The notes under the pieces were generated by a model, which did no database searches, was not told where the DNA came from, and worked only from the letters and a program-made list of their open reading frames with translations. A stretch of 64,000 nt of DNA from Eledone cirrhosa (Eukaryota), in assembly GCA_964016885.1 (NCBI GenBank), contig OZ024744.1, positions 6,200,001-6,264,000 on the forward strand, written 5' to 3'. Below are positions 1-64,000 of this stretch, in pieces. A program made the position numbers and the translations under genes. How positions within the stretch are numbered: position 1 is the stretch's first letter; the number at the start of each line of letters is the position of its first letter.

Positions 1-179
1 GTCCAACAGCGCCGTCGGGCGCTGGACAGACGTACCGGTTAAATTGCTAGGGGTCTGGTTCGGTCCAGACCTCCAGACGGACAAAAACTGGGACGAGGTG
101 ACGAGCAGGGTGGCTTCTCTCACCCAGAAATGGGCCGAGAGGAAGCTATCCCTGAAAGGTCGAGCGGAGGTGGCTAACG
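1..179 (+). mobile_element. Fragment of Tx1-like LINE family A (ORF2, post-RT region), copy A0
   Basis: Near-identical to 8416-8594 (LLGVWFGPDLQTDKNWDEVTSRVASLTQKWAERKLSLKGRAEVAN). Breaks off at 179 into the Dong-1 3' UTR. Confidence 0.9.
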
Positions 180-3100
180 TCAAGAGACAACAAGGTCCGC
201 CATGTTCAAGAAAGAACATACATATTCACACATGCATCCTTAGTGTTTAGACTTGTGATGTACTTATATTAACAGGATCTTCCTTAGTATATGGGCAGTT
301 CCCATTATTACAATCTTTTGTATTTCTCCTATACGCGGGTTTCCTGGGATTTGCGATAAGTAGTCGTTAGACCCCTTAGGTATCATTCCCAGAGCGCCTA
401 CAACCACTGATATCGTTTTAGTTCTCAATTTCCACATTTTTCCAATTTCTATCTCCAGGTCCTTATACTTGCTCAATTTTTCAAATTTTTTTATAGATAC
501 ATTCTTGTCTATTGGAACAGACATATCAATTAGCAGGCATACCCTCCTTTGAAAGTCCTTCAATATTATATCAGGTCTATTTGCATCTATTTTTCGGTCT
601 GTTTGGATGCTAAATTTCCACAAGATTGAGATGTGATCTTTTTCAAGTATGGGAGGTGGTTGATGCTCCCACCAATTCTTTTGATGGGGCAGGTCAAAAT
701 GCTTACACATTATCCAATGTATGTATTGTGCAGCTCTGTCATGCCTGTTTAGGTATTCGGTTGGAGCTATAGGACTGCACATTGAAATGATATGGTCAAT
801 GGTCTCTGGTTGTTTTTTGCATACACGGCATAATGGGCTGCACCCATTTTTTATTATGTTGGCTTGGTAATTTTTTGTTGGCAGACACTGATCTTGTGCC
901 GATATAATCAGTCCTTCAGTCTCCGATTTCAGTCCAGAGGATGCCAACCACTGATGGGTTAACGTTTTGTTAACATCAGGATTGTTAGCTCGCTCTGGGT
1001 ATTTTCCATACAGAGGCTTTTCTTGCCATTTCTTAGCCAGTTTCTGTAGCAGTTCTTTCTTTGCAGTTACTTTTACCTGCTTTGCTTTTTCTGTGTTTTC
1101 CATTTCAGCAGTAAATGGGACTTCTGAAATTTGTAGTCCATTACTGTATCTTTGTGCATCTTTTGTAATGGAATATGATCTTTTGGTGTTTTCGTGTTTC
1201 AAAACGAGTTTGATCATCCAATCATGTGATTCCCTTAGATATGTGGATAATCCAATTGTTGCAGTTTTCAACGCAATGTCTAACTGGATTAACCCACGTC
1301 CTCCTTCTTTCCTAGGAAGATATATTCTATCTATGTCTGCCTTAGGGTGATGCATTCTGTGCATGGTTAAGAATTTTCGGATTTTTGTATCGAGCCTACG
1401 GATCTCTGTGCTTGACCAGTTGATGACATTGTAACTGTAGGTTACTACTGGTATGGCAAGCGTGTTTATGGCATCGATCCTATTCCTTGCATTCAATTCC
1501 GTTCTTAAGATTGCTCTGACTCTGCGGTAACATTCCTTCCTTATCCTTTCCCTCATTGTCGAGTGCTTGATTCCGTCTCCTTCACAAACACCTAGATATT
1601 TGTAAGTTTTTTCTTGATCAAGCTCACTTATCACGTTCCCCCGATCAAGATTAATGTCTGAACTCTTCAGCAGCTTTCCTCTGGTGAACGTTGCTTTGGC
1701 GCATTTATCCAGTCCAAACTCCATTTTAATGTCATCACTGAACTGCTTCACAGTGGATCATAGCCCTTGCAATTGTTCATCATTTTTTGCAAATAGTTTC
1801 AGGTCATCCATGTAGAACAGGTGATTAATGGTTTTGTCATAGACTCTATATCCATGTTTTGTTTCATTGAGCATTTTACTTAATGGTATAAGTGCGATGC
1901 AGAATAAAAGCGGTGATAAAGAGTCACCCTGAAAAATTCCACAATTAATGTTAACTTCTCCAGCTTCCAGTGATTTTTTTTTCACTATTCAAAAGGAGTG
2001 TCGTTCTCCATGTCCTCATACTGAATGACAAAAATCTCCTGACAACGGGGGATATTTTGAAAATCTCTAAACATTTTTCAATCCAACTGTGTGGCAAACT
2101 ATCGAATGCTTTTTTTATAATCTATCCAAGCAATCGATAGATTTTTGTGTCTATTATGACAATCTTCCAGTATCATTTTGTTAACCAGAAGCTGATCCTT
2201 ACAGCCATATGTGCCTCGTTTACACCCTTTCTGCTCAATGGGAAATAGGTCATTTGTTATCAGGTGGTCATATGTGTATTCAGTTAGGACTGATGTTAAA
2301 ATTTTATACATTGTGGTCAAGCAGGTTATCGGTCTGTAATTTTTGGGATTGTTTGTCTCATCATTCTTCGGTAGAAGGAATGTAATGCCGTTAACTAGCC
2401 ATGATGGTATCTTTTCTGGCTCCTTAACTATTTCATTGTAAAGTTGGTCTAACAGCTCATGAGACTCTGTGAAGGCATTTATCCAAAAGTTTTGTATTTT
2501 GTCTTTTCTTGGGGATTTCCATTTGCTGGTTTTTCTTAGAGCCAAGCGCAGCTGTTCAACTGTTATATTTTCCCATGTTTGTTCTTCAAGGTGATCTGTT
2601 TCTTTCATTTGTCTGTCTATCCATGGGGCATGTATGTTATGAAATTTTTCTTCGGCCCAGATCTTTTCCCAGTATTCTTGCACTTCCTCCTTGGGTAGTA
2701 TTGATTTAGCAGTTATTGTTGACTTACCAATTTTTCTGTAGAAGTTTCTTTGGTTGCTTTTGAACATATTATTGTCCTTATAGAATCTAGATCGTTTTTC
2801 AAAGCGCCTTATACGAGCAGCTTTGGCCGACACTTTTTGCTTGATTGTTTCTATCAGCATGTCTATGTCACATGTTGATCTTATACTGTACTATTTTTTC
2901 AATTTTCTAAGTTTAGTTTGTTTAACATGTTCACCTACTTTATAGTTTGTTAAAATTTCTATGTCAGATCGGAGAAGGTTTATTTGGCGTTTGATGTTAT
3001 CTTGCCAAGTAGATTTCTTGTGGGAATTCCTTTGTTTTTTCATCTTCACTCCACATAAGGGAGTGGTGACATTACCCGATGCATAATAGAGATGATTTAA

Positions 3101-3915
3101 GTCAGTAATGTTTAGTTTGAATTATGATGATAATGTTTTTGAGAATTGTGTTAGTCTTGTGTATTATCTTTTGGTTCTGTTTGGAGTTCTGGATCTTAGG
3201 GAGGGTGTCTCGTTGCCCCATGTCAAATTCTTTCATTTTCATCCATTCGATCATAATTTCATCCTTCAAGTTGGCAAGTTCATTCTCATTCATTTCTTTA
3301 TCATTTACGATCTCATTATTTTCATTTGGAGTTTCATCCTGAGCATGCACTCCCTCCACTTTTTCGCTCCTTTCTTTAATTTGTTCTGTTGCCAGTGATT
3401 CCGCCCCAACCCTGGGATTCGAAATGTTACAGTTTACCTCGTTTTCACTGACACATGCTTCATATTTCCATCGCTGACTTTGTGCTACTAGCTTGATCTG
3501 ATCAATTTCTATATCAGTTAGTAACTTTTTTCTTACAATATTTCTTCGTATATTGGCTAGTTTGTTACTGTCAATATAGCCTCTGTTTTCGGAATGTTTC
3601 TTTTTCCAGTTGATATATGTTTGTTCTGTATTCGATGTATTTGATGGGTAGTACATGGCAGTGTAGAAAGCCTCAAGGACTTCTTTATTATCTTCCCTTG
3701 ACCATTTTTCTCTCTTTTTCTTTGGATTTCTTGGTGGTGAGCATAGAGGGCCAACAGTAGGAGTATTCCGGTTATGGGAGGTCTCCAACTCCGAAGTGAT
3801 GGGAAGGTTTGAACCATTAGCTGATTTTTCGACCCCAGTCTGGTTCCTCTCTGAGGGACGCGGCCCTTTTTTACCCGGGTGACGGCCGATCCGGTATGAG
3901 ATTTTATCATTAGAC

Positions 3916-3920
<5 letters not shown>
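180..3920 (-). mobile_element. R4/Dong-like non-LTR retrotransposon family 1, copy a
   Basis: ORF pieces carry RT motifs (NYRPITC, EQKGC, GIFQGDSLSP, FYMDD), CRVC..H..C knuckle and RPD..D..K RLE motif. The 5' end abuts (TAA)n. The 3' tip is deleted. Confidence 0.92.
264..3917 (-). pseudogene. Dong-1a RT-RLE ORF, broken by stops and frameshifts
   Basis: ORF track pieces 3102-3917, 2099-2860, 1758-1985 and 264-1751 are collinear with the longer ORFs of copies b and c. Confidence 0.9.

Positions 3921-3955
<35 letters not shown>
3918..3955. repeat. (TTA)n microsatellite separating head-to-head Dong-1a and Tx1-A1
   Basis: Read directly from the sequence. Confidence 0.97.
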
Positions 3956-4333
3956 GGCTACCTACGTAGGAAATCGTATTATCGTGAGCTCCGCAAAGGT
4001 TTGTTATTTCCGTTTGTTTAAAAATTGCCATTTATGGAAAATGTTATTGTAAACTGTTTATAAGCACACATACATTGTTTTCCGAAAAGGACACCAAAAA
4101 GATTGGGGCCTTGTGCCCAAAATATTAACTTTTATTATTATCCAAAAATTTCTTTGAAAAAAAATGGCTAATTCCCCTCTGCACGAAGCAGCTGAAAGCC
4201 TTCCTCACAAAATAACACCTCTCACCGACACCACCATTGTAAATGTTACTACGTTTGCCAACACAAAAAAAATATAAGCAGTAGCAATATTTTAAATTTG
4301 TCTCAGGCAGACATTCATTTCCCGCCATTACCA

Positions 4334-6174
4334 ATGACTGCAGGTGTTAAAGCCTCCACCACCACCACCACCGCGACAACCACCTCCCCCACCACCACCG
4401 CGACTACAGAAACAAAATAAAAAAAAAATAAATTAACTCGTGATGTCGAAATGAAATCAAGCAAAATGGACTCTTCCGCACCAAAAACGACTGACGTCAC
4501 CACCACCACAACTGAAACTAAAATTAAGATTAACACAAATAACGATAGCAACAACAACAACAATGACATTATAAAACCGACCCTCAGCTTCGTCATAGTG
4601 GCAAAACAATTCGAAGCGTTCACGGTAACTCAAGAGGATTTAGAAAATGCTAAACAAATGGTAAAGAAAGATGGGTACAGGGTCAGCCTCACCCCCCCAC
4701 CTAATAAAATGGAGCATCGGCGCCTATGCACCGTGTCGTATAGAACAATAAATGTAAAATCGCGCCGAGTGGAACGGGCATCCGAGTCCCAAATCCAAAA
4801 AGCTTTGGGACATGTGTGGGCAAGAAAAACCCACATCAGACGTGGGCAAAAGTATGGAACCGTGGATGTGTTCTTTGAAACACCAGAGGAGGCTAGAGAA
4901 CACTCCATGGCCCCATTAAAAAGTGACGACTTCACACTCGTCCCAAGCTATTGTGGCCAGAGGCTCGTAAAGATCAGGGTGACCCACGTTCCACCGGCCA
5001 TCGAAATTCCCTGGCTAATAGCGGCTGTCCTCGCCGGCATCGAAGCCAACACGAAAATAATAGCAATAGCAAAAGAAAAGCAGGAAAACTGGTCCGGATC
5101 TGGGATGGAGCTCCTAATCCAAGCGGACCAAAAAAGCATTGAGGAGATCCGAGAGGTAATAGACCTCACTGACGGCAGCCACCTCACGGTAATTGTCGAG
5201 GGCAGAAGACCTAGGTGTGTCGTTTGTGGTGAAGGAGCCCACCTAAGGGCTTGCTGCCCTCAGGCTAAAAGGTTGAGGCCACCCCTCCTACCCACCCCAG
5301 TGACACAACCATCAACACCACCAGTAGCAGAGATGGCAGCAACAACTGTAGCAGCAACAACAACTGTAGCAGCAACAACAGAAGCAACTATAACAGCAAC
5401 AACCCCAGCAACAGTAGCAAAACCAACACCACTACCACCACCAGCAAAACCAACACCACCACCACCCAACGCTTCAGAACTAGCACCAGCGCCTACACCA
5501 TCCACCACACCACAACCAAAACTAACGGCTGTGGAGGATTTTCCACTCCCCGGCCTATCACAACTGGAGACAGATTGTGACGACGAGGAGTGGGAAACGA
5601 TATCCGGAAAAAAAAAAGAAACCAAAAAAGAAAAAATTCTCTTCCTTCCCCCTCCAAAAACAAAATACAGAGGGAAACAAATAAACTAAGAAACAAAAAA
5701 GTTAGGACAGATATGCCACCATCCACACCAGCATCACCAACCCCATCAACCCAAACACCAACACCATCACCATCAGTAACTCCAACACCACCATCACCTA
5801 CATCACAAAAGTCACCAAAATGCGAAACAGAAACAAACCCACAACAAACGCAAACAAAACAAAACAACCAAAACGATACACACTACACAGCATTAAATTT
5901 GAACAACAAGCAATTATTACACTACATCCAACACAACACCAGTATCACAGAAAAAGACTACACAACAACCCCAAAATTCACACCACCTTCACACATACAA
6001 ATCACTCGCATCACACAGAAAACGTACATGACACTAAAACAAAAATTCCCCAAAGACATCGGAGACTTCCGACAAGCACTCTCCAGGAGGATTTATAAGG
6101 ACATCCTTCCTGAGGAGGCCACAAGCAGTGAAAAGGATGGAAAAACCGTCCTTCCCCTACGAGAAGTAAGGTAA
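4334..6174 (+). pseudogene. Tx1-A1 ORF1 (gag-like, CX2CX4HX4C knuckle, Pro/Thr-rich); one nonsense codon and one A-run frameshift
   Basis: MTAGVKA start shared with A2 and A3. Knuckle CVVCGEGAHLRACC. TAA at ~4418 where A2 has GAA. Pieces 4451-5689 and 5590-6174. Confidence 0.85.
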
Positions 6175-6208
6175 GTGGTCTTTCCCATCTTTTCCACTCC
6201 TTTTCAAC

Positions 6209-9200
6209 ATGACCTCACTCAGAATAGGCAGCATAAATGCGCGTGGCTTGGGGTCGTCATGGAAGCAGGGCCACCTGCTCAACGACCTCAGGTCACTAAA
6301 CATAGATGTAGTGGCCATCAGCGAGACCAGAATCCCCGAGGCACAGGCTTTCGCACCGATTTTCGGTGGCTACGATGTGTACGCATCTCCCAGCCGTCCG
6401 GGATCGGGGGGAGGAGTTGCTGTGCTTTTTCGGAGAGGTTTGGATCTTGCCATACGGGCCATCTTCCTGGACCCAGAGGGTAAGTTGGTGGTGCTGGACG
6501 TGACCAGCGGAGACGGGCAAGCTTTCAGGTTAGTGGCCGTCTATGCCCCGACAGGAGTAGGGCGGCCTGATTTCTTCCGGCGTCTGGAGACTTTTCTTGG
6601 AACGTCCCGCTCTTTAGTGTTAGTGGGCGACTGGAACGGGATCTTAGATGCACGCTGGGATTGTGTGGGATTAGTGGATAGGAAAGGAGGGTGCAAAAGT
6701 CCCACCAACCTGCTCAGACGTTTTGAACTGTCTGACAGGTACCGAATGGATTTCCCGAATGTACCAATGTGGACTTGGACAAATCGCATAGGGTCATCCA
6801 GATCATATCTAGATAGAGTATTTTGTAGGGAAATAGATAAGTCTAGCATAGGCTGTCCACAATTAAAAATAGTCAGCTACACGGACCACAAATTCGTGAT
6901 CTGTGTGCTTGACTTAGATAGGCTTCATAGGCGAGGACCCGGCTACTGGAAGCTAAACGCGTCCTTACCAGCGCGCAAGGCCTACAGAGACCGGATTAGC
7001 GAACTAGTTAAGCGGGCGCTGACGAGGGCCATCGTCAACAACAAGTGGTGGTTTTCTCTGAAAAGAGCAATTAGAATAGAGTCCATTAGGTTTAGTAAGA
7101 CTTTAGCAATAGAGAAAAATAGAGCAGAGGGAGAACTAGTTAGAAAATTAGATGAGGCGCTTAGCAAAGGCATCGCGACCGACGTGCTTGCGGCGAAATT
7201 GGCCCTTGACCAATTCTTCAATGCAAAGCACGAAGGCTGCGTTGTCAGAGCTAGGGTGCGTGCTCTCAGACACGAGGAGACGAAAGCCGTTCAATGGGCC
7301 CGAGTGGCGGAGGCGCGTCGTGGCAACAAAGCCACGATCCGGTCTTTGGTGGACCACGACGGGCGCATGCTACTCGACCCCGGGCAAATGTGTGAAGCTT
7401 TTCAGCGACACTTCGCTCAACTGTTCGGGGGCAGTGGCGGGCCGGATCGAGGGATGGACTTTAGTGTCTACCTCGACGGACTGCCGCGGCTTTCGGCCAC
7501 TGAGGCGGAGTGTTGCGAAAAGCCGATAACAACCGCTGAAGTACGGGATGCAATGACTAGTTGCACAAGGGGTAAATCGCCTGGTTTGGATGGTCTGCCC
7601 TATGAACTTTACGTACAAATGCCAAACTTGTTCGGAGGCCTCTTGGCGGACGTCTACTGCAACTGGCAACAGAACGGGAGAATTCCCAGCTCTGTGAGCC
7701 GAGGAGCGGTGGCGCTGCTGAGAAAGGATCCGAACAAGGGGGATAACATAGATAATTTTAGGCCCATAACTCTGCTAAACACAGAGTTCAAGATTTTGGC
7801 CAAGGTGCTAGCAAAGAGGTTGGCGCTTGTCGTTGGTGGTCTGGTGGGAGAGGCACAGACATGCGCCATTCTCGACAGATCCATCCACGACAACCTCCAC
7901 CTCATGCGATACATCGTAGAGAGGGTAGCTAGGGAACCTGGCACGGGTGGGTCTTTGATCAATTTAGATCAGTCGAAAGCCTTCGATAGGGTCGACCATC
8001 GTTACCTAGAGGCAGTCCTGAGGGCGGCTGGCTTTGGGCCCGTCTTCAGAGGCTGGATCGCTGCCATGCACAGCAACATCTGCTCTGTAGTGAGAGTGAA
8101 CGGTCACCTTTCGGAACCGTTCAACATCATGCGCTCGGTCCCCCAAGGATGTCCCCTCTCGTCCCTATTGTACGTATTGACTCTCGAGCCATTACTGCAC
8201 AAACTGGAGACGTTGAGGGGGGTCCCGCGCGAACTAGGATGCGGAAGATCCGTGTCAGCATATGCCGACGATGTCACCGTAGTGGTGTCGAACGCCAAAC
8301 ACATCGAGGCGATCGGCACTACACTAAGAGAATACGAAGCGGTGACAGGAGCAATGATCAACCAGGAAAAGTCAGTGGGCCTGCAGCTCGGCACCTGGAG
8401 AGGCAGGTCCATGCCGTCCAACAGCGTCGTCGGGCGCTGGACGGACGGACCGGTTAAATTGCTAGGGGTCTGGTTCGGTCCAGACCTCCAGACGGACAAA
8501 AACTGGGACGAGGTGACGAGCAGGGTGGCTTCTCTCACCCAGAAATGGGCCGAGAGGAAGCTATCCCTGAAAGGTCGAGCGGAGGTGGCGAATGCGTACA
8601 TCGCATCCGTCATCTACTACCGCCTGACCGTCGTACCTTGTCCTAAGCCCCGCCTGACTGCGCTGGAGCGTTTGCTCTTTCGCTTCTTGTGGAAGGGACG
8701 CGCTCCGATGGTCAGGCGGTCCATCTGCTGTCAACACCCGCTACGTGGAGGGCTGGGCATGCCGTGGCTGATGATGCGCAGACACGCGCTCAGGCTACGA
8801 CATCTCCACCTCTTCCTCGACGGTGATCAGGTGTGGTCGCCGTTTGCTAGACACGTTTTTCCCCAGCTCGTCTCCTTGACGGAGCTGCAGTCCTGGGTCA
8901 AGCGAAGACCGAGAGGGAGCGCTTGGAGACTGGAATGTCTTCAGGCGCTCACAGCCCTCGACCAATCGGGCAATGTGATCGGTGGAAACTCCACCTTGGC
9001 GTTCTATAGGGGATTAGTGGAGGGGAAGAGCGACGACGTACTTGGAGAAACTCTAGGCGTCGACGAAAATCAACTAGTCAATCTCTTCGGAAGGACTTTC
9101 GGGCCGGGGCCTATGGACAACTTCCAGAAATCCCTGGCCTGGCAGTGCTACCGGGGAGCTTTGCCAGTTCGGGATAAACTCTACAGGCATGGAGGTGCCG

Positions 9201-9628
9201 TCAGCCGGGCATGTCCGAGATGCGCGCAGGGCGACGAAACCGTCCTGCACGCACTCGTCCAGTATCCGAGCATTGCTGACTTGTGGGTTTATGTCGAACA
9301 CCTGCTGTCACGTGTAGGACGGATCCAGCTATCAGCTGAGTCAATCGTGAGGATTGCCCCGCCCTCTTCCTTTAGCCGGGAAGGGCAGGCAGTTTTTATC
9401 TGTCTGGTGGCCATGGCGAAAGAGATAGTATGGTGGACACGTTTGAAAGGGCTGAAGACGAGCACTTACCTCTTCGGTGATGCCCTGATTAACTTTTTCA
9501 AATTTCATCTGAAAAGGAAAATCAGGGTAGAGAGGGAAGTGCTCTCTTCCCAGCATTTTGTTGAAAGATGGGTGAGAGAAGCAAGTATGGCCCGAATGAA
9601 TGGGCCTTCTCTGAGTATGTGTCTGTAA
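6209..9628 (+). CDS. Tx1-A1 ORF2: APE endonuclease, reverse transcriptase and C-terminal Cys motif (1139 aa, open)
   Basis: APE motifs SINARGL, ISET, VGDWN, SYLD, YTDH. GPGYWKLN. RT motifs KSPGLDG, FRPITLLN, LDQSKAFD, QGCPLS, AYADD. C-terminal CPRC..ET..H. Confidence 0.95.
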   Translation: MTSLRIGSINARGLGSSWKQGHLLNDLRSLNIDVVAISETRIPEAQAFAPIFGGYDVYASPSRPGSGGGVAVLFRRGLDLAIRAIFLDPEGKLVVLDVTSGDGQAFRLVAVYAPTGVGRPDFFRRLETFLGTSRSLVLVGDWNGILDARWDCVGLVDRKGGCKSPTNLLRRFELSDRYRMDFPNVPMWTWTNRIGSSRSYLDRVFCREIDKSSIGCPQLKIVSYTDHKFVICVLDLDRLHRRGPGYWKLNASLPARKAYRDRISELVKRALTRAIVNNKWWFSLKRAIRIESIRFSKTLAIEKNRAEGELVRKLDEALSKGIATDVLAAKLALDQFFNAKHEGCVVRARVRALRHEETKAVQWARVAEARRGNKATIRSLVDHDGRMLLDPGQMCEAFQRHFAQLFGGSGGPDRGMDFSVYLDGLPRLSATEAECCEKPITTAEVRDAMTSCTRGKSPGLDGLPYELYVQMPNLFGGLLADVYCNWQQNGRIPSSVSRGAVALLRKDPNKGDNIDNFRPITLLNTEFKILAKVLAKRLALVVGGLVGEAQTCAILDRSIHDNLHLMRYIVERVAREPGTGGSLINLDQSKAFDRVDHRYLEAVLRAAGFGPVFRGWIAAMHSNICSVVRVNGHLSEPFNIMRSVPQGCPLSSLLYVLTLEPLLHKLETLRGVPRELGCGRSVSAYADDVTVVVSNAKHIEAIGTTLREYEAVTGAMINQEKSVGLQLGTWRGRSMPSNSVVGRWTDGPVKLLGVWFGPDLQTDKNWDEVTSRVASLTQKWAERKLSLKGRAEVANAYIASVIYYRLTVVPCPKPRLTALERLLFRFLWKGRAPMVRRSICCQHPLRGGLGMPWLMMRRHALRLRHLHLFLDGDQVWSPFARHVFPQLVSLTELQSWVKRRPRGSAWRLECLQALTALDQSGNVIGGNSTLAFYRGLVEGKSDDVLGETLGVDENQLVNLFGRTFGPGPMDNFQKSLAWQCYRGALPVRDKLYRHGGAVSRACPRCAQGDETVLHALVQYPSIADLWVYVEHLLSRVGRIQLSAESIVRIAPPSSFSREGQAVFICLVAMAKEIVWWTRLKGLKTSTYLFGDALINFFKFHLKRKIRVEREVLSSQHFVERWVREASMARMNGPSLSMCL

Positions 9629-9888
9629 ATTAAAGGTGGAAAACTGGGAGAGGGCACTTGCCTTGGTGGTCAGGGTCATTGTGGCTTTTTACTGGGCTTT
9701 CTCCACAAATGTCCCTCCGAAGTCTCCCCCCTATTGGGGAATTTTTCATTGTTATTTTCATTGTTATTTTTGTTACATCCTCTCTTTTTGTTTTTTTACA
9801 CGCAGAAATGCCCATTTGTACCCTCCTGCATTGTCCTGCACTGTCCTTAATGTCTACTTTATGTAAACCCTTGTGGTTAATAAAGAAA

Positions 9889-9890
<2 letters not shown>

Positions 9891-9938
<48 letters not shown>

Positions 9939-9940
9939 GT
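9891..9940. repeat. (TTA)n separating tail-to-tail Tx1-A1 and Dong-2a
   Basis: Read directly from the sequence. Confidence 0.97.
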
Positions 9941-12900
9941 TATTCCTTGAATCTCAGTCATTGATGTTGGTTAACTGGAAAGTCCGTTGGGTTGAATATC
10001 AAGCCACTACCTGCAGCCTCAGATATTCAGGACGTATCGGAGGATTCTTGCTGTTCCAAGCAAGCATGCCTTTTGAAGCGTTCCAAAAAGCGTGAAGGGG
10101 CCGATTTTCTTTAACCATCCCTGGAAACTTTTGGAGATGGACCCAGTGCGCCTATGACAATCGGGATCACTTTGACTTCATGGCAGTTCCAAATCCTTTT
10201 CACCTCCCACTTTAGGTCCTGGTATCGGTTAATTTTCTCCCTCTCCTTCTCTTGCACTCTCGTGTCGAACGGGCAGGCCACATCCACAATCAGGCACGAT
10301 CTTTTTTCTTTGTCCACAACCACCAGGTCAGGTCTATTGTGTTCCAGTTTTTTGTCCGTCTGTATCCTAAAATCCCACAGCACCTTCACCTGATTGTTCT
10401 CCATCACCGCCTCTGGCCTATGCTCATACCATTTCTCAGAATGTGGTAGATTGTTTACTTTGCACAGGTGCCAGTGGATCACCCTGCCCATCACATCGTG
10501 TCTCCAGCCCTTATAGTGGGTCTGGGCTAGGTGTTTACACTCGGACACAATGTGAGCCACAGTCTCCTCTCTCTCTCCACAGATCCTGCACAGTGGGCTA
10601 GCCTCCTCCTTGTAGATATGGTGCTTCAACCACTTCGTTTTGAGGGCCTGCTCCTGCGCAGCCATTAGCATTCCTTCTGTAGCCTTTTTGAGGTCTCCTC
10701 TTCTCAACCAGTTCCATGTCTGTGGATCTCTAAATTCAGTTTTCTCAAAGAAGGTACTATGAAGGGATTTTCCCTTAAGGCTGCTCTTCCTCCTTGATGT
10801 TATTTCCTCCTTGGACATCCCCTGGCCTACTGTCCCCTCCTTCAGTACAGTTCTGAGCATTGGCTCCTTACTATAGGTCACGTATTTGTATAGGTTGTTT
10901 TTCTCCATCTGAACACAGTCCTCTATGCTGATAAGACCTCTTCCACCCTCAGATCTCCTTAGGTAGAGTCTATCGACATCACTCCTCTTGTGGAACATGT
11001 TGTAGATAGTCAATAGCTTCCTAGTCTTCCTATCCATTTCTTTTTGTTCAGCAACATTCCATCTCAGAATTCCCGCACTGTACCTAATAATAGACACAGC
11101 TCGGGAATTTACTGCGCTTATGGCATTTCTGCTGTTCAGATGTGACTTCAATACGCTCCTTACTCTCCGAATGTATTCAGTTCTTAACAATTCCTTCATT
11201 TTTTTGTTCTTTATGCCATCAGCCTCCAGAACGCCCAAATACTTGTATCCTTCCTCAGAGTCAATTTCCTTTATCATCTCACCTGTTGGTATCTGGATCC
11301 CGTTACTTCTGCTCAACCTACCCCTCTTCATCACAATGACTCCACATTTACCAATACCAAACTGCATACATATATCACTGCTGAAAATACGGACAGTGTC
11401 AACAAGCACATCCAACTCCTTCTCACTTTTCCCGAAGAGCTTAAGATCGTCCATGAAGAGGAGGTGATTGATGGTAAGCTCTTCCCTTCCCAACTTGTAT
11501 CCTGCTCTCACTTTTCGCAGCATAATGGTCAAGGGCATCAGGGCAAGGACAAACAACAGAGGGGACAGGCTATCTCCCTGGAAGATACCTCTCTTGATCT
11601 TCACGCTTCCCAAGGATACTCCAGTTGATGTCAGCTCTGTCTCCCAGGACCCCATACTCCTGCCTAGCAACTGTCTGATGTTATCTGCCACCCTGAAGAT
11701 CTCCAGGCTTTTGGTGATCCAGGAATGAGGCACCATGTCAAATGCCTTTCTGTAGTCTATCCATCCCATGGCAAGATCAGTGTGTCTCCTCCTGCAATTC
11801 CCCATTACCATCTTATCAATAAGCAACTGGTCCTTTGTACCACGTGACTTCTTTCGGCATCCTTTCTGTTCGTCCGGTAACAAGTTGTTTGTGTGGAGGT
11901 GATGGTAGATTTCCTCAGACACAATGCTCGTCAACAGTTTCCACATTACGGGCAGACATGTGATAGGTCTATAGTTGGTAACATCATTACCCTTGATTCG
12001 GTCTTTCATTATCAGAACTGTGGTACCTTTTGTCAACCAATCTGGCACCTCACCCGACACCAAGCAGTCATTGAACATGGCCGTCAGCTTCGGGTGGAGG
12101 GATGTTAAATGTTTAATCCAATACCCCTGCACACCATCTGGGCCTGGTGATTTCCAGTTGGTTAGTTTTTTGGCTTGCCCCTTACGAGTTTCAACTGTGA
12201 TACTCAAATCAGTCTGTTGTTGTGCCTGCTCACCGATCTCCCTCTGTACTGTCTCAATCCACCCTGCCTGGGCATTGTGTCTAACATCCTGCTCCCATAT
12301 TCCTCTCCAGAATGTTTTAGCTTGTTCCGCCCCAGGGATCAAGTCGTTGCCTCTTTCTTTCCCCTCAAGCTGTCCAAACAGCATCTTCTGGTTGTTGTCG
12401 AACATGCGGTTCTGTTTATACTGACTGACTCTGTTCTCGTATCGCCTGATTTTGGCACTCTTTGCTACAATGCGTTGCTTCAATTCCTCTATGATAATAT
12501 TTAGCTTTTTACTCCTAGTTTTGTATTTTATTTCCAGTCTATTTTTAGTGCCTATGTTTTTTAGTGTCCCATTCAGTAGTGACTCAAGCTTTCCTATGTC
12601 GTTTCTCATTTCCCCGATTTGCCCACTCAGTCGCTTCTTCCACCACGGCTCTGCTCTTTCTTGTCTGTTGTTTCCTCTCGCTTTTATACCAAGTAGTTTC
12701 CTCACCGTATTTGCTGTTGCTTTGAGGATATTGTTGCACTGGTGAAGGCTCCTCGCCTCAAGGTATGGGATGACTTTGTTTACCTTAGCTGTTGTTTCTT
12801 TTAACTTTTTCCTGTCTACAAATCTTAGGTTCATAGGTCTCCCACTATCATTGTTCAATTCATCTACCACTAAATTTAGGATGTCAACCGAATCTTGTCC

Positions 12901-13444
12901 TAGCCCGTCAGCATTCATCTCCTCAGTGGCCGTATCTCTGTTCCAGGTATTATTTATCTCAGTATTCAGATCATTGTCTGCTTCGGGTGGTTCCTCCGTT
13001 CTCAGGACCTCCTCACCTTCATTTCCCACCGGCTCGCTTGTCTGGCATACTACACCCGCCATCTCCAAGCCATTCTCTCTGCTCAGTTCCTCCAGTTCCA
13101 GCTCGCTTATCCACCCATTAGTTCTTATTACCCGAGCCTGCCCGGCCAATTTTTGTTCATCTAATTTAAATAAACCAATCTCGTTCCAGATGTTATGCAT
13201 CCGTCTCCTGTAGCCCCTCTCCTTGGGGTTACTTTTCAGGTAGCATTGCATAACAGTTCTATTCAATTCTTTCGTCCAGTTGGTTCTGGCCCCTTTCCTT
13301 CTTCTTCTTCCTCCAACATCAGCAGTATTTGGTTGACAGTCAGGTTCCTGCTGCTGAGCCAGGGGGCACCTGTTGGGTGAGAGTCTGTCACATGACGTTC
13401 TAGTCTCCATTTCACCGTTATTCGAACTGTTTATGTTCGATATT
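9941..13444 (-). mobile_element. R4/Dong-like family 2, copy a (5' UTR truncated about 30 nt before the ATG)
   Basis: Near-identical to copy b. Flanked by TAA repeats on both sides. Confidence 0.93.
10019..13410 (-). pseudogene. Dong-2a RT-RLE ORF, frameshifted about 40 codons before the normal stop
   Basis: Matches 13549-16938 until GALG, then diverges (PSPKVSRDG*) because of an indel near 10140. Confidence 0.88.
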
Positions 13445-13470
13445 ATTATTATTATTATTATTGTTATTGT
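13445..13470. repeat. (TTA)/(TTG) spacer between tandem Dong-2 copies
   Basis: Read directly from the sequence. Confidence 0.95.
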
Positions 13471-16400
13471 TATTCCTTGAATCTCAGTCATTGATGTTGG
13501 TTAACTGGAAAGTCCGTTGGATTGAATATCAAGCCACTACCTGCAGCCTCAGATATTCAGGTCGTATCGGAGGGTTCTTGCTGTTCCAAGCAAGCATGCC
13601 TTTTGAAGCGTTCCAAAAAGCGTGAAGGGGCCGATTTTCTTTAACCATCCCTGGAAACCTTTGGAGATAGTCCCCAGTGCGCCTATGACAATCGGGATCA
13701 CTTTGACTTCATGGCAGTTCCAAATCCTTTTCACCTCCCACTTTAGGTCCTGGTATCGGTTAATTTTCTCCCTCTCCTTCTCTTGCACTCTCGTGTCGAA
13801 CGGGCAGGCCACATCCACAATCAGGCACGATCTTTTTTCTTTGTCCATAACCACCAGGTCAGGTCTATTGTGTTCCAGTTTTTTGTCCGTCTGTATCCTA
13901 AAATCCCACAGCACCTTCACCTGACTGTTCTCCATCACCGCCTCTGGCCTATGCTCATACCATTTCTCAGAATGTGGTAGATTGTTTACTTTGCACAGGT
14001 GCCAGTGGATCACCCTGCCCATCACATCGTGTCTCCAGCCCTTATAGTGGGTCTGGGCTAGGTGTTTACACTCGGACACAATGTGAGCCACAGTCTCCTC
14101 TCTCTCTCCACAGATCCTGCACAGTGGGCTAGCCTCCTCTTTGTAGATATGGTGCTTCAACCACTTCGTTTTGAGGGCCTGCTCCTGCGCAGCCATTAGC
14201 ATTCCTTCTGTAGCCTTTTTGAGGTCTCCTCTTCTCAACCAGTTCCATGTCTGTGGATCTCTAAATTCAGTTTTCTCAAAGAAGGTACTATGAAGGGATT
14301 TTCCCTTAAGGCTGCTCTTCCTCCTTGATGTTATTTCCTCCTTGGTCATCCCCTGGCCTACTGTCCCCTCCTTCAGTACAGTTCTGAGCATTGGCTCCTT
14401 ACTATAGGTCACGTATTTGTATAGGTTGTTTTTCTCCATCTGAACACAGTCCTCTATGCTGATAAGACTTCTTCCACCCTCAGATCTCCTTAGGTAGAGT
14501 CTATCGACATCACTCCTCTTGTGGAACATGTTGTAGATAGTCAATAGCTTCCTAGTCTTCCTATCCATTTCTTTTTGTTCAGCAACATTCCATCTCAGAA
14601 TTCCCGCACTGTACCTAATAATAGACACAGCTCGGGAATTTACTGCGCTTATGGCATTTCTGCTGTTCAGATGTGACTTCAATACGCTCCTTACTCTCCG
14701 AATGTATTCAGTTCTTAACAATTCCTTCATTTTTTTGTTCTTTATGCCATCAGCCTCCAGAACGCCCAAATACTTGTATCCTTCCTCAGAGTCAATTTCC
14801 TTTATCATCTCACCTGTTGGTATCTGGATCCCGTTACTTCTGCTCAACCTACCCCTCTTCATCACAATGACTCCACATTTACCAATACCAAACTGCATAC
14901 ATATATCACTGCTGAAAATACGGACAGTGTCAACAAGCACATCCAACTCCTTCTCACTTTTCCCGAAGAGCTTAAGATCGTCCATGAAGAGGAGGTGATT
15001 GATGGTAAGCTCTTCCCTTCCCAACTTGTATCCTGCTCTCACTTTTCGCAGCATAATGGTCAAGGGCATCAGGGCAAGGACAAACAACAGAGGGGACAGG
15101 CTATCTCCCTGGAAGATACCTCTCTTGATCTTCACGCTTCCCAAGGATACTCCAGTTGATGTCAGCTCTGTCTCCCAGGACCCCATACTCCTGCCTAGCA
15201 ACTGTCTGATGTTATCTGCCACCCTGAAGATCTCCAGGCTTTTGGTGATCCAGGAATGAGGCACCATGTCAAATGCCTTTCTGTAGTCTATCCATCCCAT
15301 GGCAAGATCAGTGTGTCTCCTCCTGCAATTCCCCATTACCATCTTATCAATAAGCAACTGGTCCTTTGTACCACGTGACTTCTTTCGGCATCCTTTCTGT
15401 TCGTCCGGTAACAAGTTGTTTGTGTGGAGGTGATGGTAGATTTCCTCAGACACAATGCTCGTCAACAGTTTCCACATTACGGGCAGATATGTGATAGGTC
15501 TATAGTTGGTAACATCATTACCCTTGATTCGGTCTTTCATTATCAGAACTGTGGTACCTTTTGTCAACCACTCTGGCACCTCACCCGACACCAAGCAGTC
15601 ATTGAACATGGCCGTCAGCTTCGGGTGGAGGGATGTTAAATGTCTAATCCAATACCCCTGCACACCATCTGGGCCTGGTGATTTCCAGTTGGTTAGTTTT
15701 TTGGCTTGCCCCTTAAGAGTTTCAACTGTGATACTCAAATCAGTCTGTTGTTGTGCCTTCTCACCGATCTCCCTCTGTACTGTCTCAATCCACCCTGCCT
15801 GGGCATTGTGTCTAACATCCTGCTCCCATATTCCTCTCCAGAATGTTTTAGCTTGTTCCGCCCCAGGGATCAAGTCGTTGCCTCTTTCTTTCCCCTCAAG
15901 CTGTCCAAACAGCATCTTCTGGTTGTTGTCGAACATGCGGTTCTGTTTATACTGACTGACTCTGTTCTCGTATCGCCAGATTTTGGCACTCTTTGCTACA
16001 ATGCGTTGCTTCAATTCCTCTATGATAATATTTAGCTTTTTACTCCTAGTTTTGTATTTTATTTCCAGTCTATTTTTAGTGCCTATGTTTTTTAGTGTCC
16101 CATTCAGTAGTGACTCAAGCTTTCCTATGTCATTTCTCATTTCCCCGATTTGCCCACTCAGTCGCTTCTTCCACCACGGCTCTGCTCTTTCTTGTCTGTT
16201 GTTTCCTCTCGCTTTTATACCAAGTAGTTTCCTCACCGTATTTGCTGTTGCTTTGAGGATATTGTTGCACTGGTGAAGACTCCTCGCCTCAAGGTATGGG
16301 ATGACTTTGTTTACCTTAGCTGTTGTTTCTTTTAACTTTTTCCTGTCTACAAATCTTAGAGTCATAGGTCTCCCACTATCATTGTTCAATTCATCTACCA

Positions 16401-18020
16401 CTAGATTTAGGATGTCAACCGAATCTTGTCCTAGCCCGTCAGCATTCATCTCCTCAGTGGCCGTATCTCTGTTCCAGGTATTATTTATCTCAGTATTCAG
16501 ATCATTGTCTGCTTCGGGTGGTTCCTCCGTTCTCAGGACCTCCTCACCTTCATTTCCCACCGGCTCGCTTGTCTGGCATACTACACCCGCCATCTCCAAG
16601 CCATTCTCTCTGCTCAGTTCCTCCAGTTCCAGCTCGCTTATCCACCCATTAGTTCTTATTACCCGAGCCTGCCCGGCCAATTTTTGTTCATCTAATTTAA
16701 ATAAACCAATCTCGTTCCAGATGTTATGCATCCGTCTCCTGTAGCCCCTCTCCTTGGGGTTACTTTTCATGTAGCATTGCATAACAGTTCTATTCAATTC
16801 TTTCGTCCAGTTGGTTCTGGCCCCTTTCCTTCTTCTTCCTCCAACATCAGCAGTATTTGGTTGACAGTCAGGTTCCTGCTGCTGAGCCAGGGGGCACCTG
16901 TTGGGTGAGAGTCTGTCACATGACGTTCTAGTCTCCATTTCACCGTTATTCGAACTGTTTATGTTCGATATTTAAACACTCTTATCGAGGATTGGCGAAT
17001 GTATGTTTACATAGCCATCTGTGGATCCGCCATCCCACTTGGCCCTTGTGTGGCATTATCACCACGCTGTATACGAACACACATAAACAAACAAACACAC
17101 GGGCAGAAAGGGCCCCAAAAATGAATAAGCATAAGTTTCATTGTAATGTAGTATTCGAATGTCTGACTTAGTTTTTGTTTTTTAAGTTTTACTTTTTCCC
17201 CCCTCTTCTCTGTCCGTCCGCCTGCTTCTCTCTTCATTCTTATTTTCTTTACGTTTTTGGGGTTTCTTTTTTTGTTTTTGTTTTTCTCTGTTTGTTTTTC
17301 TCGTTTTTTGCTGTTGTTGCTGTGCTGCTTTGGTTTTGTTGTTTGTTTTTTCTTTTTTCTTTTGAGTCTATCTATATATTTTGATGCCTTCCTCTTTGTT
17401 AGTAGTAGGGATTCTATAATGTGGAAGTAGTAGCAGCCAGCAGGGAGAATTGGGAGGCTGGCGGCGCTGGCGATACTGAGACAGTGGTGGTGGTGATGTC
17501 GATACCGAGGCAGTGGTGGCGGTGATGCGACCGTATTACTGTAGTGATGGTGCTGTAGCGGTGGCAGCAGCAGTGAAGGAGTCAAGGGGTGGTGGCGGCG
17601 GTGATGGGATAGTGGTGGTAATGATGGCCGTAGTGAGCGGTGGCGGTGAAGGTGAAAATGCTGTTGTGTTTAGTGTACACAGATGATGGGGTGGGTGGTG
17701 TATCTAGTTTCTGGTGTTAGTGAGTTTAGCTGTCCTATATAGTGTAGCCAGAGGAGAGGAGGGGGGGGGGGGGTTCTTCTTCTTCCATTTATAGCCATTT
17801 TTGGGGGGGGATATACAGTGTACAATACAAAGTTGAATATTTGAATATTTGAGCCTTATACCAATATATTTTGGGTCCGAATTTTTTGGGGCTCAAGCCG
17901 GGTGCTTTACGTAGCATTTGTACTAAGAGTTGTTATTTCACAAATGATTTAAATATGTTAAAAATTCAAAACTTACGGGAGCGATTTCATGACCTCCGTC
18001 ACCTTGTGCGTCTTCTTCCC
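13471..18020 (-). mobile_element. R4/Dong-like family 2, copy b, probably full-length with a ~1.08 kb 5' UTR
   Basis: Intact ORF. Sequence continues upstream without a TAA tract until the one at 18021. The 5' boundary is inferred from that tract only. Confidence 0.8.
13549..16938 (-). CDS. Dong-2b single ORF: RT, CCHC knuckle and restriction-like endonuclease (1129 aa, intact)
   Basis: WKSPGPDG, NYRPIT, EQKGC, WIDYRKAFD, GIFQGDSLSP, FMDD, KYLG, CRICGEREETVAHIVSEC, RHD, RPD..DV.CP..EK..RY. Confidence 0.95.
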   Translation of the reverse strand: METRTSCDRLSPNRCPLAQQQEPDCQPNTADVGGRRRKGARTNWTKELNRTVMQCYMKSNPKERGYRRRMHNIWNEIGLFKLDEQKLAGQARVIRTNGWISELELEELSRENGLEMAGVVCQTSEPVGNEGEEVLRTEEPPEADNDLNTEINNTWNRDTATEEMNADGLGQDSVDILNLVVDELNNDSGRPMTLRFVDRKKLKETTAKVNKVIPYLEARSLHQCNNILKATANTVRKLLGIKARGNNRQERAEPWWKKRLSGQIGEMRNDIGKLESLLNGTLKNIGTKNRLEIKYKTRSKKLNIIIEELKQRIVAKSAKIWRYENRVSQYKQNRMFDNNQKMLFGQLEGKERGNDLIPGAEQAKTFWRGIWEQDVRHNAQAGWIETVQREIGEKAQQQTDLSITVETLKGQAKKLTNWKSPGPDGVQGYWIRHLTSLHPKLTAMFNDCLVSGEVPEWLTKGTTVLIMKDRIKGNDVTNYRPITYLPVMWKLLTSIVSEEIYHHLHTNNLLPDEQKGCRKKSRGTKDQLLIDKMVMGNCRRRHTDLAMGWIDYRKAFDMVPHSWITKSLEIFRVADNIRQLLGRSMGSWETELTSTGVSLGSVKIKRGIFQGDSLSPLLFVLALMPLTIMLRKVRAGYKLGREELTINHLLFMDDLKLFGKSEKELDVLVDTVRIFSSDICMQFGIGKCGVIVMKRGRLSRSNGIQIPTGEMIKEIDSEEGYKYLGVLEADGIKNKKMKELLRTEYIRRVRSVLKSHLNSRNAISAVNSRAVSIIRYSAGILRWNVAEQKEMDRKTRKLLTIYNMFHKRSDVDRLYLRRSEGGRSLISIEDCVQMEKNNLYKYVTYSKEPMLRTVLKEGTVGQGMTKEEITSRRKSSLKGKSLHSTFFEKTEFRDPQTWNWLRRGDLKKATEGMLMAAQEQALKTKWLKHHIYKEEASPLCRICGEREETVAHIVSECKHLAQTHYKGWRHDVMGRVIHWHLCKVNNLPHSEKWYEHRPEAVMENSQVKVLWDFRIQTDKKLEHNRPDLVVMDKEKRSCLIVDVACPFDTRVQEKEREKINRYQDLKWEVKRIWNCHEVKVIPIVIGALGTISKGFQGWLKKIGPFTLFGTLQKACLLGTARTLRYDLNI

Positions 18021-18044
18021 TTATTATTATTATTATTATTATTA
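18021..18044. repeat. (TTA)n at the 3' end of Dong-1b
   Basis: Read directly from the sequence. Confidence 0.96.
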
Positions 18045-21000
18045 CAGTTGCATTTATCTTGCTTTATGTTCATACGAGTCATCACCAAGTCACAACCAGT
18101 GACCTCAAGAGACAACAAGGTCCGCCATGTTCAAGAAAGAACATACATATTCACACATGCATCTTTAGTGTTTAGACTTGTGATGTACTTATATTGACAG
18201 AATCTTCCTTAGTATATGGGCAGTTCCCAATAATACTATCTTTTGTATTTCTCCTATACGCGGGTTTCCTGGGATTTGCGATATGTAATCATTAGACCCC
18301 TTAGGTATCATTCCCAGAGCGCCTACAACCACTGGTATTGTTTTAGTTCTCAATTTCCACATTTTTCCAATTTCTATCTCCAGGTCCTTATACTTGCTCA
18401 ATTTTTCAAATGTTTTTATAGATACGTTCTTGTCTATTGGAACAGACATATCAATTAGCAGGCATACCCTCTTTTGAAAGTCTTTCAATATTATATCAGG
18501 TCTGTTTGCATCTATTTTTCGGTCTGTTTGGATGCTAAAGTTCCACAAGATTGAGATGTGATCTTTTTCAAGTATGGGAGGTGGTTGATGCTCCCACCAA
18601 TTCTTTTGATGGGGCAGGTCAAAATGCTTACACATTATCCAATGTATGTATTGTGCAGCTCTGTCATGCCTGTTTAGGTATTCGGTTGGAGCTATAGGAC
18701 TGCACATTGAAATTATATGGTCAATGGTCTCTGGTTGTTTTTTGCATACACGGCATAATGGGCTGCACCCATTTTTTATTATGTTGGCTTGGTAATTTTT
18801 TGTTGGCAGACACTGATCTTGTGCCGATATAATCAGTCCTTCAGTCTCCGATTTCAGTCCAGAGGATGCCAACCACTGATGGGTTAAAGTTTTGTCAACA
18901 TCAGGATTGTTAGCTCGCTCTGGGTATTTTCCATACAGAGGCTTTTCTTGCCATTTCTTAGCCAGTTTGTGTAGCAGTTCTTTCTTTGCAGTTACTTTTA
19001 CCTGCTTTGCTTTTTCTGCGTTTTCCATTTCAGCAGTAAATGGGACTTATGAAATTTGTAGTCCATTACTGTATCTTTGTGCATCTTTTGTAATGGAATA
19101 TGATCTTTTGGTGCTTTCGTGTTTCAAAACGAGTTTGATCATCCAATCATGTGATTCCCTTAGATATGTGGATAATCCAATTGTTGCAGTTTTCAACGCA
19201 ATGTCTAACTGGATTAACCCACGTCCTCCTTCTTTCCTAGGGAGATATATTCTATCTATGTCTGCCTTAGGGTGATGCATTCTGTGCATGGTTAAGAATT
19301 TTCGGATTTTTGTATCGAGCCTACGGATCTCTGTGCTTGACCAGTTGATGACATTGTAACTGTAGGTTACTACTGGTATGGCAAGCGTGTTTATGGCATC
19401 GATCCTATTCCTTGCATTCAATTCCGTTCTTAAGATTGCTCTGACTCTGCGGTAACATTCCTTCCTTATCCTTTCCCTCATTGTCGAGTGCTTGATTCCG
19501 TCTCCTTCACAAACACCTAGATATTTGTAAGTTTGTTCTTGATCAAGCTCTCTTATCACGTTCCCCCGATCAAGATTAATGTCTGAACTCTTCAGCAGCT
19601 TTCCTCTGGTGAACGTTGCTTTGGCGCATTTATCCAGTCCAAACTCCATTTTAATGTCATCACTGAACTGCTTCACAGTGGATAATAGCCCTTGCAATTG
19701 TTCATCATTTTTTGCAAATAGTTTCAGGTCATCCATGTAGAACAGGTGATTAATGGTTTTGTCATAGACTCTATATCCATGTTTTGTTTCATTGAGCATT
19801 TTACTTAATGGTATAAGTGCGATGCAGAATAAAAGCGGTGATAAAGAGTCACCCTGAAAAATTCCACAATTAATGTTAACTTCTCCAGCTTCCAGTGATT
19901 TTGTTTCACTATTCAAAAGGAGTATCGTTCTCCATGTCCTCATACTGAATGACAAAAACCTCCTGACAACGGGGGATATTTTGAAAATCTCTAAACATTT
20001 TTCAATCCAACTGTGTGGCAAACTATCAAATGCTTTTTTATAATCTATCCAAGCAATCGATAGATTTTTGTGTCTATTATGACAATCTTCCAGTATCATT
20101 TTGTTAACCAGAAGCTGATCCTTACAACCATATGAGCCTCGTTTACACCCTTTCTGCTCAATGGGAAATAGGTCATTTGTTATCAGGTGGTCATATGTGT
20201 ATTCAGTTAGGACTGATGTTAAAATTTTATACATTGTGGTCAAGCAGGTTATCGGTCTGTAATTTTGGGGATTGTTTGTCTCATCATTCTTCGTTAGCAG
20301 GAATGTAATGCCGTTAACTAGCCATGATGGTATCTTTTCTGGCTCCTTAACTATTTCATTGTAAAGTTGGGCTAACAGCTCATGAGACTCTGTGAAGGCA
20401 TTTATCCAAAAGTTTTGTATTTTGTCTTTTCCTGGGGATTTCCATTTGCTGGTTTTTCTTAGAGCCAAGCGCAGCTGTTCAACTGTTATATTTTCCCATG
20501 TTTGTTCTTCAAGGTGATCTGTTTCTTTCATTTGTCTGTCTATCCATGGGGCATGTATGTTATGAACTTTTTCTTCGGCCCAGATCTTTTCCCAGAATTC
20601 TTGCACTTCCTCCTTGGGTGGTATTGATTTAGCAGTTATTGTTGACTTACCAATTTTTCTGTAGAAGTTTCTTTGGTTGTTTTTGAACATATTATTGTCC
20701 TCATAGAATCTAGATCGTTTTTCAAAGCGCCTTATACGAGCAGCTTTGGCCGACACTTTTTGCTTGATTGTTTCTATCAGCATGTCTATGTCACATGTTG
20801 ATCTTATACTGTACTTTTTTTTCAATTTTCTAAGTTTAGTTTGTTTAACATGTTCACCTACTTTATAGTTTGTTAAAATTTCTATGTCAGATCGGAGAAG
20901 GTTTATTTGGCGATTGATGTTATCTTGCCAAGTAGATTTCTTGTGGGAATTCCTTTGTTTTTTCATCTTCACTCCACATAAGTGAGTGGTGACTTTAGCC

Positions 21001-21194
21001 GATGCATAATAGAGATGATTTAAATCAGTAATGTTTAGTTTGTTTGTGATGATAATGTTTTTGAGAATTATGTTAGTCTTGTGTATTATCTTTTGGTTCT
21101 GTTTGGAGTTCTGGATCTTAGGGAAGGTGTCTCGTTGCCCCATGTCAGATTCTTTCATTTTCATCCATTCGATCATAATTTCATCCTTCAAGTT
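18045..21194 (-). mobile_element. Dong-1 copy b, 5'-truncated; ORF 18189-21194 with one nonsense codon at 19047
   Basis: ORFs 19047-21203 and 18189-19028 are in the same frame. Similarity to copy a ends at ~21194. Confidence 0.92.
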
Positions 21195-21457
21195 ATTCCT
21201 CACATATACTGAAACTATGTTGACTTTCTTTAAATAACGTCTTCCTTGTGAAATTTGTGGTCTTGTCTTTGCTTAACTAATGAATATTTCCAGCTCTGTG
21301 CACCTAACTTCTGCATGAACCCAGCCACCTAGCTGCCTTCCACTGATTATTGCACATTGAGCACATGCCTTTACGCTTTTGGCTTCTAACAAATTCACCA
21401 ATCTCTCTTCTCCTCGCCTATATCCATCACTCCCTTTAAGATTGGTTTACTCTTGAA

Positions 21458-21612
<155 letters not shown>

Positions 21613-21760
21613 AAAGTTCTATTTAAATTGTTGGGATACAACAAGCAAATATTTTTATAATTGATAGAAAGCACTCGACAAGTATTTGGAGTAGATATAC
21701 GATATTATCCTGATGTCGTCCAAAAGTAATGGTCGCATTTTGAAAGGGTACGTCAATGTG

Positions 21761-21853
21761 TATTTATAAAACTGGTATATATTGTATTTTGTCTGATGAA
21801 GGCATACCATAATTTAACTTGGTATCCTTGAAATAAATATGGTTTTATAAATA
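21761..21853 (+). ncRNA. Degenerate hammerhead-ribozyme-like motif (Penelope-type)
   Basis: CTGATGA (21793-21799), stem AGGCATACCA/TGGTATCCTT, GAAA (21830-21833), enclosed by a 12-bp helix TATTTATAAAAC/GTTTTATAAATA. No clear stem III or cleavage triplet. Confidence 0.45.
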
Positions 21854-21874
21854 TAGTTTCCATTTGTTAATATC

Positions 21875-21923
<49 letters not shown>

Positions 21924-22177
21924 CAAAATAATGACAACAGTAGTAATTAAGAATCAGTGTAGAGATACGTATAAAGAGTTATAAGTAAAAGAATGTTCCT
22001 ATAGAGTCGTGTCGCATGCCTGTGTATTAGATCCATATCCATATATGGCTATGTATTATGGGGTGTTCCTTAGATTCTGTGCATCTGCTTACCTGGTAAA
22101 CAAGTATATATAATATATATATTTATATACATATGTGCGTGTATGCATGTTTGTATAAATGTATGTACTCATACGCA

Positions 22178-22253
22178 CACATACACATACACATACATAC
22201 ATACATACATACATACATACATACATACATACATACATACATACATACATACA

Positions 22254-22283
<30 letters not shown>
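22178..22283. repeat. (CATA)n microsatellite
   Basis: Read directly from the sequence. Confidence 0.97.
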
Positions 22284-22287
<4 letters not shown>

Positions 22288-22361
22288 ATGAAACATGACA
22301 CATACAGATAAAAAAGTTAGTCTTATTAGGTTCCCGTTTTGAATGAAAGAGAGAAAAACGT

Positions 22362-22391
22362 TCGACGTATCGGACATTAGTCCTTCATCAT
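22362..22391 (-). ncRNA. Degenerate minimal hammerhead-like motif
   Basis: Minus strand reads aTGATGA-A-GGAC-TAAT-GTCC-GAtAC-GTC, two substitutions away from the CTGATGA...GAAAC-GTC core. Confidence 0.4.
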
Positions 22392-22927
22392 GAGAGTACA
22401 GTAGTTCAGAGATTAGAAAATATAAAATTGGAAAAGGAGGGGATGGAAGTATGTGTGCGTTGTTTTTTAATTTGTGTGTGTGTTAGTGTATATATAGGTG
22501 GAATGGTCTATACATTGTTTGTGTCTAAGTATGTTCGGCTATATTAACATTGTGTGTGGTGATGCCTGTTTATGTATCAAATATAAAAGAAATTATTAAC
22601 ATATAAAGTTATGTCTGTATATCTATAGAGAGAGTGAAACTGAGATGTGTACGTCTGAACGAGAGAGAGAGAGAGAGTGAGAGAGATACATTGTTGAATT
22701 TGCCCCTTCCTTGTTTAAGACGACAGTGCGATTTCACTATAGTTTGACTGAAATTTCTAGTGTTTCCAATGGATAGAATAATCTGTGGGTTGAAGAAAAC
22801 AATTTGTTATATTATTTCATACATGGTTTGGTGTACCTTTCTTCTCCGATAAGATGATATAATATACTAAACGGAGGTGGGGACTATAGAATCGACTAAC
22901 AACATTTTTAACGGTGACACAGTAGCC

Positions 22928-23715
22928 CAGAGGTTCTTAAAGTGGGCGCTAGAGTCCCACGTGAGGCATTGAGATGGTCCAGGGGTTCTGGGGTCTAAAG
23001 GGGGGGGTAAAGATGATATAATAGTATATTAAATATCAAATGATGCATATATCTTAACTATACTAAAGTAAGGAGCGCAGGACTGCGTCAAGAATTTTTT
23101 TTTTTTAATCCCGTTTGTAAAATAAGTTGGATTATTTTGAATAACTAATGAATGAATATTACATAATTTATCTACTAAATATCGTTATTCTTGATAAAAT
23201 ATAAATCATTTTGTTGGTTATTTTAAGATTCACTTATTTAAAATTTTCAAATGTCAACACTTCCGGTTAGCGATCGCTTAAATAAACATTCATATATTTC
23301 TGTACCTAATTTTCTCCTAATGCAGTTTATATATAATATCGTCTTTTTTTAATATATCATGGATTACGTTACTGATTACATAAGACAGTGTAACACAGTC
23401 TTCGTTCAATTTCTGTGTATATTGTCAATTACGATTTTATTTGATGTATCATATCTACATGTATATATACTTGCGTATAATATCAATAAGCACACTACAC
23501 ATGCTAGCAGAAAACCTCTCGTAGTGTAGTTTTTCTGCTAGTATATAAATATAGTAAAATAAACAAATATATATTTATTTATACATAGTATATATTATAT
23601 CATTTATTATATATAAATTAACGATTTTATCTATTATTTGTGTGTCGGCAGGTCTCTCTGGGTTAGGGGGGGGCACTGAGGATATTACGTGGTCCCAAAA
23701 GGTTGACAACCTCTG
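22928..23715. mobile_element. Non-autonomous hAT (Charlie-like) DNA transposon / MITE
   Basis: Imperfect TIRs CAGAGGTTCTTAAAGT and reverse complement CAGAGGTTGTCAACCT. Flanks cagTAGCC and tccTAGCC resemble a decayed 8-bp TSD with central TA. Confidence 0.6.
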
Positions 23716-23809
23716 TCCTAGCCGAACTCCAGTTCAAAATACGTAGAAGACTTTCCTGCTTTATTTCCCAATCTTTAGAAATTATTTGTTGGGTTTTTAT
23801 TTTAGATTT

Positions 23810-23990
23810 AGTTTTTACTGGTTTCTCTCATTAGACTGTGGCCATGCTGGGGCACGACCTGAGAGGAGTTTAAATGATCACACCGACTCCTATACTTGTT
23901 TTTAACAAGTGTCTTACTTATTGTACCGATTACTGGTTTGTCGAACTGCTAAGTTATGGGATATAAGCAGAGACACAAACAGTGTCGGAC
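23810..23990 (-). mobile_element. SINE fragment (cephalopod-type)
   Basis: GACTGTGGCCATGCTGGGGCAC...GTCGAACTGCTAAGTTA motifs recognised from memory as an abundant octopus short repeat. Not verified by search; strand tentative. Confidence 0.5.
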
Positions 23991-24212
23991 ACACACATAT
24001 ATATATACACACACTCTTTCTCTTTCTCTTTCTCTCTCTCCCTCTCTCTCTCTCTTTCTCTCTCCCTCTCTCACACACACACAAATGAATATATATATGT
24101 GTTTGTATATTTGTGTGTTTGTGTGTGTCTGTGTATGTGTCAATGTGTGTGGGTGTGTGTGTTTGTATCTGCCTGTATGTGAATTTACACACACGCACAC
24201 ATATTTACACAT
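23988..24212. repeat. Compound (CA)/(TA)/(TC)/(TG) microsatellite
   Basis: Read directly from the sequence. Confidence 0.93.
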
Positions 24213-24249
24213 ACGCGTGTTGAAAAACTTCTATTTTTTCCAGTGTATA

Positions 24250-25060
24250 TTTCATTAAATATTTTAACACGGGTTTGGTATTCTCTTGCGGATGTCGTCT
24301 CACAAATATTGGCCACTCTTCCTGATATGTAGGACATTATAACGAAGACTTCATTGTACGGGAAGAAGGAAGATGAACTACCTGATTTGGTGTTCAATCC
24401 TATTCTGTTTCACCATGTCTAAGGATCTTCTATCATTCCCAAAGACTTGTCATTGAAATTTTGTGGACAGTGGCTGTGTGGATGCCAGTAAAAGGGAGAT
24501 TTGTTCTGTTCGTGTCCACCTTGTTCTGTTGTCCACCTTAATACAACCACGTTTCCTAGAGTGACGTTTCTGGAAACCATTCAGCCAGATCTTACCATAT
24601 TTTTCTCCTTTGGTTTTTTATTTTGTCTTGTTTCTTTGTTGTTTTTTTGGTTTTTGTTGCTGTTTTTTTTTTATTGGGTGGTGGTTACATTTTAATCATG
24701 GAAAATTCAGGAAAGGTGATGTTAAAAAAAATTTCAAGGAGGAGTAACATCGAGTCAAACCAGACATTTGTCCTAAATGCTTAGAGCAGAGTAGATTCCA
24801 GTAAATGTACCAAAGGACCAGTCGTTAAACATGGCTACGAATAAATAGGGAAAGGAATTTTGCTGATACTCTTAAACGCTGTAAAGCGTATTTCCAATTT
24901 TCTTTAATGTCTTCATCAAATACTGCTTCTCTGCTATGAGGATTAACTAATAGTTTTATGTGAAGGACGCCTGAATTCCACAATCTATTTACCAATTCCA
25001 AGAACAACGTTACAGTAGACATTCCAAGCTTGTATGGAGTGTATATTTAAGTCAAATAAT
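24250..25060. pseudogene. Possible highly decayed Penelope-like remnants
   Basis: TVDIPSLY at ~25012-25035 (+) resembles the PLE RT D..SLY motif. A QY..ET-like trace lies at ~24295-24312 (-). Weak. Confidence 0.3.
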
Positions 25061-25380
25061 CTGCTCCGTCTAGTGTACTAATTCGTTCTTTAAAGAATCG
25101 ATACGTTTTACAACAATGATGTCTTAGTGATAGACAAACAACGAATCCGTTCTTACAGATGGACGGGTGTTGGTGAGATTTCTTTTGGCAACAGTACAAT
25201 ACAATTATTAATGCCGGGTATCTTGCTGAGCGAAAACTACAGAGATGTTTAATAGCCGCCTAAAATATTCCTTTGAAACTGAAGGATCGTTATAATAAAA
25301 AAAGGCGGATTTAATCAATGAATACAAACATGAATACTATAAATACTTTTATGCAGCACAAAGACGCAGGCATATGTTAA

Positions 25381-25745
<365 letters not shown>

Positions 25746-25749
25746 ATCA

Positions 25750-26152
25750 TGGATTTCCGTCAAATTCAACGAGGAGTATTCATCTGTTCAGTCGAATGGA
25801 CGGCCTAGGTGACTGAGTATTCCATTCTCAATAGCCGGCTATGGTTTGTCTTCATGTACTTTTGCATGTCGCTTGAGCCCTCCTGCTGATTTACATTCTC
25901 TACCACATGCCTGGCAGGCATGATGAGTAGCATCTCCAACAGCAGCCTGGTAGTCAACCATTGGTCTTACTTTATGACTATGAAGATGACTTTCAAGTCC
26001 AGCTCGCACAGACGCTGCATGTCAGCACCATAGGAGGACCTTCACTGTCTGGAAATGCACCAGCAATGTCCTTCATCACATACCTTTTTACTTTCTCGTA
26101 TGCGATTCGAGATGCCTCAAAAGCAACTTTTCCCTCATGTACAATATTTCTC
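25750..26152 (-). mobile_element. 3' fragment of an RTE-like LINE
   Basis: WRNIVHEG..AFE..R....KR followed by a C2H2 finger CQACGRECKSAGGLKRHAKVH (~25854-25917), typical of RTE ORF C-termini. Confidence 0.6.
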
Positions 26153-26171
26153 CATACACACATACATACGT

Positions 26172-27822
26172 ACATTTCTCAAGGGACATACATTTATACC
26201 AGAATCGTTGACATTACCACAAACAATACTGGTCCCCAAGAACAAAGACACCCACTTGGCAAAAAACTACCGACCCATTGCATGCCAGAACTTGATGTAT
26301 AAGATGTATACAGCCTGCCTGAACCTATTCCTCCAAGATCACTGTGAAAATAATAACATCATCACAGATGAACAAGCAGCTGGAAAGAAAAGGGTTTGGG
26401 TGTGTGCTGAATAATTCCTAATCAATAAAACTGCGATGTCGGAGGTGCGACAACTTAGGAGGAATATGGCTACAGTCTGACTGGACTACAGGAAAGCTTT
26501 CGATTTTGTTCCCCACTCTTGGATGATAGAGGCCCTCCAACTTGCTAAAGTCCCAGACATTATTGTCAGAGCCATAGAGAGGCTGTCTTCTTCTGGGGCT
26601 ACTATCCTAAGGTTAAAGACAGAGAGGGAGGACTCTATTTTCACAGATAAAATAGAATATCACAGGGGTATATTTCAAGGAGACAGTTTCTCTGGGATAT
26701 TATTTATCCTGTCATTAAACCACTTATCCTTTCTGCTCAAGAAATGTGAAGGATACATCATGGGCTCACAGGAGGACAGAAATACGAACCTAACCCATAA
26801 TTTCTTTGTGTATGGTATATGCCAAGAACATGGAATGAGAGTAATATAGATAAGGAAAGTAGTCTATCTTGGAACAACAACCGCTATATTGGCTCCCACA
26901 TTGAAGGATACTCTTTTGCAATTCAAGAACAGGAAATCAACACGTAATACCTGATTCACAAAAGAGATAGGGATGCAGGCAAAACACCTAGATGTGAGAA
27001 CAAGTGCAGACTCTGCAGAACTAACATCGACGATATCAGCCATGTCATCAGCAGCTGTCCAAAGATGTCATCATGGTACTATTTACCTACGCAGCATGAT
27101 GTAGTGGCCAAAACACTGTACAATGCAATCCATAGAAAAGATAGCCCCGATAATAAACACATTAAAAGCTACAGCAATGTGGAAGACATCCATGTACATA
27201 ATATGAAAGAGTACTGGTGGAATGTTCCAGTAAAAACACCAATAAAATTCAGACATTACAGACCAGATGTAATGATATGGTACAGGGAAAAGAAAACATG
27301 CACAGTAGTGGAGGTTAGCTGCCCAGCAGATGCCAATAAAATATCAAAGATTAGTGAAAAGGAGAATATTTATGCAGAACTGATGAGAAATCTGCAGATA
27401 CTCCACCCTGATTATACCTTCAGATTTATACCTGTGATTATTGGGGCACTGGGAAATGTTAGTAACGGCCTCAATACAAATCTTGAGAAGCTAGGCTTCA
27501 CAGGAACAGAAAGAACACTAGTTAGGAAATTACAAGTACAATCCATTAATGCGACAGTAAAAATATGTAAAACATTCCAAAAATATTGCATCTAATAACT
27601 GCATATACACATGTACAGATACAAAGCATATACACTTGCACACATACAACTGAAAACATCCACGTCCACACATACAATAACATCCATATCTACACATGCA
27701 GACATACATACATATCTACCTAGTTGATGTTGTGTAAATTCCAATGAGGGAGTCTTGTGTCTATGTTAGAAACCGACTCACTCTCTATTGGTAAAACTTT
27801 GTGAAATTATACATCCGGAAGA
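26172..27822 (+). mobile_element. Old, 5'-truncated and internally deleted R4-like element (Dong-3)
   Basis: NYRPIAC, EQAAG, DYRKAFD, GIFQGDS, CRLC..H..C, QHD and RPD..EV.CP motifs across broken ORFs 26055-27595. Flanked by CATA repeats. Confidence 0.82.
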
Positions 27823-27899
27823 ACATACATACATGCATACATACATGATAATGGCTGCCTCCTCGTTATCGAGTATGGCCATTGCACGAACAAAAAAAG

Positions 27900-27940
27900 A
27901 TAATAATAATAATGATAATAATAATAATAATAATAATAAT
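27900..27940. repeat. (TAA)n, left edge of array 2
   Basis: Read directly from the sequence. Confidence 0.96.
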
Positions 27941-28545
27941 TGTATCCGAGTGTAAACACCTAGCCCAGACCCAATATAAGGGCTGGAGACATGATGTGAT
28001 GGGCAGGGTGATCCACTGGCACCTGTGCAAAGTAAACAATTTACCACATTCTGAGAAATGGTATGAGCATAAGCCAGAGGCGGTGATGGAGAACAATCAG
28101 GTGAAGGTGCTGTAGGATTTTAGGATACAGACGGACAAGAAACTGGAACACAATAGACCTGACCTGGTGGTTGTGGACAAAGAAAAAAGATCGTGTCTGA
28201 TTGTGGATGTGGCCTGCCCATTCGACACGAGAGTGCAAGAGAAGGAGAGGGAGAAAATTAACCGATACCAGGACCTAAAGTGGGAGGTGAAAAGGATTTG
28301 GAATTGCCATGAAGTCAAAGTGATCCCGATTGTCATAGGCGCACATATCTCCAAAAGTTTCCAGGGATGGTTAAAGAAAATCGGCCCATTCACGCTTTTT
28401 GGAACGCTTCAAAAGGCATGCTTGCTGGGAACAGCAAGAACCCTCCGATACGTCCTGAATATCTGAGGCTGCAGGTAGTGGCTTGATATTCATTCCAACG
28501 GACTTTCCAGTTAACCAACATCAATGACTGAGATTCAAGGAATAA
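27939..28545 (+). mobile_element. Dong-2 copy c, 5'-truncated 3' fragment (RLE and 3' UTR) with a stop codon
   Basis: Matches the C-terminal region and 3' UTR of Dong-2a/b. TAA repeats on both sides. Confidence 0.93.
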
Positions 28546-28564
28546 CAACAATAATAATAATAAT

Positions 28565-29232
28565 AGAGGCTAGCCCACTGTGCAGGATCTGTGGAGAGAG
28601 AGAGGAGACTGTGGCTCATATTGTGTCCGAGTGTAAACACCTAGCCCAGACCCACTATAAGGGCTGGAGACACGATGTGATGGGCAGGGTGATCCACTGG
28701 CACCTGTGCAAAGTAAACAATCTACCACATTCTGAGAAATGGTATGAGCATAGGCCAGAGGCGGTGATGGAGAACAGTCAGGTGAAGGTGCTGTGGGATT
28801 TTAGGATACAGACGGACAAAAAACTGGAACACAATAGACCTGACCTGGTGGTTGTGGACAAAGAAAAAAGATCGTGCCTGATTGTGGATGTGGCCTGCCC
28901 GTTCGACACGAGAGTGCAAGAGAAGGAGAGGGAGAAAATTAACCGATACCAGGATCTAAAGTGGGAGGTGAAAAGGATTTGGAACTGCCATGAAGTCAAA
29001 GTGATCCCGATTGTCATAGGCGCACTGGGGACTATCTCCAAAGGTTTCCAGGGATGGTTAAAGAAAATCGGCCCCTTCACGCTTTTTGGAACGCTTCAAA
29101 AGGCATGCTTGCTTGGAACAGCAAGAACCCTCCGATACGTCCTGAATATCTGAGGCTGCAGGTAGTGGCTTGATATTCAATCCAACGGACTTTCCAGTTA
29201 ACCAACATCAATGACTGAGATTCAAGAAATAA
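28565..29232 (+). mobile_element. Dong-2 copy d, 5'-truncated (CCHC, RLE and 3' UTR; reading frame intact)
   Basis: EASPLCRICG...YVLNI* (to 29153). TAA/CAA repeats on both sides. Confidence 0.93.
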
Positions 29233-29254
29233 CAATAACAATAATAATAATAAT

Positions 29255-32200
29255 GTTTTCTTTATTAACCACAAGGGTTTACATAAAGTAGACATTAAGG
29301 ACAGTACAGGACAATACAGGACGGTACAAATGGGCATTTCTGCGTGTAAAAAAAACAGAGGATGAAATAAAATAACAAAGAAAAATTCCCCAATAGGGGG
29401 GAGACTTCCGAGGGACATTTTTGTGGAGAAAGCCCAGTAAAAAGCCACAATGACCCTGACCACCAAGGCAAGTGCCCTCTCCCAGTTTTCCACCTTTAAT
29501 TTACAGACACATACTCAGAGAAGGCCCATTCATTCGGGCCATACTTGCTTCTCTCACCCATCTTTCAACAAAATGCTGGGAAGAGAGCACTTCCCTCTCT
29601 ACCCTGATTTTCCTTTTCAGATGAAATTTGAAAAAGTTAATCAGGGCATCACCGAAGAGGTAAGTGCTCGTCTTCAGCCCTTTCAAACGTGTCCACCATA
29701 CTATCTCTTTCGCCATGGCCACCAGACAGATAAAAACTGCCTGCCCTTCCCGGCTAAAGGAAGAGGGCGGGGCAATCCTCACGATTGACTCAGCTGATAG
29801 CTGGATCCGTCCTACACGTGACAGCAGGTGTTCGACGTAAACCCACAAGTCAGCAATGCTCGGATACTGGACGAGTGCGTGCAGGACGGTTTCGTCGCCC
29901 TGCGCGCATCTCGGACATGCCCGGCTGACGGCACCTCCATGCCTGTAGAGTTTATCCCGAACTGGCAAAGCTCCCCGGTAGCACTGCCAGGCCAGGGATT
30001 TCTGGAAGTTGTCCATAGGCCCCGGCCCGAAAGTCCTTCCGAAGAGATTGGCTAGTTGATTTTCGTCGACGCCTAGAGTTTCTCCAAGTACGTCGTCGCT
30101 CTTCCCCTCCACTAATCCCCTATAGAACGCCAAGGTGGAGTTTCCACCGATCACATTGCCCGATTTGTCGAGGGCTGTGAGCGCCTGAAGACATTCCAGT
30201 CTCCAAGCGCTCCCTCTCGGTCTTCGCTTGACCCAGGACTGCAGCTCCGTCAAGGAGACGAGCTGGGGAAAAACGTGTCTAGCAAACGGCGACCACACCT
30301 GATCACCGTCGAGGAAGAGGTGGAGATGTCGTAGCCTGAGCGCGTGTCTGCGCATCATCAGCCACGGCATGCCCAGCCCTCCACGTAGCGGGTGTTGACA
30401 GCAGATGGACCGCCTGACCATCGGAGCGCGTCCCTTCCACAAGAAGCGAAAGAGCAAACGCTCCAGCGCAGTCAGGCGGGGCTTAGGACAAGGTACGACG
30501 GTCAGGCGGTAGTAGATGACGGATGCGATGTACGCATTCGCCACCTCCGCTCGACCTTTCAGGGATAGCTTCCTCTCGGCCCATTTCTGGGTGAGAGAAG
30601 CCACCCTGCTCGTCACCTCGTCCCAGTTTTTGTCCGTCTGGAGGTCTGGACCGAACCAGACCCCTAGCAATTTAACCGGTCCGTCCGTCCAGCGCCCGAC
30701 GACGCTGTTGGACGGCATGGACCTGCCTCTCCAGGTGCCGAGCTGCAGGCCCACTGACTTTTCCTGGTTGATCATTGCTCCTGTCACCGCTTCGTATTCT
30801 CTTAGTGTAGTGCCGATCGCCTCGATGTGTTTGGCGTTCGACACCACTACGGTGACATCGTAGACATATGCTGACACGGATCTTCCGCATCCTAGTTAAC
30901 GCGGGACCCCCCTCAACGTCTCCAGTTTGTGCAGTAATGGCTCGAGAGTCAATACGTACAATAGGGACGAGAGGGGACATCCTTGGGGGACCGAGCGCAT
31001 GATGTTGAACGGTTCCGAAAGGTGACCGTTCACTCTCACTACAGAGCAGATGTCGCTGTGCATGGCAGCGATCCAGCCTCTGAAGACGGGCCCAAAGCCA
31101 AGAGGCCTCCGAACAAGTTTGGCATTTGTGCGTAAGGTTCATAGGGCAGACCATCCAAACCAGGCGATTTACCCCTTGTGCAACTAGTCATTGCATCGCG
31201 TACTTCAGCGGTTGTTATCGGCTTTTCGCAACACTCCGCCTCAGTGGCCGAAAGCCGCGGCAGTCCGTCAAGGTAGACACTAAAGTCCATCCCTCGATCC
31301 GGCCCGCCACTGCCCCCGAACAGTTGCGCGAAGTGTCGCTGAAAAGCTTCACACATTTGCCCGGGATCGAGTAGCATGCGCCCGTCGTGGTCCACCAAAG
31401 ACCGGATCGTGGCTTTGTTGCCACGACGCGCCTCCGCCACTCGGGCCCATTGAACGGCTTTCGTCCCCTCGTGTCTGAGAGCACGCACCCTAGCTCTGAC
31501 AACGCAGCCTTCGTGCTTTGCATTGAAGAATTGGTCAAGGGCCAATTTCGCCGCAAGTACGTCAGTCGCGATGCCTTTGCTAAGCGCCTCATCTAATTTT
31601 CTAACTAATTCTCCCTCTGCTCTATTTTTCTCTATTGCTAAAGTCTTACTAAACCTAATGGACTCTATTCTAGTTGCTCTTTTCAGAGCAAACCACCACT
31701 TGTTGTTGACGATGGCCTCCGTCAACGCCCGCTTAACTGGTTCGCTAATCCGGTCTCTGTAGGCCTTGCGCGCTGGTAAGGACGCGTTTAGCTTCCAGTA
31801 GCCGGGTCCTCGTCTATGAAGCCTATCTAAGTCAAGCACACAGATCACGAATTTGTGGTCCGTGTAGCTGACTATCTTGAATTGTGGACAGCCTATGCTA
31901 GACCTATCTATTTCCCTACAAAATACTCTATCTAGATATGATCTGGATGACCCTATGCGATTTGTCCAAGTCCACATTGGTACATTCGGGAAATCCATTC
32001 GGTACCTGTCAGACAGTTCAAAACGTCTGAGCAGGTTGGTGAGACTCTTGCACCCTCCTTCCCTATCCACTAATCCCACACAATCCCAGCGTGCATCTAA
32101 GATCCCGTTCCAGTCGCCCACTAACACTAAAGAGCGGGACGTTCCAAGAAAGGTCTCCAGACGCCGGAAGAAATCAGGCCGCCCTGCTCCTGTCGGGGCA

Positions 32201-34784
32201 TAGACGGCCACTAACCTGAAAGCTTGCCCGTCTCCGCTGGTCACGTCCAGCACCACCAACTTACCTTCTGGGTCCAGGAAGATGGCCCGTATGGCAAGAT
32301 CCAAACCTCTCCGAAAAAGCACAGCAACTCCTCCCCCCGATCCCGGACGGCTGGGAGATGCGTACACATCGTAGCCGCCGAAGATCGGTGCGAAAGCCTG
32401 TGCTTCGGAGATTCTGGTCTCGCTGATGGCCACTACATCTATGTTTAGTGACCTGAGGTCGTTGAGCATGTGGCCCTGCTTCCATGACGACCCCAAGCCA
32501 CGCGCATTTATGCTGCCTATTCTGAGTGAGGTCATGTTGAAAAGGAGTGGAAAAGATGGGAAAGACCACTTACCTTACTTCTCGTAGGGGAAGGACAGCT
32601 TTTCCATCCTTTTCACTGCTTGTGGCCTCCTCAGGAAGGATGTCCTTATAAATCCTCCTGGAGAGTGCTTGTCGGAAGTCTCCGATGTCTTTGGGGAATT
32701 TTTGTTTTAATGTCATGTACGTTTTCTGTGTGATGCGAGTGATTTGTATGTGTGGAGGTGGTGTGAATTTTGGGGTTGTTGTGTAGTCTTTTTCTGTGAT
32801 GCTGGTGTTGTGTTGGATGTAGTGTAATAATTGCTTGTTGTTCAAATTTAATGCTGTGTAGTGTGTATCGTTTTGGTTATTTTGTTTTGTTTGCGTTTGT
32901 TGTGGGTTTGTTTCTGTTTCGCATTTTGGTAACTTTTGTGGTGTAGGTGATGGTGGTGTTGGAGTTAATGATGGTGATGGTGTTGGTGTTTGGGTTGATG
33001 GGGTTGGTGATGCTGGTGTGGATGGTGGCATATCTGTCCTAACTTTTTTTTTTCTTAGTTTATTTGTTTCCCTCTGTATTTTGTTTTTGGAGGGAGAAGG
33101 AAGAGAATTTTTTCTTTTTTGGTTTCTTTTTTTTTTTTCCGGATATCGTTTCCCACTCCTCGTCGTCACAATCTGTCTCCAGTTGTGATAGGCCGGGGAG
33201 TGGAAAATCTTCCACAGCCGTTAGTTTTGGTTGTGGTGTGGTGGATGGTGTAGGCGCTGGTGCTAGTTCTGAAGCGTTGGGTGGTGGTGGTATTGGTTTT
33301 GCTGGTGGTGGTAGTGGTGTTGGTTTTGCTACTGTTGCTGGGGTTGTTGCTATTATAGTTGCTTCTGTTGTTGCTGCTACAGTTGTTGTTGCTGCTACAG
33401 TTGTTGCTGGCATCTCTGCTACTGGTGGTGTTGATGGTTGTGTCACTGGGGTGGGTAGGAGAGGTGGCCTCAACCTTTTAGCCTGAGGGCAGAAATCCCT
33501 TAGGTGGGTTCCTTTACCACAAACGACACACCTAGGTCTTCTGCCCTCGACAATTACCGTGAGGTGGCTGCCGTCAGTGAGGTCTATTACCTCTGGGATC
33601 TCCTCAATGCTTTTTTGGTCCGCTTGGATCAGGAGCTCCATCCCAGATCCGGACCAGTTTTCCTGCTTTTCTTTTGCTATTGTTATTATTTTCGTGTTGG
33701 CCTCGATGCCGGCGAGGTCAGCCGCTATTAGCCAGGGAATTTCGATGGCCGGTGGAACGTGGGTCACCCTGATCTTTACGAGTCTCTGGCTACAATAGCT
33801 TGGGACGAGTGTGAAGTCGTCACTTTTTAATGTGGCCATGGAGTGTTCTCTAGCCTCCTCTGGTGTTTCAAAGAACACATCCACGGTTCCATACTTTTGC
33901 CCACGTCTGATGTGGGTTTTTCTTGCCCACACATGTCCCAAAGCTTTTTGGATTTGGGACTCGGATGCCCGTTCCACTCGGCGCGATTTTACATTTATTG
34001 TTCTATACGACACAGTGCATAGGCGCCGATGCTCCATTTTATTAGGGGGGGGGTGAGGCTGCCCCTGTACCCATCTTTCTTTCCCATTTGTTTGGCATTT
34101 TCTAAATCTTCTTGAGTTACGGTAAATGCTTCGAATTGTTTTGCTACTCTGGCGAAACTGAGGGGGGTTTTATAATGTCATTGTTGTTGTTGTTGCTATC
34201 GTTAATATTAATTTTAGTTTCAGTTGTGGTGGTGACGTCAGTCGTCCTTGGTGGGGAAGAGTCCATTTTGCTTGATTTCATTTCGACATCACGAGTTAAT
34301 TTATTTTTTTCTTCTTTTGTTTCTGTTGTCGCGGTGGTGGTGGTGGTGGTGGTGGTGGTTGTCGCGGTGGTGGTGGTGGTGGAGGCTTTAACACCTGCAG
34401 TCATTGGTAATGGCGGGAAATGAATGTCTGCCTGAGACAAATTTAAAATATTGCTACTGCTTATATTTTTTTTTTGTGTTGGCAAACGTAGTAACATTTA
34501 CAATGGTGGTGTCGGTGTGAGGTGTTAATTTGTGAGGAAGGCTTTCAGCCGCTTCGTGCAGAGGTGAATTAGCCATTTTTTTCAAAGAAATTTTTTGATA
34601 ATAATAAAAGTTTAAATTTTGGGCACAAGGCCCCAATCTTTTTTGGTGTCCTTTTCGGAAAATAATGTATGTGCGCTTATAAACAGTTAACGATAAAAAT
34701 TTTCCATAAATGACAATTTTTAACAAACGGAAATAACAAACCTTTGCGGAGCTCACGTTGATACGATTTGCTACGTAGGTCGCC
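29255..34784 (-). mobile_element. Tx1-A copy A2, full-length ends, 385-bp deletion in the RT
   Basis: Same 5' and 3' termini as A1. ORF1 32570-34404 and ORF2 29501-32535 are disrupted. (ATT)n on both sides of the sense strand. Confidence 0.93.
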
Positions 34785-34867
<83 letters not shown>

Positions 34868-34895
34868 TAATAATAATAATAAGAAGAAGAAGAAG
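34785..34895. repeat. (TAA)n followed by (AAG)5, between head-to-head Tx1-A2 and Dong-1c
   Basis: Read directly from the sequence. Confidence 0.96.
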
Positions 34896-37800
34896 TGGTA
34901 ACACGAAATGATTACCCCTTGGCGGATAAGGATAAAACGCGACAAAATAAAGTAAATGTCTAATGATAAAACCTCATACCGGATCGGCCGTCACCCGGGT
35001 AAAAAAGGGCCGCGTCCCTCAGAGAGGAACCAGACTGGGGTCGAAAAATCAGCTAATGGTTCAAACCTTCCCATCACTTCGGAGCTGGAGACCTCCCATA
35101 ACCGGAATACTCCTAATGTTGGCCCTCCATGCTCACCACCAAGAAATCCAAAGAAAAAGAGAGAAAAATGGTCAAGGGAAGATAATAAAGAAGTCCTTGA
35201 GGCTTTCTACACTGCCATGTACTACCCATCAAATACATCGAACACAGAACAAACATATATCAACTGGAAAAAGAAACATCCCGAAAACAGAGGCTATATA
35301 GACAGTAACAAACTAGCCAATATACGAAGAAATATTATAAGAAAAAAGTTACTAACTGATATAGAAATTGATCAGATCAAGCTACTAGCACAAAGTCAGT
35401 GAAGGGAAAATGAAGCATGTGTCAGTGAAAACGAGGTAAACTGTAACACTTCGAATCCCAGGGTTGGGGCCGAATCACTGGCAACAGAACAAATTAAAGA
35501 AAGGAGCGAAAAAGTGGAGGGAGTGCATGCTCAGGATGAAACTCCAAATGAAAATAATGAGATCGTAAATGATAAAGAAATGAATGAGAATGAACTTGCC
35601 AACTTGAAGGATGAAATTATGATCGAATGGATGAAAATGAAAGAATCTGACATGGGGGAACGAGACACCCTCCCTAAGATCCAGAACTCCAAACAGAACC
35701 AAAAGATAATACACAAGACTAACATAATTCTCAAAAACATTATCATCACAAACAAACTAAACATTACTGATTTAAATCATCTCTATTATGCATCGGCTAA
35801 AGTCACCACTCACTTATGTGGAGTGAAGATGAAAAAACAAAGGAATTCCCACAAGAAATCTACTTGGCAAGAGAACATCAATCGCCGAATAAACCTTCTC
35901 CGATCGGACATAGAAATTTTAACAAACTATAAAGTAGGCGAACATGTTAAACAAACTAAACTTAGAAAATTGAAAATAAAGTACAGTATAAGATCAACAT
36001 GTGACATAGATATGCTGATAGAAACAATCAAGCAAAAAGTGTCGGCCAAAGCTGCTCGTATAAGGCGCTTTGAAAAACGATCTAGATTCTATAAGAACTA
36101 TAATATGTTCAAAAACAACCAAAGAAACTTCTACAGAAAAATTGGTAAGTCAACAATAACTGCTAAATCAATACCACCCAAGGAGGAAGTGCAAGAATTC
36201 TGGGAAAAGATCTGGGCCGAAGAAAAAGTTCATAACATACATGCCCCATGGATAGACAGACAAATGAAAGAAACAGCTCACCTTGAAGAACAAACATGGG
36301 AAAATATAACAGTTGAACAGCTGCGCTTGGCTCTAAGAAAAACCAGCAAATGGAAATCCCCAGGAAAAGACAAAATACAAAACTTTTGGATAAATGCCTT
36401 CACAGAGTCTCATGAGCTGTTAGCCCAACTTTACAATGAAATAGTTAAGGAGCCAGAAAAGATACCATCATGGCTAGTTAACGGCATTACATTCCTGCTA
36501 ACGAAGAATGATGAGACAAACAATCCCCAAAATTACAGACCGATAACCTGCTTGACCACAATGTATAAAATTTTAACATCAGTCCTAACTGAATGCACAT
36601 ATGACCACCTGATAACAAATGACCTATTTCCCATTGAGCAGAAAGGGTGTAAACGAGGCTCATATGGCTGTAAGGATCAGCTTCTGGTTAACAAAATGAT
36701 ACTGGAAGATTGTCATAATAGACTATCGATTGCTTGGATAGATTATAAAAAAGCATTCGATAGTTTGCCACACAGTTGGATTGAAAAGTGTTTAGAGATT
36801 TTCAAAATATCCCCCGTTGTCAGGAGGTTTTTGTCATTCAGTATGAAGACATGGAAAACGACACTCCTTTTGAATAGTGAAAAAAAATCACTGGAAGCTG
36901 GAGAAGTTAATATTAATTGTGGAATTTTTCAGGGTGACTCTTTATCACCGCTTTTATTCTGCATCGCACTTATACCATTAAGTAAAATGCTCAATGAAAC
37001 AAAACATGGATATAACGTCTATGACAAAACCATTAATCACCTGTTCTACATGGATGACCTGAAACTATTTGCAAAAAATTATGAACAATTGCAAGGGCTA
37101 TTATCCACTGTGGAGCAGTTCAGTGATGACATTAACATGGAGTTTCGACTAGATAAATGCGCCAAAGCAACGTTCACCAGAGGAAAGCTGCTGAAGAGTT
37201 CAGACATTAATCTTGATCGGGGGAACGTGATAAGAGAACTTGATCAAGAAAAAACTTACAAATATCTAGGTGTTTGTGAAGGAGACGGAATCAAGCACTC
37301 GACAATGAGGGAAAGGATAAGGAAGGAATGTTACTGCAGAGTAAGAGCAATCTTAAGAACGGAATTGAATGCAAGGAATAGGATCGATGCCATAAACACG
37401 CTTGCCATACCAGTAGTAACCTACAGTTACAATGTCATCAACTGGTCAAGCACAAAGATCCGTAGGCTCGATACAAAAATCCGAAAATTCTTAACCATGC
37501 ACAGAATGCATCACCCTAAGGCAGACATAGATAGAATATATCTCCCTAGGAAAGAAGGAGGACGTGGGTTAATCCAGTTAGACATTGCGTTGAAAACTGC
37601 AACAATTGGATTATCTACATATCTAAAGGAATCACATGATTGGATGATCAAACTCGTTTTGAAACACGAAAGCATCAAAAGATCATATTCCATTACAAAA
37701 GATGCACAAAGATACAGTAATGGACTACAAATTTCAGAAGTCCCATTTACTGCTGAAATGGAAAACACAGAAAAAGCAAAGCAGGTAAAAGTAACTGCAA

Positions 37801-38766
37801 AGAAAGAACTGCTACAAAAACTGGCTAAGAAATGGCAAGAAAAGCCTCTGTATGGAAAATACCCAGAGCGAGCTAACAATCCTGATGTTGACAAAACTTT
37901 AACCCATCAGTGGTTGGCATCCCCGGGACTGAAATCGGAGACTGAAATCGGAGACTGAAATCGGAGACTGAAGGACTGATTATATCAGCACAACATCACT
38001 GTCTGCCAACAAAAAATTACCAAGCCAACATAATAAAAATTGGATGCAGCTCATTATGCCGTGTATGCAAAAAACAACCAGAGACCATTGACCATATAAT
38101 TTCAATGTGAAGTCCTATAGCTCCAACCGAATACCTAAACAGGCATGACAGAGCTGCACAATACATACATTGGATAATGTGTAAGCATTTTGACCTGCCC
38201 CATCAAAAGAATTGGTGGGAGCATCAACCACCTCCCATACTTGAAAAAATCACATCTCAATCTTGTGGAAATTTAGCATCCAAACAGACCGAAAAATAGA
38301 TGCAAATAGACCTGATATAATATTGAAGGACTTTAAAAAGAGGGTATGCCTGCTAATTGATATGTCTGTTCCAATAGACAAGAATGTATCTATAAAAACA
38401 TTTGAAAAATTGAGCAAGTATAAGGACCTGGAGATAGAAATTGGAAAAATGTGGAAATTGAGAACTAAAACAATACCAGTGGTTGTAGGCGCTCTGGGAA
38501 TGATACCTAAGGGGTCTAATGATTACTTATCGCAAATCCCAGGAAACCCGCGTATAGGAGAAATACAAAAGATAGTACTAATGGGAACTGCCGATATACT
38601 AAGGAAGATTCTGTCAATATAAGTACATCACAAGTCTAAACACTAAAGATGCATGTGTGAGTATGTATGTTCTTTCTTGAACATGGCGGACCTTGTTGTC
38701 TATTGAGGTCACTGGTTGTGACTTGGTGGTAACTCGTATGAACATAAAGCAAGATAAACGCAGCTG
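34896..38766 (+). mobile_element. Dong-1 copy c, near full-length; ORF 34956-38622 disrupted
   Basis: ORFs 34956-35402, 35514-37958 and 38263-38622. Has ~60 nt of 5' UTR. Ends in (TAA)n 38767-38788. Confidence 0.92.
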
Positions 38767-38788
38767 TAATAATAATAATAATAATAAT

Positions 38789-41700
38789 GCTTTCTTTATT
38801 AACCACAAGGGTTTACATAAAGTAGACATTAAGGACAGAACAGGACAATACAGGACGGTACTAATGGGCATTTCTGCGTGTAAAAAAACAGAGGATGTAA
38901 TAAAAATAACAATGTAACATTCCCCAATACGGGGAGACTTCCGAGTGACATTTGTGGAGAAAGCCCATTAAAAGGCCACAGTGACCCTGACCACCAGGGC
39001 AAGTGCCCTCTCCCAGTTTTCAACCTTTAATTTACAGGCACATACAGAGTAGGCCCATTCACTCGGGCCATTCTTGCCACTCTGACCCATCTTTCAACAA
39101 AATGCTGGGAAGAGAGCCCTTCCCTCTCTACCCTGATTTTCCTTTTCAAATGAAATTTGAAAAAGTTAATCAGGGCATCACAGAAGAGGTAAGTGCTCGT
39201 CTTCAGCCCTTTCAAACGTGTCCACCATACTATCTCTTTCGCCATGGCCACCAGACAGATAAAAACTGCCTGCCCTTCCCGGCTAAAGGAAGGGGGCGGG
39301 GCAATCCTCACGATGGACTCAGATGATAGCCGGATCCGTCCTACACGTGACAGCAGGTGTTCGACGTAAACCCACAAGTCAGCAATACTTGGACACTGGA
39401 CGAGTGCGTGCAGGACGGTTTCGTCGCCCTGCGCGCATCTCGGACATGCCCGGCTGACGGCACCTCCATGCCTGTAGAGTTTATCCCGAACTGGCAAAGC
39501 TCCTCGGTAGCACTGCCAGGCCTGGGATTTCTGGAAGTTGTCCAGAGGCCCCGGCCCGAAAGTTCTTCCGAAGAGATTGGCTAGTTGATTTTCGTCGACG
39601 CCTAGAGTTTCTCCAAGTACGTCGTCGCTCTTCGCCTCCACTAATCCTCTATAGAACGCCAAGGTGGAGTTTCCACCGATCACATTGCCCGATTGGTCGA
39701 GGGCTGTGAGCGCCAGAAGACAGTCTCCAAGCGCTCCCTCTCGGTCTTCGCTTGATTCAGGTCTGCAGCTCCGTCAAGAAGACGAGATGGGGAAAGACGC
39801 GTCTAGCAAACGGAGACCACAGCTGATCACCCTCGAGGAAGAGGTGGAGATGTCGTAGCCTGTGCGCGTGTCTGCGCATCATCAGCCACGGCATGCCCAG
39901 CCCTCCATGTAGCGGGTGTTGACAGCAGATGGACCGTCTGACCATCGGAGCGCGTCCTTTCCACAAAAAGCGAAAGAGCAAACGCTCCAACGCAGTCAGG
40001 CGGGGCTTAGGACAAGGTACGACGGTCAGGCGGTAGTAGGTAACGGACGCGATGTACGCGTTAGCCACCTCCGCTCGACCTTTCAGGGATAGCTTCCTCT
40101 CCGCCCATTTCTGGGTGAGAAAAGCCACCCAGCTCGTCACCTCATCCCAGTTTTTGTCCGTCTGGAGGTCCGGACCGAACCAGACCCCTAGCAATTTAAC
40201 CGGTCCGTCCGTCCAGCGCCCGACAACGCTGTTGGACGGCATGGACCTGCCTCTCCAGGTGCCGAGCTGCAGGCCCACTGACTTTTTCTGGTTGATCTTT
40301 GCTCCTGTCACCGCTTCGTATTCTCTTAGTGTAGTGCCGATCGCCTCGATGTGTTTGGCGTTCGACACCACTACAGTGACATCGTCCGCATAGACTGACA
40401 CGGATCTTCCGCATCCTAGTTCGCCTGGAACCCCTCTCAACGTCTCCAGTTTGTGCAGTAATGACTCGAGAGTCAATACATACAAGAGGGACGAGAGGGG
40501 ACATCCTTGGCGGACCGAGCGCATGATGTTGAACGGTTCCGAAAGGTGATCGTTCACTCTCACCACAGAGCAGATGTCGCTGTGCATGGCAGCGATCCAG
40601 CCTCTGAAGACGGGCCCAAAGCCAGCCGCCCTCAGGACTGCCGCTAGGTAACGATGGTCGACCCTATCAAAAGTTTTCGACTGATCTAAATTGATCAAAG
40701 ACCCACCCATGCCAGGTTCCCTAGCTACCCTCTCTACGATGTATCGCATGAGGTGAAGGTTGTCGTGGATGGATCTGTCGGGAATGGCGCATGTCTACCC
40801 CTCTCCCACCAGACCACCAACGACAAGCGCCAACCTCTTTGACAAAATCATGAACTCTGTTTTTATTAGAGTTATGAGCCTGAAATTATCTATGTTATCC
40901 CCCTTGTTCGGATCCTTTCTCAGAAGCGGCACACAGAGCTGGGAATTCTCCCGTTCTGTTGCCAGTTGCAGTAGACGTCCGCCAAGAGGCCTCCGAGCAA
41001 GTCTGGCATCTGTACGTAAAGTTCATAGGGCAGACCATCCAAACCAGGCGATTAACCCCTTGTGCAGCCAGTCATTGCCTCCCGTACTTCAACGGCTGTT
41101 ATCGGCTTTTCGCAACACTCCGCCTCAGTGGCCGAGAGCTCCGGCAGTCCGTCGAGGGAGACACTAAAGTTCATCCCTCGATCTGGCCCGCCTTTGCCCT
41201 CGAACAGCTGATCGAAGTGTCGCTGAAAAGCTTTACACATTTGCCCGGGATAGAGTAGCATGCGCCCGTTGTGGTCCACCAAAGACCGGATCGTGGCTTT
41301 GTTGCCACGACGCGCCTCCGCCACTCGGGCCCATTGAACGGCTTTCGTCCCCTCGTGTCTGAGATCACGCACCCTAGCTCTGACAACGCAGCCTTCGTGC
41401 TTTGCATTGAAGAATTGGTCAAGGGCCAATTTCGCCGCAAGTACGTCGGTCGCGATGCCTTTGTAAAGCGCCACGGCTAATTTTCTAACTAGTTCTCCCT
41501 CTGCTCTATTTTTCTCTATTACTAAAGCCTTACTAAACCTAATAGACTCTATTCTAATTGCTCTTTTCAGAGCAAACCACCACTTGTTGTTGACGATGGC
41601 CCCCGTCAACGCCCGCTTAACTAGTTCGCTAATCCGGTCTCTGTAGGCCTTGCGCGCTGGTAAGGATGCGTTTAGCTTCCAGTAGCCGGGTCCTCGTCTA

Positions 41701-44523
41701 TGAAGCCTATCTAATTCAAGCACACAGATCACGAATTTGTGGTCCGTGTAGCTGACTATCTTGAATTGTGGACAGCCTATGCTAGACCTATCTATTTCCC
41801 TACAAAATACTCTATCTAGATCTGATCTGGATGACCCTATATGATTTGTCCAAGTCCACATTGGCACATTCGGGAAATCCAATCGGTACCTGTCAGACAG
41901 TTCAAAACGCCTGAGAAGGTTGGTGAGGCTCTTGCACCCTCCACCCCTATCCGCTAATCCCACACAGTCCCAGCGTGCATCTAAGATCCCATTCCAGTCG
42001 CCCACTAACACTAAAGAGCGGGACGTTCCAAGAAAGGTCTCCAGACGCCGGAAGAAATAAGGCCGCCCTGCTCCTGTCGGGGCATAGACGGCCACTAGCC
42101 AGAAAGCTTGCCCGTCTCCGCTGGTCACGTCCAGCACCACCAACTTATCTTCTGGGTCCAGGAAGATGGCCCGTATGGCGAGATCCAAACCTCTCCGAAA
42201 AAGCACAGCAACTCCTCCCTCGATCCAGGACTACTGGGAGATGCGTACACATCGTAGCCACCGAAGATCGGTGCGAAGGCCCGTGCTTCGGAGATTCTGG
42301 TCTCGCTGATGGCCACTACATCTATGTTTAAAACCTGATGTCCTTCAGCAGGTGGCCCTGCTTCCATGACGACCCCAAGCCACGTGCATTCATGCTGCCT
42401 ATTCTGAGTGAGGTCATGTTGAAATGGAGTGGAAAAGATGGGAAATACCACTTACCTTACTTCTCGTAGAGGAAGGATGGTTTCTCCATCCTTTTCACTG
42501 CTTGTGGCCTCCTCCGGAAGGATGTCCTTATAAATCCTCCTGGAGAGTGCTTGTCGGAAGTCTCCGATGTCTTTGGGGAATTTTTGTTTTAGTGTCGTGT
42601 ACGTTTTGTGTGTGATGCGAGTGATTTGTATGTGTGGAGGCGGTGTGAACTTTTGGGTTGTTGTGTAGTCTTTTTCTGTGATGCTGGTGTTGTGTTGGAT
42701 GTAGTGTAATAATTGGTTGTTGTTCAAATTTAATGCTGTGTAGTGTGTATCGTTTTGGTTGTTTTGTTTTGTTTGCGTTTGTTGTGGGTTTGTTTCTGTT
42801 TCGCTTTTTGGAGACTATTGTGGTGTTGGTGATGGTGGTGTTGGGGTTAATGATGGTGATGGTGTTGGTGTTTGTGGTGATGGGGTTGTTGATGCTGGTG
42901 TGGATGGTGACATAACTGTTCTAACTGTTTTGTTTGATAGTTTATTTGTTTCCCTCTGTATTTTGTTTTTGGAGGAGGAGGGAAGAGAATTTTTTCTATT
43001 TTGGTTTCTTTTTTTCTTTTTTCCTGATACCGTTTCCCACTCCTTGTCGTCACAATCTGTCTCCAGTTGTGATAGGCCGGGGAGTGGAAAATCCTCCACA
43101 GGCGTTGGTTTTGATTGTGGCGTGGTGGATGGTGGATGCGCTGGTGCTAGTTCTGGCGCGTTGGGTGGTGGTGGTGTTGGTTTTGCTACTGTTGCTGGGG
43201 TTGTTGCTGTTACAGTTGCTTCTGTTGTTGCTGCTACAGTTGTTGCTGCCATCTCTACTGCTGGTGGTGTTGATGGTTGAGTCACTGGGGTGGGTAAGAG
43301 GGGTGGCCTCAACCTTTTAGCCTGAGGGCAGAAAGCCCTTAGGTGGGTTCCTTCACCACAAACGACACACCTTGGTCTTCTGCCCTCAACGATTACGGTG
43401 AGGTGGCTGCCGTCAGTGAGGTCTATTACCTCTGGGATCTCCTCAATGCTTTTATTGTCCGCTTCGATCAGGAGCTCCATTCCAGATCCGGACCAGTTCT
43501 CCTGCTTTTCTTTCGCTATTTCGATTATCTTGGTGTTGGCTTCGATGCCGGCGAGGACGGCAGCCATTAGCCAGGGAATTTCGATGGCCGGTGGAACGTG
43601 GGTCACTCTGATCTTCACGAGTCTCTGGCCACAATAGCTTGGGACGAGTGTGAAGTCGTCACTTCTTAATGGGGCCATGGAGTGTTCTCTGGCCTCCTTT
43701 GGCGTTTCAAAGAACACGTCCACGGTTCCATATTTCTGCCCACGTCTGATGTGGGTTTTTTCTGCCCACACATGTCCCAAAGCTTTTTGGATTTGGGACT
43801 CGGATGCCCGTTCCACTCGGCGCGATTTTATGTTAATCGTCCGATAAGACACAGTGCATAGGCGCCGATGGTCCATTTTATTAGGTGGGGGTGAGGGGGG
43901 ATGAGGCTGACCCGTACCCATCTTTCTTTACCATTTTTTTGGCTTCTTCTATTTCCTCCTGAGTTACCTGGAATGCTTCGCACTCTTTTGCTACTCTGGC
44001 AAAACTCAGGGTGGTTTTCTTAATTTCATTGTTGCTGTTGTTGTTATCGTTATTTTTGTTATTGTTAATTTTAGTTTCAGTTGTGGTGGTGGTGGCGTCA
44101 GTGGTGTTCGGTGTGGAAGAATTCATTTTGGTTGAATTCATTTCGATATCACGAGTTAATTTATTTTTTTCTTTTGTTTCTGTTGTCGCTGTAGTGGTGG
44201 TGGGGGTGGCGGCTTTAACACCTGCAGTCATTGGTAATGGCGGGAAATGAATGTCTGCCTGAGACAAATTTAAAATATTGCTACTGCTTATATTTTTAGT
44301 GTTGGCAAACGTAGTAATATTTACAATGGTGGTGTCGGTGTGAGGTGTTAGTTTGTGAGGAAGGTGTGACTCTGAGTCATCCATGATTTTTTTCAAATAA
44401 ATTTTTGTTTGATAATTATAAAAGTTTAAATTTTGGGTTCAAGGCCCCAATCTTTTTGAGTTTCCTTTTCAGAAATCAATGTATGTGCACTTATATACAG
44501 TTAACAATAAAAAATGTTCCATA
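38789..44523 (-). mobile_element. Tx1-A copy A3 (diverged variant), slightly 5'-truncated, disrupted ORFs
   Basis: ORF1 42452-44231 and ORF2 ~39027-42417 in pieces. AATAAAGAAAGC then (ATT)n. Similarity to the A2 5' UTR stops at ~44523. Confidence 0.92.
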
Positions 44524-44984
44524 CTCAGAGATGAATAGTGTACTTGACACCACACAGTGTCACAACATCCAACTCATAGTGTGTTGGACATAGTCAGAAC
44601 ATCTCACTCATCAAAGACTGTGTTGTTGTGCAAGAGTTTCATCACCTACATTTGTAGGTGGCTCACCGGGTAGTTCTGATGTCGGGGTGGAAGAGGTCGT
44701 ATTTGTAGGGTGGCTCACCGGGTAGTTCTGATATCGGGATGGAAAAGGCTGTAACACTTACAGGGTTACTTCACCGCCTGATGAGATATCGGGTCCTGCA
44801 TGTAGAGATGGAGCAAGGCAGCATTTTCGGCACACAGGTGTGTTTACCAAGTATAGGATAAAGGTCCTCAAACTCCATGTGGGGTCGTAGAGGTACCGTC
44901 ATACGGCGTGACTAGGGCATTTGTTTAAACCCGGTGGAGCCCAACCTTCTCCAGGTCTGAACACAGTACTGGACTGCTGCTTCT

Positions 44985-45118
44985 TGTATCGACCTTGAAA
45001 GGCTGAAAGGCAAAGTTGACTACGGTGGGATTTGAACTCAGAGTATGCAATGAGGTGGGACGAATACCGTAAATCATTCTATCCGAGGGTTTAACGACTC
45101 TGCCAATTTGTCGCCTTA
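44985..45118 (-). mobile_element. tRNA-derived SINE
   Basis: Minus strand: A-box-like TGGCAGAGTCG, B-box GAGTTCAAATCCC, then the GTCAACTTTGCCTTTCA core. Same family as 62236-62695. Confidence 0.7.
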
Positions 45119-45308
45119 TACCAAGTATAAGAGATTTTAAAGGGGAAATAACTCATTTCATGCGAATCATTTATATCTCAACTATAATTACACTGTTAAA
45201 TTAAACCCGGCCCTTTAGGGATATAACAAAAAAAATACATGCTGTTTGATATGTATGTATTTGATCAATATGACGATGAGGAAACCAGAAAAAACCGATA
45301 ATATCGAC

Positions 45309-45349
45309 CTGATGAATCAATATGCTATACATATTGAAGAAACTTTGCC
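45309..45349 (+). ncRNA. Degenerate hammerhead-like motif
   Basis: CTGATGA-a-TCAATATG-ctata-CATATTGA-a-GAAAC-ttt-GCC. Perfect 8-bp stem II, but the cleavage triplet is not canonical. Confidence 0.4.
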
Positions 45350-45414
45350 ATATTAATATGTCAATATAACAGTGAAAGTGCATGGCTTAATTGTTAGGGG
45401 TATATAGATAGATA

Positions 45415-48400
45415 TATTTCTTTATTTACCATGAAGGCATAAAAAGAAGGGACAAATACAAAGGGGGAGTTTACATAAAACCGAGTAAAAAGGGTATAAA
45501 ATGAAAATAATCGAAAATAACCTCAAAAGGGAGGGGACGTGATGGGGGTTGCACACACCCCCGAAAAAGTGTGCAATCGTTTGCCCGGGGTGCACGTGGA
45601 GAAGGTGCTCACCTCTCCTTCACTTCTTTACCTACAGGATGGTATACAGAGAAGACCCATTTACACGAGCCATTCTCGCCACTATCACCCACCTTTCATA
45701 AAACTGCCTGTGGCCAAGCACCTCTCTCTCCATTCTTATCCTTCTTCCGAAGTGATATTGGAAGAAGTAGACCAGACTAAGGCCAGAGAGGAAGTTGCCT
45801 GACCTCAGACCTTTCGATCGTGTCCACCAAACAACCTCTTTCAACATGGCTATTACGCACTGAAAAACCGCCTTTGCTTCCTTTGTGAAGAGGGAAGGCG
45901 GCTTGATTGTCATCACAGACTCGGCGGTCAATCGAATCGGCGCCACCCGCGACAGCAGTCGTTCGGCGTAGCCCCACAGATCAGCCACGCCCGGACATTG
46001 CACCAATGCGTGCGCAACGGTTTCTTCGTGACACACGCATCTAGGGCAAATCTTTTTCGAGAGATCCCTGCCCGGGCGCCCGTGTCTGTAGAGCCTCTAT
46101 CGAACGGGTAGAGCCCCCCGGTAGCACTGCCAGGCTAGTGACTTCTGGAAGTTGTCCATTGGTTCCGGGCCGAAAGTCCTACTGAACAGGCTGGCCAGCT
46201 CGTCCTCCTCCATGTCCAGCGACTCTCCAAGGGTGTTATCGCCCCTGCTAGCCACCAGCCCTCTATAGAATGATGAGGTGGATTCTCTACCGATGGCCGG
46301 GCCCGCTTGCCAGAGAGCCCTGAGCGCCTGGGCACACTCAGTGTGCCAGTCTCCCAGTTTTCCGGATCTTTGCTTGACCCAGGACTACAACTCGGTGAGC
46401 GAGACGAGTCTCGGAAAGGCTCGTTTCACGAACGGAGCCCACACCGGTTGACCAGTAAGGAATACCTGTAGGTGCCGTAGCCTTAATGCGTGCCTACGCA
46501 TCATCAACCACGGCATCCCCAGCCCTCCTTTCGAAGGTTGTTGGCAGCACTTGGATCTTCTCACCATAGGAGGGCGCTTCTTCCAAAGAAATTGGAAGAG
46601 CATGCGTTCCATGGTGGTGAGTGTTTCCTTAGGGCAAGGCACGACAGTCAGGCGGTAGTAAGTGACGGACGCTATGTAAATGTTCGCCACCTCCGCCCAA
46701 CCTTTTAGGGACAGCTTACACTTGGCCCATTTCTGGATTAGTGCAAACACCTTGTTCGTAACTTCGTCCCAGTTCTTTTCCACCTGGAGGTCCGGTCCAA
46801 ACCAGACTCCAAGCAACTTCACCGGGCCCTCCGTCCAGTGTCCGACGACACCGTCGGGAGGTATCGGTCTGCCTCTCCACGTTCCGAGTTGCAGCCCGAT
46901 GGATTTTTCCCGGTTCAGTTATGCTCCTGACAACCTTTCGTAATCCTCCAGTAAGGTACCGATCGCCTCGATCTCCGAGTCGGTCGATACCATTACTGTT
47001 ACGTCATCGGCGTAGGCCGACACCGCTTTGCTCAATCCTGGTTCCAGGGGGATACCCTGCAACAACTCTAACTTCCTCAGTAAAGGCTCGAGAGTCAATA
47101 CGTACAGAAGGGAGGAGAGACGGCACCCCTGTCGAATGGATCGTGTGATTTCGAACGGCTTCGAAAGGTAGCCGTTCACCTTGATCCTAGAACAGATGTG
47201 GTTGCTATGTAAGGCAGTGATCCAGCCTCTGAAAACAGGACCGAACCCAGCCGCCGCTAGCACCGCATCCAGGTAACCATGGTCGACCCTATCGAATGCC
47301 TTAGACTGATCCAAGTTGATCAGGGCCCCACCGAAGCCGGGTTTGTTGCCAACCCTCTCTATGATGTATCGCATGAGGTGGAGGTTATCGTGAATGGACC
47401 TGGATGGGATAGCACATGTCTGCGCATCTCCCACCAGGCCACCCACGACAAGCGCCAACCTCTTTGCTAACACCTTGGCCAAAATCTTTAACTCTGTGTT
47501 TAGCAGGGTTATGGGCCGAAAATTATTTATACTATCCCCCTTGTTCTCGTCCTTCCTCACCAGCGAGACTACGCCCTTGGCTACAGAACAAGGAATTCTC
47601 CCGTTCTGCTGCCAATTGCAGTAGACCGCTTCGAGGAGTTCGGAGAAGAAGACCGGCATTGCTAAATAAAGTTCGTAAGGTATACCATCGAGACCTGGAG
47701 ATTTGCGTCTGCTGCATTGGCTCAGCGCATCCCCGATCTCATCAGCCGAGAGACGCGGCAGGCCGTCGAGGTATAGACCGAAATCCACGTCCCCGCCCGC
47801 ACCCTCGCCTCCCCCGAATAATCGGGCAAAGTGCCTTTGAAAGGCCTCGCACATCTGGTTAGGCTCCCGGATTACCCGTCCATCCTTGTCTTGCAAAGAC
47901 CGGATGGTGGATCGATTTCCACTCTTAGCTTCTGTCACGCGGGCCCAGCCAACGGCTTTGGCCCCCTCATTACCTAGAGAACGTATTTTACTTCGAATGA
48001 CGCAGCCTTCGTGCTTTGCATCGAAAAACTGGCTCAAGGCCGTCCTCGATGCCAGCACTCTGGCCACATCTTCGCTCTTGATTGCCTCTTCTAATTTACC
48101 TGTTAATTCTTTCTCGTTTCTATTCCTATCGACAGCTAACATCTTGCTATAACTTATTGATTCTGTTCTAATCTCTCTTTTGAGAGATGCCCACCATCGG
48201 TTGTTGACGATTGCACCCGTCAACCTCTCCTTAACTAGTCTGCTAATCCGGTTTCTGTAAGTCTCTTTTGCCGGTAAAGACAAATTAAGTTTCCAGTAAC
48301 CGGGACCCTGTTTATGTGTTTTCTCGAGATTGACTGCGCAGGTCACTAATTTGTGATCCATATAGCCAACCGTGAGCATTTCTGGACAGCTTAATATGTC

Positions 48401-49689
48401 CCTATCCTTACTTCTAACTAAGAATCTATCTAAGTACGATCTAGATTGACCACTGAGGTTCGTTCAAGTCCAGGTTGGCACAGTTGGAAAATCTAGTCGA
48501 TATCTATCGACCAAGTTAAAACGGTCGAGTAACCCCTTGAGGCTGTTACACACTCCTCTATTAGGACATGCTCCTGCATAGTCCCAACGTGAATCTAGGA
48601 TGTCATTCCAATCCCCCGCAAGAAGCAGGGAACGCGACGTTCCCAGAAAAGTCACCAGACGCTGGAAGAAGTCGGGTCGTTCAGCTCCGAAAGGGGAGTA
48701 GACGGCGACCAGTCTCAAGGCCGCACCTTCACTACTGCCAACGTCTAGCACCAACAAACGACCCTCCGGGTCTGAGTGAACAACCTGTACGGCGAGACCC
48801 AGGTGTTTTTCCAGCAGTACGACAACCCCACCCCCACCTCCAGGTTGACAGAGAGATGCATGCACCTCAAAGTCATCGAAGGTAGGGGCCAGCTGCCGCA
48901 CGACGCTGATCCGAGTCTCACAGATAACCATTACATTTATACCACGTGACCTGAGGTCATTTAGAAGCTTTGCTTGCTTCCAAGTTGAGCCCAGGCCACG
49001 TGCATTCAAACATCCTACTCTTAACACATCCATGTGGGCGGCAAAGCCAAAGGAGAGTGTAGAGACCTACCTTTCTTCTTCCCGGGTTCGGGTCGCACGA
49101 CTTCCATGGGGTCGGGGGTGTTGGGTGAAGGGGTGTCTTGTGGTGGTGTGGGGTCGTCAGTGTGTGGTGGGGTTGGGGTGTTTGGAGTTGTGTTGAGGAG
49201 GGCAAGGGGAGGGGGAAAGCTTTTTAGTAGGACGCGGTTTATGGGTTTGACAGAGGGTGGTCCTACGTCCTCCTTAAAATCCTTTTTTAGTTTTTGGTAG
49301 AGGTTCATTGGGATCTTTATTAATTTTAAATGTGGGTAGTTTTCTGAAGAAACAAAGTTTACACCTTCGGTTTGTACCGAAGGGTTATTGTTTATGAGTT
49401 CATTTAATTTATTATTGTTTCTGTTGATGTAAGTATAGTGTAATGTCTTTTTTTCGGATGGTGTGAGTGTTTCGAAGAGGGGAGGGGCAGGTTTGGTTTT
49501 GTTTGTTGCTGGAGGGTGTTTTGTGTTTTGTTGGATTGTGTTGACATTTGGGTAGGGGTTGTTTGGCCTTGTGTGTTTTGCACATGTTTTCTTTTTTTCC
49601 CTTTAATCTGTCTGAAGGACTCCGTTTCTTCCTCCGAATTCGTTGGGTTATCTTCAGTGTTGGAGGGAAGAGGTATGTTTGCTGGTAAG
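45415..49689 (-). mobile_element. Tx1-like family C copy, 5'-truncated in ORF1, with a 19-bp TSD
   Basis: ORF2 45632-49033 in pieces (APE, RT AYADD, CCHC). TSD AGGGGTATATAGATAGATA at 45396-45414 and 49690-49708. Confidence 0.92.
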
Positions 49690-49697
49690 AGGGGTAT

Positions 49698-49723
49698 ATA
49701 GATAGATAGATAGATAGATAGAT
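49698..49723. repeat. (GATA)n spacer
   Basis: Read directly from the sequence. Confidence 0.96.
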
Positions 49724-50555
49724 TTCTTTATTAGCCACAAGGGCGCAACAAGAAAGGGGACAATACAAAGACATGCCGGGGATTTTACATACAGTCGTGT
49801 AAAAAATATAAAAACAAACAATTTCAACAATCGAAATCCCCAATAGGGGGGAGGCGCCACAAATGGGTTGTTTAATACCCCGTCGATAGAACAACCCTCA
49901 ACTCGAGGAGCGTGTTGTGCAAATGCTCCTTTCTTCCTTTTGCTCTCTTCCTCAACCTACAGGCTTATAAACAGAGAAGGCCCAATCACTCGTGCCATTT
50001 TCGCTTCATTCACCCACCTTTCAGTAAATTTACTGGGGTGCAGTGCCTCTCTCTCCACCCTGATTCTCCTTCTAAAGTGATACTTTAAGAAGGGAATCAA
50101 TTGTTGTCCGGAGAGAAAGGAATCTGTCCTCAATCCTCTCAACCTCGTCCACCATATAACTTCTTTCACCATAGCCACCGTACAGAGGAAAACCGTCTCT
50201 CTTTCGTTTTTGAAAGAGTCTGGCGGTTTGATCCTTACTATGGACTCGGCAGTCAACTGTATTTGTCCCATACGCGACAGCAGTTGTTCTGCATAGTTCC
50301 ACAGGTCGCTTACGCCCGGGCAGTGTACAATTGCGCGCAGAACTGTGTCAATGTCCTGCGCACATCTTGGACACGTCCTCTTGGAAGGATCCCTGCCAGG
50401 GCGTCCGTGCCTGTAGATCTTGTCACGAACCGGTAGAGCTCCTCGGTAGCACTGCCAGGCCAGGGACCTCTGGAAGTTGTCCATAGGTCCCGGGCGGAAA
50501 GTCCTACCAAACATACTGGTGAGCTCATCGTCTTCGACGCCCAGAGTCTATCCGA
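49724..50555 (-). mobile_element. Tx1-like family D, 5'-truncated 3' fragment
   Basis: ORF 49957-50514 is homologous to the ORF2 C-terminus. Distinct 3' UTR ending AATAAAGAAA then (TCTA)n. Confidence 0.9.
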
Positions 50556-50591
50556 GATAGATAAATAGATAGATAGATAGATAGATAGATA
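50556..50591. repeat. (GATA)n spacer
   Basis: Read directly from the sequence. Confidence 0.96.
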
Positions 50592-53500
50592 TGTTTCTTT
50601 TATTTGCCACCAGGGCATCAAAAGTGGGACAAGTACAATGGGGGGAGTTTACAAAACAAGGCGTCCTCAATAAAGAGGAGGCAATAACAATATATAAAAA
50701 TAAAATAAAATATAACAAAAAATAAAATATATAACAAAGTCCTCAATAGAGAGGAGGCGCCTTGGGGGGGTCGCACACACCCCCGAAAAAAAGTGTGCAA
50801 CCCTTTTCCTCGGGAGCACAGAGAGGGGGTGCTACCTTGGTCTTTCATCTTCCTCACCTATAGTCTGATGTAGAGTGAAGGCCCATTCACACGGGCCATT
50901 CTCGCAACTTTCACCCATCTTTCATAAAAACGGCTGGGGTGCAGCACCTCTCTCTCCATCCTGATCCTTCTTCCGAAATGATATCGGAAGAAACGGACCA
51001 GTTGTTGGCCAGAGAGAAAGGTGTCTGACCTCAGTCCTTTCAGACGCGTCCACCATGCAACCTCTTTCGCCATGGCTATTACGCACAGAAACACCGCCTC
51101 TTCTTCGTTTTTGAAGAGGGGAGGCGGCTTGATCGTTACAATAGACTCGGTGGTCAACCGGATCGGTCCCACCCTTGACAGCAGTTGTTCGACATAGCTC
51201 CACAGATAGGCAATGCCCGAGCAGTGTACCAATGCATGTGCAACGGTTTCCTCGTCGCACACGCATCTGGGACAGATCTTTTAGAGGGGTCCCTACCCGG
51301 GAGCCCGTGTCTGTAGAGCCTTTCTCGAACGGGCAGAGCCCTTCTGTAGCATTGCCAGGCCAGGGACCTCTGGAAGTTATCCATGGCTCCCGGGCTGAAT
51401 GTCCTACCGAACAGGTTAGCCAGTTTGTCTTACTCCATGCCTAGGGCTTCTCCGAGGGCGTCGTCGCACCTGCTAACCACCAGCCCTCTATAGAATGACG
51501 AGGTGGATTCTCCACTGACAGCCGGGTCCGCCTGCCAGAGAGCCGTGAGCGCCTAGGCACACTCGGTGTGCCAGGCGCCCAGTTTTCTCGGTCTTTGCTT
51601 GACCCAGGATTGCAGCTCGGTGAGTGAGACGAGTCTGGGAAAGGCTCGTCTCACAAACGGGGCCCACACCGGTTGACCGGAGAGGAATACCTGAAGGTGC
51701 CGTAGCCTTAATGCGTGTTTACGTATCATTAGCCACGGCATCCCCAGCCCTCCTTTCGAAGGGTGTTCACAGCAGATGGATCTCCTCACCATAGGAGCCC
51801 GCTTCTTCCAAAGGAATTGGAAGAGTGCGCGCTCCATTTTGGCGAGCGTTTCCCTTGGGCAAGGCACAACGGTCAGGCGGTAGTAGATGACGGACGCTAT
51901 GTAGGTGTTCGCCACCTCCGCCCGACCTTTCAGGGATAGTTTGCACTCGGCCCACTTCTGGGTCAGTGCAAACACCCTGTTCGTTACCTCACCCCAGTTC
52001 TTCTCCACCTGGAGGTCTGGTCCGAACCAGACCCCGAGCAACTTCACCGGGCCCTCCGTCCAGCGCCCGACGACGCCATCGGAGGGCATCGATCTGACCC
52101 TCCACGTGCCGAGTTGCAGACCGATCGACTTGTCCCGGTTCAGCTTAGCCCCTGTAAACCTTTCGTACTCCTCCAGTAAGGTGCCGATCGCCCCGATTTC
52201 CGAGGCCGTCGACACCATTACTGTTACGTCATCGGTGTAGGCTGACACCGCTTTCCGCAATCCCGGTTCCAACGGGATGCCCTGCAACAACTCCAACTTC
52301 CGCAGCAGTGGCTCTAGAGTCACTACATACAGAAGGGAGGAGAGAGGGCACCCCTGTCGGATGGACCGCGCGATTTTGAACGGCTCCGAGAGGTAGCCGT
52401 TCACCTTGACCCTAGAGCAGATGCGGCTGCTGTGCATGGCATTGATCCAGCCCCTGAAAACGGGTCCGAAGCCTGCCGCCGCTAGCACCGCATCCAGGTA
52501 ACCATGGTCGACCCTATCGTATGCCTTAGATTGATCCAAGTTGATCAGGGCCCCACCAAAGCCGGATTCGTTCCCAACCCTCTCTATCTGTAACTCTGTG
52601 TTTAGCAGAGTTATGGGCCTGAAGTTATTTATATCGTCCCCCTTGTTCTCGTCCTTCCTCACTAGCGTGACTACGCCCTTGGTCACAGCACAGGGAATTC
52701 TCCCGTTCTGTTGCCAGTTGCAGTAGACCGCCTCGAGGAGATCGGGGAACAAGTCCGGCATAGCTAGATATAGTTCGTATGGAAGACCATCGAGACCCGG
52801 GGATTTGCGTTTGCCGCATTGGCTCAGCACGTCCTCTATCTCAGCGGCTGAAATCGGCTCCTCGCAGGACTTCGCCTCCCTGTCTGAGAGACGCAGCAGA
52901 CCGTCGAGGTATGGACCGAAGTCCACATCCCCAACCGGCTCCCCGCCCCTTCCGAACAATCCGGCAAAGTGCTTTTGAAAAGCCTCGCACATCTGCTTAG
53001 GTTCAAGGATCACCCGTCCATCCTGATCTCGCAAAGACCGGATAGTGGATCTGCTCCCTCTTTTGTCTTCTGTCACGCGGGCCCAGCTAACAGCTTTGGT
53101 CCCCTCGTTTCCCAGAGCACGTATTTTGCTTCGGACGATGCAGCCTTCGTGTTTCGCGTCGAAGAACTGGCCCAGGGCCGTTCTCGACGCTAGCACTCTG
53201 GCCACGTCGCCGCTTCTAATTGCCTCTTCTACACTATCTACCAACTCCCTTTCCTTCCTATTTCTATTTGAGGCTAACTCCTTACTAAATTCTATAGAGA
53301 CTACTCTAATCTCTCTTTTGAGAGATCCCCACCACCTGCTGTTGACGATGGCGCCCGTCAACCGCTCCTTAACTAAAGTGCTAATCCGGTCCCTGTAAGC
53401 CTTACTTGCCGGTAAGGACAAGTTGAGCTTCCAGTAACCGGGTCCCTATCTATGAGTTCTGTCAAGGTTGACCATGCAGGTCACTAATTTGTGGTCTGAA

Positions 53501-56195
53501 TAGCCAACAATGCGCATTTTTGGACAACTTAAAAAGTCCTTATCCTTAATTCTAACTAAGAACCTATCTAGGTACGACCTAGATGATCCGCTACGATTTG
53601 CCCAAGTCCAGGTTGGCGCAGTCGGAAAATCTAGTCGATATCTATCGGCCAGGTCAAATCGACCGATTAACCCTTTGAGGCTATTACACCCCTCTCTATC
53701 GGGACAGGCCCCTACGTAGTCCCAGCGTGCATCTAGGATACCATTCCAGTCCCCCACTAATAGCAAGGAGCGGGTCGTCCCTAGAAATTCTCCAGACGAT
53801 GGAAGAAGTCCGGCCGCATTGACGCAAAAGGGCCGTAGGCGGCTACCAACCTAAACGCTCCGCCTTTACCACTGCCAAGGTCCAGAACCACTAGTCGACC
53901 CTCCGGGTCCAAATGTATCATCTGTGTTGCGAGACCCAGATGTGTTTTCAGTAGAACGACAACCCCACCCCCACCACCGGGCTGACAGAGAGATGCGTGC
54001 ATCTCAAAGTCATCAAAGGTGGGGGCCAGCTGTCGCACGTTGCTGGGCCTCGCAAATAACCATCACATCTATACGTTGTGACCTGAGGTCATTTAGAAGC
54101 ATTGCTTGCTTCCGAGTTGAGCCCAGGCCACGCGCATTTAAACAGCCTACTCTTAGCATAGCCATGTTGGTGGTGAAGAGAAAAGGCACTTACCCCTCTG
54201 AGTCCCGGGTATCGGGCTGCACAATTTCCATGAGGGTGGGGAATGGGTTGTTAGGTGGGGTGGTGGTTTGTGGAAGTGTAGGGGCATCAGTGCGTTGTGT
54301 GGTTGGGGTGTTTGGAATCGTGTGGGTGTTTGGGGAGGGGGTGGGGTAGTTTTTTAGGAGGACGCGGTTAATGGGCCCGACGCAGGGGGTCCCACGTCCT
54401 CTTTAAAGTTGTTTTTTAAAGTTTTATAGGTGTCCTGTGGGGCCTTAATCATTTTGAGGTGGGGGAAATCCCCTGCCTGGGTGAAGTTAGGCCCTTGTGT
54501 TTTTATTAGATTGTTGTTGTACACAATGTTTAACAGTTTTTTGTTTCTTGTGTTTATGTATGTGTATGCATGTTTTTGTTTTTATGTGGTGTTTTTTGTT
54601 TGCTGTTGTTATGAGCTCTTTTGTGTTGGTGTCAGTGTTATGTTTTGGGGAGGGGTTGTTTTCATTTGTGTGTCTGATGTGTGTTTTCTTTTTTTTCTTT
54701 TGATTGTGTGGAAGTGCTTCTCCTCGTCTGACAACGAACTAGGGTCATCTTCCGCGTTGGAGGGGAGGGGTATATTTTCGGGTTGTGTTTGTGGTGCGGG
54801 TGTTTTGGAAATTGTTTTTGTTTTTTGAGTGGAGGGGATGGGTTGGACATTGTTTTGTTTTGGTTTGAACTGTGGTGGTTGTTTTTGTAGTGGTGGTTGT
54901 GGTGATTGTGTCGGTTGTGCAGTTGTTGGTGGTGTAGGCAGGATTGGGGTTTTCTTATTAAGTTGGGGACAGACAGCCCTCAGGTGACCTCTGGTTCAAC
55001 AGAGGCAACACGAGGGCCACCTACCCTCAACGGTAATGTTGATGAAGGTTAGATCATCCAGTATGACGCGTTCAGGGATCTGGGCGATCCTTTCGGGCCT
55101 CATTTGAACTACAAGTTCGAGGCTTGTTCCACTGAACGCGTCACCCGATGCCTTTCTCATGGACACCAACATGTCATCCTCCAGGTCCAGGAAACCTCTC
55201 AAAACCCACCATATGACCATAATCGGCAGGATGGTGTGGATTTTTATTTTTTGTGTTCTTCTACCCATGTACGTAGGGTAGAAGGTGTATGCGGTGGATG
55301 TGATTGGTTTGATGGACAGTTTCAGTGCTGTGTCCCTGTCCTTCATGAGAATGGATAGACTCCCGTAGAGTCTATCCTTCTGAATGAAGGTGATGTCCTT
55401 CATGACGTCTTTTAAAACCAGCACTATCTCACTCTGTGATGGTTGAGCTGGTTTTTTGGTTTTATTCGAGACTGTCCTAAACATGACAGTGTTTAGGAGT
55501 CTCTGGCTTTTTAGTTCCGAGGGGGAATGGATTGTGAATGAACCATTTTCTCCGTACACTATATATTTTTTGGCATCTGCCAGTAGCTCCTTCGCTTTGG
55601 TTATATCTACTGGCAGATAGTCGAGGGTTTTCCTTGCCGTCCCGGCGAAGGAGAAATTTTGTTTGTTTGTGTTGTTGTTGTCGTTGGTGGTGTTGTTGTT
55701 ATCATTGTTGTTGTTGTCACAGTTATTGGTCTTGTTGTTGTTGTCATTGTTATTGGTATTGTTTTCGTCCGTCGCATTGTTGTTGTTGTTGCTGTTGCTG
55801 GTGTCGCTGATTCTTTGGGTTGTTGCCATGGCAACGTCAAGTTGTCGGTTAACAGGTGGAGAAATTCCTTCCTCTGGCTGACCTTTCTTCTTGACCTCTG
55901 CTACTGTGACAGTGGCAGGGGGAAGCTGTAAGTTTATCTTCCCCTTTCCTCCTTCGAATTTTGGTGAAGAAGCTTCAGCCATTTTAAAAAATGTTAACTT
56001 TTCAACAAGAAAAAACTTTTTTTTGTTTAACTATTTCGCCTAAAGGCGTAGAATATTTTGAGAGACTGACCAGATCAAAGTTTGACCTGGCAGTCCCTCT
56101 ACAAAATGGTACAAAAATGAAAGTTTACAGTTCACAATTTGCGGATGAATTTAAACGAAACTTACCGAGCGAGCTCAGCACATGTGTCCATCGTA
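50592..56195 (-). mobile_element. Tx1-like family B, copy B1, full-length and disrupted (ORF1 54190-55982; ORF2 50858-54165)
   Basis: ORF1 MAEASSP... with a knuckle broken by TGA. ORF2 pieces carry APE and RT motifs. (TATC)n on both sides. Confidence 0.92.
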
Positions 56196-56214
56196 ATAGA
56201 TAGATAGATAGATA
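56196..56214. repeat. (GATA)n spacer
   Basis: Read directly from the sequence. Confidence 0.95.
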
Positions 56215-59200
56215 TGTTTCTTTTATTTGCCACTAGGGCATCAAAAGTGGGACAAGTACAATGGGGGGAGTTTACACAAAAAGGCGTCCTCAATAAGGAG
56301 GAGGCAATAACAAAATATAAAAATAAAATAAGATATAACAAAAAATAAAATTTATAACAAAATCCTCAATAGAGAGGAGGCGCCTTGGGGGTCGCACCCA
56401 CCCCCGAAAAAAGTGTGCAACCCTTTTCCTCAGGAGCACAGAGAGGGGGTGCTCCCTCGTTCCTTCCTCTTTTCTACCTACAGGCTTATGTAAAGAGAAG
56501 GCCCATTCACACGGGCCATTCTCGCCACTTTCACCCACCTTTCATAAAAACGACTGGGGTGCAGCACCTCTCTCTCTATCCTGATCCTTGTTCCGAAATG
56601 ATATCGGAAGAAACGGACCAGTTGTTGGCCAGAGAGAAAGGTGCCTGACCTCAGTCCTTTCAGACGCGTCCACCATACAACCTCTTTCGCCATGGCTATT
56701 ACGCACAGAAACACCGCCTCTGCTTCATCTTTGAAGGGGGGAGGCGGCTTGATCATTACAATAGACTCGGTGGTCAACCGGATCGGTCCCACCCTTGACA
56801 GCAGTTGTTCGACATAGCCCCACAGATCGGCTACGCCCGAGCAGTGTACCAATGCGTGTGCAACGGTTTCCTCGTCGCACACGCATCTGGGACAGATCTT
56901 TTTGGCGGGGTCCCTACCCGGGAGCCCGTGTCTGTAGAGCCTTTCTCGAACGGGTAAAGCCCCTCGGTAGCACTGCCAGGCCAGGGACTTCTGGAAGTTG
57001 TCCATAGGTCCCGAGCTGAATGTCCTACCGAACAGGCTGGCCAGTTCGTCCTCCTCCATGTCTAGGGTTTCTCCGAGGGCGTCGTCGCACCTGCTGCGTA
57101 CCAGCCCTCTATAGAATGTTGCGGTGGAGTCTCCACTGATAACCGGATCCGCCTGCCAGAGGGCGGTGAGCGCCTGGGCACACTCAGTGTGCCAGGCGCC
57201 CAGTTTTCTCGGTCTTTGCTTGACCAAGGATTGCAGCTCGGTGAGTGAGACGAGTCTGGGAAAGGTTCGTCTCACAAACGAGGCCCACACCGGTTGACTG
57301 GTGATGAATACGTAGAGGTGCCGTAGCCTTAATGCGTGTTTACGCATCATTAGCCACGGCATCCCCAGCCCTCCTTTCGAAGGGTGTTGACAGCAGATGG
57401 ATCTCCTCACCATAGGAGCCCGCCTCTTCCAAAGGAATTGGAAGAGTGCGCGCTCCATCTTGGTGAGGGTTTCCCTTGGGCAGGGCACTACGGTCAGGCG
57501 GTAGTAGATGACGGACGCTATGTAGGTGTTCGCCACCTCCGCCCGACCTTTCAGGGATAGTTTGCAATTGGCCCACTTCTGGGTCAGTGCAAACACCCTG
57601 TTCGTAACCTCCGCCCAGTTTATCTCCACCTGGAGGTCCGGTCCGAACCAGATCCCGAGCAACTTCACCGGGCCCTCCGTCTAGCGTCCGACGACGCCAT
57701 CGCAGGGCATCGGTCTGCCCCTCCACGTGCCGAGTTGCAAACCGATCGACTTGTCCCGGTTCAGCTTAGCCCCTGTGAACCTTTCGTACTCCTCCAGTAA
57801 GGTGCCGACCGCCTCGATTTCGGAGGCCGTCGACACCATTACTGTCACGTCATCGGCGTAGGCCGACACCGCTTTCCGCAATCCCGGTTCCAAAGGGATG
57901 CCCTGCAATAACTCCAACTTCCGCAGTAGTGGCTCGAGAGTCAACACATACAGAAGGGAGGAGAGAGGGCACCCTTGTCGGATGGACCGCGCAATTTTGA
58001 ACGGCTCCGAGAGGTAGCCGTTCACCTTGACCCTAGAGCAGGTGTGGCTGCTGTGCATGGCATTGATCCAGCCCCTGAAAACGGGTCCGAAGCCTGCCGC
58101 CGCTAGCACCGCATCCAGGTAACCATGGTCGACCCTATCGAATGCCTTAGATTGATCCAAGTTGATCAGGGCCCCACCAAAGCCGGGTTCGTTCCCAACC
58201 CTCGCTATGATGTATCGCATGAGGTGGAGGTTATCGTGGATGGACCTGGACGGGATAGCACATGTCTGCGCATCTCCCACCAGGTTGCCCACAACAAGCG
58301 CCAACCTCTTTGCTAGCACCTTGGCCAAAATCTGTAACTCTGTATTTAGCAGAGTTATGGGCCTGAAGTTACTTATTTCGTCCCCCTTGTTCTCGTCCTT
58401 CCTCACTAGCGTGACTACGCCCTTGGTCACAGTACAGGGAATTCTCCCGTTCTGTTGCCAGTTGCAGTAGACCGCCTCGAGGAGATCGGGGAACAAGTCC
58501 GGCATAGCTAGATATAATTCGTAAGGAAGACCATCGAGACCCGGGGATTTGCGTTTGCCGCATTGGCTCAGCACGTCCTCTATCTCAGCGGCCGAAATCA
58601 GCTCCTCGCAGGACTTCGCCTCCCTGTCCGAGAGGCGCGGCAGGCCGTCGAGGTATGGACCGAAGTCCACGTTCCCAACCGGCCCCCCGCCCCTCCCGAA
58701 CAGTCGGGCAAAGTTCCTTTGAAAGGCCTCACACATCTGCTTAGGCTCAAGAATCGCCCGTCCATCCAGGTCTCGCAAAGACCGGATGGAGGATTTAGTT
58801 CCACTGTTGGCCTCTGTCACGCGGGCCCAGCCAACAGCTTTGGTCCCCTCGTTCCCTAGAGCACGTATTTTACTTCGGACAACGCAGCCTTCGTGCTTCG
58901 CGTCGAAAAACTGGCTCAAAGCCGTTCTCGACGCTAGCACTCTGGCCACGTCGCCGCTTCTAATAGCCTCTTCTACTCTATCTATTAGCTCCCTTTCCTT
59001 CCTATTCCTATCCGCAGCTAGAACCTTACTAAATTCTATCGAGACTACTCTAATCTCTCTCTTTAGAGATACCCACCACCTGCTGTTGACGATCGCTCCA
59101 GTCAACCGTTCCTTAACTAACGTACTAATCCGATCCCTGTAGGCTCTACTTGCCGGCAAGGACAAGTTGAGCTTCCAGTAACCGGGGCCCTGTCTATGCG

Positions 59201-61440
59201 TTCTATCAAGGTTGACCATGCAGGTCACCAACTTGTGGTCTGAATAGCCAACCATGAGCATTTCTGGACAACTTAAAAAGTCCCTGTCCTTATTTCTAAC
59301 TAAAAATCTATCTAGGTACGACCTAGATGATCCGCTGCGATTTGACCAAGACCAGGTTGGCACCGTCGGAAGATCTAGTCGAAATCTATCGGCCAGGTCA
59401 AATCGGCCGAGTAACCCCTTGAGGCTGTTGCACCCCTCTCTATCGGGACATGCCCCTGCATAGTCCCAACGTGCATCCAGGATACCATTCCAATCCCCCA
59501 CTAAAAGCAGGGAACGGGACGTCCCTAGAAAAGACTCCAGACGCTGGAAAAAGTCGGCCGCTCAGTCCCAAAAGGGGCATATGCGGCTACCAGCCTAAAG
59601 GCTCTACCTTCACCACTGCCAAGGTCCAGCACCACCAGTCGACCCCCTGGGTCCAAGTGAACTATCTGTGTTGCAAGGCCCATATGTTTTTGCAGCAGAA
59701 CGACAACCCCACCCCCACCTCCGGGCTGACAGAGAGATGCGTGCATCTCAAAGTCGTCAAAGGTGGGGGCTAGCTGTCGCATGCTGCTGATCCGGGCCTC
59801 GCAGATAACCATCACATTTATAGATTGTGACATGAGGTCATTTAGAAGCATTGCTTGCTTCCAAGACGAGCCCAGGCCACGCGCATTTAGACACCCTACT
59901 CTTAGCACAGCTATGTTGGTGGTAAGGAGAAAAGGTACTTACCTCTCTGCGTCCCGGGAAACGGGCCGCTCAATTTCCATGCTGGTTGGGGATGGGTTGT
60001 TGGGTGGGGTGGTGGTTTGTGGAACTGAAGGGGCATCGGTGTGTTGTGGGGTTGGGGTGTTTGTGGTTGAGTGGGTGTCTGGGGGGGGGGGGGGGGTGAA
60101 ATGTTTTAGGAGGACGCGGTTGATTGGTTTGGCGCAGGGGGGGGGGGGCACGTCCTCCGTGAAATTTATTTTCAGTGTTTTGTACAAGTGCATTGGGACC
60201 TTTTATCATTTTTAAATGAGGTAGTCCCACAGCAGTTTTAAAGTTAGGCCCTTCGGTTTGGACCGAAGGGTTTGCTGAAATTGTTTTCCGTAATTCTTTG
60301 TTGTCTGTGTTCATGTATGTATATTGTAAGGTCTTTTTTTGTGTAGCAGATAGTGTTGTGTGACAGGGAGGGGTGGTTTGTGTGTAGTTTCTGTTCTCTT
60401 GGGGGGGGGGGGGGTAAAGTTAACATGTGTGTCTGTGGTGCGTCTCCTCTTCTTTCTTTTTACTTGTTGGAAGGGATCTTTTTCGTCTTGCGACGAAAGG
60501 GGTTCGTCTTCCTTGTTGGGTGGGAGGGGTATGTTTTCTGGTAGTGTTTGCGGTGTGTGTGTTTTTGTATTTGTTTTGGGTGGGGAGGGATTGGGTGGGA
60601 CGGTATTCTGTGTTATTTTTTCACGTGTTTGTTGTTGTTGTGGTGGTGGTGGTGGTGGTGGTGGTGGTGGGGTTGTTGGTTTTTGTTGTTGTTGTTGTGG
60701 TTGTTTTTGTTGTTGTTGTTGGGGTGGTGTTGGTGTTGGTAGCAGTGTTTTTTTCTGTGTGAGCTGGGGACAGGCAGCCCTCAGGTGACCTCTATTGCCA
60801 CAGAGGTAACAGGAGGGACGCCTACCCTCCACAATAATGTTGAGGTGGGTACGGTCATCCAGCATGACGCGCTCAGGGATTTGGGCGATGCGTTCTGGCC
60901 TTATTTGGGTCAGAACTTCGATGCTCGTTCCACTGAACGCGTCGCCGGATGCCTTCCCTATTGAAATGAGGTTGTCCTCGTCTAAATTGAGGAAGCCGGT
61001 TAGTAACCACCAGTAGTTTATGTTTGGGGTGATGGTGGTTATCCATATCCTCTGGGTTTTTTTACCCATGTAGGTGGGGAAGAAGGTGTAGTGTGTGGAA
61101 CGAATTGGCGACACAGAGTATTTTTTCGCCGAGATGGTTGCGCTGGTTTCTTTGTTTTATTTAAAATTGTTCGGAATACGACAGTTCGTAATTCCGTCTG
61201 TTTTTTTAGTTCTGGAGGTGAATGTATAGAAAACGAACCGTTTTCGCCAAAAGATACATATTTCTTGGCTTTTTCCAGCATTTCTTTTGCTTTTGAAATG
61301 TCTTCAAGCACATACGCGACTGATAATTTAGCCGTTTGTGCAAAAGATATTTTGTTTTCGCTTTGGATTGTCTTTCTCGTTTGGTGTGTGGATACTTGTG
61401 ACGTTTGTGTTCTTGTTGTTTTTGTTGTCTTTATTGTTGC

Positions 61441-61471
<31 letters not shown>

Positions 61472-61856
61472 TTCAAATTCTTGTGTAGTTGTGGCTACAT
61501 CTAGTGGTCGGTCAACAGGTGAAGACAATTCTTCCTCTCTCTGACCTCTGCCTTTGGCATCTGCTGCTGTGACAGTGGCAGGGGGAAGCTGTGAGTATGA
61601 CTTCCCCTTTCCTTCTTTGATTGATGGTGAAGATGCTTCAGCCATTTTTCTCAAAATAGGGTTTTTCGAAGTTTTTCGAAAGATAAAATGTTCACAATAC
61701 TATTTCGCCCAAAGGCGCAGAATATTTTGAGAGACCGACCAGATCAAAATTTGACCTGGCAGTCCCTCTACAAAATGGTACAAAAATGAAAGTTTACAGT
61801 TTACAATTTCCGTATGAATTTAAACAAAAACTTACAAAGCGAGCTCAGCACATGTG
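56215..61856 (-). mobile_element. Tx1-like family B, copy B2, near full-length and disrupted (ORF1 59939-61645; ORF2 56478-59914)
   Basis: Knuckle CYLCGNRGHLRAAC. ORF2 pieces 59525-59908, 57681-59501 and 56478-57668. ORF2 start codon is ATA rather than ATG. Confidence 0.92.
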
Positions 61857-61882
61857 ATAGATAGATAGATAGATAGATAGAT

Positions 61883-61919
<37 letters not shown>

Positions 61920-61925
61920 GGATAG
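61856..61925. repeat. (GATA)n, right edge of array 3
   Basis: Read directly from the sequence. Confidence 0.97.
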
Positions 61926-62235
61926 AGTTACACACACACACATACACATATTTAGACAAGTGGTTGTCTAGATCTGTGCAAGTCTCATTTAATATATGGT
62001 CGTTTATAACTTAATTATGGAATATTTACTGCAAGTTGTCTCACGGGACATATGTTTTGGTGTCTATTCACCTCGTCAGCCTCTGTTCAACTAACGATAG
62101 TTACTCGTTTATTCAAACAGTATACAGCAGTTGTTAACACCACGAATAGTTAGTATGTACAACGACTACAAACGGACAAATGACTGAGGGACTCACTTTA
62201 TATGCCACCAAAATAATTCTTTGAAACAACTATAT

Positions 62236-62695
62236 CAACTCCAGTATTTAACTGGTACTTTATTTATCAACCCAAAAATGATGAAAGGAAATGTTGACCT
62301 CGCCACCACCACCAACACCTCCACCAACAACAACAACACCGTCACCATCACCACCATTACCATTACCAGCAACATCACCACCAGTGTCACCATCAGCAAC
62401 AACAGCAACTCCACCAGAACCACCAACATCACCAGCACCACCACCAACAACGCCAGCACCACCAGCACCACCACTACCACTACCACCACCACCACCACCA
62501 CCACCACCACGACCACCACTACCACCACTACCACCACCAGCATCACCATCAACAACAACACCAACAGTACCACCAACATCACAACGACCACCACCACCAC
62601 CACCACCACCACCACTCAGAACGTAAAAGGTCGTAACTAAATACCACAAAGCATTTTCTCCAACGCTCTATCGATACTGCAATTCCACCACCCTA
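62236..62695 (-). mobile_element. tRNA-derived SINE interrupted by an (ACC/AAC)n expansion
   Basis: ...ATGAAAGGAAATGTTGACCTCG | repeat | ACTCAGAACG...AAATACC. Both halves match the SINE at 44985-45118. Confidence 0.65.
62303..62614. repeat. Imperfect (ACC)n trinucleotide repeat
   Basis: Read directly from the sequence. Confidence 0.95.
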
Positions 62696-62739
62696 ACACA
62701 TCCGAGATAATAATCAACTATTTGTTTAGTAATTGTGAA

Positions 62740-62860
62740 TAAAGATTGCACTTCCTTGGTTCACATTTTACCAACTGTGGCTTGCGCCGGAGTTCAGTTT
62801 TGTTCTCCACACCCTTCCTTTTATCCATCAATGACGCTCATACAGTCACCTTCAACAAGT
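62740..62860 (+). pseudogene. Possible decayed CR1/L2/Jockey-type RT fragment
   Basis: ...TCAGTTTTGTTCTCCACACCCTTCCTTTTATCCATCAATGAC resembles SVL.P..FLL.IND. Confidence 0.3.
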
Positions 62861-63529
62861 CCACTCTTACTATCAGCTTTGTTTAGGCTCAGTAGTTGCG
62901 GGTGATATGAAGCAATTTCCAGATATCAGGAGAATAGATATTTTTTCAGATGAAATATTTGCTATGAGGAAGAAGCTTGCCCCTTTGTAATGGTGAATGG
63001 CTGACATTTGAATAAATATAAAGATGCTGGCAGTGAGCTACTGAGGATTATGTGGGGGAGGTGAAGTGATTTGATATTTTCTTGATATGTGTAGTGATGT
63101 GAGGTTGGTATAGACAGAACTAACATGAAACCATTGAAAGATACTGTTGACGTCCCGGTTGGTAGAACTAGAGTAGACTTTTGCGAGGAGTTCAGGCAGG
63201 TTCCATGTATATTACACTAGTGTGAAGTTGGTGAAGAAGGAATGTAAGATGGTGTCTCATGTACATGAGAACGTACTTGTTGGGAGGTGGTGGCTGGTGT
63301 ATGAGGAAGAGTGTGGGGACAAATGCTAATTTAGTGCTGACCATTATTGATAGAATATAGATGAGAGAGAGGGAGAAAGAGGGTGAGAGAGAGAGAGGGA
63401 GAGAGAGAGAGAGTCGGGGGGAGCAAGATGGCGGTCTGTTGGCGAAATACTGATCCAAGAAACAAGAGATGGCTGGAGTCTACAGGAGCGAAGTTTTGAT
63501 AGGACACAGACGTGCCAGGCACTTATGTG

Positions 63530-64000
63530 ACAGACACAGACGTGGTAGACACAGACGTGGTAGACACAGACGTGGTAGACAGAGATGTGGTAGACACAGA
63601 CGTGGTAGACAGATACCTGGTAGACAGAGATGTGGTAGACACAGACGTGGTAGACAGAGATGTGGTAGACACAGACGTGATAGACAGAGATGTGGAGACA
63701 GAGACGTGGTAGACAGAGATGTGGAGACAGAGACGTGGTAGACAGAGATGTGGAGACAGAGACGTGGTAGAGAGAGATGTGATAGACATTGACGTGGTAG
63801 ACAGAGATGTGGTAGACACAGTTGTGGTAGACACAGACGTGGTAGACAGAGATGTGGTAGACACAGACGTGATAGACAGATACCTGGTAGGCAGAGATGT
63901 GGTAGAGAGAGATGTGGTAGACAGTGACGTGGTGACACGACGTGGTAGATAGAAATGTGGTAGACACAGACGTGGTAGACACAGACGTGGTAGACACAGA
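63530..64000. repeat. 15-bp minisatellite GACA(C/G)AGA(C/T)GTGGTA with 14-bp variants, running off the window
   Basis: About 31 tandem units with no unique spacers. Confidence 0.95.

Follow-up and report, generated by a model that had tools for sequence, protein, structure and literature searches.

LINEs require far more ORF1 protein (ORF1p) than ORF2 protein (ORF2p) and copy mainly their own RNA, by means that are only partly understood. The window analysed here, a stretch of 64,000 nucleotides from Eledone cirrhosa contig OZ024744.1, carries LINE copies in which a consensus 5' splice site lies on the ORF1 stop codon. It thereby raises the question, first put forward in a preliminary description, of whether the whole of ORF2 could be an intron. 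Below, a slash within a motif marks the splice point.

The elements are abundant Tx1-type LINEs

Copy A1 (3956..9895, forward strand; delimited by sequence and self-alignment) is a full-length element inserted in an (ATT)n run. Its ORF1 (4165..6174, forward) is frameshifted in this copy and ends in LPLREVR followed by the stop TAA, which occupies donor positions +2 to +4. An ORF2 of 1139 aa (6209..9628, forward) encodes an AP endonuclease, a reverse transcriptase and a zinc finger, and an AATAAA polyadenylation signal (9879..9884, forward) stands upstream of the (ATT)n run. Pfam identified Exo_endo_phos (the N-terminal AP endonuclease), RVT_1 and zf-RVT (the C-terminal zinc finger) in ORF2, and its nearest solved structure was human L1 ORF2p (E = 2e-49, residues 5-855), with R2 at E = 8e-21. 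ORF2 is nearer to L1 than to R2 and has the domains of an L1-group, Tx1-clade LINE. A CCHC knuckle (C-x2-C-x4-H-x4-C) was visible in the ORF1 alignment, with weak Pfam zf-CCHC matches in three of six ORF1s (best E = 0.0036). Among the copies inspected, A and E elements lie beside (ATT)n and B, C and D elements beside (TCTA)n-type repeats, a target-sequence preference of the kind that characterizes the Tx1 clade.

These microsatellite-targeting L1/Tx1-type LINEs are abundant across the 3-Gb genome, where 9,330 ORF2 starts fitted one pattern in a whole-genome search, and exact unspliced junctions numbered 3,054 in the A group and 1,427 in B. The element group is very large and young. Known Tx1-clade sequence-specific LINEs (Kibi, Koshi and crocodilian Tx1; L1-Tx1 of Octopus vulgaris) likewise combine two ORFs, an L1-group ORF2 with APE, RT and zinc finger, and microsatellite insertion, as described in the available portions of PMC4494074 and PMC13282606; the present elements insert into (ATT)n and (TCTA)n. 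Our literature search found no paper on a conserved donor or a long-range helix in such LINEs, and the string 'splic' is absent from the available portion of PMC13282606. For comparisons we used 15 representative elements (80,051 nt) and, for the donor, nine divergent groups, some pairs of which share 68-88% ORF2 identity; family H entered with its donor only, its 3' end lying outside the comparisons.

A U1-type donor is under selection at the end of ORF1

All six splice donors reported in the preliminary description were found as claimed. AG/GTAAGT is present in A1 (6169..6176, forward, donor at 6171; from sequence and group comparison) and, as read from the sequence, on the reverse strand in A2 (32568..32575, at 32573), A3 (42450..42457, at 42455) and B2 (59937..59944, at 59942). 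On the same strand, B1 carries GG/GTAAGT (54188..54195, at 54193), 28 nt upstream of the ORF2 ATG (54165), and C carries AG/GTAGGT (49065..49072, at 49070). The deviant donor phase of copy C, listed earlier as a caveat, is present, but it is due to a 1-nt deletion upstream in that copy and is not a family trait; in other C copies ORF1 ends AG/G TAG, as in A and B.

The donor pattern has just 12 further matches elsewhere in the 80,051 nt of the 15 elements, so that its placement is far beyond chance. When groups were anchored on the donor, G-1, G+1, T+2 and T+6 were shared by nine of nine and positions -2, +3, +4 and +5 by eight of nine, and the flanks by only three to seven; the core is more conserved than its neighbours, which was the comparison proposed at the outset. 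All variants (GTAAGT, GTGAGT, GTAGGT and GTAATT) are U1-compatible. Moreover, the donor is retained both in phase 2 (A, B, C, D and H) and in phase 1 (E, F and G, with E2 and F2 assigned by homology), and its core is unchanged while the spacer to ORF2 varies from 27 to 52 nt. With G/GT invariant in nine groups and two frames, the donor is a real, conserved 5' splice-site motif that is under selection independently of reading frame.

The junction is complementary to the end of ORF2

The stronger feature of these elements is a predicted long-range helix that the preliminary description did not contain. In A1 the predicted 5' arm (6156..6214, forward; from duplex energy) spans the end of ORF1, the donor, a pyrimidine spacer and the ORF2 AUG. 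The predicted 3' arm (9621..9675, forward) spans the ORF2 stop and the purine-rich start of the 3' UTR, in which CACTTGCC is complementary to the donor, and it holds the AAG/G at 9633-9636. The energy of this duplex is -51.9 kcal/mol, which corresponds to a z of -4.6 relative to 525 other windows. All 15 elements have the best-pairing window for their ORF1/ORF2 junction at the ORF2 stop and 3' UTR start (z -3.1 to -6.1), and in each of them the helix beats local folds by 8-36 kcal/mol. Pairing within families averaged -56.1 kcal/mol versus -40.1 across families, the best of 40,320 permutations, and own-family pairing was also the best of 5,040 in each of two other permutation sets. The helix was present in all three minimum-energy folds of 3.7 kb, including that of A1. 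The complementarity is thus co-varying, specific to position and family, and superior to local folds; the RNA is predicted, with high confidence, to form a helix across 3.4 kb from which ORF2 is looped out.

The predicted helix covers the donor and the ORF2 AUG. In most representatives it brings this AUG to face the ORF2 stop, and in A, D and F its 3' arm is paired across the donor core. Chance, or plain inheritance without selection, is an extremely improbable account of these features: all groups do share one ancestor, but the donor core has stayed the same while its flanks and the length of the spacer (27-52 nt) diverged, and the complementarity across 3.4 kb is family-specific. It is refuted for the donor and the helix; for the acceptor alone it may hold.

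The position of the AUG would also suit a helix that serves purely in translation or packaging, either for restart at the ORF2 AUG or as a mark of full-length RNA for the reverse transcriptase, with the donor-like sequence a by-product of stop-codon context and pairing. Termination followed by restart is known for SART1 and L1, where ORF2 likewise starts just past the ORF1 stop and SART1 needs an RNA structure, according to the available part of PMC5972666; the SART1 structure forms locally, just beyond the site of stop and restart on its downstream side, whereas the partner here is 3.4 kb away. Pairing moreover explains most letters on the acceptor side. However, GGTRRGT is held in two reading frames and also where the predicted helix leaves the core unpaired (B, E, E2 and G), while the paired flanks of the donor change freely, and we consider this explanation improbable. 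In plant viruses such as tombusviruses and BYDV, pairing between an upstream stop site and a 3' UTR located several kb downstream controls readthrough or frameshifting. In the present elements, however, ORF2 continues the frame of ORF1 in B1/B2, C and H only, and readthrough was therefore rejected as a conserved design.

Two GTGGGT donors and one GTGGCT donor had suggested an editing footprint, which was not found: in 80 A copies, selected because their donor was intact, the helix arms had no A>G excess (4/1,680 versus 206/56,016, P = 0.54).

Candidate acceptors are weaker than the donor

The five ORF2 ends were also as first described, with TAG/G at 50858, 56478, 45632 and 49957 and AAG/G at 9635. 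On the reverse strand, the ORF2 stop and 3' arm read TAG/G TGA in B1 (50810..50865; from sequence, the arm by homology with tested copy L037), TAG/G TAG in B2 (56430..56485), TAG/G TAA in C (45585..45639; the arm by homology with L080) and TAG/GT TGA in D (49905..49964), a 5'-truncated copy. The D donor had been predicted to be in phase 1 to match this GT TGA, which proved wrong, as the family donor is AG/GTAAGT in phase 2.

A TAG as candidate acceptor occurs in 13 of 15 representatives and is absent in A; its conservation is confounded with the stop codon and the helix pairing. In 11 of the 13 representatives outside A, a simple ad hoc score placed the AG of the ORF2 stop among the four best of some 250-280 AGs, and 8 of all 15 have an extra AG 7 nt upstream of it. 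The A site, said from the start to be weaker, ranks 62 of 263 AGs by an ad hoc score and is preceded by only 9 pyrimidines in 19, so that a pyrimidine-rich tract does not mark every ORF2 end as had been stated. Family A has instead a strong candidate acceptor further downstream (9790..9805, forward), where a T-rich tract leads to ACACGCAG directly before the splice point; it shares the top rank of 263 AGs, is present in 53 of 73 A copies and would add 20 codons to ORF1. The corresponding alignment position lacks an AG in F2, G and D, and a strong distal AG in A only, which lost the TAG, counts as one event. Of the site pair thought to be conserved across divergent families, the donor stands, and the acceptor is much weaker and lost in A, the largest family.

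A stop within two codons of the acceptor is regained by 8 of 15 representatives: by five of five in phase 1, though the two preceding bases vary, and by 3 of 10 in phase 2. A conserved design in which splicing restores the end of ORF1 is therefore not supported, since lineages A, D and B2-type do not show it; their spliced ORF1 tails would run for 28-105 codons or without a stop, and at the A site first proposed, 110 codons would pass without a stop in 15 of the 61 copies scored. Nor do the three different stop codons at one position amount to independent evidence, because they follow from the pairing of the purine-rich arm with the spacer. They are three of the four G/TRR codons, and the fourth, TGG, occurs too, in three copies related to B2 (L033, L035 and L081, TAG/G TGG), so that not all members of the family have a stop behind the acceptor. 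Under a null that keeps the purine/pyrimidine pattern, the chance of a stop is about 0.38 each. G+1 and T+2 after the ORF2 stop are complementary to the CCAAC that precedes the AUG and thus need no splicing explanation. In our reading of a midpoint-rooted tree, just one of three shifts to phase 2 is matched by a stop.

Search for spliced copies and donor-to-acceptor joints

No precisely spliced genomic retrocopies, which had been proposed as a check, were found in the families searched (A, B, C, D and F); such copies would strengthen the case for splicing, although an intron does not require them. For A, none of 19 atypical genomic matches (one locus seen twice) was spliced, against 3,054 intact junctions, in a search that left out continuations after the donor starting with GTA or with G followed by a base other than T. 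None was found in B against 1,427 unspliced junctions, one of two matches in one of the searches (L136) being judged from matched letters alone, and none in C, D or F. Tx1 elements are able to mobilise other RNAs in trans, and therefore some spliced copies might be expected. The available part of PMC4494074 states this only as a principle for SINE partners.

The same search bears on a shorter intron, from the donor to an AG in the fifth codon of ORF2 (L-R-V/I-G), which would fuse ORF1 and ORF2 in frame. The Arg codon AGA of A and B has its AG in donor phase, behind a pyrimidine-rich spacer, but the intron would be only about 42-52 nt long, D uses CGA for this Arg, phase-1 families are out of frame, and no such A copy was present among 9 non-GT continuations, though ORF2 would stay in cis. 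We regard it as very unlikely.

No donor-to-acceptor joint occurred among 15 of the 585 joints listed for A1 (contigs from four runs of unrecorded kind) or among 15 of the 21 listed for 45390-60250 (run X4, also of unrecorded kind). In X4 the 3' UTR had a contig depth well above that of ORF2, but this is no evidence either way, because parts of an element cannot be ranked by contig depth and the record of X4 does not list it as RNA.

A proposed helix-gated choice between two RNAs

Taken as an intron, ORF2 has in its favour a selected donor, a high-ranking acceptor AG outside A and the phase-1 stops; the lack of a conserved terminus rebuilding and the absence of spliced copies among the genomic matches speak against it. 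We tentatively propose, at somewhat short of even chances, a helix-gated choice between a spliced ORF1-only RNA and a locked full-length RNA, in which the predicted helix covering the donor would likely gate splicing. U1 would bind the donor during ORF2 transcription. In some transcripts splicing would run from the donor to an acceptor located at the ORF2 stop or beyond it; for A, the distal site at 9805 is the probable choice. The resulting ORF1-only mRNA would supply the RNA-binding protein, of which an excess is needed. In others the 3' arm would pair first, hide the donor and lock the full-length RNA. A ribosome finishing ORF1 would unwind the 5' arm and could then reinitiate at the AUG of ORF2, 23-48 nt away. 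The full-length RNA would be the sole RNA copied, because it alone would make ORF2p and hold the whole helix. It is rather doubtful that the entire reverse-transcriptase gene is a regulated intron whose helix competes with U1, sets the ORF1p:ORF2p ratio and, since splicing destroys it, marks full-length RNA as the only template; if true, this would give cis preference an RNA-structural basis.

In the main rival reading, U1 could bind without splicing, aiding transcription or guarding against early polyadenylation until, with the 3' UTR made, the 3' arm evicts it and permits polyadenylation and export, with the helix also limiting ORF2 translation. This would account for the lack of spliced copies, for a perfect A donor without a matching acceptor, and for the predicted pairing of the 3' arm over the core of the A, D and F donors. 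It would also account for a second GTAAGT near the B1 5' end (56099..56165, reverse), followed by a U-rich stretch and TTGTAG, which is intron-like and was never found removed (0 versus 784 intact in the B 5' UTR); similar motifs occur in D, E and A2. However, ORF2 has just 0-2 AATAAA/ATTAAA sites, and therefore little to guard downstream, and the top-ranking AG at the ORF2 stop and the in-frame stops in five of five phase-1 representatives are left unexplained. We consider U1 binding alone unlikely, though with appreciable probability. A second role for U1 exists in the Arabidopsis copia element EVD, where a spliced short RNA (shGAG) supplies abundant protein, the unspliced RNA is the genome and U1 also blocks early termination, according to the available portion of PMC5580714.

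The Ty1/Copia shGAG system likewise has a conserved donor of U1 type close to where the structural gene ends, and differs in being an experimentally shown short intron followed by early polyadenylation in an LTR element (PMC5580714, available portion); the elements here are non-LTR, shGAG belongs to LTR retrotransposons with gag-pol, and the putative intron would be a whole 3.4-kb enzyme gene with a co-varying helix. Any likeness would at most be in the way of working. Human L1 SpIREs also use splice sites within a LINE RNA, but there splicing removes parts of the 5' UTR and ORF1 and leaves ORF2 in place; SpIREs are dead ends that account for some 2% of full-length copies, as the available portion of PMC5860796 has it, versus no spliced copies found here. 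If splicing occurs under the helix-gated choice, these elements would be the LINE counterpart of copia gag-only RNA; if it does not, they would be intron-less elements that recruit U1 and then hide the site. Either way, a conserved U1 site in a co-varying helix bracketing ORF2 would be a precise, mutable handle on ORF1p excess and own-RNA copying.

ORF1 relatives elsewhere

A metagenome scan found no DNA around relatives in other species, and word searches with ORF1 found nothing further. Two of four full ORF1 relatives with a tail (P0064 and P0121) lack a GK ending. P0070 is a complete 603-aa ORF1 on a 2,209-nt contig, a size that would fit an ORF1-only RNA; its ending, GK before the stop, is that of an unspliced phase-1 ORF1, and the contig size is therefore ambiguous. 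Together with P0066, which ends GKS, this ending fits G/GT AAG.

Identity and distribution of the elements

Each element carries ORF1 and ORF2, the latter encoding AP endonuclease, RT and zinc-finger domains; a structure-database comparison placed human L1 ORF2p nearest to ORF2 among solved structures. ORF1 relatives were found in Octopus sinensis, O. bimaculoides, O. vulgaris and Argonauta hians, which makes an octopod host probable. Insertion sites are (ATT)n or (TCTA)n-type repeats, with AATAAA at the 3' ends of the elements. They are L1-group LINEs whose likeness to Tx1 is one of targeting. A degenerate ORF2-start pattern matched 9,330 times in the 3.0-Gb genome, and 99% identity is common to many copies of family A and likewise of family D. 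Further families were collected from the genome, and 15 representatives with both ends present were selected, which fall into groups at 68-88% ORF2 identity; group H was added for the donor only. Within the window, the copies C, D, B1 and B2 lie head to tail in one array (45400-61900, minus strand) and are joined by short (TCTA)n runs, the arrangement that successive insertions into a single microsatellite should produce.

A U1-type donor site at the end of ORF1 is under selection

The preliminary description had proposed that ORF2 is an intron, with a donor at the ORF1 stop and an acceptor at the ORF2 stop, and all of its motifs were found in place when the sequence was re-read. In the comparison with neighbouring bases that it proposed, the donor side stands out: G-1, G+1, T+2 and T+6 are unchanged across nine groups and positions -2, +3, +4 and +5 are kept in 8/9, while flanking positions are kept in only 3-7/9. 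The variants seen are GTAAGT, GTGAGT, GTAGGT and GTAATT, and the donor pattern occurs just 12 further times in the 80,051 nt of the 15 elements. Two reading frames retain the donor. In phase 2 (A, B, C, D and H) the ORF1 stop lies at +2 to +4; in phase 1 (E, F and G, with E2 and F2 placed by homology) ORF1 ends GK* or GE*. The different phase reported for copy C is present in that copy, but it reflects a private 1-nt deletion and is not a family trait. Among four full relatives with a tail past the C-terminal domain, ORF1 ends in GK or GKS in two and otherwise in the other two. Together, these results show that a U1-type donor site at the ORF1 end is under selection.

As separate observations in group A, positions +3 and +4 are both G in three copies (L127, L128 and L129), and inversion breakpoints lie at or beside the donor in two (L001/L130 and L132).

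Family-specific complementarity brackets ORF2

For each element, the stretch from donor -15 to AUG +6 (the junction arm) was paired in turn with all 70-nt windows of that element. The best-pairing window lay at the ORF2 stop in 15/15 elements, with energies of -43 to -62 kcal/mol and z of -3.1 to -6.1 relative to the 426-528 other windows per element. Across eight groups, own-family pairing averaged -56.1 kcal/mol versus -40.1 kcal/mol for pairs between families, the best of 40,320 permutations, and it was the best of 5,040 in each of two further sets of seven. Within group B, sister subfamilies often match or beat own-copy pairing (row ranks up to 10 of 15). These results show that family-specific complementarity brackets ORF2.

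The complementary arms are predicted to form a long-range helix that loops out ORF2: joint folds were 8-36 kcal/mol better than local folds in 15/15 elements, and 39-54 long-range pairs appeared in 3/3 folds of 3.7 kb. In the predicted helix the AUG faces the ORF2 stop in most representatives, and the GT after that stop pairs with the CCAAC preceding the AUG. The helix wholly covers the donor core in A, D and F; in B, E, E2 and G part of the core stays unpaired. That the helix serves solely as a translational or packaging device is unlikely; the pairing pattern explains much of the acceptor side, but not the invariance of the donor. A>G editing footprints were not in excess in the helix arms of 80 A copies chosen for an intact donor. 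A local hairpin, GGAGCAC...GTGCTCC, is possible in the B and C 3' arms (window 50810-50840 and 56430-56455, minus strand) and would be an alternative to the long-range helix and a candidate switch.

The acceptor at the ORF2 stop is uncertain

The ORF2 stop is TAG in 13/15 representatives, and by an ad hoc score its AG is one of the four best among about 250-280 in 11/13 non-A representatives. In family A the stop is TAA, and the nearby AAG ranks 62 of 263 by the same score. Splicing would restore a stop within two codons in 5/5 phase-1 representatives. That splicing rebuilds the ORF1 terminus is not supported as a conserved design, since just 3/10 phase-2 representatives would regain a stop; the spliced tail in D, B2-type lineages and A would have 28-105 added codons or no stop. 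For A, 80 copies were fetched, 73 had both ends and 61 were scored, of which 15 had no stop within 110 codons. Overall, the 8/15 regained stops, among mutually related representatives, compare with about 2 expected from a shuffle null and about 5 with the purine/pyrimidine pattern kept. The TGA, TAG and TAA reported after the acceptor read as described, but are three of the four TRR codons; the fourth, TGG, follows it in L033, L035, L081 and A. A strong distal AG at 9805 occurs in A alone (53/73 copies), with no AG at the corresponding position of the alignment in F2, G and D; it may replace the lost TAG, as one event only.

Splicing and its alternatives

Pattern searches of the genome for any continuation other than an intact donor, with acceptor-side searches for B1 and C, revealed no precisely spliced ORF1+3' UTR retrocopies in families A, B, C, D and F. 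Against intact junctions, counted for A and B only, A gave 1 + 9 + 9 atypical matches versus 3,054 (small indels, point changes, inversions and one microhomology deletion), and B gave 0 spliced copies versus 1,427 from the donor side. The two B1 acceptor-side matches were both unspliced, C yielded one mutated donor and nothing from the acceptor side, the single D match was an unspliced copy from another family, and no spliced copy matched in F. Such an absence is one of the outcomes that the preliminary description had named as counting against its proposal, but it is not decisive, because an RNA lacking ORF2 could be copied only in trans.

The interpretation of ORF2 as an intron is partly supported. 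We infer, at slightly less than even confidence, that U1 and the 3' arm would compete for the donor, one share of transcripts becoming a spliced ORF1-only form and the remainder a locked full-length form, which would be the sole source of ORF2p, by restart after ORF1, and the sole form copied. Such splicing would operate in the manner of copia shGAG (PMC5580714), although copia is an LTR element and those studied here are non-LTR, and the system is distinct both from the SpIREs of human L1 (PMC5860796) and from restart in SART1 and L1 (PMC5972666). A literature search that took in few subscription papers or Repbase reports, judged from titles and abstract openings, gave no published conserved ORF1-end donor or ORF2-bracketing helix for Tx1-type LINEs.

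The main rival, which we consider doubtful, is that U1 binds without splicing and is evicted by the 3' arm. In its favour, a GTAAGT...TAG stretch in the B 5' UTR is never removed (genome pattern search, 0 copies lacking it versus 784 intact); the scarcity of polyadenylation signals in ORF2 (0-2) counts against it. This second GTAAG(T/G) lies some 30 nt into the element, ahead of about 70 U-rich bases and a TAG. It is seen in B, D, E and A2 (window 56099-56165, minus strand; copies L016, L035, L089, L090 and L092); families A, C and F lack it or carry it in altered form. Of the remaining explanations, fusion through a mini-intron is very improbable and chance is barely credible.

Other elements in the window

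Two tandem single-ORF RT elements, 99% identical, lie within the (ATT)n tail of A1 (10111-13500 and 13549-16971, minus strand); each combines a zinc finger at the C terminus with a PD..D-type nuclease motif, and they resemble Dong/R4-type elements. Another RT element is present in three copies of 96-98% identity (177-3928, 18023-21194 and 34822-38709), which have a C-terminal nuclease-like motif and adjoin (ATT)n runs. A long (TA)n run at 21459-21612 appears as a palindrome in self-alignment.
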